Of a stretch of 38,756 nt of DNA, positions 1-38,756 are shown one piece after another. The position numbers and the translations under genes were made by a program. Where the stretch lies: contig DAITPE010000001.1 of the NCBI GenBank assembly GCA_036833775.1, positions 1 to 38,756 of the forward strand, read 5' to 3'. Source of the stretch: Pyrinomonadaceae bacterium (GTDB lineage: Bacteria; Acidobacteriota; Blastocatellia; Pyrinomonadales; Pyrinomonadaceae). The notes below the pieces were generated by a model, which was not told where the DNA came from, made no database searches, and worked only from the letters and a program-made list of their open reading frames with translations. Every line of letters begins with the position of its first letter. The stretch's first letter is position 1.

Positions 1-1376
1 GTTTCAAATGAAGTTTCTTTAACGGTTTCAAATGAAGTTTCTTCGGCTTTTTCCGTTTCCGGTTCTTCGTAAGCGGTCGAAACGGTTTCTTCAAAACTAT
101 AAGAAGATTCGACCGGCTGACTGCTCCACGAATATGAATGATCTTCTTCGACCGCCGTTTCAACTTCTTCTTTAACGGGTTCTTCGACCGCCGTTTCTTC
201 GCTGTATGAAGGTGCAAAATGCTCTTCGGTTTTCGCTTCTTGGCTGAATGAAGGCGCGAAATCATCCGAAACTACTTCATATTCAAAGTTATCGGCAGCG
301 GTTTCTTCTTTTACTTCTTCTACGGGTTCTTCGACTGCGGTTTGAACCTGAGCGGAGTCAAATTGTTGAGCCGTTTCGGTCGTTTCAAAATTATACGATG
401 ACGAAGGCGATTCATAGCTTTGCGAAAATCCGTATTGATTTTCCGATTCGCTGTATGAAGGCGCGGTTTCGACAGGTTCGTGTGTCGCGGAAGAAGTTTG
501 CGGTGCATCGTATGAATAAGCATCGTGATGCTCTTCGTGATGATCTTCGGCGGGTGCATCTTTCTGCAATTTTCCGCCCGAAGCCGCCAAAAGTTCGACC
601 GTCAATCCGGCAATGCGAACCAATGTTTCCAAAGCTTCGACATTTACGTTGATGCCTTCATTGCCGTAATCAGCATAAAGCACGGCAACACCGCGACCGC
701 GTGCGACAAGCGGCACGGCATACATTCTGTCGGGCTGTCCGAATTCGAGTTTGTTAAGATAAATGGAATCGTCGTGATGCATTCCGAAATTGCTTTCGGC
801 GGTGCTCAGATTTCTCACCGATTCGCCCAAAACCGTGTCTGCGGAGATCGGCAAAAAGACTTCACGAACGGTTTGCTCGTCAGAATGCCCTTCTTTGCCG
901 AAAACACGCCAACCGACGAAATGTTCATTTTTGATGATGAAAAATGCTCCGCGCGGTGTGAATTGAGCAGCGTGGTGAACAAGCGATTTCAAGATCGCCG
1001 ACTGCGAATCTTTACTGCTGATCTCAATGATCGCGTCCCGCATTTCAGCAAAACTGACTGCCGGAACGGCTTCGGATTCCTTTTCCATCGCTTCCGCTTC
1101 CGCAATCGCCGAAGCCGTAATGCGCGCCCCTTCATCTCTCGCTAAACGAAGATGTTCGATGACGGATTCTTTGAACGTATCATCAATTTCTTTGTCGTTT
1201 TCGATGCGGGCTGAAAAGTCTTGGAAAACTTCATCCAATTGAGATTTATGTTTCTCAAATTCAGTTTGAAATTTTGACTGAAACTCGGAAACTTCTTGCT
1301 TGATCTCAGCAAGAGTATTTTTTAGGTAACTCTCGAATTCAGTCCGCAAACTAAGTTCGAGTTCTTCACTATTCAC
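1..1376 (-). CDS. GAF-domain protein with coiled-coil-like N-terminus and acidic repeat-rich C-terminal tail (3' end runs off the window)
   Basis: Not in the ORF track. Manual minus-strand translation starts at GTG 1376, with GGAGGAG at 1384-1390, 7 nt upstream. The frame stays open to position 1. The central segment ...RGAFFIIKNEHFVGWRVFG...MYAVPLVARGRGVAVLYADYGNEG... looks like a GAF fold. The tail is E/S/T/Y-rich with APSYSE and ETSFETVK reiterations. Confidence 0.7.
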   Translation of the reverse strand, partial: MNSEELELSLRTEFESYLKNTLAEIKQEVSEFQSKFQTEFEKHKSQLDEVFQDFSARIENDKEIDDTFKESVIEHLRLARDEGARITASAIAEAEAMEKESEAVPAVSFAEMRDAIIEISSKDSQSAILKSLVHHAAQFTPRGAFFIIKNEHFVGWRVFGKEGHSDEQTVREVFLPISADTVLGESVRNLSTAESNFGMHHDDSIYLNKLEFGQPDRMYAVPLVARGRGVAVLYADYGNEGINVNVEALETLVRIAGLTVELLAASGGKLQKDAPAEDHHEEHHDAYSYDAPQTSSATHEPVETAPSYSESENQYGFSQSYESPSSSYNFETTETAQQFDSAQVQTAVEEPVEEVKEETAADNFEYEVVSDDFAPSFSQEAKTEEHFAPSYSEETAVEEPVKEEVETAVEEDHSYSWSSQPVESSYSFEETVSTAYEEPETEKAEETSFETVKETSFE

Positions 1377-1585
1377 TTTATTTCTCCTCCATTTAGTTGA
1401 AAACACAGCACTTCTAAGGATGTAACGGCTGGCGGTTTGGTGTAGATAATTGAACCCTTTCAGACGAGACAACAATTCCGGTAGAATTGCCGCCGTTAGA
1501 ATTATGAACAATTTTAAGGCTGTCTGTCAAGAAATACTTTTAAATCAAAGAAATAAAATGTTTTACAAGAACATATCGTCTAAAA

Positions 1586-2149
1586 TCAAACGGCTACGAC
1601 TTCGATTTCGGGATCAATTTCTTCCTTGATCATATTTTCGATCGCCATTAAAGTTCCGGTCAAAGAACTCGGACAGCTTCCGCACGCGCCTTGATACCTT
1701 ATTTTCAATTGTTTATTTTCCAATTCCAAAACCTCGACCCAACCCCCGTCGCCTGCCAAATACGGTCTGATGCGGTCGTCCAATAAAACATTTATTTCGG
1801 CAATTTTCGGATCGTCGCTGACCGCCGCCGCGATCGCACCGCCGACTGCCGCTGCCGCCGCGTTTCCGTTTTTCGATTGGACGCTTTCAGCCGCCCGAAT
1901 CGGCACGGCAAGCGCGGGTAAAATCTCGTCCCATTCCGCATCATCCGTTTTTTCGACCGTGATCATTCGGTCCATATAAAAGACGGAAACGACATCGCCG
2001 ACATCGAATAAAGACTTGGCAAGCTTGTCGTTTTCAGCTTTTTCAGCCGCGTCGAACGAATGAGATGTGCCGTGTGAAACAGGCTCTTTCAAAATGAATT
2101 TTACCGCGTTCGGATTCGGCGTTTCTTGTATATCTGCAATTTTTGGCAT
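1586..2149 (-). CDS. Nfu/NifU-type Fe-S cluster scaffold/carrier protein
   Basis: 187-aa ORF. It has an Nfu_N-like N-terminus ([14 protein letters not shown]) and a C-terminal NifU domain with a CxxC motif ([10 protein letters not shown]). AGAGGA lies upstream of the ATG. Confidence 0.9.
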
Positions 2150-2260
2150 TGATTATAAATCCTCTGTTTTTTCTTCAAAAATATAAAGTCTATTAATCTT
2201 TACATTTTTGTCAACATTAAAGTTTATATTACCAAAAAATTTGCGATTGCAAAAATGAAA

Positions 2261-2300
2261 AACGGATGGCTGAATTTTAAACGCAATTCAGCCATCCGTT
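2261..2300 (-). terminator. Rho-independent terminator-like hairpin
   Basis: Perfect 16-bp inverted repeat AACGGATGGCTGAATT / AATTCAGCCATCCGTT with an 8-nt loop. Read on the minus strand it is followed by TTTTTCATTTTT. It sits about 80 nt downstream of the 2382-2561 gene. Confidence 0.6.
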
Positions 2301-2381
2301 AAATAAACGTCAAAAACAGCAAGCAGTTAACAAATGAAAAAGAGCTTCGATTACCGCTTGTCAAACAGTCAAAATACGAAG

Positions 2382-2561
2382 TTATTCGGTTATATGAATA
2401 TCATCGTTTCTATTAACTCTACTTGATAAGAATAAGCCTCCGAAAACGATCGTCAGAATTGCAAATAAAATTGCTAATCCGATCAATAACGAACTACTTG
2501 CCATCTTAAATACTAGTATTGCTGCAACAGCACAAACTAAAGCCAAGATTGCATAAAGCAT
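2382..2561 (-). CDS. Small hydrophobic membrane protein (59 aa, two predicted TM helices)
   Basis: I chose the ATG at 2561 over the track's GTG at 2570, because GGAGG lies 8 nt upstream of that ATG. The sequence is almost entirely hydrophobic (LYAILALVCAVAAILVF...LLIGLAILFAILTIVFGGLFL). It sits in an AT-rich islet. Confidence 0.5.
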   Translation of the reverse strand: MLYAILALVCAVAAILVFKMASSSLLIGLAILFAILTIVFGGLFLSSRVNRNDDIHITE

Positions 2562-2800
2562 AAAAACCACCTCCGTTGGAATAAAAAGTATAAATTCCGA
2601 AGTTTCGTCGGTATTTTACTTAGTCTCAAAAAATCTCAAGACTTTTGAATTGACCAATTAACTTATCAAACTGCTTATTTGGAATGAACCATATAGTAAC
2701 TTTATTTTAGTTGAAAAACAAGACTTTTTCTATGAATCAAGCGTGCTTTTCAAAAAAAATTTTAATGCGCGGATAAATATTACTTTTGTGAAATTTAGCA

Positions 2801-3649
2801 CTAATTGACGCGTCGCGTTTTCAGCATTCGCGGAATGTTTTGCAAATCGGCAACAATTTCAACTTCACTCCAATTTTTTTCGTCAATCATTTTCAAAACT
2901 TCCTCCGCTTGCCCGAAACCGATTTCCATCAGCAAAAAGCCTTTCGGCTTTAAGAATTTCGGCGATTCACGAATGATTTTTACAATGATTGAAAATCCGT
3001 CATTGCCATCGGTCAAAGCATTTAGCGGCTCGAAATCTTTAACTTCCGCGTCCAAACCTTGAATTTCCTGCATTGAAATATACGGCGGATTTGAAACGAT
3101 AATGTCGAATTTTTCATCCTTCAAAACTTCAAAAACATCCGAAATCTGCAAATCAAATCTTTCCGAAACTTGATGTTTTTCGGCATTTCTTTTTGCAACT
3201 TTCAAGGCTTTTTCCGAAATATCCAAACCTTTTCCCGAAGCGTTTTTATTTTCGTGCAAAATTGAGATCGAAATACAGCCCGAACCGACACCGACTTCAC
3301 AAAATCTCGAATTTTCTAAATTTTTCAAAATTTCGAGCGCATTTTCGACGATCAATTCGGTTTCCGGTCGCGGAATCAAAACGTCTTTGTTTACTTCGAA
3401 TTCGAGTCCGAAAAATTCCTGTTTTCCGGTAATATGCTGAAGCGGTTCGCGTTTGGCGCGTCTTTCGATCGCTTCATCAAAACGCGTTTGTTCGGATTCC
3501 GTCAATTCATATTCAGAATGCGCGATCAAAAAAGTGCGGTCTTTTTGAAGCACAAAACCAAGCAAAGTATTCGCATCGCGCCGCGCTTCGGCAATTTCGC
3601 TTTTCAGCAAAATCTCGCTTGCATTTTTAAGATATTCGGAAATATTCAT
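2801..3649 (-). CDS. prmC: Peptide chain release factor N5-glutamine methyltransferase
   Basis: HemK/PrmC layout with an SAM-binding motif (CEVGVGSGCISI) and the catalytic NPPY motif (VSNPPYI). The start is set at the internal ATG (MNISEYLK), because the track's upstream extension runs into a repeat element. Confidence 0.9.
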   Translation of the reverse strand: MNISEYLKNASEILLKSEIAEARRDANTLLGFVLQKDRTFLIAHSEYELTESEQTRFDEAIERRAKREPLQHITGKQEFFGLEFEVNKDVLIPRPETELIVENALEILKNLENSRFCEVGVGSGCISISILHENKNASGKGLDISEKALKVAKRNAEKHQVSERFDLQISDVFEVLKDEKFDIIVSNPPYISMQEIQGLDAEVKDFEPLNALTDGNDGFSIIVKIIRESPKFLKPKGFLLMEIGFGQAEEVLKMIDEKNWSEVEIVADLQNIPRMLKTRRVN

Positions 3650-3668
3650 CAACCATTTATCGCCGCAA

Positions 3669-3734
3669 GAAAGCACAAAAAGCACAAAAATAAATTGAAT
3701 TTTTCTTTGCGCTTTTTGTGCCTTTTGTGGCTAT
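3669..3734. repeat. Palindromic intergenic element, family 1 (imperfect copy)
   Basis: The right arm CTTTGCGCTTTTTGTGCCTTTTGTGGCTAT is the reverse complement of the ATAGCCACAAAAGGCACAAAAAGCGCAAAG motif seen at 7654 and 11791. GCACAAAAAGC (3673-3683) pairs with GCTTTTTGTGC (3711-3721). The element ends 1 nt before the stop codon of the 3735-5273 gene. Confidence 0.6.
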
Positions 3735-5273
3735 TCAATCGCCTCGCAGCATTGCCGGAAGCGTCAATAAGATAATTTTCAGATCGAGCCATAAAGACCA
3801 ATTTTCGATGTAGAAAATATCAATTCTGACCATTTCGTCAAAGGTCAGCCGATTTCTTCCCGAAACTTGCCATAAACCCGTAATTCCGGGCTTCATATCC
3901 AATCTTTTGCGATGCCAGAGTTCGTAATTTTCGACTTCGTAAGGAATCGGCGGACGCGGTCCGACGATGCTCATATCGCCTTTCAAAACATTCAAAAACT
4001 GCGGCAATTCATCCAAGCTCGTGCGGCGCAAAATTTTTCCGATTTTCGTGATGCGCGGATCGTTTTTGACCTTGCCGAAGACGGGTTTTTCGTCGTCGCC
4101 CGCGTTTGCTTCCTGCGCGCCTTCGATATTTTTCAGATACGCTTCACGATGAATTTTGTCGTCCGCATCCGACTTCATCGTGCGAAATTTGTAGCAGAGA
4201 AAAATTCGCCCGTCCATTCCGACGCGCTCTTGTTTGAAAAGAATCGCACCGTGCGAATCGAGTTTTATAAGCAGCGAAATTATCAGCCAAACAGGCGAAA
4301 AAACGGCGAGCGCGATTGCGGAAATTACAATATCCGAAAGGCGTTTGACCAATCTTTCCGCGTCCGAAAGCGGTTCACGAAACAGCCTGACCATCGGCAA
4401 AACGCCGATTTGTTCAACGCTGGTTTTCTGCGGCAGAACATTAAAAAGCGATGGTGCGAAACGAAATTCGACCTTTTGACTTCGCCCGACCTGCATCATC
4501 GCTTCGAATAATTTTTCGCTCGGAATCTTGTCGTCGGTAATGATTACTTCCTGAATCGCCAATTCACGAATCAGCGCAGGCAATTCTTCAACGCCGCCGA
4601 CAACCGAAACCTTCTCGAAATCTCTCCGCATCTCCGCGTCTCCGCGTCCTAAATTCCCTTCCACAATCCCGATCACGCGATAACCGAGTTCGGGACGTTC
4701 ATTAAGCTCGCGCAAAGTTTGTTCAGCTTCGGCGTTCGTGCCGACGATCAGCGTTGGAATCAGATTAATATCGCGTTTTCTAATAAGCGTCTGCACGAAT
4801 CGCAGCGACAAATGAAATGCTGAAAACGCCGCGAGCGCGAATGCAAAATTTATCAAAAAAACGCCGCGCGAATATGGAAAATCGCGGAAAGCATAACCGC
4901 CTCGAAAAAGAAACGTAAACGCGATTGTCAGAAGTGACGCGACCGAAACGGCTTTGAAAATCTTGATAAATTCGGCGACGTAGGAAAACGCGCCTTGCAG
5001 ACGGTAAACGCGCTGATAAATCAACATCGCGAGTTGAATCGGGATGATAAAAAACACGACTCCGGCATACGGCACGAAATCTTTTGACCAAGCCCACGCC
5101 GTCTGCGAAAAAACGGGTTTTCCTTCGCGCAACGCAAACGCCAAAGTGAAGCAAAGAAACGCCAAAAATCCGTCGAGCGCAAAGATCGAAACTTTGACCG
5201 TCGGCAAAATCCAGACGGGAACGCGGTTTTCGGCGCGTGTGATTTTTGTTTCGATGGCGTTTTCGGCTTTCAT
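3735..5273 (-). CDS. Polyprenyl-phosphate hexose-1-phosphate transferase (WbaP-like priming sugar transferase for exopolysaccharide/O-antigen synthesis)
   Basis: 512 aa with N-terminal TM helices and a central nucleotide-binding-like domain. The C-terminus is a typical bacterial sugar transferase domain (KFRTM...DPRIT..G..LR..SLDELPQ..NVL.G.MS.VGPRP...PG.TG.WQV). Confidence 0.9.
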   Translation of the reverse strand: MKAENAIETKITRAENRVPVWILPTVKVSIFALDGFLAFLCFTLAFALREGKPVFSQTAWAWSKDFVPYAGVVFFIIPIQLAMLIYQRVYRLQGAFSYVAEFIKIFKAVSVASLLTIAFTFLFRGGYAFRDFPYSRGVFLINFAFALAAFSAFHLSLRFVQTLIRKRDINLIPTLIVGTNAEAEQTLRELNERPELGYRVIGIVEGNLGRGDAEMRRDFEKVSVVGGVEELPALIRELAIQEVIITDDKIPSEKLFEAMMQVGRSQKVEFRFAPSLFNVLPQKTSVEQIGVLPMVRLFREPLSDAERLVKRLSDIVISAIALAVFSPVWLIISLLIKLDSHGAILFKQERVGMDGRIFLCYKFRTMKSDADDKIHREAYLKNIEGAQEANAGDDEKPVFGKVKNDPRITKIGKILRRTSLDELPQFLNVLKGDMSIVGPRPPIPYEVENYELWHRKRLDMKPGITGLWQVSGRNRLTFDEMVRIDIFYIENWSLWLDLKIILLTLPAMLRGD

Positions 5274-5287
5274 TTATCTTTTGGAAC

Positions 5288-5361
5288 GTGTCAGTAGCCC
5301 GACCGTAAGGAAGAGCTATTCACTAAATCTTAACCCTTCCTTACGGTCGGGCTACTGACAC
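5288..5361. repeat. REP-like perfect hairpin (26-bp stem, 22-nt loop), family 2
   Basis: GTGTCAGTAGCCCGACCGTAAGGAAG (5288-5313) is the exact reverse complement of CTTCCTTACGGTCGGGCTACTGACAC (5336-5361). It lies in the divergent region between the WbaP-like and GT4 genes. Confidence 0.9.
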
Positions 5362-5493
5362 ACTCGTTAATTTTTATTATTCAGCACAAAATTTTGAAAC
5401 ACAATCTTTCTTTTTAAGCCATAAAATCTTTAGTTGCAAACGGCTGAATTGTTTCTCTCGAAAGGTTGCGATATTCTTTTTCGTTCGTATTTG

Positions 5494-6570
5494 ATGAAAC
5501 AATCGCCTTTAAAAATTTTGATAACCGCGCCGAGTTTGGACGAAACGCGCCACGTCAGCGGCATTTCGACCGTCGTGCGGCAAATTATCGAACACGGCAA
5601 TTTTTCATACGCGCATTTCGAAGCCGGACGCAGCGACGGCGAACCAAAAAGTTTCGGCTGGTTTTTGCGGCAATTACGGCTTCCTTTTCGGTTTTTCGTG
5701 ACGCTCAAAAGCGGAAATTTCGACGTTGTTCACATCAATACGGCGTTTAATCCGCTTTCTATTTATCGTGATTTTGCGCTCGTCAAAGCGGCGAAATTTG
5801 CACAAACGCGAATCGTTTTGCACGTTCACGGCGGGAAATTTCTCGCGCAGGAATTTGAAAATTTGCGGCTCAAAAACACCGCCGAACGGATGCTTCGATT
5901 GGCGGACGAAATCATCGTTTTGAGCGAACTCGAAAAGAAAATTATCGAAAAGCGTTGGCAAAATTTGAGCGTTAAAGCGTTGGAAAATGCGGTCGAAATT
6001 CCAACTTTTGAAACAACCGAAAAGCGGAAAAATTCGATTCTTTTTCTCGGACGTTTGACCGAATCGAAAGGTTTGAACGAAATTATTGAAGCTCTTCGCA
6101 CTTTGAAAAGCGAAGGTTATGACTTTACTTTTAAAGCGTTCGGCGCGGGCGAAATGCAGAATTTTTTCGTCGATGAAATGACGAAAATTCTCGGCGAAGA
6201 TTTCTTTTTCGGCGGCGTGATCGCGGGAAAAGCGAAGCTTGATGAACTAAATAAAGCCGATATTTTCGTGCTTCCGTCGCGTCACGGCGAAGGTTTGCCG
6301 ATGGCTTTGCTCGAAGCGATGGCAGCAAAATGCGTCTGCGTCGCGTCCGAAATGGCATCGATCGGCGCAGTCGTGCGCGACGGCGAAAACGGCTTTCTCG
6401 TCAGACCGCACGACACATTCGATTTTTTTCTAAAACTGCGGATGATCTTGTCGGCAAACACCGATTTTGAAATTTTGCGCGAACGTGCGCGGCAGACGAT
6501 CGCCGAAAAATTCAATCTGCGCGATTACATCGAGCGTTTGGAAAAAATTTACGCCGAAGCCCGCCGCTAA
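5494..6570 (+). CDS. Glycosyltransferase family 4 (GT-B, Glycos_transf_1)
   Basis: Start set at the ATG giving MKQSPLKILITAPSL. The C-terminal half carries the GT4 signature (FLGRL...KG......PS..EGLPMALLEAMA......S......V.DGENGFLV). Confidence 0.9.
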   Translation: MKQSPLKILITAPSLDETRHVSGISTVVRQIIEHGNFSYAHFEAGRSDGEPKSFGWFLRQLRLPFRFFVTLKSGNFDVVHINTAFNPLSIYRDFALVKAAKFAQTRIVLHVHGGKFLAQEFENLRLKNTAERMLRLADEIIVLSELEKKIIEKRWQNLSVKALENAVEIPTFETTEKRKNSILFLGRLTESKGLNEIIEALRTLKSEGYDFTFKAFGAGEMQNFFVDEMTKILGEDFFFGGVIAGKAKLDELNKADIFVLPSRHGEGLPMALLEAMAAKCVCVASEMASIGAVVRDGENGFLVRPHDTFDFFLKLRMILSANTDFEILRERARQTIAEKFNLRDYIERLEKIYAEARR

Positions 6571-6572
6571 AA

Positions 6573-6845
6573 GTGTCAGAGGCTCTGCGGAAAGTGTCAG
6601 ACGGTCTGCGGACTGTGTCAGCACCTTTGCGGAACGTGTCAGCAGGTTTGCGGAAAGTGTCAGTTACCTTGCGGAGTGTGTCAGTCGGTCTGCGCGGTGT
6701 GTCAGACGCTCTGCGCACACTGTCAGCAACCTTGCGCAGTGTGTCAGTTGCTTTGCGCACACTGTCAGCAACCTTGCGCAGTGTGTCAGTTGCTTTGCGC
6801 ACACTGTCAGCGACCTTGCGCAGTGTGTCAGCGACTCTGCGCAGC
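6573..6845 (+). repeat. Tandem array of 13 x 21-bp units (consensus GTGTCAG-N5-YTGCGSA-NN)
   Basis: Counted directly: 13 head-to-tail units with no spacers. Units 8-11 are an exact 42-bp duplication. The array fills the gap between the GT4 stop (6568-6570) and the wecG-like ATG (6875). All three plus frames and one minus frame are open across it. Confidence 0.95.
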
Positions 6846-6874
6846 AGTAAACATAGGCATTTTATGAAATTGTG

Positions 6875-7657
6875 ATGGAAAACTCTTTATCCGAAAAAAA
6901 GCGCGTCCGCGTCGTCAGTTTAACGCCGAACGTCGTTTCGCACGACAGGGCGATTGCCGTGATTACCGAATTGGCGCGGCAAAAACGCGGCGCGTATGTC
7001 TGTTTTTCGACCGTGCATATGGTGATGGAATCGTATGACGACGCGGAATTCGGTGCGCGTGTGAACGGTGCGGATTACATCGTCACAGACGGAATGCCGC
7101 TCGTTTGGATGCAGAAATTTCAAGGCGCAAAAGACGCTTCGCGCGTTCGTGCAAACGATCTGATGATTTCTTTGTGCGAATATGCCGCGCAGAATAATTT
7201 ATCGGTCGGCTTTTACGGCGGAAAGCAGGAAGTCATCGATGCAATTCAAGAACGCGCAAATCGCGAATTGCCCGAACTGAAAATTGTTTACGCTTTTTCG
7301 CCTCCGTTTCGCGCTTTGACCGAAGCGGAAGATGCGGAGATCGTCGCGGAAATAAACCGCGCGAATCCAGACATTTTATTTATGGGGTTGGGCTGTCCGA
7401 AGCAGGAAAATTGGATGTCTTCACACAAAGATAAATTAAAAACCGTGATGCTCGGCGTCGGCGCGTCGTTCGATTTCTACGCCGGAAACGTCAAAGAATC
7501 GCCCGAATGGATGGGCAAACTCGGCTTGGAATGGCTTTACCGTCTGACGCAGGAACCGAAACGTCTGTGGCGCAGATATTTAATCTTAAACCCGCGTTTT
7601 ATGTTCCTCGCCGCGCTTCAACTGCTCGGTTTGAAAAAATTCGATAAGAAGAAATAG
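6875..7657 (+). CDS. WecG/TagA/CpsF-family glycosyltransferase (GT26, N-acetylmannosaminyl/ManNAcA transferase-like)
   Basis: 260 aa with typical GT26 blocks (VCFSTVHMVMES, IVTDGMPLVWMQK, LFMGLGCPKQENWM, GVGASFDFYAGNVK..P.WM...GLEWLYRL..EPKRLWRRY). Confidence 0.9.
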   Translation: MENSLSEKKRVRVVSLTPNVVSHDRAIAVITELARQKRGAYVCFSTVHMVMESYDDAEFGARVNGADYIVTDGMPLVWMQKFQGAKDASRVRANDLMISLCEYAAQNNLSVGFYGGKQEVIDAIQERANRELPELKIVYAFSPPFRALTEAEDAEIVAEINRANPDILFMGLGCPKQENWMSSHKDKLKTVMLGVGASFDFYAGNVKESPEWMGKLGLEWLYRLTQEPKRLWRRYLILNPRFMFLAALQLLGLKKFDKKK

Positions 7658-7729
7658 CCGCGAAAAGGCACAAAAGACACAAAGAAAAAAGAATTTATTT
7701 TTGCGAATTTTGCGCCTTTTCGCGGCTAT
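7654..7729. repeat. Palindromic intergenic element, family 1
   Basis: ATAGCCGCGAAAAGGC (7654-7669) pairs perfectly with GCCTTTTCGCGGCTAT (7714-7729). One mismatch is followed by 5 more paired bases. The TAG stop of the wecG-like gene (7655-7657) lies inside the left arm. The element sits between convergent genes. Confidence 0.85.
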
Positions 7730-7744
7730 TAATTCTAAAACTTT

Positions 7745-9757
7745 TTACAAACGCGGTAAGGTGAACGAAAATCTCGAACCTTGTCCGGGTTCGGATTCGA
7801 CACCGACTTCGCCGCCGTGCTGTTCGACGATCTCTTTGACCAAAGATAATCCCAAACCGGTCGATTCTTCTTCTTTGTCTTGCCCGTCGCGCGGAATTCT
7901 GTAAAATTTTTGCCAAATTTTATCCTTTTCGCTGTTCGGAATGCCGTAGCCGCGATCTTCGACGATAATGCGTAAAAAGTCTGCTTCCAAAATCGTCGAA
8001 ACTAAAACGGAAGTGCGTTCGGGACTGTATTTGATGGCGTTGTCGATCAGATGCGAAACGGCGCGTTGGATCAAACCTTTGTCGGCGGCAACAGGCGGAA
8101 TGTGCGAATTTGCCTGTTCGACAAGGCGAATGCGTTTGCGTTTCGCCTGATCCTGCATTTCGCCGACGACTTCGTGAACGACCGCATCGACTTTGACGGG
8201 CGTTTTGTCGATTTCCTGCTTGTCCGATTGTTGTAAATTCGACACCGAAAGAAACGTCGTCAGCATTTTTGAAAGCCTCTGCGATTCCTGCGCGATGATG
8301 TTCAAAAATTCGCGCGATTCTTCGGGAATGCCTTCGTCTGCGAGAAGAAGTTCGGCAAAACCTTGAATGCTCGTGATCGGCGTGCGAAGCTCGTGCGACA
8401 TCAGGCTCGCCATATCGCTGCGGAGTTTTTCGTTTTCTTTGACGGCGGAAATATCGCTCAAAGTAATGAGAAAACACGCCGGTTTCAGCGAAGCGTTCGT
8501 GTCGTGGATCGAAACATCGTCGATCGGAACTTTGACGAGCGAAATTTGCAGTTTTAAGGTTTTACTCGTTTCGGGAAAGAAAAGATCGGCTTTGTAATGA
8601 TTTCCCGTCTGCAAAACGCGGCGGATCGAAAGACTCGGTTCATTGAAAACTTCGGTTTTGAATTGTTCGAGCAATGTAAACAGATTCAAATCTTGAATCT
8701 GCGTCGAACTCAAACCCGCCAAATGACGCATTTGACGATTCAAATAAGCAAGCGTTCCGTCGAGATAAGCAATCGCGTGCGCTTCCTTCAGATACGAACT
8801 CGCCTGCGCGCCAAAACTGTGTTCTTTGATGACGCTTTGAATGAGATGCAAGATCGCCAGACGATTTTCCGACGAATGAGTCGAAAGAAAACTCCACCAA
8901 TTTTTATGCGGCAAACTTTTTCCGCGCAGTTCTTTACGCTGAAAATTTCGCGCAAGCTGTCCGCTGAAAGCTTCGAGCATATTTTTGTCGGCATATTCGA
9001 AATCCTGATTTACTTTGACGAACAAAACGCCGACGAGAATGTCTTCGGAAATCAGTGGAAGCGCAATTCGCGCCGATTTTCGCTCGTTTTCGTCAACCTG
9101 CACGACGCTCTGACGCGTTTGTAAAGCTTCTTCGCAAAGCCCAATGTTTTCGCGCCAAGCCGATTGCCGCGAGATCATCGATTCACGCGAATTTTCGTTT
9201 CGTGCGCGACCGACCGGCGTCAACTCGCCTTCGTCGTCATAACGAAAAACGATCGCTTCGGACAACGGCAAAACCGTTTCGAGCAGTTTCAAACCGCTTT
9301 CGATACGCGAATCGGCAGGTTTTCCTTCCAAAAGATGTCCGGTCGAAGCAAGCGTTACGAGTTTGTCGGTCAATGCCGAATCGATCATCCAGATTTTCTT
9401 AATCTGCACGACCAAAAGCGTTAAGGAAACGATTAGAAAAATCGGAATGAAAAGCAGTCCGACGTCGAAAAATTTGTTTGAAATGATCGCTAAAACGAAC
9501 CAAATCGCAAGAAATCCCGAGGCAGGAAAAAAGAGTTTTTTGATGCTGAAAGTTTCCGCCAAATAGCCGACGACAAGCCCGAACGAGATCAAAACAACGA
9601 GTTTCCACCACGTAAAAACCGCATCTTTCGGCACGAGCAGATCGAGAAACGCCGCCAGCGCAACGCTTCCGAAATTCCACAAAAAAGCGATTGTCAGAAT
9701 AATGGAAATTGATAAAACCAGCGATGTCACCACGCTGTTTACGCCGTTTTTCTTCAT
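7745..9757 (-). CDS. Membrane-bound sensor histidine kinase (multi-TM N-terminus, GAF/PAS-like middle, HisKA + HATPase_c)
   Basis: 670 aa. H-box SHELRTPITSIQGF, N-box LIDNAIKYSP, G-boxes EDRGYGIP and GLGLSLVKEIV. There are about 5 hydrophobic helices in the first 130 aa. No response regulator gene is adjacent. Confidence 0.9.
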   Translation of the reverse strand: MKKNGVNSVVTSLVLSISIILTIAFLWNFGSVALAAFLDLLVPKDAVFTWWKLVVLISFGLVVGYLAETFSIKKLFFPASGFLAIWFVLAIISNKFFDVGLLFIPIFLIVSLTLLVVQIKKIWMIDSALTDKLVTLASTGHLLEGKPADSRIESGLKLLETVLPLSEAIVFRYDDEGELTPVGRARNENSRESMISRQSAWRENIGLCEEALQTRQSVVQVDENERKSARIALPLISEDILVGVLFVKVNQDFEYADKNMLEAFSGQLARNFQRKELRGKSLPHKNWWSFLSTHSSENRLAILHLIQSVIKEHSFGAQASSYLKEAHAIAYLDGTLAYLNRQMRHLAGLSSTQIQDLNLFTLLEQFKTEVFNEPSLSIRRVLQTGNHYKADLFFPETSKTLKLQISLVKVPIDDVSIHDTNASLKPACFLITLSDISAVKENEKLRSDMASLMSHELRTPITSIQGFAELLLADEGIPEESREFLNIIAQESQRLSKMLTTFLSVSNLQQSDKQEIDKTPVKVDAVVHEVVGEMQDQAKRKRIRLVEQANSHIPPVAADKGLIQRAVSHLIDNAIKYSPERTSVLVSTILEADFLRIIVEDRGYGIPNSEKDKIWQKFYRIPRDGQDKEEESTGLGLSLVKEIVEQHGGEVGVESEPGQGSRFSFTLPRL

Positions 9758-9939
9758 AAAAATTTGGTAAAGCAGTTTGAGGATTTAAGAAACCAGAAAT
9801 GTTGGCAATGTGAAAACAAAGTTTGCCACTAAAATTATGCAACAGAATTTACCGCAATTGCAAGCAATTTTATCCGCGTAAGGCTTTATTTTCTTTACGA
9901 ATTTGAAAGTTTCGCGCCGCGCAATTAATCTCAGAATGT

Positions 9940-10263
9940 ATGCCGTATCAAACGATCACGCCGAAAGAAGTTTTTGAAAAACTGCAAAACGGTGAAAAAT
10001 TCAGATTTATCGACGTGCGCGAACCGCTCGAATATCAAATCGCAAACGTCGAAGGCGCGGAGCTTTTGCCGATGAGCCGCGCAAACAAATGGCTCGGCAC
10101 ATTGAATCCCGAAGAAGAAATCGTCGTGATGTGTCATCACGGAATCAGAAGTGCGAATGTCTGTATGTTTTTGTCGCAAAACGGTTTCGAAAAAGTTTAT
10201 AACTTAACGGGCGGAATCGATCTTTGGTCTTACGAAGTTGACGAAAGCATTCCAAAGTATTGA
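9940..10263 (+). CDS. Single-domain rhodanese-like sulfurtransferase
   Basis: 107 aa with a rhodanese active-site loop CHHGIRS and typical flanks (FIDVREP.EY......GA..LP). Confidence 0.85.
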   Translation: MPYQTITPKEVFEKLQNGEKFRFIDVREPLEYQIANVEGAELLPMSRANKWLGTLNPEEEIVVMCHHGIRSANVCMFLSQNGFEKVYNLTGGIDLWSYEVDESIPKY

Positions 10264-10380
10264 AAAAAACTAAATTTCACGTTTTTGCTTTTACTTTTCC
10301 CTTTTGCTTTTTACTGTGCGTCCGCTTTGCTCTTTTCGTGGAAAACTCGCATAATATCAAGAGATTAAGTTGGTAAATCA

Positions 10381-10908
10381 ATGAGTTTTCTTTCCAATTT
10401 CAGACTTCTTTTGATCGCTTTATGGCTCGGCGCGGCAGTTTTCTTTATTTTCGTCGCCCAAAGCGCGTTTGCCGTTTTGCCAACGCGCGAATTAGCCGGC
10501 GCGGTCGTTTCGCGGACGCTGATGATCTTGAATTTAAGCGGTTTGGGAATCGGCTTGCTCGTGCTTTTGAGTTCGTTTATCAAAAGTCTGAACATCAAAC
10601 CTTTTTTTCTCTGGACGGAAAGAATTTTGCTGATTTTATTGTCTGCCGCTTGCGCTGTAAATCAATTTGTTATCGGAACTTGGCTGGCTTTTACACGCGC
10701 GCAATTCGGCGGAAAACCGATCGACGAAATCGCGCTCGAAGACCCGCTCCGAATTAAATTCAACGAACTACATCAATATTCGGTCTGGATTTTGACGGGT
10801 TCGATGATCGCCGCGCTAATTGTCTTCTTTTTTATTGCGCGAAAATCTGATAAAACAGTAGCGGTTGACAACAAATTTACCGACATCAACAACGAATTCA
10901 AGTTTTAG
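10381..10908 (+). CDS. Integral membrane protein (4 TM; DUF4149-like)
   Basis: 175 aa with four hydrophobic segments. The N-terminal LLLIALWLGAAVFFIFVAQSAF pattern resembles DUF4149, but the family call is tentative. Confidence 0.65.
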   Translation: MSFLSNFRLLLIALWLGAAVFFIFVAQSAFAVLPTRELAGAVVSRTLMILNLSGLGIGLLVLLSSFIKSLNIKPFFLWTERILLILLSAACAVNQFVIGTWLAFTRAQFGGKPIDEIALEDPLRIKFNELHQYSVWILTGSMIAALIVFFFIARKSDKTVAVDNKFTDINNEFKF

Positions 10909-10920
10909 GAATAAAACCAA

Positions 10921-11784
10921 ATGTTAAGTACGATCAGAAAAACTATCGAAGAAAGTTTAGGTCTTGCAAGTAAAACCGCGCCGAGCAAAAAAGGCTCGGT
11001 CATCGAAGGAATCGGCGAATTTTCGGGACGCTTCAAAAACTGGCGCGGCAACGAAGATTTGAAAAATTATCCGTTCGTCGAAAACACATACGCGCCGTTT
11101 ACGCCGATGCGCCGTGCGCTGCCGATGCTCAATCTCGCGCTGATCTCGTCAGCCGGAGCATATATCGACGGAACCGAATCTTTTGACTTAAATTCGCGCG
11201 ACGGCGATTTGAATTTCCGCGAAATTCCGATCGAAGTCGAAGCCGAAGATTTGCTTTACGCGGCAAAAGGCTACGACGCAAAAGCCGTCAAAGAAGACCG
11301 AAACGTGCTGATTCCCGTAGAACGCCTTCTCGAATACGAAGCAAACGGCGTGATCGGCAGATTAAATCAAGTTTGGTGGAGTTTGAGCAGTTGGATTCCG
11401 AATGCTGCTTCGGTTGCCGAAGAACTCGCGCCGAAGATCGTTGAAAGATTGAAAAATTACGAAGTCCAAGCCGCACTTTTAGTTCCGTCTTCGCGTCTGT
11501 GTCATCAAACATTAGGAATTGTCGCAAGAGAAATCGAACGGCAAGGAATTCCGACGATGTTGATCTCGGTTGATCGTTTGGCAACCGACAAAATTCGTCC
11601 GCCGCGCACTGCTTATTACACCGGCGAAATCGGTTCGACGATCGGCAAAGCGAATTGGAAACAATATCAGCTCCGCATTTTGGACGAAGCTTTGCGTTGG
11701 ATCGAAACTCTCGATCAACCGGCTTCGCGTAAATTAGCCGTGAAACTCGAAACAGAAACCGAACAAGATCGTGGTGAACAATAA
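10921..11784 (+). CDS. Glycine/sarcosine/betaine/D-proline reductase component-B-like protein (GrdB/PrdB family, non-selenoprotein form)
   Basis: 287 aa. The LNLALISSAGAY and LLVPSSRLCHQTLG blocks recall PF07355 proteins. There is no in-frame TGA. The family call is from memory only. Confidence 0.5.
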   Translation: MLSTIRKTIEESLGLASKTAPSKKGSVIEGIGEFSGRFKNWRGNEDLKNYPFVENTYAPFTPMRRALPMLNLALISSAGAYIDGTESFDLNSRDGDLNFREIPIEVEAEDLLYAAKGYDAKAVKEDRNVLIPVERLLEYEANGVIGRLNQVWWSLSSWIPNAASVAEELAPKIVERLKNYEVQAALLVPSSRLCHQTLGIVAREIERQGIPTMLISVDRLATDKIRPPRTAYYTGEIGSTIGKANWKQYQLRILDEALRWIETLDQPASRKLAVKLETETEQDRGEQ

Positions 11785-11790
11785 TATGAT

Positions 11791-11906
11791 ATAGCCACAA
11801 AAAGGCACAAAAGCGCAAAAGTAAGAAGAAATGGATGGTGAAAAATACTAATTTCACCATCCATTTCTTTCTGTTATTTTGTGTCTTTTGTGCCTTTTGT
11901 GGCTAT
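11791..11906. repeat. Palindromic intergenic element, family 1 (longest copy, about 116 bp, nested hairpin)
   Basis: The outer arm ATAGCCACAAAAAGGCACAAAAGCGCAAAAG pairs with CTGTTATTTTGTGTCTTTTGTGCCTTTTGTGGCTAT. The inner arm GAAATGGATGGTGAAA pairs with TTTCACCATCCATTTC around a short loop. It lies between convergent stop codons at 11782-11784 and 11909-11911. Confidence 0.9.
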
Positions 11907-11908
11907 TT

Positions 11909-12508
11909 CTAAAACTGCATTTGCCAAGTTTTGATCGCGTCGATCGGATAAATCAGCATTAAAATATTTATCAAAAGGCTGTCGCGAATCCAAAAGATCA
12001 AGAAAATTTCAACCGCCAAAAAGAAAATCAGCGAACGCCAAATTCCTAATTTATAAGCGATAAAAAAACCGAAAGCGCAGGAAAAAACGTCGCCGACCGA
12101 ATTTAAGACCGAATCGCCAAAATAATCGAGCGAAGCCGTATTTTCACGATATTTTTCGATAATAAAATTGCTGTTTTCCAAAATTTCCCAAGCCGCTTCA
12201 ACCAGCACCGCAACAAATAATTGCCACGAAAACGAAAATTTTTTGAAAAGCAGATTGATAAACCAGAAAAACATTACGCCGTGCAAAATATGCGTGAATG
12301 TGTATGGATCGAGAAAATGCTGCGAAGTGTGGCTGCTGTTCCACGCTTCATTGACGTAGATCGCGTAATCGCCGAGTTTACACCACCAAATTCTGCCGTC
12401 GAGCCGAAGCCAGACGACCATTAAAACTATCGCGGCAAAGCTCGCGGCGATTGCTAAAGTTGAATTCGATTTATGATTTTGATTTTCGTTTTCCTGCGGT
12501 TCGTTCAT
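11909..12508 (-). CDS. DUF2585 (UPF0314) family membrane protein
   Basis: 199 aa. WWCKLGDYAIYVNEAWNSSHTSQHFLDPYTFTHILHGVMFFW matches the conserved UPF0314 core (C.CG....W......S..SQH..D.YTF.HI.HG). Confidence 0.75.
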   Translation of the reverse strand: MNEPQENENQNHKSNSTLAIAASFAAIVLMVVWLRLDGRIWWCKLGDYAIYVNEAWNSSHTSQHFLDPYTFTHILHGVMFFWFINLLFKKFSFSWQLFVAVLVEAAWEILENSNFIIEKYRENTASLDYFGDSVLNSVGDVFSCAFGFFIAYKLGIWRSLIFFLAVEIFLIFWIRDSLLINILMLIYPIDAIKTWQMQF

Positions 12509-12583
12509 TATTCAGAAAAGATTTTCGTTTGATTTGGATAAATTTACAAGTTTTCTGCTAAATTCTAATAAAAGCCTTCATTT

Positions 12584-14149
12584 ATGAATCGGACGGAAAT
12601 GCTCGAACGCGTCAGAACGCGAAAGGAAGATTGGGATTTTATCATTATCGGCGGCGGCGCAACGGGAATCGGATGCGCCGTCGATGCCGCTTCACGCGGT
12701 TTCAGCGTTTTACTGGTCGAACAAAGCGATTTCGGCAAAGGAACTTCGAGCCGTTCGACAAAATTAGTTCACGGCGGCGTTCGTTATCTCGCGCAAGGCA
12801 ATGTTTCGCTTGTCCGCGAAGCCTTGAAAGAACGCGGAATTCTTTCCAAAAATGCGCCGCATCTTGTTCATAAAAGAGCATTCGTAATTCCCGTTTACAA
12901 TTATTGGGACAAATTTTTCTACTCTGCCGGACTGAAAACTTACAACATTCTTTCCGGTAAAAGCGGTTTCGGAAAATCGCAAACTTTGTCGAAAGAAGAA
13001 ACCATCGAACGCCTGCCGAATATCAAAAAGGAAAATCTGCAAGGCGGAATTTTGTATTTCGACGGACAATTCGACGATTCGCGGCTTTTGATAAATTTGG
13101 CGCAAACTGCTGCCGAACAAAACGCCGTTTTGCTCAATTACGCACGCGTTTTCGCGTTCAACTACACGGACGACGGAAAAATTGACGGTGTTGCTGTTTC
13201 CGACGAAATTACCGGACAAATCTTTCTCGCCAAAGCCAAAGTCGTGATCAATGCGGCGGGCGCGTTTTGCGATAATGTGCGCCAAATGTCCGACCGTAAA
13301 GCCGAAAAAATCATTTCTCCGAGTCAAGGAATTCATCTCGTTTTCGATAAAAAATTTCTGCCGTCGGAAAATGCTTTGATGATTCCGAAAACTTCGGACG
13401 AACGCGTTTTGTTCGGCATTCCGTGGCACGATCACGCCGTTTTCGGCACGACCGACACGCCGATCGAAAAACCCCAATTAGAACCGAAAGCGCAAGAAAA
13501 AGAAATCGAATTTATTCTTGAAACGGCAAAAGATTATCTCGAAAATCCGCCGACGCGCGAAGATATTTTGAGCGTTTTCGTCGGCATTCGTCCGCTCGTA
13601 AAAGCTGAAAACACGAAAAATACGGCTTCGCTTTCGCGCGATCACACGATCGAAACCGACAAAGCAAATCTTCTTACAATTACAGGCGGAAAATGGACGA
13701 CTTACCGAGCAATGGCGGAAGATGCCGTCGATCAAGCGATCAAGCTCGGCAATTTTCCCGACAAAAAATGCGTCACCGAAAAGCTGAAAATTCACGGTTT
13801 CAGCGAAGAAAGTTCAAATTTCGGCGAACTGGAAATTTACGGTTCGGACGCGCTCGAAATTCAAAAACTCATCAAAGAAAATCCTTCGCTAAGCGAAAAA
13901 ATTCATCCTGAACTTCCCTACACAAAAGCCGAAATCGTTTGGTTTTGCAGAAACGAAATGGCGCAAACAATCGAGGATATTTTGGCAAGACGAACGCGCA
14001 CACTTTTCTTAAATGCAAAAGCCGCCGTCGAATCCGCGCCGCAGATCGCCGAAATGCTTGCAAATGAACTCGGTTTGGAAAACAAAGAAATTTGGATCGC
14101 CGAACAGCTCGAAATTTTCAATAAAACCGCACAAAATTATCTCGTCTGA
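12584..14149 (+). CDS. glpD: FAD-dependent glycerol-3-phosphate dehydrogenase
   Basis: 521 aa. N-terminal dinucleotide fold DFIIIGGGATGIGCAVDAASRG followed by GTSSRSTKLVHGGVRYL. The C-terminus resembles the GlpD alpha-helical domain. Confidence 0.9.
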   Translation: MNRTEMLERVRTRKEDWDFIIIGGGATGIGCAVDAASRGFSVLLVEQSDFGKGTSSRSTKLVHGGVRYLAQGNVSLVREALKERGILSKNAPHLVHKRAFVIPVYNYWDKFFYSAGLKTYNILSGKSGFGKSQTLSKEETIERLPNIKKENLQGGILYFDGQFDDSRLLINLAQTAAEQNAVLLNYARVFAFNYTDDGKIDGVAVSDEITGQIFLAKAKVVINAAGAFCDNVRQMSDRKAEKIISPSQGIHLVFDKKFLPSENALMIPKTSDERVLFGIPWHDHAVFGTTDTPIEKPQLEPKAQEKEIEFILETAKDYLENPPTREDILSVFVGIRPLVKAENTKNTASLSRDHTIETDKANLLTITGGKWTTYRAMAEDAVDQAIKLGNFPDKKCVTEKLKIHGFSEESSNFGELEIYGSDALEIQKLIKENPSLSEKIHPELPYTKAEIVWFCRNEMAQTIEDILARRTRTLFLNAKAAVESAPQIAEMLANELGLENKEIWIAEQLEIFNKTAQNYLV

Positions 14150-14255
14150 AAAATCTCGTAAAAAAACGACTTAAAAATAAAGGCAAAAAAACTTTTTTGA
14201 AATAAAAACTTATCGTCGCGGAATTTTTATTTCAGGATGAAAGAATTTTGCCTTT

Positions 14256-15044
14256 ATGATGCTGAATAAAGAAAAAATCGCCGTTTCGACAAGTGCGAAT
14301 GCGCCGAAGATAAAAAGCCGTTACCGCGTAAAAATTGCGGAAAGTTTGAAGGAAATCGAATCAGCTTTGCGGCTCAGATTTGAAGTTTTCAAGGTGGAAC
14401 TCGCTAAAAATAAAAGCGTTTCAGATTCACGTCTGCTCGAATTCGACGAATTCGACAATCGCTGTAAACACCTGATCGTGATTGATGAATTAACCCATAA
14501 AACCGTCGGCACATATCGGCTCAACTTCTTGGAAAACAATGACTGGATCAGCGATTTTTATTCTTTCACGGAATTCAGGATCGAAGATTTGCCTGCGGAA
14601 ATTTTGAAGAATTCGGTCGAGATCGGCAGAGCTTGCGTCGCGCAGGAGTATCGAAATTCAAAAGTTTTGTTTCTGCTCTGGAAAGGCTTGGCGCAATTTT
14701 TGAAAGATTACGACAAACGCTATTTTTTCGGCTGTTGTTCGATCTTCACGACCGAATTTTCGATCGGTCAAATCGTCTTTAACCAATTGCGAAATCAAGG
14801 TTTTATTGACGAAAAACTGCTCATCGAACCGCGCGAAGAAAAAGCTGAAAATTCGGGCAACAACTCTTTTGTAAATTCAAACTTTCCGTTGCCGCCCTTA
14901 TTTAATATGTATTTGAAGGTCGGCGCGAAAATTTGCAGCAAACCGATCATTGACGAGGATTTCGGGACAACTGATTTTTTCGTTTTGTTCGACCGTGAAA
15001 ATATGAATGAAAAATATGCCGAAATGTTTTTCGGTGAAAATTAA
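14256..15044 (+). CDS. GNAT-family N-acyl amino acid synthase (OlsB/GlsB-like, Acetyltransf_5)
   Basis: 262 aa. The layout LRLRFEVFKVEL...DEFD..C.HLIV.D....VGTYRL...VEIGRACV...YR follows the hemolysin-like/OlsB acyltransferase family. Confidence 0.7.
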   Translation: MMLNKEKIAVSTSANAPKIKSRYRVKIAESLKEIESALRLRFEVFKVELAKNKSVSDSRLLEFDEFDNRCKHLIVIDELTHKTVGTYRLNFLENNDWISDFYSFTEFRIEDLPAEILKNSVEIGRACVAQEYRNSKVLFLLWKGLAQFLKDYDKRYFFGCCSIFTTEFSIGQIVFNQLRNQGFIDEKLLIEPREEKAENSGNNSFVNSNFPLPPLFNMYLKVGAKICSKPIIDEDFGTTDFFVLFDRENMNEKYAEMFFGEN

Positions 15045-15059
15045 ATTAAGCCTTAAAAA

Positions 15060-15572
15060 CTAAATAGCTCGGTGCCAAGCCATCGGAATATCGGCTTCAA
15101 AACCGCCGCTCACGCCGCGTATTCGGTTCGTCATTTTTCCTTCGACCTCGAAACCGAGTTTCTTATAAAATTCGATCGCTTTCCCGTTACTTTCCCTTGC
15201 GATCAATTCGACACGCAAAATATCCGCGCGATCTTCGACAACCCGGCGCATAAACTCGAAAAAAATCGCTCTGCCGACACCAACACCTTGAAAATCAGGA
15301 TGAACGGCAATCGTCAATTCACCCAAAACGTGTGCGAAAACCTGCGGACCGAGCGCGTAGCCGTGTATTTCGCCGATGATTTTTTCATCTTTGCGGGCGA
15401 CAATAATTATTCCGGTTTTGATTGATTTCGTCACAAAATTTGCCACATATTCCGCGTTTATTTCGTCAGCCGTTCGTGCTAAGCCGCCTTCGACCGCTGC
15501 AACTTTGCGGTATAATTCCTCGATCTTCAAACAATCTTGAAAATCTGCATTTGTCACGATAAATTCCTTCAT
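15060..15572 (-). CDS. GNAT N-acetyltransferase
   Basis: 170 aa with the acetyl-CoA binding motif VHPDFQGVGVGRAIF. Confidence 0.85.
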   Translation of the reverse strand: MKEFIVTNADFQDCLKIEELYRKVAAVEGGLARTADEINAEYVANFVTKSIKTGIIIVARKDEKIIGEIHGYALGPQVFAHVLGELTIAVHPDFQGVGVGRAIFFEFMRRVVEDRADILRVELIARESNGKAIEFYKKLGFEVEGKMTNRIRGVSGGFEADIPMAWHRAI

Positions 15573-15721
15573 AAATTCAAATTATCACCTTTATCTAAAA
15601 TCCAAAACGCTGAAAACGGCAAGTTTGAAAACTTCAGTAAAATGGCGAACCGGATTTTTTGTTCGGCTTTAACATTTCGAGCTGCAATCAAATGATTTGG
15701 CAAATTTATAAAGTAAACGAC

Positions 15722-16486
15722 TTAATGTATTTGAAAGGAAAATGTTTTCTCGTCAAATTCAAACGGATTTTTGTTGAATGTCCGCTCCGTAAAATTGATT
15801 TTCCCATCATTTTCCAACAAAACGACCGTCGAACTTCGTGTGCCGTAATCGGGTGATGCGATAAAGATCGGCGAAATTAATTTTTCTTTTTCAAATCCGA
15901 TTCCGGTGTCGGGCAAATCTTCGTTTTCGGCAAGCGTTCGATCCGATAATATTTTGAAAAGTTGATTCGTATCAATAATTTGCGGTAAATCTTGAAAGGC
16001 TTTTTTGCCTGATTCTACTTTATGCCAAGCCGTATCGAGAAAACGATTGCTCAAACCGTAAATGCCCTTTTTCAATTCGGCAAAAGAATCGTTTACATTT
16101 GAATACCAAAACAATTCGACATCGTTTTTCAGCGTTCCGAAAATCAGGTTAAAGCCTGTGTAATCATTCTTTTGCCGCCGCAGTTTTTGAAGGAAATCCG
16201 TTGCCGATTCATTATCTTGAAGAAAATCTTTCACCAAATTTCCACGCGAGATGTTTCCGATCTTTTGATTCGGATCGCGGTAATTCGTGAGCGCGGCAAA
16301 GCGTCCGTTTTTTGTTATGCCGTGCCAAGTTCCGCCGTATAAAAGGTCTTTTCCGGCTAAAATATTCGGATTTTCCTGCCAAAAATCCGCTTGTGCGGTC
16401 GGACGTGCGTAAAACTCGTCACGATTTGCGGCGATGACGAGTTTATATCTGGGGAAAGTTTCCAAACCGAGAAAAATTACGCACAT
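15722..16486 (-). CDS. NRDE-family protein (TANGO2-like, N-terminal Cys nucleophile type)
   Basis: Start set at the ATG giving MCVIFLG, since family members begin Met-Cys. The eponymous motif is present (AANRDEFYARPT). Confidence 0.85.
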   Translation of the reverse strand: MCVIFLGLETFPRYKLVIAANRDEFYARPTAQADFWQENPNILAGKDLLYGGTWHGITKNGRFAALTNYRDPNQKIGNISRGNLVKDFLQDNESATDFLQKLRRQKNDYTGFNLIFGTLKNDVELFWYSNVNDSFAELKKGIYGLSNRFLDTAWHKVESGKKAFQDLPQIIDTNQLFKILSDRTLAENEDLPDTGIGFEKEKLISPIFIASPDYGTRSSTVVLLENDGKINFTERTFNKNPFEFDEKTFSFQIH

Positions 16487-16517
16487 TCGATCTTCATTAT
16501 AAAATTCGACTTTCGTT

Positions 16518-16907
16518 CTAAGCAAAAGATGCGCCGACAAACGGAATTTCACGGCGGTAAATCCAAAGTGTTGCCGCACTCAGCACAAAAACCGTAACTG
16601 CTAAAATAAAAAGAGTTCCGCCGTCGTCTTTGATCACGATTCCGAGTTTTGTCAAATGACTGAAAATTGCGCCGGAGATCGTCAGTAAACTTATCAGCGC
16701 GCCGAGCCACGCCGTCGAAGGAATCAAAAGCAAGATCGCGGCGATCAATTCGACAACGCCCGAACCGATTCTGCCAATTGCTTCGTTTTCGCCCATTAAA
16801 GTCGAAAAAATATATTTCGATTCTTCCGCACCGGTAAATTTGAAAAATAAAGTCTGCAATAAAATTACGGCAATAATTATCCTGAAAATCCAACTTAAAA
16901 TGTTCAT
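16518..16907 (-). CDS. DoxX-family membrane protein
   Basis: Start set at MNILSWIFRIIIAVILL. About 129 aa, 4 TM, with a DoxX-like pattern (FF.KFTG......F...G....R...G..E...A.LLL.P). Confidence 0.8.
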   Translation of the reverse strand: MNILSWIFRIIIAVILLQTLFFKFTGAEESKYIFSTLMGENEAIGRIGSGVVELIAAILLLIPSTAWLGALISLLTISGAIFSHLTKLGIVIKDDGGTLFILAVTVFVLSAATLWIYRREIPFVGASFA

Positions 16908-16917
16908 ATTATTATCT

Positions 16918-17409
16918 TTAGATTCCTTTCTGTCTGTATTTGAGCGTCGAAGCCGCAACGCCGAAATCGGCTTCGACGGCAAAACCTGCAAATGCCAATT
17001 TCAACGCAACAATCGCGTAATGATGAACCGTGTGACTCTGCATAAATTCAAGTTCTCGCGCCACGGACGAACGGCTCCAAGCATTTTCTTCAATTTCTTC
17101 AACTCGTTCGTAGCGAATCAAAATTTCACGATCAAAATTTTCGATCTCGATTTTACGCAGATTTTCAATCGTTTTTTCGATCTTTGAAATTGCCGCCGCA
17201 CGTTTCGTTTCAACCTGCAAATCTCTTTCGCGCTTGTTGTAATCGGCTTTTCCGCTTTTGATGCCGGCAAAAAGACAATCGAAAAAATCGAGACAATGCC
17301 TGATGTGACCGCCGAATTCAGCATAAATTTCGTCGGTTTCGATTTTTTCGAGCAGCTTCAAACCTTGCTCCAAAACGGCAATCGAATTTTCGATCAGATG
17401 CTTTTTCAT
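16918..17409 (-). CDS. DinB-superfamily (four-helix bundle, metal-binding His triad) protein
   Basis: 163 aa with conserved His residues in IRHCLDFF and SHTVHHYAIV, as in DinB/YfiT-like proteins. Confidence 0.65.
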   Translation of the reverse strand: MKKHLIENSIAVLEQGLKLLEKIETDEIYAEFGGHIRHCLDFFDCLFAGIKSGKADYNKRERDLQVETKRAAAISKIEKTIENLRKIEIENFDREILIRYERVEEIEENAWSRSSVARELEFMQSHTVHHYAIVALKLAFAGFAVEADFGVAASTLKYRQKGI

Positions 17410-17447
17410 AAGTTCTCTCGAATTGATAATTATTCAAGCGCAATGTT

Positions 17448-19172
17448 TTATTCCAAGCCGATAATTAATTTTGCAAGCGTTGCAATATTGGTCGGTTTTG
17501 CGCCGCGTTCAAAGTTTTGCCGACCGATCTCGAAAGCGATTCGCCATTGACGGAAAAGAGTTTTGTAAGCAAATAAAAGACTGTTTTTCCGGTCGTAAAT
17601 GTTTGTTGCTTCGGATGTTACGCCGTTGAGTTCGATGATCTTGAAATTTTCTCCGCGTTTAAAATATTCAATCGAAGGCGTTCGAATATCGAAACGCCCG
17701 AAATAAAAACCTTCAAATTCTCGGCAAATTCGGTCGATCTTTTCTTCGAGCAAAAGCGTTTTTACCCAATTTCCGTCAAGAAAAACTGCGCCGCGCGAAT
17801 GTGTTCCGATGTCGATGAGCGCAACTTTTTCGCCGTTTTCGGGAATTTCGGAAAGTTTTTTTGCATTACGCTCAAAATATTTTTCTGCCAGACAAACGGC
17901 ACGTTCGTCGCGCAAAATGAGTGTTTCCAAAGTTGAAACGCCGTCGCCAATAACTTCGGGAAAATGTTTTTCGGTCGCGGCAAAAATCTTTCCTTTTGCT
18001 TCATTCGGAAAACGATAGTAAAAAACGCCAAACTCAACTCCGCTTGCAAACTCTTGTAAAATAAAGTCTTCGGTAATTTCCGAGAGATGTTTTTCGAGTT
18101 CAGAAAAATCTTTTAAGATAAAAACGCTTTTTCCGCGTTCGCCGACATCGGGTTTTAAAACAAGCGGAAACGCGAGCGAATTTTGCGTAATAAAATCTTT
18201 CGCATTTTCGATTCGATCTTCGTTTTCTTTCAGCAAACTATGTTTCAGCAAATGTTTTTCTGCTGATCCCGAGTTTTTCAGTCCGAGATAGATTTCGTTT
18301 TTCGATTCACCGACAAAACCGCTCGACGAAATCGCCGGATTTACACAAGTAAAAATCGTTAAACTGCGGAATTTGAAGGCTAAAAACAGAATGTAGAAAA
18401 CGATCGGCGGATAAAACATCCACATTGACCAAAATTCCCAATGACGAATGCGGCGAATTTTTCCGCACAGCAAACGCCGTCCGCGCCAAGTCGAAACTTT
18501 CAGCAAAAAACGCGCCGAAAAGTATAAAAACCCGATGAAAAGCGCGAGTTTCCACCAATCGCTTATTAATTTTTTTTCAACGAATTCCGCACCGAGAAAA
18601 TACGAAAGCAAAACCAAAAGCGGAGTCCAAATACAAACGGCAAGCAGAAAATAAAAGGCGAATTTTACAAAATCCGTCTTTACGGTTCCGGCGAGAAAAT
18701 ATGTCGGGAGTCGAAATCCGGGAATAAAACGGCTCAGAAAAATCGCCCAAACGCCTTTTTTTTCAAACCAACTCGAAACCGCTTCAACGCTCGATTCTTT
18801 GACGATGAACTTTAAAGGAAATGCATTCAAAGCCTTTCGACCGAAAAATCTTCCGGCTAAATAAAGCAAAATATCGCCGACGTAAACGCCGAAAATGCAC
18901 GCTAAAACTGCAGTCGTCAGAGAAATTCCGCCATTTCCCGCTAAAACTCCTGCGGCGATCGAAGTCAAATCTTCGCTTACGAGCGTTGAAAAAGCGATAA
19001 CGGCAAAAATATTTAAAGTTGAAATCTTATCTGCTGTCGAAAACTCCAATCTTTGAACGACCGTTTCAAATTTTCCCGACGCATTTGTTTTCGTAAATGC
19101 GAAAGCGAAAAAAATTGCCGTAAAAATTGACATTATTGCCGTTAGCAAAACAATATATTTTAGATTTTTCAT
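17448..19172 (-). CDS. Fusion protein: N-terminal DedA/VTT membrane domain + extra TM segment + C-terminal ATP-grasp ligase domain
   Basis: 574 aa. The DedA signature is present (VSEDLTSIAAG...GVYVGDILLYLAGRFFGRK...KKGVWAIFLSRFIPGFRLPTYFLAG). After residue ~270 come ATP-grasp blocks (PLVLKPDVGERGKSVFIL, ILQEF..G.EFGVFYYR, IIELNGVTSEATNIYD). Confidence 0.8.
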   Translation of the reverse strand: MKNLKYIVLLTAIMSIFTAIFFAFAFTKTNASGKFETVVQRLEFSTADKISTLNIFAVIAFSTLVSEDLTSIAAGVLAGNGGISLTTAVLACIFGVYVGDILLYLAGRFFGRKALNAFPLKFIVKESSVEAVSSWFEKKGVWAIFLSRFIPGFRLPTYFLAGTVKTDFVKFAFYFLLAVCIWTPLLVLLSYFLGAEFVEKKLISDWWKLALFIGFLYFSARFLLKVSTWRGRRLLCGKIRRIRHWEFWSMWMFYPPIVFYILFLAFKFRSLTIFTCVNPAISSSGFVGESKNEIYLGLKNSGSAEKHLLKHSLLKENEDRIENAKDFITQNSLAFPLVLKPDVGERGKSVFILKDFSELEKHLSEITEDFILQEFASGVEFGVFYYRFPNEAKGKIFAATEKHFPEVIGDGVSTLETLILRDERAVCLAEKYFERNAKKLSEIPENGEKVALIDIGTHSRGAVFLDGNWVKTLLLEEKIDRICREFEGFYFGRFDIRTPSIEYFKRGENFKIIELNGVTSEATNIYDRKNSLLFAYKTLFRQWRIAFEIGRQNFERGAKPTNIATLAKLIIGLE

Positions 19173-19207
19173 TTTCGCGCGTTTCTTAAAAACTTGACTG
19201 TTTACAT

Positions 19208-19777
19208 TTATGCGAATGCGTTTCGGGTAAAATCATTGCTATTTGAAATCGGCAAAATTCCGTATTCCTGCGCTGTTTTCGAGAGCGTTTTTTTCAGTTG
19301 GTTTCTGCCGCGATTGAGCCGCGACATTATCGTTCCGATCGGCAGATCGAGAATTACGGCGGCTTCTTTGTAGCTGAAATCCTGCACATCGGTCAACAAA
19401 ATCACGGCGCGGTAATGTTCGGGAAGTTTGTTCAAAGCCCCGATAATTTCTTCGTCCGAAAGCTTTTCCGAAACGGGTTCGGAATATGCCGCGCTCAAAA
19501 AAGTCAGATCGTCGGCTTCTTGAATATATTTGGCTTGCGTAAACTTTTTGCGGCGGTAATGATCGTATTTATTGAACAAAATCTTATACAGCCAAGCGCG
19601 GCAATTCGTACCGATCTCATAGTTTTCAAACGACTTCCAAGCTTGCATAAAAGTTTCTTGCACAAGGTCTTCGGCGTCGGTTTGGTTTCTCGTCAAACGA
19701 ACTGCCGTTCGGTAAAGATCGTTCAAATGATCCATCGTTTCGGTTTCAAAAATTTCGGGGGTAATTCGGTTCTGCAT
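19208..19777 (-). CDS. ECF-type RNA polymerase sigma-70 factor
   Basis: 189 aa. Region 2 (AEDLVQETFMQAWKSF, RAWLYKILFN) and region 4 (LPEHYRAVILLTDVQDFSYKEAAVILDLPIGTIMSRLNRGR). Confidence 0.9.
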   Translation of the reverse strand: MQNRITPEIFETETMDHLNDLYRTAVRLTRNQTDAEDLVQETFMQAWKSFENYEIGTNCRAWLYKILFNKYDHYRRKKFTQAKYIQEADDLTFLSAAYSEPVSEKLSDEEIIGALNKLPEHYRAVILLTDVQDFSYKEAAVILDLPIGTIMSRLNRGRNQLKKTLSKTAQEYGILPISNSNDFTRNAFA

Positions 19778-20002
19778 TATTTATAACTCCATAATCAAAT
19801 GATTTCTCGCAACGAAAATTTATTGCTTACACCCTTTTGTCGAAAAATTTGCCGAAACCTTACAAAGAAAAAATATTTTTTTCGTATTTTTATTAGAAAT
19901 GTGAAAAAATGTCGGTAAAATCGAAAGAAAAATAGTTTTTAAGACAGGAATAAAAAACGATGACGGCGGAATATATTTTTGAATCGAGGAGAATGAAAAA
20001 CG

Positions 20003-20179
20003 ATGAATCATTCTTCTGACAGTGAAAATGAATCTATGAAAAACGGAATCGAAAAAACGGAAAGCGAAGAGCAGAAAGAGGAAAATGAAATCTTGCAGAA
20101 TTTGCTGAAACGCGCCGTTAATAAGGAAAATGCTTCCGGCGAATTGCGCGAACGCATTAAAAAAATGATCCGCGAATAA
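20003..20179 (+). CDS. 58-aa acidic small protein, translationally coupled to the downstream ECF sigma gene (below the ORF-track length cutoff)
   Basis: ATG at 20003 with GAGGAG at 19986-19991. Its TAA (20177-20179) overlaps the sigma ATG (20179-20181) as TAATG. Translation: MNHSSDSENESMKNGIEKTESEEQKEENEILQNLLKRAVNKENASGELRERIKKMIRE. Confidence 0.4.
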   Translation: MNHSSDSENESMKNGIEKTESEEQKEENEILQNLLKRAVNKENASGELRERIKKMIRE

Positions 20180-20784
20180 TGGACGGCAAATCGGTAAAAT
20201 CTGTTAAATTCGATCCTTCGGTTTGGGTTGACGAACACGGCGATTTTTTATACGCCTTTGCGTTTTCGCGTGTCCGCGATCAATGGTTGGCAGAAGATTT
20301 GGTGCAGGAAACGCTGCTCGCCGCGATGAAATCGAAAAATTCGTTTCGTGAAAATTCATCGGAAAGAACGTGGCTTTGCGGCATTTTGAAACATAAGATC
20401 ATCGACGTTTTTCGCCAAAAAAGCCGCGAAACCGAATTGACCGACGAAGAAGCCGATATGTCTTCATACGATTATTTATTTCGTGAAGAAGGCGTGTGGA
20501 AAGGACATTGGACGAATGAATCGCGTCCGATCGTGTGGGACGGAAATCCCGAAAAATGTTTGGAAAACGTCGAGTTTCGCGGTATATTGACGCATTGCCT
20601 CGGCGAATTGCCGGAACGCGCCGCAAATTGTTTTACGATGCGCGAAATGGACGGATTCGAAGCGCACGAGATTTGTGAAATTCTGGGCATCACACCGAAT
20701 AATTTTTGGGTTTTAATGCACCGCGCGCGGCTTCATCTGCGCCGTTGTATCGATTTTAATTGGTTTAGGAAGGCAAAAAGTTAA
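20179..20784 (+). CDS. ECF-type RNA polymerase sigma-70 factor
   Basis: 201 aa. Region 2 (AEDLVQETLLAAMKS, RTWLCGILKHKIID) and region 4 (LPERAANCFTMREMDGFEAHEICEILGITPNNFWVLMHRARLHLR). Confidence 0.9.
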   Translation: MDGKSVKSVKFDPSVWVDEHGDFLYAFAFSRVRDQWLAEDLVQETLLAAMKSKNSFRENSSERTWLCGILKHKIIDVFRQKSRETELTDEEADMSSYDYLFREEGVWKGHWTNESRPIVWDGNPEKCLENVEFRGILTHCLGELPERAANCFTMREMDGFEAHEICEILGITPNNFWVLMHRARLHLRRCIDFNWFRKAKS

Positions 20785-20787
20785 AAG

Positions 20788-21093
20788 ATGACATTTTTCA
20801 GCAAAATTCAGGAAATGTTTAAAATGTGGCTTGCCGAAAAGACCGAAGACTGCAAAAGCGTCTCGCCGCTTTTTTCTTACAAGCTCGACCGCAGGCTCAC
20901 GCTGAAAGAGAAAATTCGCGTCAAAATTCATTTATTTACCTGCGGCGCGTGTCTCAATTACGTTTCCAATCTCAAATTTATGCACGAAGTCTTTCACGAA
21001 CAGGAAAAAAACTTTCAAGAAGAAAAACTTGCCGAATCTTTACAAGAAGATTCAAAAGACCGCATCAAAAAATTTCTCAAAGCCGAAATGTAA
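20788..21093 (+). CDS. Soluble zinc-binding anti-sigma factor (ZAS, zf-HC2; RsrA-like ligand spacing)
   Basis: 101 aa with no TM segment. It has H48-x3-C52-x2-C55 (HLFTCGAC) and C22 exactly 26 residues before the His. It starts 4 nt after the sigma gene stop. Confidence 0.8.
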   Translation: MTFFSKIQEMFKMWLAEKTEDCKSVSPLFSYKLDRRLTLKEKIRVKIHLFTCGACLNYVSNLKFMHEVFHEQEKNFQEEKLAESLQEDSKDRIKKFLKAEM

Positions 21094-21335
21094 TAATCGA
21101 AAATCTTTGGAATATTTTTTCTCCGATTTGTAATTATTCGTTTGTATGTTGGACGCAATAAACATTCAGACGAAAAATCATCGGCACACACACGCGCAGA
21201 ATCGTTTTGCGGCGATTCCGTTCGCGGAAAAGCTCAGTGCCTGTGAAGAGTTGACGGGAAAAGGCGTTTTTAGTCAGAGATACTGACGGAAACGCGGTCA
21301 GATTGATAGAAAAAGAATAAATTTAAGAGGTTAAA

Positions 21336-21821
21336 ATGTATATTTCAAAAGGTTTGGTATTTTCGGTTTTGGCAATTTTCGGCTTCGGTTTTTATTTTTC
21401 GGCTTGCAATCAAAAGGAAGATTTCAAACGATTTAACACGACCGCAGAAAATGTCGCTGTCAAAGGTTTCGATACGGTTGCATACTTTACGATGAACAGC
21501 GCAGTTTCGGGCAATCCGCAGCATTCTTTGCTTTGGAACGGTGTAAATTGGTATTTTTCATCGGCTGAGAATATGGAAAAATTCAAAGCCGAACCCGAAA
21601 AATATGCGCCGCAGTTTGGCGGTTATTGCAGTTTTGCGGTTTCCAAAGGCTACACGGCTGACGGCGATCCGAACGCGTGGAAGATCGTCAACGGAAAACT
21701 TTATCTAAATTACAACCCGAAAGTGAAAGAAATGTGGGAAGCCGAACAGGAAAAACGCATCGCGGATGGCGAAAAAAATTGGGCTGAATTCAAAAATACA
21801 AAACCCGAATATAAAAATTAA
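21336..21821 (+). CDS. YHS-domain lipoprotein
   Basis: 161 aa. Signal peptide with a lipobox-like YFSAC. Blocks VAVKGFDTVAYFT, WYFSS.EN...F...P.KYAPQFGGYC and GKLYLNYN are typical of the family annotated as YHS domain-containing protein. AAGAGG lies upstream of the ATG. Confidence 0.8.
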   Translation: MYISKGLVFSVLAIFGFGFYFSACNQKEDFKRFNTTAENVAVKGFDTVAYFTMNSAVSGNPQHSLLWNGVNWYFSSAENMEKFKAEPEKYAPQFGGYCSFAVSKGYTADGDPNAWKIVNGKLYLNYNPKVKEMWEAEQEKRIADGEKNWAEFKNTKPEYKN

Positions 21822-23044
21822 TCGGGTCGGTCAGGCTGCGGTGCAAAAGCCGTAAAATCCTTAATAAAACGGCGCGTGTAATCTTCTAAAAGCGTCTGTA
21901 CACGCTCCGCTTTTTCCGAACGCAAAACAAGCGCAACGTGATGTTCTTTTTTCGCACGGTAAAAAATTTCGGGATCGTCGTAAGCGGAAGTATCGGGAAA
22001 TTCTTGTCTGGCGAGCGAAACGGCAATTCCGCCGTATTCAAAGCGTTTCGGCGCGGGAATATACGGATTTTTTTCGTTTGCCATTTCGAGTTTTGCCCAT
22101 TCTTTCCAGATATTTAAGCCGCTCGCAGCTTCAAAGGCTTCCGCCGTGTATGCGCCGCCGACACGTGCGCCGATTTCTAAAAAATAAAATTCGCCGTTTT
22201 GACGGTTTTTGATAAATTCGGCGTGCGTTACGCCTTTTGTAATTCCAAATGCTTTGAGAGTTTTTTGATTGAATTTTAGAAGTTTTTCGCGTTCTTTTGA
22301 ATTGTATTCGAGCGTGAAAGATGTCGAAACTCCGCCGTGAACGGCAATTTCGAGCGGTGCAAAACCGTAGCGGTTCGCACAGGAAACGACGGCTTTTCCG
22401 CCGACAACGAGCGAATCGACGTGGTAAACGTCGCCTTCGATAAATTCTTCAAGCAAATATGCATCGGCGTGTTCTTTCAAAGTTTGATTTTGGTTGAGTT
22501 TATCGACGGCGCGCCAAACTTGTTCGGAATCGGTGAATTTTTTAATGCCGATCGACGAAGCATCGGCACGCGGTTTTAAAACCCAAGGCGGCGAAACTTT
22601 TTCCATAAATTCGCCGATCTCCTGATAATTCAGTGCGTGAACGAATCGCGCTTGTCTGACATTAAATTGCGCGGCGCGGCAGCGCATCGAATATTTATCT
22701 CTGAAAAAACGTGCCTGCGAACCGTCCGGTCCGCGTAAACAAAAATGTTCGCGCAAACGTCCGGCGGTGATCACGTCGCCTTCTTCCAAAGCGATGATGT
22801 GCGTCGGTTTATGCGTCATCGCAAGCGCAGCGGCGGCTTCGAGATAAGATTTTATTTCGCCGTCGTTTGCGACCGCGATGATGCCGTCCAAACTTTCCCG
22901 CGCCCAATCTTCATTGAGTTTTGCTTCACGCGTCAACAAAAAAATGCGATGCCCTAAATTTTTGCATTCGCGCAGAAAATCATTGCCTTTGAAATAGCTG
23001 GCAAGACAAAAAACGGTATTTGGAAAAAAGTTTTCCCTGCTCAT
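21818..23044 (-). CDS. ATP-grasp domain ligase of unknown substrate
   Basis: 408 aa. ATP-grasp blocks PWVLKPRADASSIGIKK, YLLEEFIEGDVYHVD and FYFLEIGARVGG. Its stop codon overlaps the stop of the convergent YHS gene. Confidence 0.85.
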   Translation of the reverse strand: MSRENFFPNTVFCLASYFKGNDFLRECKNLGHRIFLLTREAKLNEDWARESLDGIIAVANDGEIKSYLEAAAALAMTHKPTHIIALEEGDVITAGRLREHFCLRGPDGSQARFFRDKYSMRCRAAQFNVRQARFVHALNYQEIGEFMEKVSPPWVLKPRADASSIGIKKFTDSEQVWRAVDKLNQNQTLKEHADAYLLEEFIEGDVYHVDSLVVGGKAVVSCANRYGFAPLEIAVHGGVSTSFTLEYNSKEREKLLKFNQKTLKAFGITKGVTHAEFIKNRQNGEFYFLEIGARVGGAYTAEAFEAASGLNIWKEWAKLEMANEKNPYIPAPKRFEYGGIAVSLARQEFPDTSAYDDPEIFYRAKKEHHVALVLRSEKAERVQTLLEDYTRRFIKDFTAFAPQPDRPD

Positions 23045-23156
23045 CGGATAATTTTTGCGCGATTTAATTTAACAGACACTTTTCTTTTACCTTATCTGCC
23101 GACATTTACGCAAATCTATTGGAATAACATCCGATTTTTGTGGAATTAAAAAGCGT

Positions 23157-23600
23157 ATGAACGCAGAAGAAAAACGCTTGAAGGATTCAAGAAAATGGAA
23201 AAATTGGGGATCGTATTTGTCCGAAAGCGCTTTTGGAACCGTCCGCGAAGATTATTCGGAAACAGGCGCGGCTTGGGATTATTTTCCGCACAATCACGCA
23301 CGTTCGCGTGCATATCGCTGGAACGAAGACGGAATCGCCGGAATTTGCGACGAAAATCAAACGATCTGTTTTTCGGTCGCTTTTTGGAAAGGTAAAGATG
23401 CGATCTTGAAAGAAAGAATTTTCGGTCTAACAGGAAGCGCGGGAAATCACGGCAGATTCGCGCTTTGGTCGGGCGTTGCGTTTTACCTGTTTGTTTTCAT
23501 CGGTTTAGGTGCAATTTTACAGCCGTTTGCAACGATCGAAACGCTTTTGATCCGCGCTTTCGGAACTTGCGCTTTTATCGGAAAACAGAGGAAAGATTAA
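23157..23600 (+). pseudogene. Remnant of a GH63/MGH1-like glucosidase gene (only about 98 N-terminal codons retained)
   Basis: Residues 1-98 (…[86 protein letters not shown]) match the conserved N-terminus of roughly 880-aa MGH1-like glucosidases as I remember it. After about nt 23450 the frame continues into unrelated hydrophobic sequence and stops at 23600. Confidence 0.6.
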
Positions 23601-23739
23601 CGGCGAAATTCTCGATTTTGTTGCCGAACCCGTTGAAATTAAAGGAATTGTTTCAAGGATCGGCGATCAGCTTTTTTTTGAAATAAAAATGGAAAACATA
23701 AAACGAATTTCTTGAAATCATTTTTTTTCGAACAGCACA

Positions 23740-24573
23740 ATGAGAACTTTTATACAAAATCTTGGCGCGGCGTTTAATTTTCGGCTTATTCAAACTCCGA
23801 ATTTCTGGTTTGGAAAAATTTTTCGTTTCAAATATCTTCGTGCAGTTTATCGCTTCAGTTCATTTTTTGTGGTGACGTTTTTCCTTTATTTTATATGGCT
23901 TTCCGCGTCTTTTTTTGTTTCGGACAAGGTTCATTGGCGGCAAAAAATGTTCGGGAGTTGGGCAAAGTTTTTCTTAAAAGTTTCAAAAATGAAATTGGAA
24001 ATCAAAGGAAAAATTCCCGAACCGCCGTTTTTTCTCGTTTGCAATCATTTGAGTTACACGGACATTCCGGTTTTGAGAGCGGCGGCAAACGGCGTTTTCG
24101 TTGCCAAAAGCGACGTTCGCAAATGGTTTTTGCTCGGAAAGATCGTTGCCGATGCCGGAACCGTTTTTATTAATCGGCAAAACAAACGCGACATTCCGCG
24201 CGCGGGAAACGAAATCGTCGAAAGAATTTCAAACGGCGAAGGCGTTTTTCTGTTTCCCGAAGGCACGAGTTCGTGCGGAAAAAGCGTTTTGCCGTTTAAT
24301 TCTTCGTTTCTCGAATTTGCCGCACGCGCCGATTTGCCCGTCAGTTATTGTTCCGTTTCTTATCAAACCGAAATCGGCGAAATTACTGCAAGCAAAGCTG
24401 TTTGCTGGTTTGATGAAACGGTTTTTATGACTCATCTTTTTCGTTTTTTCATATTGAAAAAAATATATGCGACGATCACTTTCGGCGATGCGCCCGTAAA
24501 AGACACAAACCGTAAAAAGCTTGCTTCGGCACTTCACGAAAAAGTAGAAAATCTGTTTACTCCGCTTGTTTGA
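23740..24573 (+). CDS. Lysophospholipid (1-acyl-sn-glycerol-3-phosphate-type) acyltransferase, PlsC/OlsA family
   Basis: 277 aa with an N-terminal TM segment. It carries the HX4D motif (CNHLSYTD) and the FPEGTSS motif. Confidence 0.85.
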   Translation: MRTFIQNLGAAFNFRLIQTPNFWFGKIFRFKYLRAVYRFSSFFVVTFFLYFIWLSASFFVSDKVHWRQKMFGSWAKFFLKVSKMKLEIKGKIPEPPFFLVCNHLSYTDIPVLRAAANGVFVAKSDVRKWFLLGKIVADAGTVFINRQNKRDIPRAGNEIVERISNGEGVFLFPEGTSSCGKSVLPFNSSFLEFAARADLPVSYCSVSYQTEIGEITASKAVCWFDETVFMTHLFRFFILKKIYATITFGDAPVKDTNRKKLASALHEKVENLFTPLV

Positions 24574-24667
24574 TGCTTTTTTAATTTATGATTCTAATTT
24601 CAAATTGCCCTTCGATTTTTCAACTTTAAATTAAACTAAAAAACCTGTTTAAGTTGATTCCGCATTC

Positions 24668-24700
24668 AATCTTGAGAAAAAAGTAATGATTTGCTAAAGT
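24668..24700 (+). promoter_or_regulatory. Putative promoter (TTGAGA-17-TAAAGT with TGc extended -10) carrying a 27-nt motif shared with the sufB upstream region
   Basis: AATCTTGAGAAAAAAGTAATGATTTGC (24668-24694) is 24/27 identical to 26370-26396. It lies 48 nt upstream of the Rrf2 ATG. Confidence 0.5.
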
Positions 24701-24742
24701 ATTTCTTGTTATTAAATTGCAAAACTTTGAACAGAGAAAAAG

Positions 24743-25234
24743 ATGAAGATTTCAGCTCAGGAAGAATACGGTTTGCGCTGTTTGGTGCAATTGGCTAATT
24801 TATCCGAAAATGAAGCTTTGACATTGCCGCAAATTGCCGAACGCGAAGGAATTTCCGTGGCAAATGCGGGAAAATTGATGTGGCTTTTGAACAAAGCCGG
24901 ATTCGTTTCGGCAACGCGCGGCACAAAAGGCGGCTACAGCCTTGCGCGTCCGGCGGAAGAAATTTATTTGAGCGAAGTCATCAAGGTTTTGGAAGCCGAC
25001 GAGATCGTTAATCATTGCGACAGCTATAAAGGAATTTTGGACGGATGCGTTCACAAAGGCGGATGCGGAATTCGTCCGGTCATCGTCGGTTTACACGAAA
25101 TTGTGCAAAATGCGCTTTCGCAGATAACTTTGGCGCAAATCGTCGGCGAAGAATCTCGCGTCAACGAAATGTTTCATCAGATTCAAGGAATTCACCGCAC
25201 GATCGAACCGCACCGCATCGGCAACGCCAACTAA
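24743..25234 (+). CDS. Rrf2-family transcriptional regulator with three-Cys cluster-ligand motif (IscR/SufR-like role possible)
   Basis: 163 aa. Rrf2 winged-helix N-terminus (EYGLRCLVQLA......TLPQIAEREGIS...AGKLMWLLNKAGFV.ATRG.KGGY.LAR) and Cys residues in NHCDSYKGILDGCVHKGGCGIRP. Confidence 0.9.
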   Translation: MKISAQEEYGLRCLVQLANLSENEALTLPQIAEREGISVANAGKLMWLLNKAGFVSATRGTKGGYSLARPAEEIYLSEVIKVLEADEIVNHCDSYKGILDGCVHKGGCGIRPVIVGLHEIVQNALSQITLAQIVGEESRVNEMFHQIQGIHRTIEPHRIGNAN

Positions 25235-25277
25235 ATTTTCCGGCTTTATAAGAAAAACTGAAAACTGCTTTTTTGAA

Positions 25278-25360
25278 CGCGGATCGGACGAATCAAGCGG
25301 ATTTTACGGGATATTTATAAAAAATAACCGAACCAATCTGCTTGATTCGTCCGATCCGCG
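25278..25360. repeat. REP-like palindromic element, family 3a (21-bp stem), between convergent genes
   Basis: CGCGGATCGGACGAATCAAGC (25278-25298) is the exact reverse complement of GCTTGATTCGTCCGATCCGCG (25340-25360). It ends 1 nt before the pcs stop codon. Confidence 0.85.
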
Positions 25361-25361
25361 C

Positions 25362-26090
25362 TCAAGATTTTGCGATAGTTTTCGGATTTTTTCTGAAAGT
25401 ATCCATAATCGCCAAAACTCCGTAATACGCCAAACAAGCGTTTGCCATCCATTTCAGCCAACTCGGCGTAGTTGGATAAAACCAAACGATGAGCGGCAGA
25501 ATTATCAAAAAAATCGCCGTAACTGTAAGAGTTGCAAATTTTAACTGCGTTGCCCGCGAAGGATACACAAATTTGATCGGAACAAAATGCAGGATCGCAA
25601 AAAATACGATGACCGCCGCATTGCCCAATTCATTCAACGAAAAAACAAAGATGAGATAAAAAACTACGACATTCCACATCACCGGAAACCCGACGAAATA
25701 AAAATCATCGGAAACCATTCCGTCATTACCGTAATAGATCGCGGAAACCATTAAAATTAAAAAACTTAATGGCAGCGACCAATTTTCCGACACGAGATCG
25801 GATTGATAAAAAAAATACGCGGGAATGATCGCGTAATTGGCAAAATCGATCACGTAATCGATAGTTTTCCCATCAAAATTCGGTAAAACTTCTTTGACTT
25901 TGAATTTTCGGGCAAGAGTTCCGTCAAAACCGTCGATCGCCAATGCGACCAACAGCCAAGCCATTGCAGCACGCCAATTTTTTCCGCTCACAGCCAGAAT
26001 TGCCATAAAACCCGCCAACAATCCCGAAGCCGTAAAAAAATGCGTGAACCAAGCAAAGATTTTGCTTGAAATGTTGTAGCTTTGATTCAT
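25362..26090 (-). CDS. pcs: Phosphatidylcholine synthase (CDP-alcohol phosphatidyltransferase family)
   Basis: Close to rhizobial Pcs as I recall it: HFFTASG, DGFDGTLARKFKVKEVLPNFDGKTIDYVIDF.NY, AIYYGNDGMVSDDFYFVGFPVMWNVVVF, FVPIKFVYP. Start placed at MNQSYN; an in-frame ATG at 26117 is an alternative. Confidence 0.85.
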   Translation of the reverse strand: MNQSYNISSKIFAWFTHFFTASGLLAGFMAILAVSGKNWRAAMAWLLVALAIDGFDGTLARKFKVKEVLPNFDGKTIDYVIDFANYAIIPAYFFYQSDLVSENWSLPLSFLILMVSAIYYGNDGMVSDDFYFVGFPVMWNVVVFYLIFVFSLNELGNAAVIVFFAILHFVPIKFVYPSRATQLKFATLTVTAIFLIILPLIVWFYPTTPSWLKWMANACLAYYGVLAIMDTFRKNPKTIAKS

Positions 26091-26369
26091 CGTCAGAAAA
26101 CACGAAAACACGCACATAGTTGAGTTTTTCTCGGTGCGTGTTTTGCATTATCTCACAATTTTTTTTTGCAGAGTATCATTAAAAATTGTGTCGTCGATTT
26201 TGATTTCGTCTTGAATTCATCTTTTTCGTAAAACGTATTCATTACACGAATCTTATCCGAATTTGCGACCGATTTCCGCCATCAACTGCCGATGTCATTC
26301 GACGATAAATATTTGCGTTAACGCAGGTTTTGCGTAATTGCAGACGATTCAATTTATCAAACCGCGTCT

Positions 26370-26402
26370 AATCTTGACATAAAAATAATGATTTGCGATT
26401 CT
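26370..26402 (+). promoter_or_regulatory. Putative sufB promoter (TTGACA-17-GATTCT, TGc extended -10) carrying the shared 27-nt motif
   Basis: AATCTTGACATAAAAATAATGATTTGC (26370-26396) is 24/27 identical to 24668-24694. Weaker similarity continues for about 25 nt downstream. Confidence 0.5.
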
Positions 26403-26525
26403 TAACTTAGTAAATTTATTGGAAATGCTTGATAAAAAGGAAAATATCGGCACGAAAAAAGACTGCTGCAAGATTGAATTGCAAAGCAAAATTCGCATCC
26501 AATAGGCAACATTCAGGAAATAAAT

Positions 26526-27971
26526 ATGTCATCGCAAGCAACTTTAGAACATCTTGCAAACCGCGAATATAAATACGGTTTTGTCACGGATATTGAAACG
26601 GAAACCATTCCGAAAGGTTTGACGGAAGATACGGTTCGGCTGATCAGCGAAAAGAAAAACGAGCCGGAATGGATGCTCGAATTTCGTCTGAAAGCATTTC
26701 GCCGCTGGCTGGAAATGAAACAACCCGATAATTGGGCAAATTTCGATTATCCAAATGTCGATTTTCAAAATATCACATATTACGCCGCGCCGAAACAAAA
26801 AGCGAAAAAGCAAAGTTTGGACGAAGTTGACCCCGAATTGATCAAAACTTTTGAAAAGCTCGGCATTCCTTTATCCGAACAAAAGATGCTTGCAAACGTC
26901 GCGGTCGATGCGGTTTTCGATTCGGTTTCGGTCGCCACGACATACAAAGAAAAACTCAAAAAAGCGGGTGTAATTTTTATGCCGTTTTCTGAAGCTTTGA
27001 TCGAACATCCCGATCTGATCAAAAAATATCTCGGCTCGGTCGTTCCCGTGAGTGATAATTTCTACGCCGCTTTAAATTCAGCCGTTTTCTCTGACGGTTC
27101 ATTCGTTTTCATCCCGAAAGGCGTTCGTTGCCCGATGGAGCTTTCGACATATTTCCGCATCAATACGCAAGAATCGGGACAGTTTGAACGCACGTTAATT
27201 GTTGCCGAAGAAGGTGCTTACGTTGCATATAATGAAGGCTGCACCGCGCCGCAGTTTGATACGAATCAGCTTCACGCGGCGGTCGTCGAACTCGTCGCGT
27301 TGGACGATGCGGAAATTAAATATTCGACCGTTCAGAATTGGTACGCGGGCGACGAATCGGGCAAAGGCGGAATTTATAATTTCGTGACCAAACGCGGCGC
27401 GTGTCGCGGAAAAAATTCAAAAATCTCTTGGACGCAGGTTGAAACCGGAAGCGCGATTACTTGGAAATATCCGTCCGTTATTCTTCAAGGCGACAATTCG
27501 ATCGGCGAATTTTATTCGGTCGCGCTGACGAACAACGCACAGATCGCCGACACGGGAACGAAGATGATTCACATCGGCAAAAATACGAAATCGACCATCG
27601 TTTCAAAAGGAATTTCTGCCGGAAAATCAAATAATTCGTATCGCGGACTTGTAAAAGTGATGCCGAAAGCCGAAGGCGCGAGAAATTATACGCAATGCGA
27701 TTCGATGCTCATTGGCGGCAAATGTGAAGCGAACACTTTTCCGTATATCGAAGTGATGAACAATTCGGCGCGTGTCGAACACGAAGCGACGACTTCCAAA
27801 ATCAGCGAAGAACAATTGTTTTATCTCCAACAGCGCGGCATCTCGCAGGAAGACGCAGTTTCATTAATAATCAACGGTTTTTGCAAAGAAGTTTTCCGCG
27901 AACTCCCGATGGAATACGCCGTCGAAGCGCAAAAACTTCTCGGACTGAAACTGGAAGGAAGCGTCGGTTAA
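26526..27971 (+). CDS. sufB: Fe-S cluster assembly scaffold protein SufB
   Basis: 481 aa with canonical SufB blocks throughout ([63 protein letters not shown]). Confidence 0.95.
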
Positions 27972-27975
27972 AAAT

Positions 27976-28494
27976 ATGTATTGTCCGAATTGCGGAGCTA
28001 AGAATAACAAAAAGCAGAATTTCTGCCGTTATTGCGGCTTGCATTTGCAAAACATTGAAAAAGTATTTTCTAATCAGCTCGTTTTCGGAACGGAAACGAA
28101 ACGGCTGAAAAGTTTGAGGCAAATCAGACAAATAACCGATTACGTGCAGTTTTTTACGTTTTTTACGCTCGCTTTGGGATTGATATTTTTGTTTTATGAT
28201 TCGTCATTCGGAAAAATGCTGATAACGGCGAGCTTGCTGGCATATTTTCTGGCAGAAACAGTGCGTCAGATTTACGGTTATTTCCAACGTCAGGATTCGG
28301 CGAAAAACAAAGAATCGGAAAATTTTAATACTTCTTCAAAAAACGAATTTGAAGCCAAAGAAACAAATAAACTTCTCGAAGAAAAACCCTTTGTTGCTGC
28401 TTCGAGCGTGACCGAAAATTCGACCGAATTACTGATCGAAAAGGTAAAAGTTAAAAATTCGGATTTGAATGTCGAAGAGACAAGACAATTGTGA
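27976..28494 (+). CDS. Zinc-ribbon membrane protein (N-terminal CxxC-x12-CxxC, two TM helices, polar tail)
   Basis: 172 aa. MYCPNCGAKNNKKQNFCRYCG is followed by two hydrophobic helices. It starts 4 nt after the sufB stop. Confidence 0.6.
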   Translation: MYCPNCGAKNNKKQNFCRYCGLHLQNIEKVFSNQLVFGTETKRLKSLRQIRQITDYVQFFTFFTLALGLIFLFYDSSFGKMLITASLLAYFLAETVRQIYGYFQRQDSAKNKESENFNTSSKNEFEAKETNKLLEEKPFVAASSVTENSTELLIEKVKVKNSDLNVEETRQL

Positions 28495-28495
28495 A

Positions 28496-28882
28496 ATGAA
28501 CAAAATCAAGTTGCCTAACACACCCGAACCGAAAGGTCATTATTCGCCAGCCGTAGAATTTAACGGCTTAATTTTTGTGTCGGGACAATTGCCGATGAAT
28601 CACGCGACGGGTGAAGTCGAAACGGGCGATATTGAAAAACAAACCGAGCTTGCTTTGCGAAATGTCGAGGCGATTTTGTCGGCGGCAAACAGCGATCTGA
28701 ATCACGTTTTGCAGATGACGATCTATGTTTCGGAAATGGAACTTTGGGACAAGGTGAACGAAGTTTACAAACGCATTTTGGGCGAACACAAACCGGCGCG
28801 AGCAATCGTTCCCGTGAAAGATTTGCATTTCGGAACGAAAATCGAAATTCAGGCAATCGCGGCGTTGAAAGAAGAAATTTGA
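28496..28882 (+). CDS. ridA: RidA/YjgF/L-PSP family reactive-intermediate deaminase
   Basis: Start set at MNKIKLPNT. Blocks YSPAV.....IFVSGQ.P and RA.V.V..L......EI.AIA. Confidence 0.9.
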   Translation: MNKIKLPNTPEPKGHYSPAVEFNGLIFVSGQLPMNHATGEVETGDIEKQTELALRNVEAILSAANSDLNHVLQMTIYVSEMELWDKVNEVYKRILGEHKPARAIVPVKDLHFGTKIEIQAIAALKEEI

Positions 28883-28946
28883 ACCGCAGATTTACGCGGA
28901 TAAAACCAAAAATAACATCTGTGTTTATCCGCGTAAATCTGCGGTT
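28882..28946. repeat. REP-like palindromic element, family 3b (23-bp perfect stem, 19-nt loop)
   Basis: AACCGCAGATTTACGCGGATAAA (28882-28904) is the exact reverse complement of TTTATCCGCGTAAATCTGCGGTT (28924-28946). It begins at the last base of the ridA stop codon. Confidence 0.9.
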
Positions 28947-28955
28947 AATAGTTTT

Positions 28956-29738
28956 ATGAAATTAGACATTTATCAGGTTGACGCATTCACGAGCGAAGTT
29001 TTCGGCGGAAATCCGGCGGCGATTTGTCCTTTGGAGGAATGGCTTGAAACAGATTTGATGCAGAAAATTGCGCTTGAAAATAATTTGAGCGAAACGGCAT
29101 TTTTTGTAAAAAAAGATGATGTTTACGAGATTCGCTGGTTTACGCCGACTTATGAGATCGATCTTTGCGGACACGCGACTTTGGCGAGTGCGTATGTGAT
29201 TTTTGAAATTTTGAAAACGGAAGAAAGTCTCGTGAAATTTCATTCGTACAAAAGCGGTGCACTCGAAGTCGAAAAACAAGGCGATCGTTTAACTCTCGAT
29301 TTCCCTTCGCGTCCCGTTTTAAAAACCGAACTTCCCGAAGGTTTAAGCGAAGCGATCGGAAAAGAACCGCAAGAAACTTACAAAGCGCGTGATTATTTTC
29401 TGGTTTATGAAACAGAACAAGACGTTTTAGAAATTCAGCCGAATTTCTCAAAACTATTGGAAGTCGGCGGACACGGTTTTATCGTTACGGCAAAAGGCGA
29501 AAATTCGGATTTCGTTTCACGCTTTTTTGCGCCCGAAGTCGGCGTTTTTGAAGACCCTGTGACGGGTTCGGCACATTGCAATCTGATCCCGTTTTGGGCG
29601 GAAAGATTGGGCAAAACAGAACTTTTTGCAAAACAAGTTTCTGCTCGCGGCGGTGAACTTTTTTGTAAACTCGAAGGCGACCGTGTGAAGATCGGCGGAA
29701 ATGCAGTTTTGTATTTGAAAGGTGAAATTTATGTCTAA
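28956..29738 (+). CDS. PhzF-family isomerase/epimerase-like protein
   Basis: 260 aa with QVDAFT...F.GNPAA.C, ETAF and CGHATLA motifs. Confidence 0.9.
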   Translation: MKLDIYQVDAFTSEVFGGNPAAICPLEEWLETDLMQKIALENNLSETAFFVKKDDVYEIRWFTPTYEIDLCGHATLASAYVIFEILKTEESLVKFHSYKSGALEVEKQGDRLTLDFPSRPVLKTELPEGLSEAIGKEPQETYKARDYFLVYETEQDVLEIQPNFSKLLEVGGHGFIVTAKGENSDFVSRFFAPEVGVFEDPVTGSAHCNLIPFWAERLGKTELFAKQVSARGGELFCKLEGDRVKIGGNAVLYLKGEIYV

Positions 29739-30351
29739 AACTGCGATTGTCATTTTCGATAAATTTACCGATCTCGACCTTTGGCTGATGTGGGATTTGC
29801 TGAATCGTGTCAAAGTCGAAAACTGGGAAGTAAAGATTTTAGGCGAAAAAGATTTTCACGTTTCGGCGACGAATATCGAAGTAAAAACTAACGGAAAAAT
29901 CGAAGAAGCAAACAATGCCGATGCCGTGCTTTTTATCAGCGGACAAGGAACGCGTGATCGAATCGCAGATGAAAATTGGCTTGGAAAGTTTGATTTGAAC
30001 CCCGAAAAGCAACTGATTGGTTCGATTTGTTCGGGAAGCTTGATCTTGGCAAAACTCGGACTTTTGCAAGGAAAAACGGCAACGACTTATCCGACATCGA
30101 AAGCGGTTTTGGAAAGTTTCGGCGTTGAAGTTGTCGAAAAACCTTTTGTCGCGCACGGAAATGTCGCTACGGCAGGCGGTTGTTTGGCGCAGCAATATTT
30201 AATTCACTGGGTGATCGAAAATCTGGCTGATAAAGATTGGGCGGATTTGGTCGTCAAAGCCGTTCAGCCCGTCGGCGAAGGTTTGTTTTTTGAAGACGCG
30301 GAAGAGTTGAAAAAACTTTACGCGCCAATGACGAGCGCAGTCACAAATTAA
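29731..30351 (+). CDS. DJ-1/PfpI-family protein
   Basis: About 206 aa with the nucleophile-elbow Cys in IGSICSGSLILAKLGLL.GK.ATT. The ATG overlaps the phzF-like 3' end by 8 nt. Confidence 0.85.
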   Translation: MSKTAIVIFDKFTDLDLWLMWDLLNRVKVENWEVKILGEKDFHVSATNIEVKTNGKIEEANNADAVLFISGQGTRDRIADENWLGKFDLNPEKQLIGSICSGSLILAKLGLLQGKTATTYPTSKAVLESFGVEVVEKPFVAHGNVATAGGCLAQQYLIHWVIENLADKDWADLVVKAVQPVGEGLFFEDAEELKKLYAPMTSAVTN

Positions 30352-30375
30352 AAAGTATCTCTGTTATTTGAAAAA

Positions 30376-31053
30376 ATGGTTCAATATTATCTAACTACAT
30401 TTTTTTTATTTCTAACTTTCGGAACTGTAATCTCTGCACAGACAACGACTTACGATACCGATTTTCAGATTTGGAACGATACGCAGTTTATAATTCCGCT
30501 TAATGAAAAGAAAGATTTGACCGCGACGATCTGGGTTTTCGGGCGTTTGGGAAATAATCTAAAAACCGCGACTGATGCGCGAATCGGCGGTTTGATAAAT
30601 AAAAAGGTCAACAAAAATCTGACGTTGAGCGCGGGTTATTTGTATCGCTACTCAAATACTACTTTTACGCAGAAAAGATATGAAAGCCGCTATCTCGGCA
30701 TCGCAACCGCGACGCTTCCGCTCGGCAAAAAGTTTACGCTCGTAAATCGGAATATGTATCAATACGAAGACCGATATTCGCGCCCGAATGCAAGCGTCGT
30801 GCGAAGCCGTTTTTGGTTGAAACGCGAAATTACAGTAGCGAAAAAGAAAATCGAACCGTTTGTTTCGTTTGAGCCATTTTACGATTTTCGGCTCAAAAAT
30901 TTTGCCAGATACCGAACTCAAGTTGGTTTTTCGCATAAATTAAACGCAAAATTTTCGGCTGATTACTATTACGTCCGCCAAGACGAAACCGGAAACGGAA
31001 CGCGTCCGGGAACTTTGAACGGAATCGGTTCGAGTTTTAGAGTTAATTTTTAA
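30376..31053 (+). CDS. Secreted beta-rich protein, probable outer-membrane beta-barrel (DUF2490-like)
   Basis: 225 aa with a signal peptide (FFLFLTFGTVISAQ). It has alternating-hydrophobicity strands, frequent aromatic-X-aromatic patterns and a C-terminal F. The DUF2490 call is from memory. Confidence 0.55.
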   Translation: MVQYYLTTFFLFLTFGTVISAQTTTYDTDFQIWNDTQFIIPLNEKKDLTATIWVFGRLGNNLKTATDARIGGLINKKVNKNLTLSAGYLYRYSNTTFTQKRYESRYLGIATATLPLGKKFTLVNRNMYQYEDRYSRPNASVVRSRFWLKREITVAKKKIEPFVSFEPFYDFRLKNFARYRTQVGFSHKLNAKFSADYYYVRQDETGNGTRPGTLNGIGSSFRVNF

Positions 31054-31070
31054 GGTTAGATTTAAAAATA

Positions 31071-31104
31071 GAGGCAAACAAGAATTTATTTTTCTGTTTG
31101 CCTC
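31071..31104 (+). terminator. Terminator-like hairpin downstream of the DUF2490-like gene
   Basis: GAGGCAAACA (31071-31080) pairs with TGTTTGCCTC (31095-31104). There is no clean U-tract after it, so the call is tentative. It is followed by a 155-nt gap before the next gene. Confidence 0.4.
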
Positions 31105-31259
31105 ATAAACTCGGCAGTTAAAAAACTTAAATCTTGATTTTTTTTTCAAGTTTTAATGAAATCGGTCTTTGAAACGAGATTTTAAGCTTTCTTTTTTGAT
31201 ATAATGCAAAGCAAACAAGCGATTTTCTTTGAAGATTTCGGATTGTTTATCGAATAAAA

Positions 31260-32030
31260 ATGCTCGCAGAGATCAAAAAGGAATTGGCGCGAATCGAAGA
31301 CGAAAGCGAGATTAAAATCCTACTCGCCGTCGAATCGGGCAGCCGCGCTTGGGGATTTGCTTCGGCAGACAGCGATTGGGATGTGCGCTATATTTACATC
31401 CATAAATTAGATTGGTATTTGAAAATCGACGAGCAAAAAGATTCGCTCGAAGAAATTTTGCCGAACGAGCTCGATCTTTCGGGTTGGGAATTAAAAAAAG
31501 CCTTAAAACTTTTCCGAAAATCGAATCCGCCGATGCTCGAATGGTTGCGAAGCCCGATAATTTACACGGAACAATTTTCGACTGCCGAAAAATTGCGTGA
31601 ATTCAGCCAAACGTATTTCAATCCGAAATCGTGTATGTATCATTATTTGAGTATGGCGAAAGGAAATTTCAAGGAATTTTTACAGCGCGATGCGGTTCGT
31701 CTGAAAAAATATTTCTACGTTTTGCGCCCTGTTTTGGCGTGCGATTGGATCAAGGAAACGAATTCGTTTCCGCCGATGGAATTTAAAAAACTGCTCGATT
31801 CGCAAGTAAAAGATGCAATAATTCGCTGCGAAATCGATGAATTATTGAAACGTAAGATCGCGGGCGACGAAATGAAGGAAGAACCGAAAATCGATATTTT
31901 GAATGAGTTTTTGGAAGAAAAGATAAATTTTTACAACGATTTTGTCGGCGAAATCGAAGCTAACGAAAAGCCGAACACAGAAATGCTCGACACGCTTTTC
32001 AAAGAAACGATTTTTGAGGTTTGGAAATAA
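31260..32030 (+). CDS. Pol-beta-superfamily nucleotidyltransferase, RlaP/PF10127-like
   Basis: 256 aa. ILLAVESGSRAWGFASADSDWDVRYIYIH is the characteristic GS-x-motif plus acidic-residue block of this family. Confidence 0.8.
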   Translation: MLAEIKKELARIEDESEIKILLAVESGSRAWGFASADSDWDVRYIYIHKLDWYLKIDEQKDSLEEILPNELDLSGWELKKALKLFRKSNPPMLEWLRSPIIYTEQFSTAEKLREFSQTYFNPKSCMYHYLSMAKGNFKEFLQRDAVRLKKYFYVLRPVLACDWIKETNSFPPMEFKKLLDSQVKDAIIRCEIDELLKRKIAGDEMKEEPKIDILNEFLEEKINFYNDFVGEIEANEKPNTEMLDTLFKETIFEVWK

Positions 32031-32240
32031 ATGAAAGACGGAATTTGTCCGAAATGTAAGTCGGAAGAAGTATATATTGATACTGCAAACAGGCACGGAA
32101 TTATCGTTCCGGTGCATAGTTTGGCAACTCGCCCAACGCATTTATACGTTTGTGTGGATTGCGGTTATCTCGAATTTTATGCACGGACGGGCTTTGATTT
32201 GCAAAAGGTAAAAGAAAAATTCAAAAAAGTTAAAAATTAA
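32031..32240 (+). CDS. 69-aa zinc-ribbon protein (CPKC...CVDCG)
   Basis: The ATG directly abuts the TAA of the nucleotidyltransferase gene (TAAATG). Two CxxC pairs are 46 residues apart. Confidence 0.55.
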   Translation: MKDGICPKCKSEEVYIDTANRHGIIVPVHSLATRPTHLYVCVDCGYLEFYARTGFDLQKVKEKFKKVKN

Positions 32241-32255
32241 GGAAATTTAATAAAA

Positions 32256-33008
32256 ATGTTATTAGAAATAAAAGATTTACACGCAGGAATCGAAGGAAAA
32301 GAGATTTTAAAAGGCTTGAATTTGACGGTCAATAAAGGCGAAGTTCACGCGATTATGGGACCGAACGGTTCGGGAAAATCTACTTTGTCGAAAGTTTTAG
32401 CCGGTCATCCAAGTTATGAAGTAATTTCGGGCGAAGTAGTTTACGAAGGCAAAAATCTGCTCGAACTCGAACCCGACGAACGCGCTCGGAGCGGCGTTTT
32501 TCTCGCGTTTCAATATCCGGTCGAAGTTCCGGGCGTTTCAAATTCGCAGTTTTTGCGGCTCGCTTACAATGAAAAAATGAAGCATTTGGGCGAAGAAGAA
32601 CTCGATCCGCTCGAATTCAACGATTATTTGACGGAAAAAGCGAAGATCGTCGAAATGGACAAATCGTTTTTCAAGCGTTCGGTCAACGAAGGCTTTTCGG
32701 GCGGTGAAAAGAAACGCAATGAAATTTTGCAAATGGCTGTTTTAGAACCGAAGCTCGCGATTCTTGACGAAACCGATTCAGGATTGGACATCGATGCTTT
32801 GCGAATCGTTGCCGAAGGCGTAAATAAATTGCGTTCATCAGAAAACGGAATAATTCTCGTCACACATTATCAACGGCTTTTGAATTACATTCAGCCTGAT
32901 TTTGTGCACGTTTTGGCAAACGGAAAAATCGTCAAAGAAGGCGGCAAAGAATTGGCTTTAGAATTAGAAGAAAAAGGCTACGATTGGGTAAAAGCGGCGA
33001 CTAAATAA
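32256..33008 (+). CDS. sufC: Fe-S cluster assembly ATPase SufC
   Basis: 250 aa. Walker [13 protein letters not shown] signature FSGGEKKR, Walker [13 protein letters not shown], plus the SufC-typical N-terminus LEIKDLHA. Confidence 0.95.
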
Positions 33009-33010
33009 GC

Positions 33011-33031
33011 GCGAATTTGAGGCAAATTCGC
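33011..33031 (+). other. Small hairpin between sufC and the following membrane-protein gene
   Basis: GCGAATTTG-agg-CAAATTCGC (9-bp stem, 3-nt loop), followed by an A-run rather than a U-run. It is therefore not a standard terminator on the + strand. Confidence 0.35.
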
Positions 33032-33038
33032 AAAAAAT

Positions 33039-35174
33039 ATGACACAAAAATCCGAATCGAAAAATTCAAATCTTGCATTGATTCTAAAGGTTTTGTGGGC
33101 AGCGGTTTTGCTCTTCGGCTTTTTATATTTTCGCGGCGAAGATTTGGGCAAATTAGGCAGTTTGCTCGGAAATTTGACCGACGGAAAACTGTTCGGCGCA
33201 AACGGTTTCGGCGAAAGCATTGCAGGAATTTTCAGCGCGAGTTTGATCGCCGCTTCGTGGTTCGGTTTCGGTTCTTTGATAACGAATTTGTTGAAAAAGT
33301 TTTTTGCCAAAGATGAAAACGCGGAAAATGATTCGCCGTTTTTGGAAACGGCAAGAAGTTTTGCGGTCGGCGCGGGAATTTGGTCGCTGATCTGGTTTTT
33401 TCTCGGAATTTTCGGCGCGTATAACAAAATTTCGGCGATTGTTGCAGTAATTTTCGGCGTTTGTTTGGCTGTTTGGAAGTTTTTGGAAAACCGAAAATCG
33501 GTTGAAAAATCGAACGAAAATTTCGATATTGCCGGAAAAATCGCGTTTGGATTGGTTTTATTTTTGCTGGTTTTGGCATTGATTTCGGCGATTGCGCCGC
33601 CGATTGCGAAAGATACTTTGCTTTATCATTTTGCCGTTCCGAAAAACTTTATCGCCGCCGGAAATAATTCGGTAATTGAAGGAAACATTGCGAGTTATCT
33701 CGCTTTGGGAACGGAAATGCACGTCGTTTGGGCGATGCTTTTGGGAAATTCCGTCAACGCACGTGTTGGAGAAATTTCCGCCGGAGTTACGGTTTTCGCG
33801 TTTTTGCCGATTCTACTCGTCGCAATTTACGGTTGGTCGCGCGAACTCGGATTGAATAAAACTTGGGCGATGATTTCCGCGCTTCTTTTTGCGAGCATTC
33901 CGACGGTTTATCACGTTGCTTCGGGCGGTTATATCGATCTTGCGCTGACGCTTTTCGTGACGCTTGCGGTTCATTCGATTGCGCGTTGGTGGCACGATCT
34001 GAGCAATGAAAGATTGGTTTTTGCGGCAATTTTGCTCGGTGCGGCTTTGTCGGTAAAACTGACGGCGGCGTTTACGATAATTGCGCTTGCTTTCATCGTT
34101 TTATTGCGAATCCGCGAAGAACAAACGGCTGAAAAACCGCAAATTACGCAGATTTTTACGAAAGGATTTTTGACATTTCTGGCGGCGGGACTTTTGGCAA
34201 GTCCTTGGTATTTGCGTGATTGGGCTGCAACCGGAAGCCCGATCTTTCCTTTTTATATGAATTTATGGAAAGGAACCGCGACGGGTTGGGATTCGGAAAG
34301 ATCGGTTCTTTTTCAAGTGATAAATACGCATTACGGCGGATTTCCGAAAGGAATCACTGATTATTTGATCTCGCCTGTGATGATTTCGCTCAGAGCACAA
34401 CCAGAACTTCCCGAATTTTTCGACGGCGTTTTGGGAATCGCGTTTTTATTCGGAATTCCTTTAATTATTTGGGCTTGGCGGCGTTCGCTTTTGAAAACGG
34501 AACTGAAACTGGGAATTTTGGTCGCAGGTTTGCTGTTTTTATTCTGGCTTTTTACGAGTCAACAGCTTCGTTATCTGCTGCCGATTTTTCCAATTTTGGC
34601 AATTTCGATCTGTTTTTCGGCGAGCTTGCTTTCGCTTGAAAATAAACTTTCAAAGCAAGTTTGGACGGCTATCTTTTTGATAATTTCATTTGTCGGCACG
34701 GGCGTGACGCTGGCTTGGTTTGCGCAAAAAAGTCCTTTGCAGGTTGCACTCGGCGGTGAGACGCGCGACGAATATTTGACGGCGAACATTGATTATTATC
34801 CGTATTATCAACTAATTAACACCCAATTGCCGCCGGATGCGAAAGTTTGGCTGATAAATATGCGGCGCGATTCTTATCTGATTGAAAAACCGTATTTTTC
34901 GGATTATATGTTTGAAGATTGGACGCTGAAACAGTTTTCGGAAGAATCGAATTCGGTTAATGAACTTCGCGCAAAGGCGAAAAAATTAGGCATTACGCAT
35001 ATTTTGGCACGGCACGATTTTCTACTCGATTTCGATAAATCGGTCGTCGTCGATCCGCAAAAACGAACCGAAACGGAAAATCGCAAAAAACTGCAAATGG
35101 TGAAAGATTTTATATTAGACGGCAATAATACGCTCAAAGCGGACAAGCGTTTCAGTCTTGCAAAACTGCCGTAA
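33039..35174 (+). CDS. Large polytopic membrane protein, GT-C-fold (ArnT/PMT_2-like) glycosyltransferase candidate with C-terminal soluble domain
   Basis: 711 aa with more than 12 hydrophobic helices. An Asp-containing first-loop motif (IAPPIAKDTLLYHF) sits where GT-C enzymes carry catalytic acidic residues. The C-terminal ~150 aa are hydrophilic. Confidence 0.6.
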   Translation: MTQKSESKNSNLALILKVLWAAVLLFGFLYFRGEDLGKLGSLLGNLTDGKLFGANGFGESIAGIFSASLIAASWFGFGSLITNLLKKFFAKDENAENDSPFLETARSFAVGAGIWSLIWFFLGIFGAYNKISAIVAVIFGVCLAVWKFLENRKSVEKSNENFDIAGKIAFGLVLFLLVLALISAIAPPIAKDTLLYHFAVPKNFIAAGNNSVIEGNIASYLALGTEMHVVWAMLLGNSVNARVGEISAGVTVFAFLPILLVAIYGWSRELGLNKTWAMISALLFASIPTVYHVASGGYIDLALTLFVTLAVHSIARWWHDLSNERLVFAAILLGAALSVKLTAAFTIIALAFIVLLRIREEQTAEKPQITQIFTKGFLTFLAAGLLASPWYLRDWAATGSPIFPFYMNLWKGTATGWDSERSVLFQVINTHYGGFPKGITDYLISPVMISLRAQPELPEFFDGVLGIAFLFGIPLIIWAWRRSLLKTELKLGILVAGLLFLFWLFTSQQLRYLLPIFPILAISICFSASLLSLENKLSKQVWTAIFLIISFVGTGVTLAWFAQKSPLQVALGGETRDEYLTANIDYYPYYQLINTQLPPDAKVWLINMRRDSYLIEKPYFSDYMFEDWTLKQFSEESNSVNELRAKAKKLGITHILARHDFLLDFDKSVVVDPQKRTETENRKKLQMVKDFILDGNNTLKADKRFSLAKLP

Positions 35175-35201
35175 AAGATTTTAATAAAAAGGTTTATAAA
35201 A

Positions 35202-36338
35202 ATGACACAAGTTGTGAAAGAAACGATTTATACAAATTATTTCAAAGAATTTATTGCCAACGAAAACAATGGCGAACTGAAAAATCTGCGCGAAAAAGCG
35301 TTTGAGTTTTTCACGGAAAACGGTTTTCCGACGCCGCAAAATGAAGAGTGGAAATATACGAACGTAAAGCCGATTTCGGATTTGGGATTTCGGATTTGGG
35401 ATTTGAAATCGAGCGATGGCGTGAACGAATTTTTGAAGCAATTTAATTTTGAACGCAACGGATTTACGGCGTTGAATCTGGCGTTTGCGAATGTCGTTTT
35501 GGTGACGATTCCGAAGGAAACTTCGGTCGAAAAACCGATCGAATTTAATTTCAATGCAGAAGAAAATTCGGCGAATTTTCCGCACATTATCGTCGTTGCC
35601 GAAGCCGGAAGTAAAGCGACGATCATCGAAAATTACGAATCGAGCGCGGAAAGTTTTACGAATACGGCAATTCAGATTTTCGTCGCGGAAAACGCGAATC
35701 TGACGCATTATCGCGTCCAAAAAGAATCGGCAGAAGCGTTTCACATCGGGACGACTGAAATCACTCTAAAACGCGGAAGTCTTTATAATTCAACGAATAT
35801 AAACTTGGGAGCAAAATTGTCGCGGCACGATATTCATCTGAAATTTACCGAAGAAGGCGGCGAAGCGTTTGTTGACGGACTTTATATGCTTTCGGGCGAA
35901 CAGCATCACGACACGCATTCGGAAATCGATCACGCACTTCCGAACTGCGTTTCGCATCAAACCTACAAAGGCGTTTTGAACGACAAATCGCGCGGAGTTT
36001 TCAACGGCAAAGTTTTCGTCCGCGAAAACGCTTCGGGAACCGACGCACAGCAATCGAACAAAAATCTTCTGCTTTCAAACGACGCGCGGGTTGACACAAA
36101 ACCGCAGTTAGAGATTTTCAACGACGACGTAAAATGTTCGCACGGCGCAACCGTCGGGCAGTTGGAAGACGAAGAATTGTTTTATTTATTGAGTCGCGGT
36201 TTGAACGAAAGTTTGGCAAAAAATCTTTTGACTTACGGTTTCGCGGAAGAAATCGTGAATAAGATCGAAATCGAATCGATCAAAAAAGAATTGGACGAAG
36301 CGGTTTTGAATCGTTTGAATACGAGTTTAGAAGCGTAG
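35202..36338 (+). CDS. sufD: Fe-S cluster assembly protein SufD
   Basis: 378 aa with the SufD C-terminal beta-helix blocks (H......Q.YKGVL.D.SRGVF.GKV.V......TDA.Q.N.NLLLS..A.VDTKP.LEI..DDVKCSHGATVG). Confidence 0.9.
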   Translation: MTQVVKETIYTNYFKEFIANENNGELKNLREKAFEFFTENGFPTPQNEEWKYTNVKPISDLGFRIWDLKSSDGVNEFLKQFNFERNGFTALNLAFANVVLVTIPKETSVEKPIEFNFNAEENSANFPHIIVVAEAGSKATIIENYESSAESFTNTAIQIFVAENANLTHYRVQKESAEAFHIGTTEITLKRGSLYNSTNINLGAKLSRHDIHLKFTEEGGEAFVDGLYMLSGEQHHDTHSEIDHALPNCVSHQTYKGVLNDKSRGVFNGKVFVRENASGTDAQQSNKNLLLSNDARVDTKPQLEIFNDDVKCSHGATVGQLEDEELFYLLSRGLNESLAKNLLTYGFAEEIVNKIEIESIKKELDEAVLNRLNTSLEA

Positions 36339-36353
36339 TTTGAGGTAAAAATT

Positions 36354-36596
36354 ATGAGCGAAATTTTGACGATGGAAGAGATCGAAAAAAAATATGACGG
36401 CGAATGGGTTTTGATCGAAGATGTCGAAGCCAATGAGCAGTTGGAGATTCTGCGCGGAAAAGTAACTTATCACGGTAAAGATAAAAACGAGCTGCATCAG
36501 ATAGCGATGAAATCTGAATCAAAACATCTCGCTTCGCTGTTCATCGGCAAACCCGATCCGAATATGGGATTTATGTTGGGCTTTGAAAACGTATAA
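36354..36596 (+). CDS. DUF5678-like small protein
   Basis: 80 aa. The YDGEWVLIEDVE......G.V.YHG.DK.EL pattern recalls DUF5678. GAGGT lies upstream of the ATG. Confidence 0.55.
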   Translation: MSEILTMEEIEKKYDGEWVLIEDVEANEQLEILRGKVTYHGKDKNELHQIAMKSESKHLASLFIGKPDPNMGFMLGFENV

Positions 36597-36602
36597 ATTT
36601 TT

Positions 36603-36986
36603 ATGAAATTTAAGTTTAAAGCCGATTACGGATTGGTTTACGTGCGCGTCAAAGTCGGTTTTGCAGATAAAGAATTCATATTGAATTTGGCACTCGACAC
36701 AGGCGCAAGCGGCACGATAATTTCGGCGAAAAAATTGCGCGAAGTCGGTTACGATTTGGACAATCCCGAAGATGAAATTTATATCACGACCGGAAGCGGT
36801 TTGATATTTGTTCCGAAGATTACGATTGAAAAATTGACGGCGTTAGGCAAAGAAGTTTCGGATTTTGTCGTCATCGCTCACGATTTCCCGCCGACATCGA
36901 GCGTTGACGGCGTTTTAGGTTTGGACTTTTTGCGTGAAAGCATTTTGACGGTTGATTTTGTGGAAGGTGAAATTGAATTAATTTGA
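36603..36986 (+). CDS. Retropepsin-like (clan AA) aspartic protease
   Basis: 127 aa with the catalytic LALDTGASGTIIS and the flap/dimer block DGVLGLDFL. Confidence 0.85.
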   Translation: MKFKFKADYGLVYVRVKVGFADKEFILNLALDTGASGTIISAKKLREVGYDLDNPEDEIYITTGSGLIFVPKITIEKLTALGKEVSDFVVIAHDFPPTSSVDGVLGLDFLRESILTVDFVEGEIELI

Positions 36987-36989
36987 AAA

Positions 36990-37271
36990 ATGTTGAAAGC
37001 GATTTTTGTGACAGCAGAAGTTATAAAAGGGCAAGACAAAAAGACTCTTGTTGTAAATGGTGAGTTACAAGAAGGAGAAATTCAAGTAGGAATGTTTCTA
37101 AAAATTGCTTTTAACGCTTCTTTCGGAATGACAGTTCCGATTTCAAAAATTGTAAATAAATCTGGAAATCAAATGACTTTGATTTTAGATTGCAAAGATG
37201 AAGAAGGTGCAAATTTCGTTGAATCAATGAATTTTGAACATGAATGGGTTGAAATTCAAGACGAAGAATAA
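36990..37271 (+). CDS. Hypothetical 93-aa protein (EF-Tu domain-2-like small beta-barrel flavour), visibly lower GC than its neighbours
   Basis: The ORF is tightly packed, 3 nt after the protease stop and 4 nt before the sufS ATG. The GELQEGEIQVGMFLKI pattern resembles translation-protein beta-barrels. AT-rich codons dominate. Confidence 0.5.
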   Translation: MLKAIFVTAEVIKGQDKKTLVVNGELQEGEIQVGMFLKIAFNASFGMTVPISKIVNKSGNQMTLILDCKDEEGANFVESMNFEHEWVEIQDEE

Positions 37272-37275
37272 AAAT

Positions 37276-38517
37276 ATGACAGCAGTAAAAGAAATGAGCA
37301 ATTTTGATGTAAATAAAGTTCGTGCGGATTTTCCGGTTTTGTCGCAGACGGTGAACGGCAAGCCGCTCGTTTATCTCGACAACGGCGCGTCTTCGCAAGT
37401 GCCGAATCTGGTGATCGAGCGCGGTTCAAAATATTTGGCGGAAGAGCATTCGAATATTCATCGCGGTGTGCATTATTTGTCGCAACACGCGACGACGGCT
37501 TATGAAGCGGCGCGTGAAAAGGTGAAACGCTTTATCAATGCGCCGTCGGCGAAGGAATGCATTTTCGTGCGCGGCTGCACCGAAGGCGTGAATTTGGTTG
37601 CTTATTCCTACGGTCGAAAATTTATCGGCGAAGGCGACGAAATTATTCTTTCGCAGATGGAACATCACGCCAATATTATTCCTTGGCAGGTCATCGCGGA
37701 AGAAAAAGGCGCGAAAATTCGTGTGATTCCGATGAATGAACGCGGCGAACTCATCATTGAAGAATACGAAAATATGCTCAATGAGCGGACGAAAATCGTT
37801 GCGATCACGCACGTTTCAAATTCACTCGGAACGATCAATCCGGTCAAAGAAATGATCGCCACGGCTCATAAATTCGGCGTTCCCGTGCTGATTGACGGAG
37901 CGCAGGCGATTCCGCATTTTCCGGTTGACGTGCAGGATTTGGACGCGGATTTTTATACTTTTTCGGGTCATAAAATGTTTGCGCCGACGGGTTCGGGCGT
38001 GCTTTTCGGAAAGAAAGAATGGCTCGACAAAATGCCGCCGTATCAAACCGGCGGCGGGATGATTCGCACCGTCACGTTTGAAAAAACGACTTACGCGCCG
38101 ATTCCCGAAAAATTCGAAGCCGGAACGCCCGCGATCGCGGCAAACATCGGTTTAGGCGCGGCGGTTGATTATTTGAATTCGATCGATTTCGAAGCCGCCG
38201 CAAAATACGAACACGAATTGCTTGAATACGCGACCGAAAAACTTTCCGCGATCGAAGGCGTAAAAATCATCGGAACGGCAAAAGAAAAAGCGTCGGTGAT
38301 TTCGTTCACGATCGAAAATGTTCACCCGCACGACATCGGCACGATCTTAGATCAACAAGGAATCGCCGTTCGCGCCGGACATCATTGCGCTCAGCCCGTA
38401 ATGCAGTTTTTCGACGTTCCCGCGACGGCTCGCGCTTCGTTCGCTTTTTACAACACGAAGGAAGAAGTGGATAAATTAGCCGAAGCGATTCAAAAAGTTA
38501 TTGATGTTTTTGCTTAA
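37276..38517 (+). CDS. sufS: Cysteine desulfurase SufS (group II, PLP-dependent)
   Basis: Start at MTAVKEMSNFD. PLP-Lys block FSGHKMFAPTGSGVL and active-site Cys loop RAGHHCAQP. Confidence 0.95.
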   Translation: MTAVKEMSNFDVNKVRADFPVLSQTVNGKPLVYLDNGASSQVPNLVIERGSKYLAEEHSNIHRGVHYLSQHATTAYEAAREKVKRFINAPSAKECIFVRGCTEGVNLVAYSYGRKFIGEGDEIILSQMEHHANIIPWQVIAEEKGAKIRVIPMNERGELIIEEYENMLNERTKIVAITHVSNSLGTINPVKEMIATAHKFGVPVLIDGAQAIPHFPVDVQDLDADFYTFSGHKMFAPTGSGVLFGKKEWLDKMPPYQTGGGMIRTVTFEKTTYAPIPEKFEAGTPAIAANIGLGAAVDYLNSIDFEAAAKYEHELLEYATEKLSAIEGVKIIGTAKEKASVISFTIENVHPHDIGTILDQQGIAVRAGHHCAQPVMQFFDVPATARASFAFYNTKEEVDKLAEAIQKVIDVFA

Positions 38518-38556
38518 AAAGAGTTAATATTTTGATAACTCAGGAGTTCAAAATAT

Positions 38557-38756
38557 ATGACAAAATTTCTAAGCATAATGCTTGTACTTTTTTCGGCAAC
38601 GGTAGTAAATGCCAGCCAAAATTATTTGGTTAGCAATCAAAACTTGTTCACAAAAGCAACGATGAACTGTCTTAACGGCGATGTGCTCAACTGTATGGGC
38701 GGAGCAGACGGTCATCATATTTATGAAGAAGAAACGGAATGCCCGGTCGGCGGTGA
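38557..38756 (+). CDS. Secreted Cys-containing protein, N-terminal fragment (runs off the window)
   Basis: ATG at 38557 with AGGAG 10 nt upstream. Signal peptide MTKFLSIMLVLFSATVVNA. The frame is open to the window edge. Not in the ORF track. Confidence 0.5.
   Translation, partial: MTKFLSIMLVLFSATVVNASQNYLVSNQNLFTKATMNCLNGDVLNCMGGADGHHIYEEETECPVGG

Follow-up and report, generated by a model that had tools for sequence, protein, structure and literature searches.

The 21-bp tandem array that separates two glycosyltransferase genes of a Pyrinomonadaceae MAG is probably a non-coding, length-polymorphic minisatellite, which was inserted into the coupled stop/start overlap of a GT4 gene and a wecG-type gene in one clade of this family, a group of soil Acidobacteria. 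It is most likely best read as an intercistronic minisatellite of MIRU-like type, phase-locked, by which the coupling of the two genes is lost. The window considered here is the whole stretch of 38.7 kb in which the array lies. Accessory features of the locus are given by their positions in the window.

Structure of the array and of its junctions

3735..5273, minus strand: gene for an initiating sugar transferase (CoA_binding_3 and Bac_transf), divergent from the GT4 gene
5494..6570, plus strand: GT4-type glycosyltransferase gene (Glycos_transf_1, Glyco_transf_4), with one stop between its reading frame and array frame +1, which continues it
6552..6572, plus strand: left junction with the new last five GT4 codons A-E-A-R-R, the stop TAA at 6568-6570, and then AA
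6573..6845, no strand assigned: array of 13 x 21 bp in exact register, consensus N-TGTCAG-N5-YTGCG(G/C)-N3
6573..6677, no strand assigned: units 1-5, TGCGG subfamily, still alignable unit by unit with L206 and L208
6678..6845, no strand assigned: units 6-13, TGCGC subfamily, found only in the lineage of the window and L001
6720..6803, no strand assigned: exact 42-bp duplication (units 8-9 = units 10-11), a probable short-read assembly breakpoint
6846..6874, plus strand: AU-rich tail from the array to the WecG start, kept in L206 and L208
6864..6875, plus strand: 3-codon mini-ORF ATG-AAA-TTG-TGA, its stop overlapping the WecG ATG (TGATG), of putative function
6875..7657, plus strand: WecG/TagA/CpsF-family glycosyltransferase gene (protein HQU81477.1, Pyrinomonadaceae bacterium)

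The 13 units are arranged head to tail, each opening with (G/C)TGTCAG, and TRF called periods of 21 and 42 across positions 6570-6844. The motif TGTCAG-N5-YTGCG was found 13 times at exact 21-nt steps, as compared with 0.74 +/- 0.93 matches expected from dinucleotide shuffles of the window, and the sole other match in the 38.7 kb was obtained only when one mismatch was allowed. The array described in an earlier, sequence-only reading was recovered with the letters as transcribed, and so was its observation that units 8-11 form an exact 42-bp duplication. In line with the same reading, both flanking genes encode glycosyltransferases, and together with the sugar transferase gene they constitute a small glycan cluster. 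A histidine kinase gene follows immediately downstream in convergent orientation.

To judge by the available assemblies, the array is genuine and no assembly artefact, because its 3′-end is identical in the independent Logan contig L001 (SRR850207) and related arrays are present in NCBI, JGI and Logan assemblies, where the same junction is occupied in independently assembled related species. The absence from independent assemblies that the sequence-only reading had named as a sign of an artefact was not observed. L001 begins within the array beside the exact 42-bp duplicate, at which a short-read assembly graph would break, and the true copy number of the 42-mer in the source genome could be more than two.

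Distribution of the array and putative uncoupling of GT4 and WecG

Five array alleles with a total of 78 units were compared, namely those of the window (13 units), L002 (18 units, identical in L005), L206 (17 units), L208 (13 units) and L210 (17 units). Unit-level alignments of the five alleles revealed length differences that are always multiples of 21 bp, and the unit gtgtcagcacctttgcggaac has the same letters in the window array and in L206. By these alignments, it is chiefly entire units that have been gained or lost between the alleles. The 3′-half of the array is occupied in the relatives by AATTTA/AATGC units in place of the TGCGC subfamily, and neighbouring units share derived second cores (TGCGG, TGCGC, AATTTA) in local blocks, as expected from turnover by slipped-strand or unequal-crossover events with local homogenisation.

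The boundaries of the insertion are uniform. In all five alleles the array starts 2-3 nt past the GT4 stop and ends approximately 30 nt before the WecG ATG, and the TGATG junction at the WecG start is present throughout, the mini-ORF reading GTG-AAA-TTG-TGA in L002 and L210. The close relatives L003, L004 and L207 display an 8-nt overlap of GT4 and WecG instead. Alignment with two of them that lack the array, L207 and L003, indicates that the A-E-A-R-R end of GT4 replaces an ancestral terminus (...Y-E-N-L-N-E-stop) overlapping the WecG start, and that the AU-rich tail resembles the ancestral GT4 3′-end (ATTTTATGAAATTGTG versus ATATACGAAAATTTAA). By this alignment, the array-bearing spacer is composed of a rewritten GT4 C-terminus with a new stop, 13-18 units, and an AU-rich remnant of the old GT4 3′-end of approximately 30 nt.

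The two genes are separated by 300-420 nt in the array-bearing lineages, whereas their distance ranges from -8 to +49 nt in 45 of 57 more distant orthologous metagenome loci, none of which carries an array. Since the array is likewise missing from two close relatives, it is a lineage-restricted insertion. Other lineages harbour REP/MITE-like palindromes and a heptamer hairpin at the same junction, and this accumulation of different repeats suggests that the GT4/WecG junction is a permissive insertion site.

Beyond this junction, no second copy of the unit was detected in the 38.7-kb window or in approximately 60 kb of array-bearing relatives, no solitary motif copies above chance were found in about 80 related loci, and the array matched no plasmid or phage record. 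When contigs were scanned for four TGTCAG cores at 21-nt spacing, a pattern that uses the first core alone and leaves out the second, heptamer repeats dominated, and the matches listed were TGTCAGN heptamer arrays without relation to the unit, with cyanobacteria and planctomycetes among their sources. The one match in a scan of viral contigs (L211) was rejected as an unrelated AT-rich coding repeat. 21-mers resembling the unit, of the form GTGTC...GCGCA(C/G), occur at the unrelated loci L010, L212 and L213; they come from searches that select for similarity, and their likeness may be due to chance.

Taken together, these observations fit a minisatellite that would be transcribed within the GT4-WecG mRNA. 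Termination-reinitiation coupling requires overlaps or very short spacers (PMC10666635), so that the insertion would uncouple translation of WecG from that of GT4. WecG would then initiate alone from the unstructured AU-rich tail, possibly aided by the mini-ORF of three codons with its terminal TGATG. The array RNA, being G+U-rich, would be heavily base-paired from its composition alone, so that any influence of the copy number on the GT4:WecG ratio would probably be a by-product. If this reading is correct, the locus represents a clear natural case of a minisatellite invading the overlap of translationally coupled genes. Moreover, both kinds of allele, array-bearing and array-less, are found side by side in uncultured Acidobacteria that are close relatives of one another, which would allow a comparison with respect to uncoupling and glycosyltransferase stoichiometry.

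Constraint on the units and possible phased binding sites

None of the 78 units departs from the exact 21-bp register or contains a small indel, and G3, T4 and A6 are held in register by all units. Between orthologous units, only 5 of 41 substitutions affect the 13 core positions (2-6 and 11-18; binomial P ~6e-11). The flanking genes of the array-bearing lineages diverge by 10-36% at four-fold degenerate sites, and in three lineage pairs the array diverges less than these sites in its flanks (2.8% versus 15-24%, 4.4% versus 10-17%, and 11.9% versus approximately 30%). A purely neutral repeat fails to explain the zero indels, the spared cores and the low divergence of the array relative to its flanks, and the two conserved cores together with the strict register point to some constraint at the level of the nucleic acid. 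However, identity is locally raised around the array, flanks included, which suggests recent recombination as a confounder of the low array divergence and weakens its value as proof of purifying selection. In addition, gene conversion between units would yield part of the bias against substitutions in the cores.

It is conceivable, albeit unlikely, that this constraint reflects phased protein-binding sites, an iteron-like arrangement that the sequence-only reading had also considered. Each unit would then present a bipartite site (TGTCA, N4, STYTGCGG, N4), repeated two helical turns apart on one face of the DNA, and a putative DNA-binding (or mRNA-binding) protein would polymerise on the array and regulate or insulate WecG, with the unit number setting the strength. 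Both the invariant register and the avoidance of the two cores by substitutions are consistent with such sites, as is the persistence of the array over species-level divergence with a presence/absence pattern that departs from the flanking-gene trees. The resembling 21-mers at L010, L212 and L213 would also fit, with the reservation made above that searches selecting for similarity can return chance likeness. On the other hand, a candidate binding protein is lacking, with no response regulator or LytTR gene found in the window, and solitary motif copies above chance were not found in about 80 related loci. Furthermore, four alleles have AATTTA wholesale in place of the second core in their 3′-half, and the first core is degenerate in 6 of the 18 units of L002.

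The most elaborate form of this idea appears less likely again. It envisages 13-18 bipartite sites that form a phase-locked platform under selection for a putative nucleic-acid-binding protein of Blastocatellia, in which the unit number would serve as a heritable knob for WecG-type expression, the array being kept across species and moved by recombination, and the 21-mers of L010 and L213 belonging to the same recognition system. The absence of indels and the protected cores across species would matter more if they were due to such a platform.

Two known systems with a similar period were considered. Plasmid iterons and partition centromeres are exemplified by the 22-bp iterons of R6K, sopC of F and parC of R1. 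Like these, the array consists of head-to-tail direct repeats of about 20 bp that recur every two helical turns and combine a conserved core with spacers that vary. In contrast to them, it is chromosomal, syntenic and located inside an operon, has no rep or par gene nearby and resembles none of the plasmid or phage records, and its unit number is higher and its second core exchangeable; its neighbours are housekeeping and glycan genes in conserved synteny and provide no replicon context. The LytTR regulators AgrA and ComE recognise 9-bp direct repeats that are 21 bp apart from centre to centre. The 21-bp period of direct repeats and the histidine kinase gene downstream of the array are reminiscent of this arrangement, but LytTR sites occur as pairs upstream of promoters, whereas the array comprises 13-18 copies between coding genes. 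A link to LytTR or other response regulators was rejected, as the window contains no such gene.

Possible translation across the array, RNA structure and reading frames

As proposed in the sequence-only reading, the window allele contains an ORF at 6573-6875 that starts with GTG 2 nt past the GT4 stop, comprises 100 codons, and ends with a TGA overlapping the WecG ATG at 6875. The reading was also correct in that four of the six frames are open across the window array (+0, +1, +2 and -1); frame -2 contains one stop and frame -0 contains 13. However, frame 0 is interrupted by TAA in four of the five alleles, with 1-6 stops in L002, L206, L208 and L210 (and likewise in L005), located in GTG-TAA-G and YT-TAA-TTT units.

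The geometry of the window ORF invites comparison with MIRUs, whose size (46-101 bp) and dispersal were reportedly described by Supply et al. in 1997 and 2000. As in MIRUs, tandem units of variable copy number lie between co-directional genes of one operon and are inserted at a start codon or a stop/start junction, the ancestral state here being the GT4/WecG overlap; in the window allele, an internal ORF furthermore extends from beside the upstream stop to an overlap with the downstream start. In contrast, the unit is only 21 bp long and shows no sequence similarity to MIRUs, and stops interrupt the bridging ORF of four of five alleles, so that a coupled ORF exists in the window allele only and its frame is not conserved. 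Within the approximately 100 kb of the array-bearing clade that were covered, dispersal to further loci was not seen.

It seems improbable that the array acts as a translated relay, in which ribosomes would terminate on GT4, restart at the GTG 2 nt further on, cross the array and stop at the TGA that overlaps WecG, thereby recoupling WecG by way of a peptide that is itself functionless. The exact geometry of the window allele (TAA-AA-GTG, 100 codons, TGATG) argues for such a relay, as do the GTG 2 nt past the GT4 stop in L206 and L208, the TGATG junction common to all alleles and the description of MIRUs as elements with an ORF coupled to the downstream gene (PMC12548453). However, the frame that follows the GT4 stop meets a TAA inside the array in four of five alleles, L002 and L210 carry CTG rather than GTG after this stop, and the frame that ends at TGATG varies by allele group (frame 0 versus frame +1). 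Moreover, every unit offers a GTG and a TTG, so that nearly any array of this kind permits restart chains to be constructed, and these do not constitute evidence.

Somewhat less probable still is a selected structured RNA comparable to REP/BIME elements, which would serve as a barrier to 3′-to-5′ exonucleases or as a processing site and thereby confer differential stability on the GT4 and WecG parts of the mRNA. The plus-strand array RNA is indeed predicted to be very stable (-122.5 kcal/mol over 321 nt), and REP/MITE-like palindromes are inserted at the same junction elsewhere. However, dinucleotide shuffles (z = -0.33) and column-shuffled arrays (z between -1.4 and +0.35 in four alleles) are just as stable. 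The complementary blocks noted between alternating units did not exceed chance level once the palindromic CAG..CTG that frames the unit was taken into account (P = 0.02-1.0, the pooled set not being significant). No covariation between blocks and no Rfam family match for the array were found, and four alleles have a 3′-half that is AU-rich and pairs weakly. The non-coding alternative offered alongside the coding one fares better than the latter, but the hairpins or pseudoknots it invoked are not supported by the folding.

REP/BIME and MITE-like palindromes resemble the array in that they occupy intercistronic spacers, in other Pyrinomonadaceae at this very GT4/WecG junction, and could likewise affect mRNA stability and uncouple translation. 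They are inverted repeats, whereas the array consists of direct repeats that are predicted to fold no better than shuffled ones. The array is no CRISPR either, in which constant repeats alternate with unique spacers of approximately 30 nt, whereas here the units abut and their variable blocks measure 3-5 nt. No promoter-like or terminator-like site was found within the array, and the idea that the AATTTA units act as an internal promoter was rejected on this ground.

To judge by its letters and by database searches, no reading frame of the array behaves like a gene. The ratio of synonymous to non-synonymous changes between orthologous units is 6:27 in frame 0, 7:23 in frame +1 and 5:27 in frame +2, and thus no plus-strand frame displays a synonymous excess; the check for synonymous substitutions in frame 0 that the sequence-only reading had suggested came out negative, as 6:27 is close to the expectation from random changes. 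Homologues of the frame 0, +1 and +2 products were not found (for frames 0 and +1 among 5.8 billion protein clusters), none of these three frames gave a Pfam match above cut-off, and the exact array ORF products are absent from a collection of 15 billion proteins. Likewise, none of the annotation pipelines placed a gene call in the GT4-WecG gap in five assemblies.

Frame +1 could encode a Cys-rich heptad peptide, (C-Q-x-[LV]-C-[GA]-x)n, with Cys at all a/d-like positions and a C-x3-C-x2-C spacing as in copper-storage four-helix bundles, which would be translated from an internal start or by read-through past the end of GT4. This appears very improbable. Frame +1 is the sole frame open in four of five alleles, the exception being one TAG in L002/L005, with 1 stop as compared with 6.9 expected from column shuffles within subfamilies. 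Of the 78 units, 77 retain the TGT (Cys) triplet, and in all alleles the frame continues that of GT4. However, the stop deficit is not significant for any single allele (P = 0.12-0.44), and the alleles share ancestry. A start codon with a ribosome-binding site is absent, the window and L206 lack any in-frame ATG, and read-through in the window would have to pass a TAA, the tightest of the stop codons. The 7:23 ratio given above indicates no purifying selection on the peptide. Where kept, the first Cys is always TGT and the second, where present, always TGC, without synonymous drift, and in AATTTA units Asn takes the place of the second Cys. Even at E <= 1, this frame yielded no Pfam match.

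The coiled-coil micro-protein of 100 residues (VSxxLRx) suggested in the sequence-only reading, whose length would be set by the unit number and which would act as a ruler for polysaccharide chains as in WbdD, can practically be dismissed: the window frame is open from the GTG to the TGA between the GT4 stop and the WecG start and places hydrophobic residues at a/d-like spacing, but the TAA stops of frame 0 in the other alleles, which that reading had itself named as refuting, the missing synonymous excess, and the lack of homologues, Pfam families above cut-off and gene calls leave it without support. The coiled coil of WbdD belongs to a kinase/methyltransferase protein, whereas the ORF has no catalytic or membrane domain and its frame is not conserved; genes of an ABC-transporter-type O-antigen pathway are absent beside the array, and the array and WbdD share nothing but the notion that heptad repeats at a polysaccharide locus determine length. 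As a caution, a stop-poor repeat unit alone can give rise to a perfect-looking ORF of 100 codons, a coupled start/stop and apparently synonymous changes in the cores.

Frame -1 provided the one passing Pfam match, DUF7433, covering 15 residues only. The frame -1 peptide also returned 311 matches among 1.84 billion representatives, which were rejected as homologues since the search space is large and the matches are selected by similarity; they are a mixed set of translated tandem repeats, some apparently eukaryotic. Inspection revealed proteins without relation to the array, or spurious ORFs, in which 21-bp repeats happen to be read as x-D-T-x-R-K-x, and the two that were looked up, L212 and L213, carry similar 21-mers at unrelated loci.

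The array and its alleles

Between a GT4-type glycosyltransferase gene and a WecG-family gene, re-reading of the sequence confirmed what the sequence-only reading had described: the units of a 21-bp tandem array, the GT4 stop, a GTG start, a TGA/ATG overlap and a 42-bp duplication.

Features at the GT4-WecG junction of the window
5494-6570: Glycos_transf_1/GT4-type gene, upstream flank of the array
6568-6570: TAA stop of the GT4 gene
6573-6845: array of 13 head-to-tail 21-bp units, each opening (G/C)TGTCAG (read directly)
6573-6875: 100-codon ORF, from GTG at 6573 to a TGA overlapping the WecG ATG at 6875
6864-6875: mini-ORF ATG (or GTG)-AAA-TTG-TGA, its stop overlapping the WecG ATG as TGATG; also at 2990-3001 in the array-bearing loci L206 and L208 and at 5990-6001 in L002
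6875-7657: WecG/TagA/CpsF gene, downstream flank
Upstream of the GT4-WecG pair: Bac_transf initiating transferase gene, divergent

Tandem Repeats Finder returned periods of 21 and 42 over 6570-6844. The motif TGTCAG-N5-YTGCG matched 13 times at exact 21-nt steps versus 0.74 matches expected from shuffles, with no mismatch-free match elsewhere within the window. Units 8-9 recur exactly as units 10-11 (a 42-bp duplication), and the adjacent WecG protein is HQU81477.1 (Pyrinomonadaceae MAG).

The array is real, because its 3' end recurs unchanged in L001, an independent Logan contig. The suspicion of an assembly artefact, which presupposed absence from independent assemblies, is dispelled by its presence in L001 and at the same junction in syntenic loci of other assemblies. 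Since L001 begins inside the array beside the exact 42-bp duplicate, the copy number of this duplicate may be under-assembled in the window.

Syntenic arrays in other assemblies
L002 (GCA_021228405.1): 18 units and one degenerate unit; identical to L005, from a different sample
L206: 17 units
L208: 13 units; 3' end confirmed by L209
L210: 17 units

All arrays start 2-3 nt behind the GT4 stop, and the exact 21-bp register is kept in 78 of 78 units, with no small indels. Judged by the four-fold degenerate sites of the flanking genes, which differ by 10-36% between array-bearing lineages, these represent more than strains of one species. The three-codon mini-ORF before WecG is conserved in all array-bearing alleles; it seems to be left over from the 3' end of the ancestral GT4 gene and could deliver ribosomes to WecG.

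Insertion at the gene junction

The array is an insertion into the junction of a coupled gene pair. In the array-less close relatives L003, L004 and L207 the two genes overlap by 8 nt (ATGAATAA). Among 57 more distantly related orthologous loci from metagenomes, none of which carries the array, 45 have overlapping genes or a gap of <50 nt. Junction alignments reveal that the GT4 C-terminus is rewritten in the array alleles (YAEARR-stop, YGQARR-stop or YAQARL-stop versus YENLNE-stop), and that the ~30-nt tail preceding the WecG ATG is similar to the former 3' end of GT4. The short sequence ATTTAYG, duplicated at the two array junctions, weakly suggests a target duplication. Neighbour-joining trees (no bootstrap) place the array-less L207 within the array-bearing group for both flanking genes, and identity along the locus is mosaic; therefore, presence or absence of the array was probably moved by homologous recombination.

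The junction appears to be permissive, an insertion hot spot, because other lineages contain different inserts there, namely REP/MITE-like palindromes and a heptamer hairpin.

The gaps of L134, L148, L196, L198 and L140 contain inserts unrelated to the array: REP/MITE-like palindromes (GGGGCAGGTCTTGTGCCTGCCC...; TTTACAGGGATAACAGG...CCTGTTATCCCTGTAAA) as well as a hairpin of GTTTCAA/TTGAAAC heptamers. Directly downstream of its WecG orthologue, the Pyrinomonadaceae-like L148 (WUUC01133006.1, 1482-1700) also carries a different 21-bp array of ~10 units, ATCTTTYC-N4-GGATAA-N, certain units being 20 or 22 bp long.

Nucleotide-level constraint and coding potential

The 54 distinct units are invariant at positions 3, 4 and 6, almost invariant at 2 and 5, and near random at 9, 20 and 21. 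Differences between orthologous units cluster at positions 1, 7-10 and 19-21 (36 of 41), the other 13 positions accounting for just 5 (binomial P about 6e-11). Conversion between units would explain part of this core bias, because it alters only positions where units already differ. In three lineage pairs the aligned arrays are less divergent than flanking four-fold sites; identity is also raised in the adjoining coding sequence, and recent recombination therefore confounds this low divergence. The second core varies by blocks: 5' units have TGCGG, units 6-13 of the window have TGCGC, and 3' units of alleles other than the window's have AATTTA/AATGC. Such a pattern is the hallmark of a minisatellite undergoing local homogenisation. 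The unit comparisons show turnover by whole units and protection of the two cores and the 21-bp phase at the nucleotide level. The interest of the array lies in this unexplained conservation of phase and cores, and in the natural polymorphism with and without array.

The array contains no coding, promoter, terminator or selected-structure signals, and we favour the non-coding reading as the probable one. Its main live alternative, a platform of phased binding sites, we consider unlikely. No promoter-like or terminator-like sites were found within the arrays. The 321-nt array region folds at -122.5 kcal/mol versus a shuffle mean of -120.7 (z = -0.33), and arrays with columns permuted among units fold equally well (z -1.4 to +0.35, four alleles). 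The complementary blocks behind an earlier hairpin or pseudoknot proposal are at chance level after allowing for the unit's palindromic CAG...CTG frame, leaving that proposal unsupported. No Rfam family passed its gathering threshold; at E <= 1 the only matches were chance ones to miRNAs.

Coding was assessed by six-frame translation of five array alleles. That frame +1 encodes a peptide C-Q-x-[LV]-C-[GA]-x is very improbable. This frame continues the GT4 frame behind the GT4 stop and runs uninterrupted through four of five alleles, with 1 stop versus 6.9 expected from a within-subfamily column shuffle; however, the deficit is not significant per allele (P = 0.12-0.44), the alleles share ancestry, a plausible start is lacking, the GT4 stop in the window is TAA, and the second Cys becomes Asn in AATTTA units.

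The coiled-coil ruler gene that the sequence-only reading had proposed in frame 0 (VSxxLRx) is refuted: TAA stops, arising from GTG-TAA-G units and the AATTTA subfamily, interrupt four of five alleles, an outcome which that reading had itself named as grounds for refutation; substitutions do not stay synonymous, relatives are lacking, and no annotation pipeline calls a gene in the GT4-WecG gap. Synonymous to non-synonymous differences between orthologous units number 6:27 in frame 0, 7:23 in +1 and 5:27 in +2, revealing no protein-level purifying selection in these frames. Their peptides matched none of 5.8 billion clusters and gave no Pfam match above cut-off. All four ORF products of the array are absent from a 15-billion-protein collection. 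Frame -1 gave one 15-residue DUF7433 match, scoring barely above the Pfam cut-off, and 311 matches among 1.84 billion representatives; the latter are a mixture of 21-bp repeats in translation, drawn from various organisms of which some appear to be eukaryotic.

Proposed role and similar repeats

As a kind, the array is already known: it is an intercistronic VNTR, here in a new form. Its closest known analogue by position and behaviour is the mycobacterial MIRU (PMC12548453), but it stands outside that family, as its unit size is unlike that of MIRU, the ORF bridging the two genes is not preserved across alleles, and dispersal over the genome is unproven. As a non-coding repeat, the array would be co-transcribed with GT4 and WecG and would uncouple WecG translation from GT4, because termination-reinitiation coupling, according to PMC10666635, needs overlaps or very short spacers. 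WecG translation would then start from the AU-rich tail, where the mini-ORF may assist. Unit number would alter spacer length and RNA pairing, and hence the GT4:WecG ratio would probably change as a by-product.

Similar arrays elsewhere are treated as leads, with no claim of homology, because the searches that find them select for similarity; the resemblance is possibly due to chance. Their units have GTGTC and GCGCA(C/G) in common with the window's. In L010 (DATNBZ010000261.1, Blastocatellia MAG), an ~800-bp array at about 1880-2480 lies between unrelated genes, with unit CATGTCAGGTTGCGCAGACAG and TTGCGGAG/TTGCGGAA variants; length variants break every frame, and TGTCAG and TTGCG(G/C)AG, common to its units and the window's, are spaced 1+6 versus 5+2. 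The frame -1 peptide search led to two unrelated loci in other metagenomes. L212 (64% G+C contig) has a 21-bp array at 3880-4340, unit GTGTCCGCCGCCTYGCGCACA, which matches 17/21 positions of window unit 9, in a region containing HTH/MqsA-like and STALD-domain genes; L213 (42% G+C contig) has one at 760-1060, unit GTGTCAGCARCACGCCGCACA. No array match occurred in plasmid or phage collections, and no solitary motif copies above chance in ~80 related loci.

In the genome-contig scan (loci L006-L125), TGTCAGN heptamer arrays (TGTCAGT, TGTCAGG, TGTCAGA) are widespread across phyla among the matches listed, with cyanobacteria, Planctomycetota, Acidobacteriota and Latescibacterota represented; among these matches, several Nostocales genomes carry multiple 21-bp arrays of TGTCAGYCGATGCAWTGGCAT.

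Elsewhere in the window, at 26526-38517, the suf genes are split by unrelated genes.

Genes of the suf region
26526-27971: SufB, followed by Zn-ribbon, PhzF-like, DJ-1/PfpI, DUF2490 and RlaP genes
32256-33008: SufC-like ABC ATPase, after the RlaP gene
33039-35174: PMT-like glycosyltransferase, 711 aa, between SufC-like and SufD
35202-36338: SufD
37234-38517: SufS

A GATTT(C/G)G heptamer repeat of 4.9 copies (35372-35405; as a 14-mer, 100% repeated) falls within the SufD-like ORF, where the N-terminal domain gives way to the core domain.

Follow-up and report, generated by a model that had tools for sequence, protein, structure and literature searches.

Interruption of the suf operon by passenger genes in Pyrinomonadaceae points to an integrase-free hotspot for gene capture

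Introduction

In diverse bacteria, genes for RidA are found clustered with those for cysteine desulfurases (PMC4433059), and in Pseudomonas aeruginosa IscS is a significant target of 2-aminoacrylate (PMC9239102). The DNA analyzed here (the window, 38,756 nucleotides) comes from a Pyrinomonadaceae bacterium from activated sludge and carries ridA together with other passenger genes between the genes of a suf cluster. The window was compared with 86 related loci, comprising the best 80 species-level SufD loci, each from a different assembly, and six further contigs; their labels are nearly all Pyrinomonadaceae, Blastocatellia or Acidobacteria.

Results

The suf cluster is interrupted in the window and across the family

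The open reading frame list and Pfam/NCBIfam scans confirmed the order, orientation and positions given in the original prediction for sufB (26526-27971; SUFBD_core, 1e-80), sufC (32256-33008; ABC_tran), sufD (35202-36338; SUFBD_core, 1e-88) and sufS, which encodes a class V aminotransferase cysteine desulfurase (37276-38517; Aminotran_5, 1e-149), all on the + strand. The three co-directional insertions that had been described between them were also recovered, with 7, 1 and 3 passenger genes, all + strand: 4284 nt with seven genes between sufB and sufC, one GT-C/PMT_2 membrane protein gene (33039-35174) between sufC and sufD, and three genes (36354-37271) between sufD and sufS, giving a sufB-to-sufS span of 12.0 kb. 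Each of the four suf genes has its full length and shows strong purifying selection, with 88-95% protein identity among relatives for sufB (full-length matches) and 85-96% identity for sufC; between the window and locus L001, SufB is 94% identical as protein and 86% as DNA. As had been reported, nfu lies in the window away from suf (1586-2149, - strand), and scans of the window for families and repeats found no transposase, integrase or flanking repeats. The window stops 239 nt past sufS, inside another co-directional ORF of which only the start is included (38557-38756, + strand); its predicted N-terminus resembles a signal peptide. The originally described lack of sufE or sufU after sufS therefore applies only up to this edge. 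In relatives sufU lies downstream of sufS at a median distance of 2.2 kb, and this ORF probably opens the sufS-sufU slot; the window operon is sufBCDS, presumably with sufU past the window end.

Across the related loci the common order was rrf2, sufB, ridA, phzF, sufC, the GT-C gene, sufD, sufS and sufU, with further genes around ridA-phzF and in the sufD-sufS and sufS-sufU slots. sufB and sufC were adjacent in 0 of 56 loci (gaps of 790-7075 nt), sufC and sufD in 12 of 75, sufD and sufS in 21 of 74, and sufS and sufU in 5 of 52, and the sufB-to-sufS span ranged from 6.5 to 14.2 kb. The same architecture was present in two contigs of 4.5 and 5.3 Mb, with names suggesting closed genomes. Because interruption is common across Pyrinomonadaceae, it is ordinary for the clade.

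Three passengers are long-resident and the others turn over

In the sufB-sufC slot (all genes + strand), a zinc-ribbon membrane protein gene (27976-28494, GC 37%) starts 4 nt after sufB and is followed by ridA (28469-28882) and a gene for a phzF-family isomerase (28956-29738), which occupy this slot in 41 and 47 of the loci counted, respectively; ridA is missing from the single locus L053 and phzF from the single locus L061. The variable genes that follow encode a DJ-1/PfpI family protein (29722-30351; patchy, about 11 loci), a DUF2490 protein with a signal-peptide-like N-terminus (30376-31053; 8 loci), an RlaP nucleotidyltransferase (31260-32030; Pfam, 1e-90; about 14 loci, often with the small Zn-ribbon gene directly downstream) and a 69-aa zinc-ribbon protein (32031-32240, GC 38%). 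The DUF2490 gene is deleted in L001, as is the DJ-1/PfpI gene, whose 3′ end is still present.

The passenger between sufC and sufD encodes a GT-C-fold (family 39/PMT_2-like) membrane glycosyltransferase. It occupied this slot in 39-46 loci, where identity was 46-57%, or 85% for the closest relatives, and the orthologs listed carry mostly Pyrinomonadaceae or Blastocatellia labels. In the sufD-sufS slot, c1 (36354-36596, + strand; 80 aa, no family match) is the partner of c2. Its homologs number 89, and the sources named for them are all Pyrinomonadaceae or soil metagenomes. In L085, L086 and five first-set loci c1 lies directly after sufD; it takes another position within the slot in L006 and L009, and is frameshifted in L081. 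The c2 gene (36603-36986, + strand) encodes a retropepsin-like aspartyl protease (Pfam, 8e-10) that matches PDC-M08B, a candidate defence component (PADLOC, 6e-16), and is mostly deleted in L081. The third gene, c3 (36990-37271, + strand; 93 aa, no family match), is shown to be real by a 77%-identical ortholog in L081. The composition check proposed in the original prediction found c3 to be foreign (GC3 0.21) and ridA, phzF and GT-C to be native, and these three are long-term residents of their slots.

The non-resident passengers, nine in the window, belong to a fast-turnover pool. Slots hold about 240 ORF families across relatives, each confined to one slot, and 148 family representatives match 106 Pfam families. 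Toxin-antitoxin, restriction-modification and nuclease genes are numerous in this pool, which includes MazF/PemK, HicA/HicB-like, MqsA-like antitoxin, Uma2, PD-(D/E)XK, IS200-like, MNT/HepT, XisH/XisI and DNA methylase genes. Close relatives differ by whole cassettes, deletion remnants and pseudogenes. Similarity between loci was not higher for cassettes than for the flanking suf genes, so recent horizontal spread of particular cassettes was not demonstrated. Among passenger ORFs, 425 of 487 (~87%) were co-directional with the operon, compared with 178 of 334 (53%) in the flanks (Fisher, 5e-27).

These distributions bear on the suggestion that some inserted genes were functionally recruited, such that at least ridA, phzF and GT-C serve Fe-S assembly in a true extended suf operon, with RidA clearing 2-aminoacrylate, an inactivator of the PLP enzyme SufS, and DJ-1 handling electrophile stress. 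The window RidA passes the model for the enamine/imine deaminase subfamily (TIGR00004; 117 bits, cutoff 106) and would protect SufS, in keeping with the clustering and IscS reports cited above, and the near-universal presence and native composition of ridA, phzF and GT-C fit either recruitment or long co-residence. However, 9 of the window's 12 passengers have a patchy distribution in relatives, the wider pool abounds in toxin-antitoxin, restriction-modification and nuclease genes that are unrelated to Fe-S chemistry, and PhzF and GT-C have no known biochemical link. As noted, L053 does without ridA and L061 without phzF, and GT-C is missing from many relatives, including L083, whose SufD is 85% identical. 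Recruitment is thus an unlikely account of the cluster.

Gene-end remnants flank cassettes in relatives

Cassettes in at least 18 relatives have at their border a copy, 21-123 nt long, of the end of the adjoining suf gene. Immediately downstream of cassettes these are copies of 3′ ends (sufB, sufC, sufD or sufS), and immediately upstream they are copies of 5′ ends (sufC, sufS or sufU). Orientation was as expected in all 21 terminal cases, and three more cases were added by a later search. Remnants also occur in L085 (two, stacked) and L086 (one, 54 nt and identical), which are multi-megabase contigs with names suggesting closed genomes. When intact copies were compared with remnants, about 63 of 89 mismatches fell at codon position 3; in a 62-mismatch subset this excess gave p = 7e-9 against an expectation of 1/3 and 9e-5 against 0.45. 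Since mismatches are mostly at codon position 3, the intact copy and the remnant diverged as functional alleles, and together with the side on which the remnant lies this pattern suggests that cassettes arrive with a foreign suf gene end, via recombination anchored in the conserved genes. Comparison with near relatives gave mixed answers as to whether the intact copy is the foreign one: L012 fits this expectation, and L002 and L015 do not.

No gene-end remnants were found in the window, whose junctions are clean, so the proposed mechanism is deduced from its relatives. L083 holds an ortholog of the zinc-ribbon membrane protein (87% identity) that has been pushed away from sufB by three newer cassettes and is preceded by a sufB 3′ end remnant, illustrating the sufB/zinc-ribbon junction of the window in its "after" state. 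The proposal that suf is a hotspot for gene capture is supported by the differing slot contents of close relatives and by the scars at cassette borders in relatives.

The precision, directionality and slot specificity of the insertions could also reflect a dedicated integron-like or transposon-like system, in which a recombinase encoded elsewhere or in cassettes (Rpn/Transposase_31, an IS200/RAYT-like Y1 transposase or XisH/XisI) recognizes sites at suf gene ends. Transposase_31, Y1_Tnp and XisH/XisI genes are indeed present in slots of some relatives, and genome-specific palindromes stand beside ridA in several loci. Yet the repeats range in length from 21 to 123 nt, the targeted ends belong to five different genes and have only an A-rich start context in common, palindromes are missing at most cassette borders, and the window itself lacks an integrase or transposase, all of which make such a system quite improbable.

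Promoter motifs, hairpins and probable read-through

A promoter/operator motif, AATCTTGAGAAAAAAGTAATGATTTG, lies 50 nt upstream of rrf2 (24668-24693, + strand), and its conservation ahead of this gene extends to 48 related loci; a promoter-like site, TTGAGA-17-TAAAGT, is present at 24672-24700. The rrf2 gene (24743-25234, + strand; Pfam Rrf2, 1.9e-29) encodes an IscR-like Rrf2-family regulator with Cys92, Cys102 and Cys108 in its translation, and this regulator probably controls the suf operon. In 36 of 51 relatives rrf2 abuts sufB; the 1291 nt separating them in the window is the largest distance of the 51. This interval contains a membrane protein gene on the reverse strand (25362-26117, - strand; weak CDP-alcohol phosphatidyltransferase match, below the Pfam cutoff), which had no homolog in any related locus and is inserted in the window only. 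Between it and the convergent rrf2 is a long palindrome (25273-25365; 44-nt arms; -55 to -58 kcal/mol), likely a bidirectional terminator. An exact second copy of the motif (26370-26395, + strand) stands between the reverse-strand insertion and sufB, 131 nt upstream of the latter, and presumably marks the start of the suf transcript; two matches in the window compare with 0 expected.

The short junctions described originally were borne out, with gaps between genes of -26 to 30 nt except for one of 73 and one of 206 nt, as were both hairpins. The 73-nt gap after ridA holds a perfect, REP-like hairpin with a 22-bp stem (28883-28946, + strand; -36 kcal/mol), a candidate attenuator or mRNA stabilizer; the 206-nt gap upstream of rlaP (31054-31259, + strand), a possible attenuator, holds a hairpin at 31071-31104 and lacks the promoter motif of the family. 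Either hairpin could terminate transcription. The roughly three transcription units put forward in the original prediction are a hypothetical division, and scans of the window for consensus promoters and terminators gave chance-level results. Contigs from RNA-seq libraries, which derive from relatives and may contain DNA, cross the rrf2-sufB, ridA-phzF and sufD-c1-sufS junctions. We infer that passengers are co-transcribed with suf genes in the window organism, with transcription from the suf promoter probably reading through into them.

The original prediction allowed that the locus might be a lineage-wide arrangement with an independent promoter for each block. The synteny comparison found the lineage-wide arrangement; the motif scan of the window found no independent block promoters, the only two copies being those before rrf2 and sufB. 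An ordinary conserved neighborhood of separately transcribed blocks, co-directional through replication-strand bias or chance, would suit the two hairpins, the 206-nt gap, the weaker motif copies within the cluster in 7 relatives and the positive GC skew across the region, but 12 of 14 window junctions are ≤30 nt or overlapping, both motifs lie upstream of sufB, the flanks of these loci show a much weaker strand bias than the cluster itself, and RNA-derived contigs of relatives span several junctions. We regard this account as very unlikely. Although the window, like most of its relatives, comes from a metagenome assembly, a chimeric assembly, or a decaying spare suf copy that tolerates insertions while an intact copy lies elsewhere, is highly improbable given the recurrence of the architecture in >80 independent assemblies (multi-megabase contigs included), the separate assembly behind each of the best 80 SufD loci, the presence of 98% of the window's words in a single sequencing run and the full-length, selectively constrained suf genes.

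Discussion

The reading preferred here, to which a probability of about 0.6 is assigned, is that the interrupted suf cluster is a family-normal operon with slots that collect passengers by recombination anchored in suf gene ends. Every suf gene junction would serve as a slot for extra genes, which lie mostly in the operon direction, often a few bases from their neighbors, and would be read through from the suf promoter. Cassettes would come in through recombination that uses the highly conserved suf gene ends as anchors, the candidate routes being homology-facilitated illegitimate recombination and single-crossover integration of a looped-out circle; by both, an incoming foreign gene end would displace the resident one, leaving it as a short remnant. 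Cassettes may later erode through frameshift and deletion. Inserts that oppose or stop transcription would presumably be purged by selection, because downstream suf genes would be cut off; the exception in the window is the reverse-strand gene between rrf2 and sufB, with a second promoter/operator copy in front of sufB. The suf operon may also be the sole suf copy. Though ordinary for the Pyrinomonadaceae, the suf cluster is an unusual, integrase-free hotspot for gene capture within a strongly conserved, presumably essential operon.

Organization of the suf cluster in the window

The gene map of the original prediction, in which three co-directional insertions split the suf cluster, matched the ORF list and family scans exactly. 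On the forward strand, sufB (26526-27971, 481 aa) matched the SUFBD core family PF01458 at 1e-80, sufC (32256-33008, 250 aa, 85-96% identical to SufC of relatives) the ABC-type ATPase family PF00005 at 8e-24, sufD (35202-36338) the SUFBD core PF01458 at 1e-88, and sufS (37276-38517) the PLP-dependent cysteine desulfurase family PF00266 at 1e-149. By these scans the window encodes a SUF system with SufB/SufD scaffold, SufC ATPase and SufS desulfurase. Junctions between neighboring suf genes are termed slots, and the extra genes within them passengers or cassettes. The sufB-sufC slot contains seven genes (Zn-ribbon membrane protein, RidA, PhzF-like, DJ-1/PfpI, DUF2490, RlaP and a small Zn-ribbon protein), the sufC-sufD slot contains one gene encoding a 711-aa GT-C/PMT_2-type membrane glycosyltransferase, and the sufD-sufS slot contains three, encoding an 80-aa protein (c1, 36354-36596), a retropepsin-like aspartyl protease (c2, 36603-36986) and a 93-aa protein (c3, 36990-37271), all on the forward strand; the total reported for the sufB-sufS span is 12 extra genes. 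Junctions measure -26 to 30 nt (12/14 are ≤30 nt) with two exceptions, a 73-nt gap occupied by a perfect hairpin at 28883-28946 and a 206-nt gap with a smaller hairpin at 31071-31104.

As had been anticipated, no transposase or integrase domain was found among the window proteins scanned, no flanking repeats were found in the window, and nfu (Nfu_N and NifU domains) is distant, at 1586-2149 on the reverse strand, 24 kb upstream of sufB. The window ends 239 nt past sufS, within a further co-directional ORF. In relatives a NifU_N (SufU-type) gene lies a median of 2.2 kb downstream of sufS; sufA and sufE were seen in none of the clusters examined. At gene starts between 26500 and 37280, A-rich tracts precede the start codons (...AAAAATG, TAAAAATATG), a context resembling that of Bacteroidota, and no Shine-Dalgarno sequence is evident.

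Interruption of the suf operon in related genomes

Related suf loci (given handles from L001 to L086) were collected with a SufD scan of species-representative genomes, of which the best 80 loci were kept (64-89% SufD identity), nearly all labelled Pyrinomonadaceae, Blastocatellia or Acidobacteria metagenome-assembled genomes. Protein searches with SufD and GT-C returned, among the matches listed, close family members only (identity ≥76% and ≥49%, respectively). Using tblastn synteny, our own ORF calling and clustering, and six further contigs, the common backbone was found to be rrf2-sufB-[...ridA-phzF...]-sufC-[GT-C]-sufD-[...]-sufS-[...]-sufU. With adjacency defined as a gap ≤100 nt, sufB and sufC were adjacent in 0/56 loci (gap 790-7075 nt, median 3.6 kb), sufC and sufD in 12/75 (median 2.1 kb), sufD and sufS in 21/74 (up to 2.8 kb), and sufS and sufU in 5/52 (median 2.2 kb, up to 8.3 kb). 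The sufB-to-sufS span was 6.5-14.2 kb in relatives versus 4.6 kb of core coding sequence, and the 12.0 kb of the window is typical. The original prediction had proposed that the same interrupted order in relatives, with independent promoters for each block, would make the arrangement ordinary for the clade; the synteny comparison bears this out for the interruption itself, which is family-wide, but not for the slot contents, which are patchy and turning over. Assembly artefact was considered and rejected, since two multi-megabase contigs (L085 and L086), with names suggesting closed genomes, show the pattern too. One activated-sludge DNA run contains 98% of the sampled words of the suf region. 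Literature searches gave no earlier account of suf operons being interrupted in Acidobacteria.

Canonical suf operons are contiguous, as in E. coli (sufABCDSE) and Bacillus subtilis (sufCDSUB). The operon described here shares with them the core SufB, SufC, SufD and SufS and an Fe-S-type regulator gene upstream, and relatives share with B. subtilis a SufU-type partner (PMC4934914; PMC5571166). In contrast to canonical operons, the genes are never all contiguous in this family: the window has 12 extra genes between sufB and sufS, and L083 is one of the relatives in which the sufB-sufU interval contains as many as about 20.

Slot contents and their turnover

The slots of relatives contain about 240 ORF families that, apart from the long-term residents ridA, phzF and GT-C, are patchily distributed; 148 family representatives matched 106 different Pfam families, and each passenger family was confined to one slot. 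Toxin-antitoxin types confirmed in these slots were VapB/MazE-like with PemK/MazF, HicB-like with HicA, MqsA-like antitoxin, and MNT with HepT, while DUF4160, Uma2 and PD-(D/E)XK nucleases and an IS200-like Y1 transposase were also confirmed. Further slot genes encode HEPN_AbiU2, XisH/XisI, a DNA methylase with its neighbor, GNAT acetyltransferases, an SbtA-type permease, carbonic anhydrase, SpoIIE phosphatase and DUF3703. Transposase_31 genes (Rpn-type recombination-promoting nuclease family) with DUF4351 occupy the sufB-sufC slot at L085:1-621, L085:5302-6273 and L086:2144-3124. A housekeeping formate-tetrahydrofolate ligase, whose mean conservation (90.5%) exceeds that of the Suf proteins, lies between sufS and sufU in 21 loci (L026:14314-16017 and 20 others). 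Passenger ORFs of ≥80 aa were co-directional with the operon in 425/487 cases versus 178/334 in the flanks of the same loci (Fisher 5e-27), and several of the opposite-strand passenger calls are antisense artefacts overlapping conserved genes.

None of the window's 12 passengers matched a toxin or antitoxin family above cutoff and no type II pair was found among them; relatives carry MazEF-, HicAB- and MNT/HepT-type pairs. With defence-system models, the only match in the window was c2, to the PADLOC candidate defence component PDC-M08B (6e-16), its neighbors c1 and c3 matching nothing. For c1, about 89 close homologs were found, the few source names being all Pyrinomonadaceae or soil metagenomes, and c1 lies directly 3′ of sufD in most c1-bearing loci. 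The GC content of c3 is 0.32 (GC3 0.21) versus 0.43-0.49 for the suf genes, and its L081 ortholog is 77% identical at the amino acid level; c3 was probably acquired recently, from a donor of low GC.

Slot turnover is recent. In L001 (SufD 89% identical), dj1 and the DUF2490 gene, both kept in the window, are deleted with a stub of the dj1 3′ end remaining, and a MazEF-type pair takes the place of c1-c2-c3. In L081 (SufD 86%), c1 has a frameshift and little remains of c2, with c3 intact. L083 (SufD 85%) is without GT-C and has about 20 extra genes between sufB and sufU. In L011, L028 and L081 (L081:755-3277), sufB is about 2.5 kb long, with an extra insert of about 360 codons; the L081 product is 840 aa and contains a LAGLIDADG_3 homing-endonuclease domain, which identifies the extra part as an intein. 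Compared with the window, L081 sufB is a recombination mosaic, its two extein halves showing 79.8% and 92.5% identity. The insert is a further selfish element in the suf operon. Mycobacterium tuberculosis SufB likewise carries an intein (PMC8891592); window SufB, at 481 aa, differs in having none.

Resident genes

The residents were counted in their own slots in 41 loci for ridA (often as two paralogs), 47 for phzF and 39 for GT-C, and all three have native base composition in the window. We know of no link of PhzF or the GT-C enzyme to Fe-S assembly. GT-C orthologs, among the matches listed, are mostly from Pyrinomonadaceae. Window RidA scored 117.3 bits against TIGR00004 (cutoff 106.25), placing it in the RidA subfamily, and its translation contains the motif KPARAIVPV, the arginine of which, aligned by eye, is the putative catalytic residue of the active site. 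Clustering of RidA genes with those for cysteine desulfurase has been described (PMC4433059), and IscS is a major target of 2-aminoacrylate in Pseudomonas aeruginosa (PMC9239102). Together with the subfamily match, these reports make a protective role of RidA for SufS plausible, although protection of cysteine desulfurase by RidA is not a new idea. As in the reported clusters, a RidA-subfamily gene accompanies a cysteine desulfurase system in the window; unlike in those clusters, it is located between sufB and sufC, 8 kb from sufS.

Regulation and transcription

The regulator encoded by rrf2 is of the Rrf2/IscR type (PF02082, 1.9e-29), with Cys92, Cys102 and Cys108 read from the translation, and thus combines the Rrf2 winged helix and three clustered cysteine ligands of the Fe-S-sensing type. 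The motif AATCTTGAC(A)AAAAAGTAATGATTTG, which includes a TTGACA -35 box, is present upstream of rrf2 in 48 loci, and AATCTTGACAAAAAAGTAATGATTTG is a candidate Rrf2 binding sequence. Two copies were found in the window versus 0 expected by chance, at 24668-24693 before rrf2 and at 26370-26395, 131 nt before sufB. Whereas rrf2 and sufB are direct neighbors in most relatives, the window has between them a strong palindrome (25273-25365) and, on the reverse strand, a membrane-protein gene (25362-26117) not found in any relative. Given the motif copy before sufB, the sole insertion that breaks co-direction is accompanied by its own promoter copy for the downstream genes.

Weaker internal motif copies occur in seven relatives. 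Between sufB and sufS of the window there are none, from which we infer one long transcript, possibly attenuated or stabilized at the two hairpins. Scans of 24500-38756 for consensus promoters and terminators gave counts near or only moderately above those of shuffled sequence and were uninformative. RNA-seq-derived contigs from three libraries of relatives, in which DNA contamination is possible, cross the rrf2-sufB, ridA-phzF and sufD-c1-sufS junctions and support polycistronic suf transcripts in relatives; the source run of the window is activated-sludge DNA.

Surroundings of the operon

Between glpD (12584-14149) and the rrf2 promoter, the window has a 10.5-kb mixed-strand stretch (14153-24667) encoding two GNATs, TANGO2, a VTT/ATP-grasp protein, an ATP-grasp protein, an acyltransferase and two divergent ECF sigma factors (19208-19777, reverse; 20179-20784, forward); in L081, glpD directly abuts the rrf2 promoter. 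A CRISPR-like array with 36-37 nt repeats every ~73 nt lies directly upstream of rrf2-suf in L001 (L001:1-907), the closest genome-collection relative, and none is present upstream of rrf2-suf in the window. Tandem 21-nt units in at least nine registers (6553-6842) fall within an ORF (6573-6875) encoding a heptad-like repeat protein (...LRKVS/LRTVS...). Long intergenic palindromes of repeated heptamers are found at 3670-3729, 7647-7736 and 11788-11909, and in relatives at L075:3990-5000, L070:4895-5445 and L024:1840-1980; the heptamer unit is genome-specific (of the GGCACAAAAG type in the window; CACAGAG, CACATAG or CACGAAT in relatives), and such palindromes flank ridA in several relatives. 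A second, distant SufS-like aminotransferase (about 30% identity) is encoded 7-8 kb downstream of sufS at L039:20189-20932 and L041:19034-20152.

Suf gene-end remnants at cassette borders

By self-comparison of each locus, a remnant, i.e., a short copy of the end of the neighboring suf gene, was found beside a cassette in at least 18 related loci. On the 3′ side, an intact suf gene is followed by one to four cassette genes, the first at most about 50 nt from the suf stop, then by a 21-123 nt copy of the gene's 3′ end, which extends to the suf stop codon or within a few nt of it, and then by the next gene; the mirror-image pattern is found at suf gene 5′ ends. Remnants of 3′ ends derive from sufB (L002, L005, L015, L083), sufC (L009, L019), sufD (L009, L019, L048) and sufS (L012, L019, L029, L040, L064), and those of 5′ ends from sufC (L016), sufS (L005, L006, L083, L085, L086) and sufU (L061, L066, L075). 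All terminal remnants counted (21/21) were on the expected side, as were three more from a later comparison. L085 contains two stacked sufS 5′ remnants, and L086 has a 54-nt identical sufS 5′ copy before a MazE-PemK pair; the presence of remnants in these two multi-megabase, possibly closed contigs counts against assembly artefact. The DNA methylase gene at L085:11280-12209 starts in one of the stacked L085 remnants: its first 28 nt are those of sufS, whose displaced start codon it has taken over.

Intact and remnant copies were 84-100% identical, and about 63 of 89 mismatches were at codon position 3. In a subset of 62 mismatches, the excess at this position was significant versus 1/3 (p = 7e-9) and versus 0.45 (p = 9e-5), the latter being our own estimate for in-place duplication followed by neutral decay of the remnant. 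This excess argues that the two copies diverged as working alleles in different lineages, and points to arrival of the cassette together with a foreign piece of suf gene. When the native and foreign copies were assigned by nearest relatives, the result was inconsistent between cases. Comparison of cassettes with flanking Suf proteins or sufS DNA revealed no convincing identity excess between loci, and only the L001-L083 pair showed slightly higher identity in the MazEF cassette than in the flanks.

In the window, where DNA-level and protein-level searches for remnants gave noise only, the Zn-ribbon gene begins 4 nt after sufB (TAAAAATATG). In L083, three cassettes (237-aa protein, MNT, HepT) separate sufB from the Zn-ribbon gene; upstream of the latter are a sufB 3′ remnant and the AAAAATATG junction seen in the window.

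Proposed routes of cassette entry

Two routes fit these data best. Cassettes would enter by homology-facilitated illegitimate recombination, in which a crossover within the conserved anchor gene is paired with an illegitimate join at the far end, or as a circle, looped out between gene-end repeats, that integrates by a single crossover. The first was proposed for type VI secretion effector-immunity arrays and Rhs/CDI 'orphan' arrays (PMC5361080). As in those arrays, a conserved neighbor gene, upstream or downstream, would be the homology anchor, the incoming module would displace the resident gene end to leave an orphan remnant, and events stack, as with the two remnants in L085. The suf anchors differ in being housekeeping Fe-S assembly genes rather than toxin genes, their cargo has nothing to do with anchor function, and five genes and both gene ends are used. 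The Transposase_31 genes possibly help illegitimate recombination.

Insertion of the cassettes by a dedicated recombinase would accord with the Rpn-type (Transposase_31), IS200-like and XisH/XisI genes among them, but repeat lengths vary and five different genes, at both ends, serve as targets, which makes this explanation less likely than the two anchored routes. Integrons also carry unidirectional, fast-turnover cassettes behind a shared promoter, and the window cassettes have no recognizable promoter of their own. However, no IntI/integrase domain was found among the window proteins scanned or among the 25 most frequent slot Pfam families of relatives, the border repeats found by self-comparison are copies of suf gene ends and not attC-like sites, and the cassettes sit among the conserved suf genes instead of forming a separate array. 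By these scans and comparisons, the suf operon works like an integron but is not one.

Horizontal-transfer or defence hotspots between core genes, such as the core defence hotspots of Pseudomonas aeruginosa (PMC10250203), are similar in that variable accessory or defence-type genes are bounded by conserved genes, with flank recombination probably involved. The suf slots differ from them in lying inside one strongly conserved, presumably essential operon with every junction used, and in their strict co-orientation, few-nt junctions and allelic gene-end remnants.

In the most far-reaching interpretation, given a probability of about 0.35, the strongly conserved, presumably essential suf operon would be a family-wide, integrase-free, integron-like capture platform, in which gene ends would act as attachment sites via homology alone and cassettes would bring a replacement end and use the operon promoter. 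The locus, which presumably can be neither silenced nor deleted, would harbor selfish modules (toxin-antitoxin, restriction-modification, nucleases, intein) that take advantage of it.

Implications

For annotation, 'split' suf operons should be regarded as normal in Pyrinomonadaceae. The genes ridA, phzF and GT-C are flagged as long-term SUF companions, the possible role of which in Fe-S assembly is testable. The suf locus shows why a conserved, highly expressed operon can be a safe harbor for selfish genes. With >80 lineages and five anchor genes, it offers a natural, well-replicated case of possible foreign-gene entry into a bacterial chromosome in the absence of dedicated mobile-element machinery. 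With its dated series of insertion, stacking and erosion, the rates and homology requirements of anchored recombination become measurable in uncultured soil and sludge Acidobacteriota.
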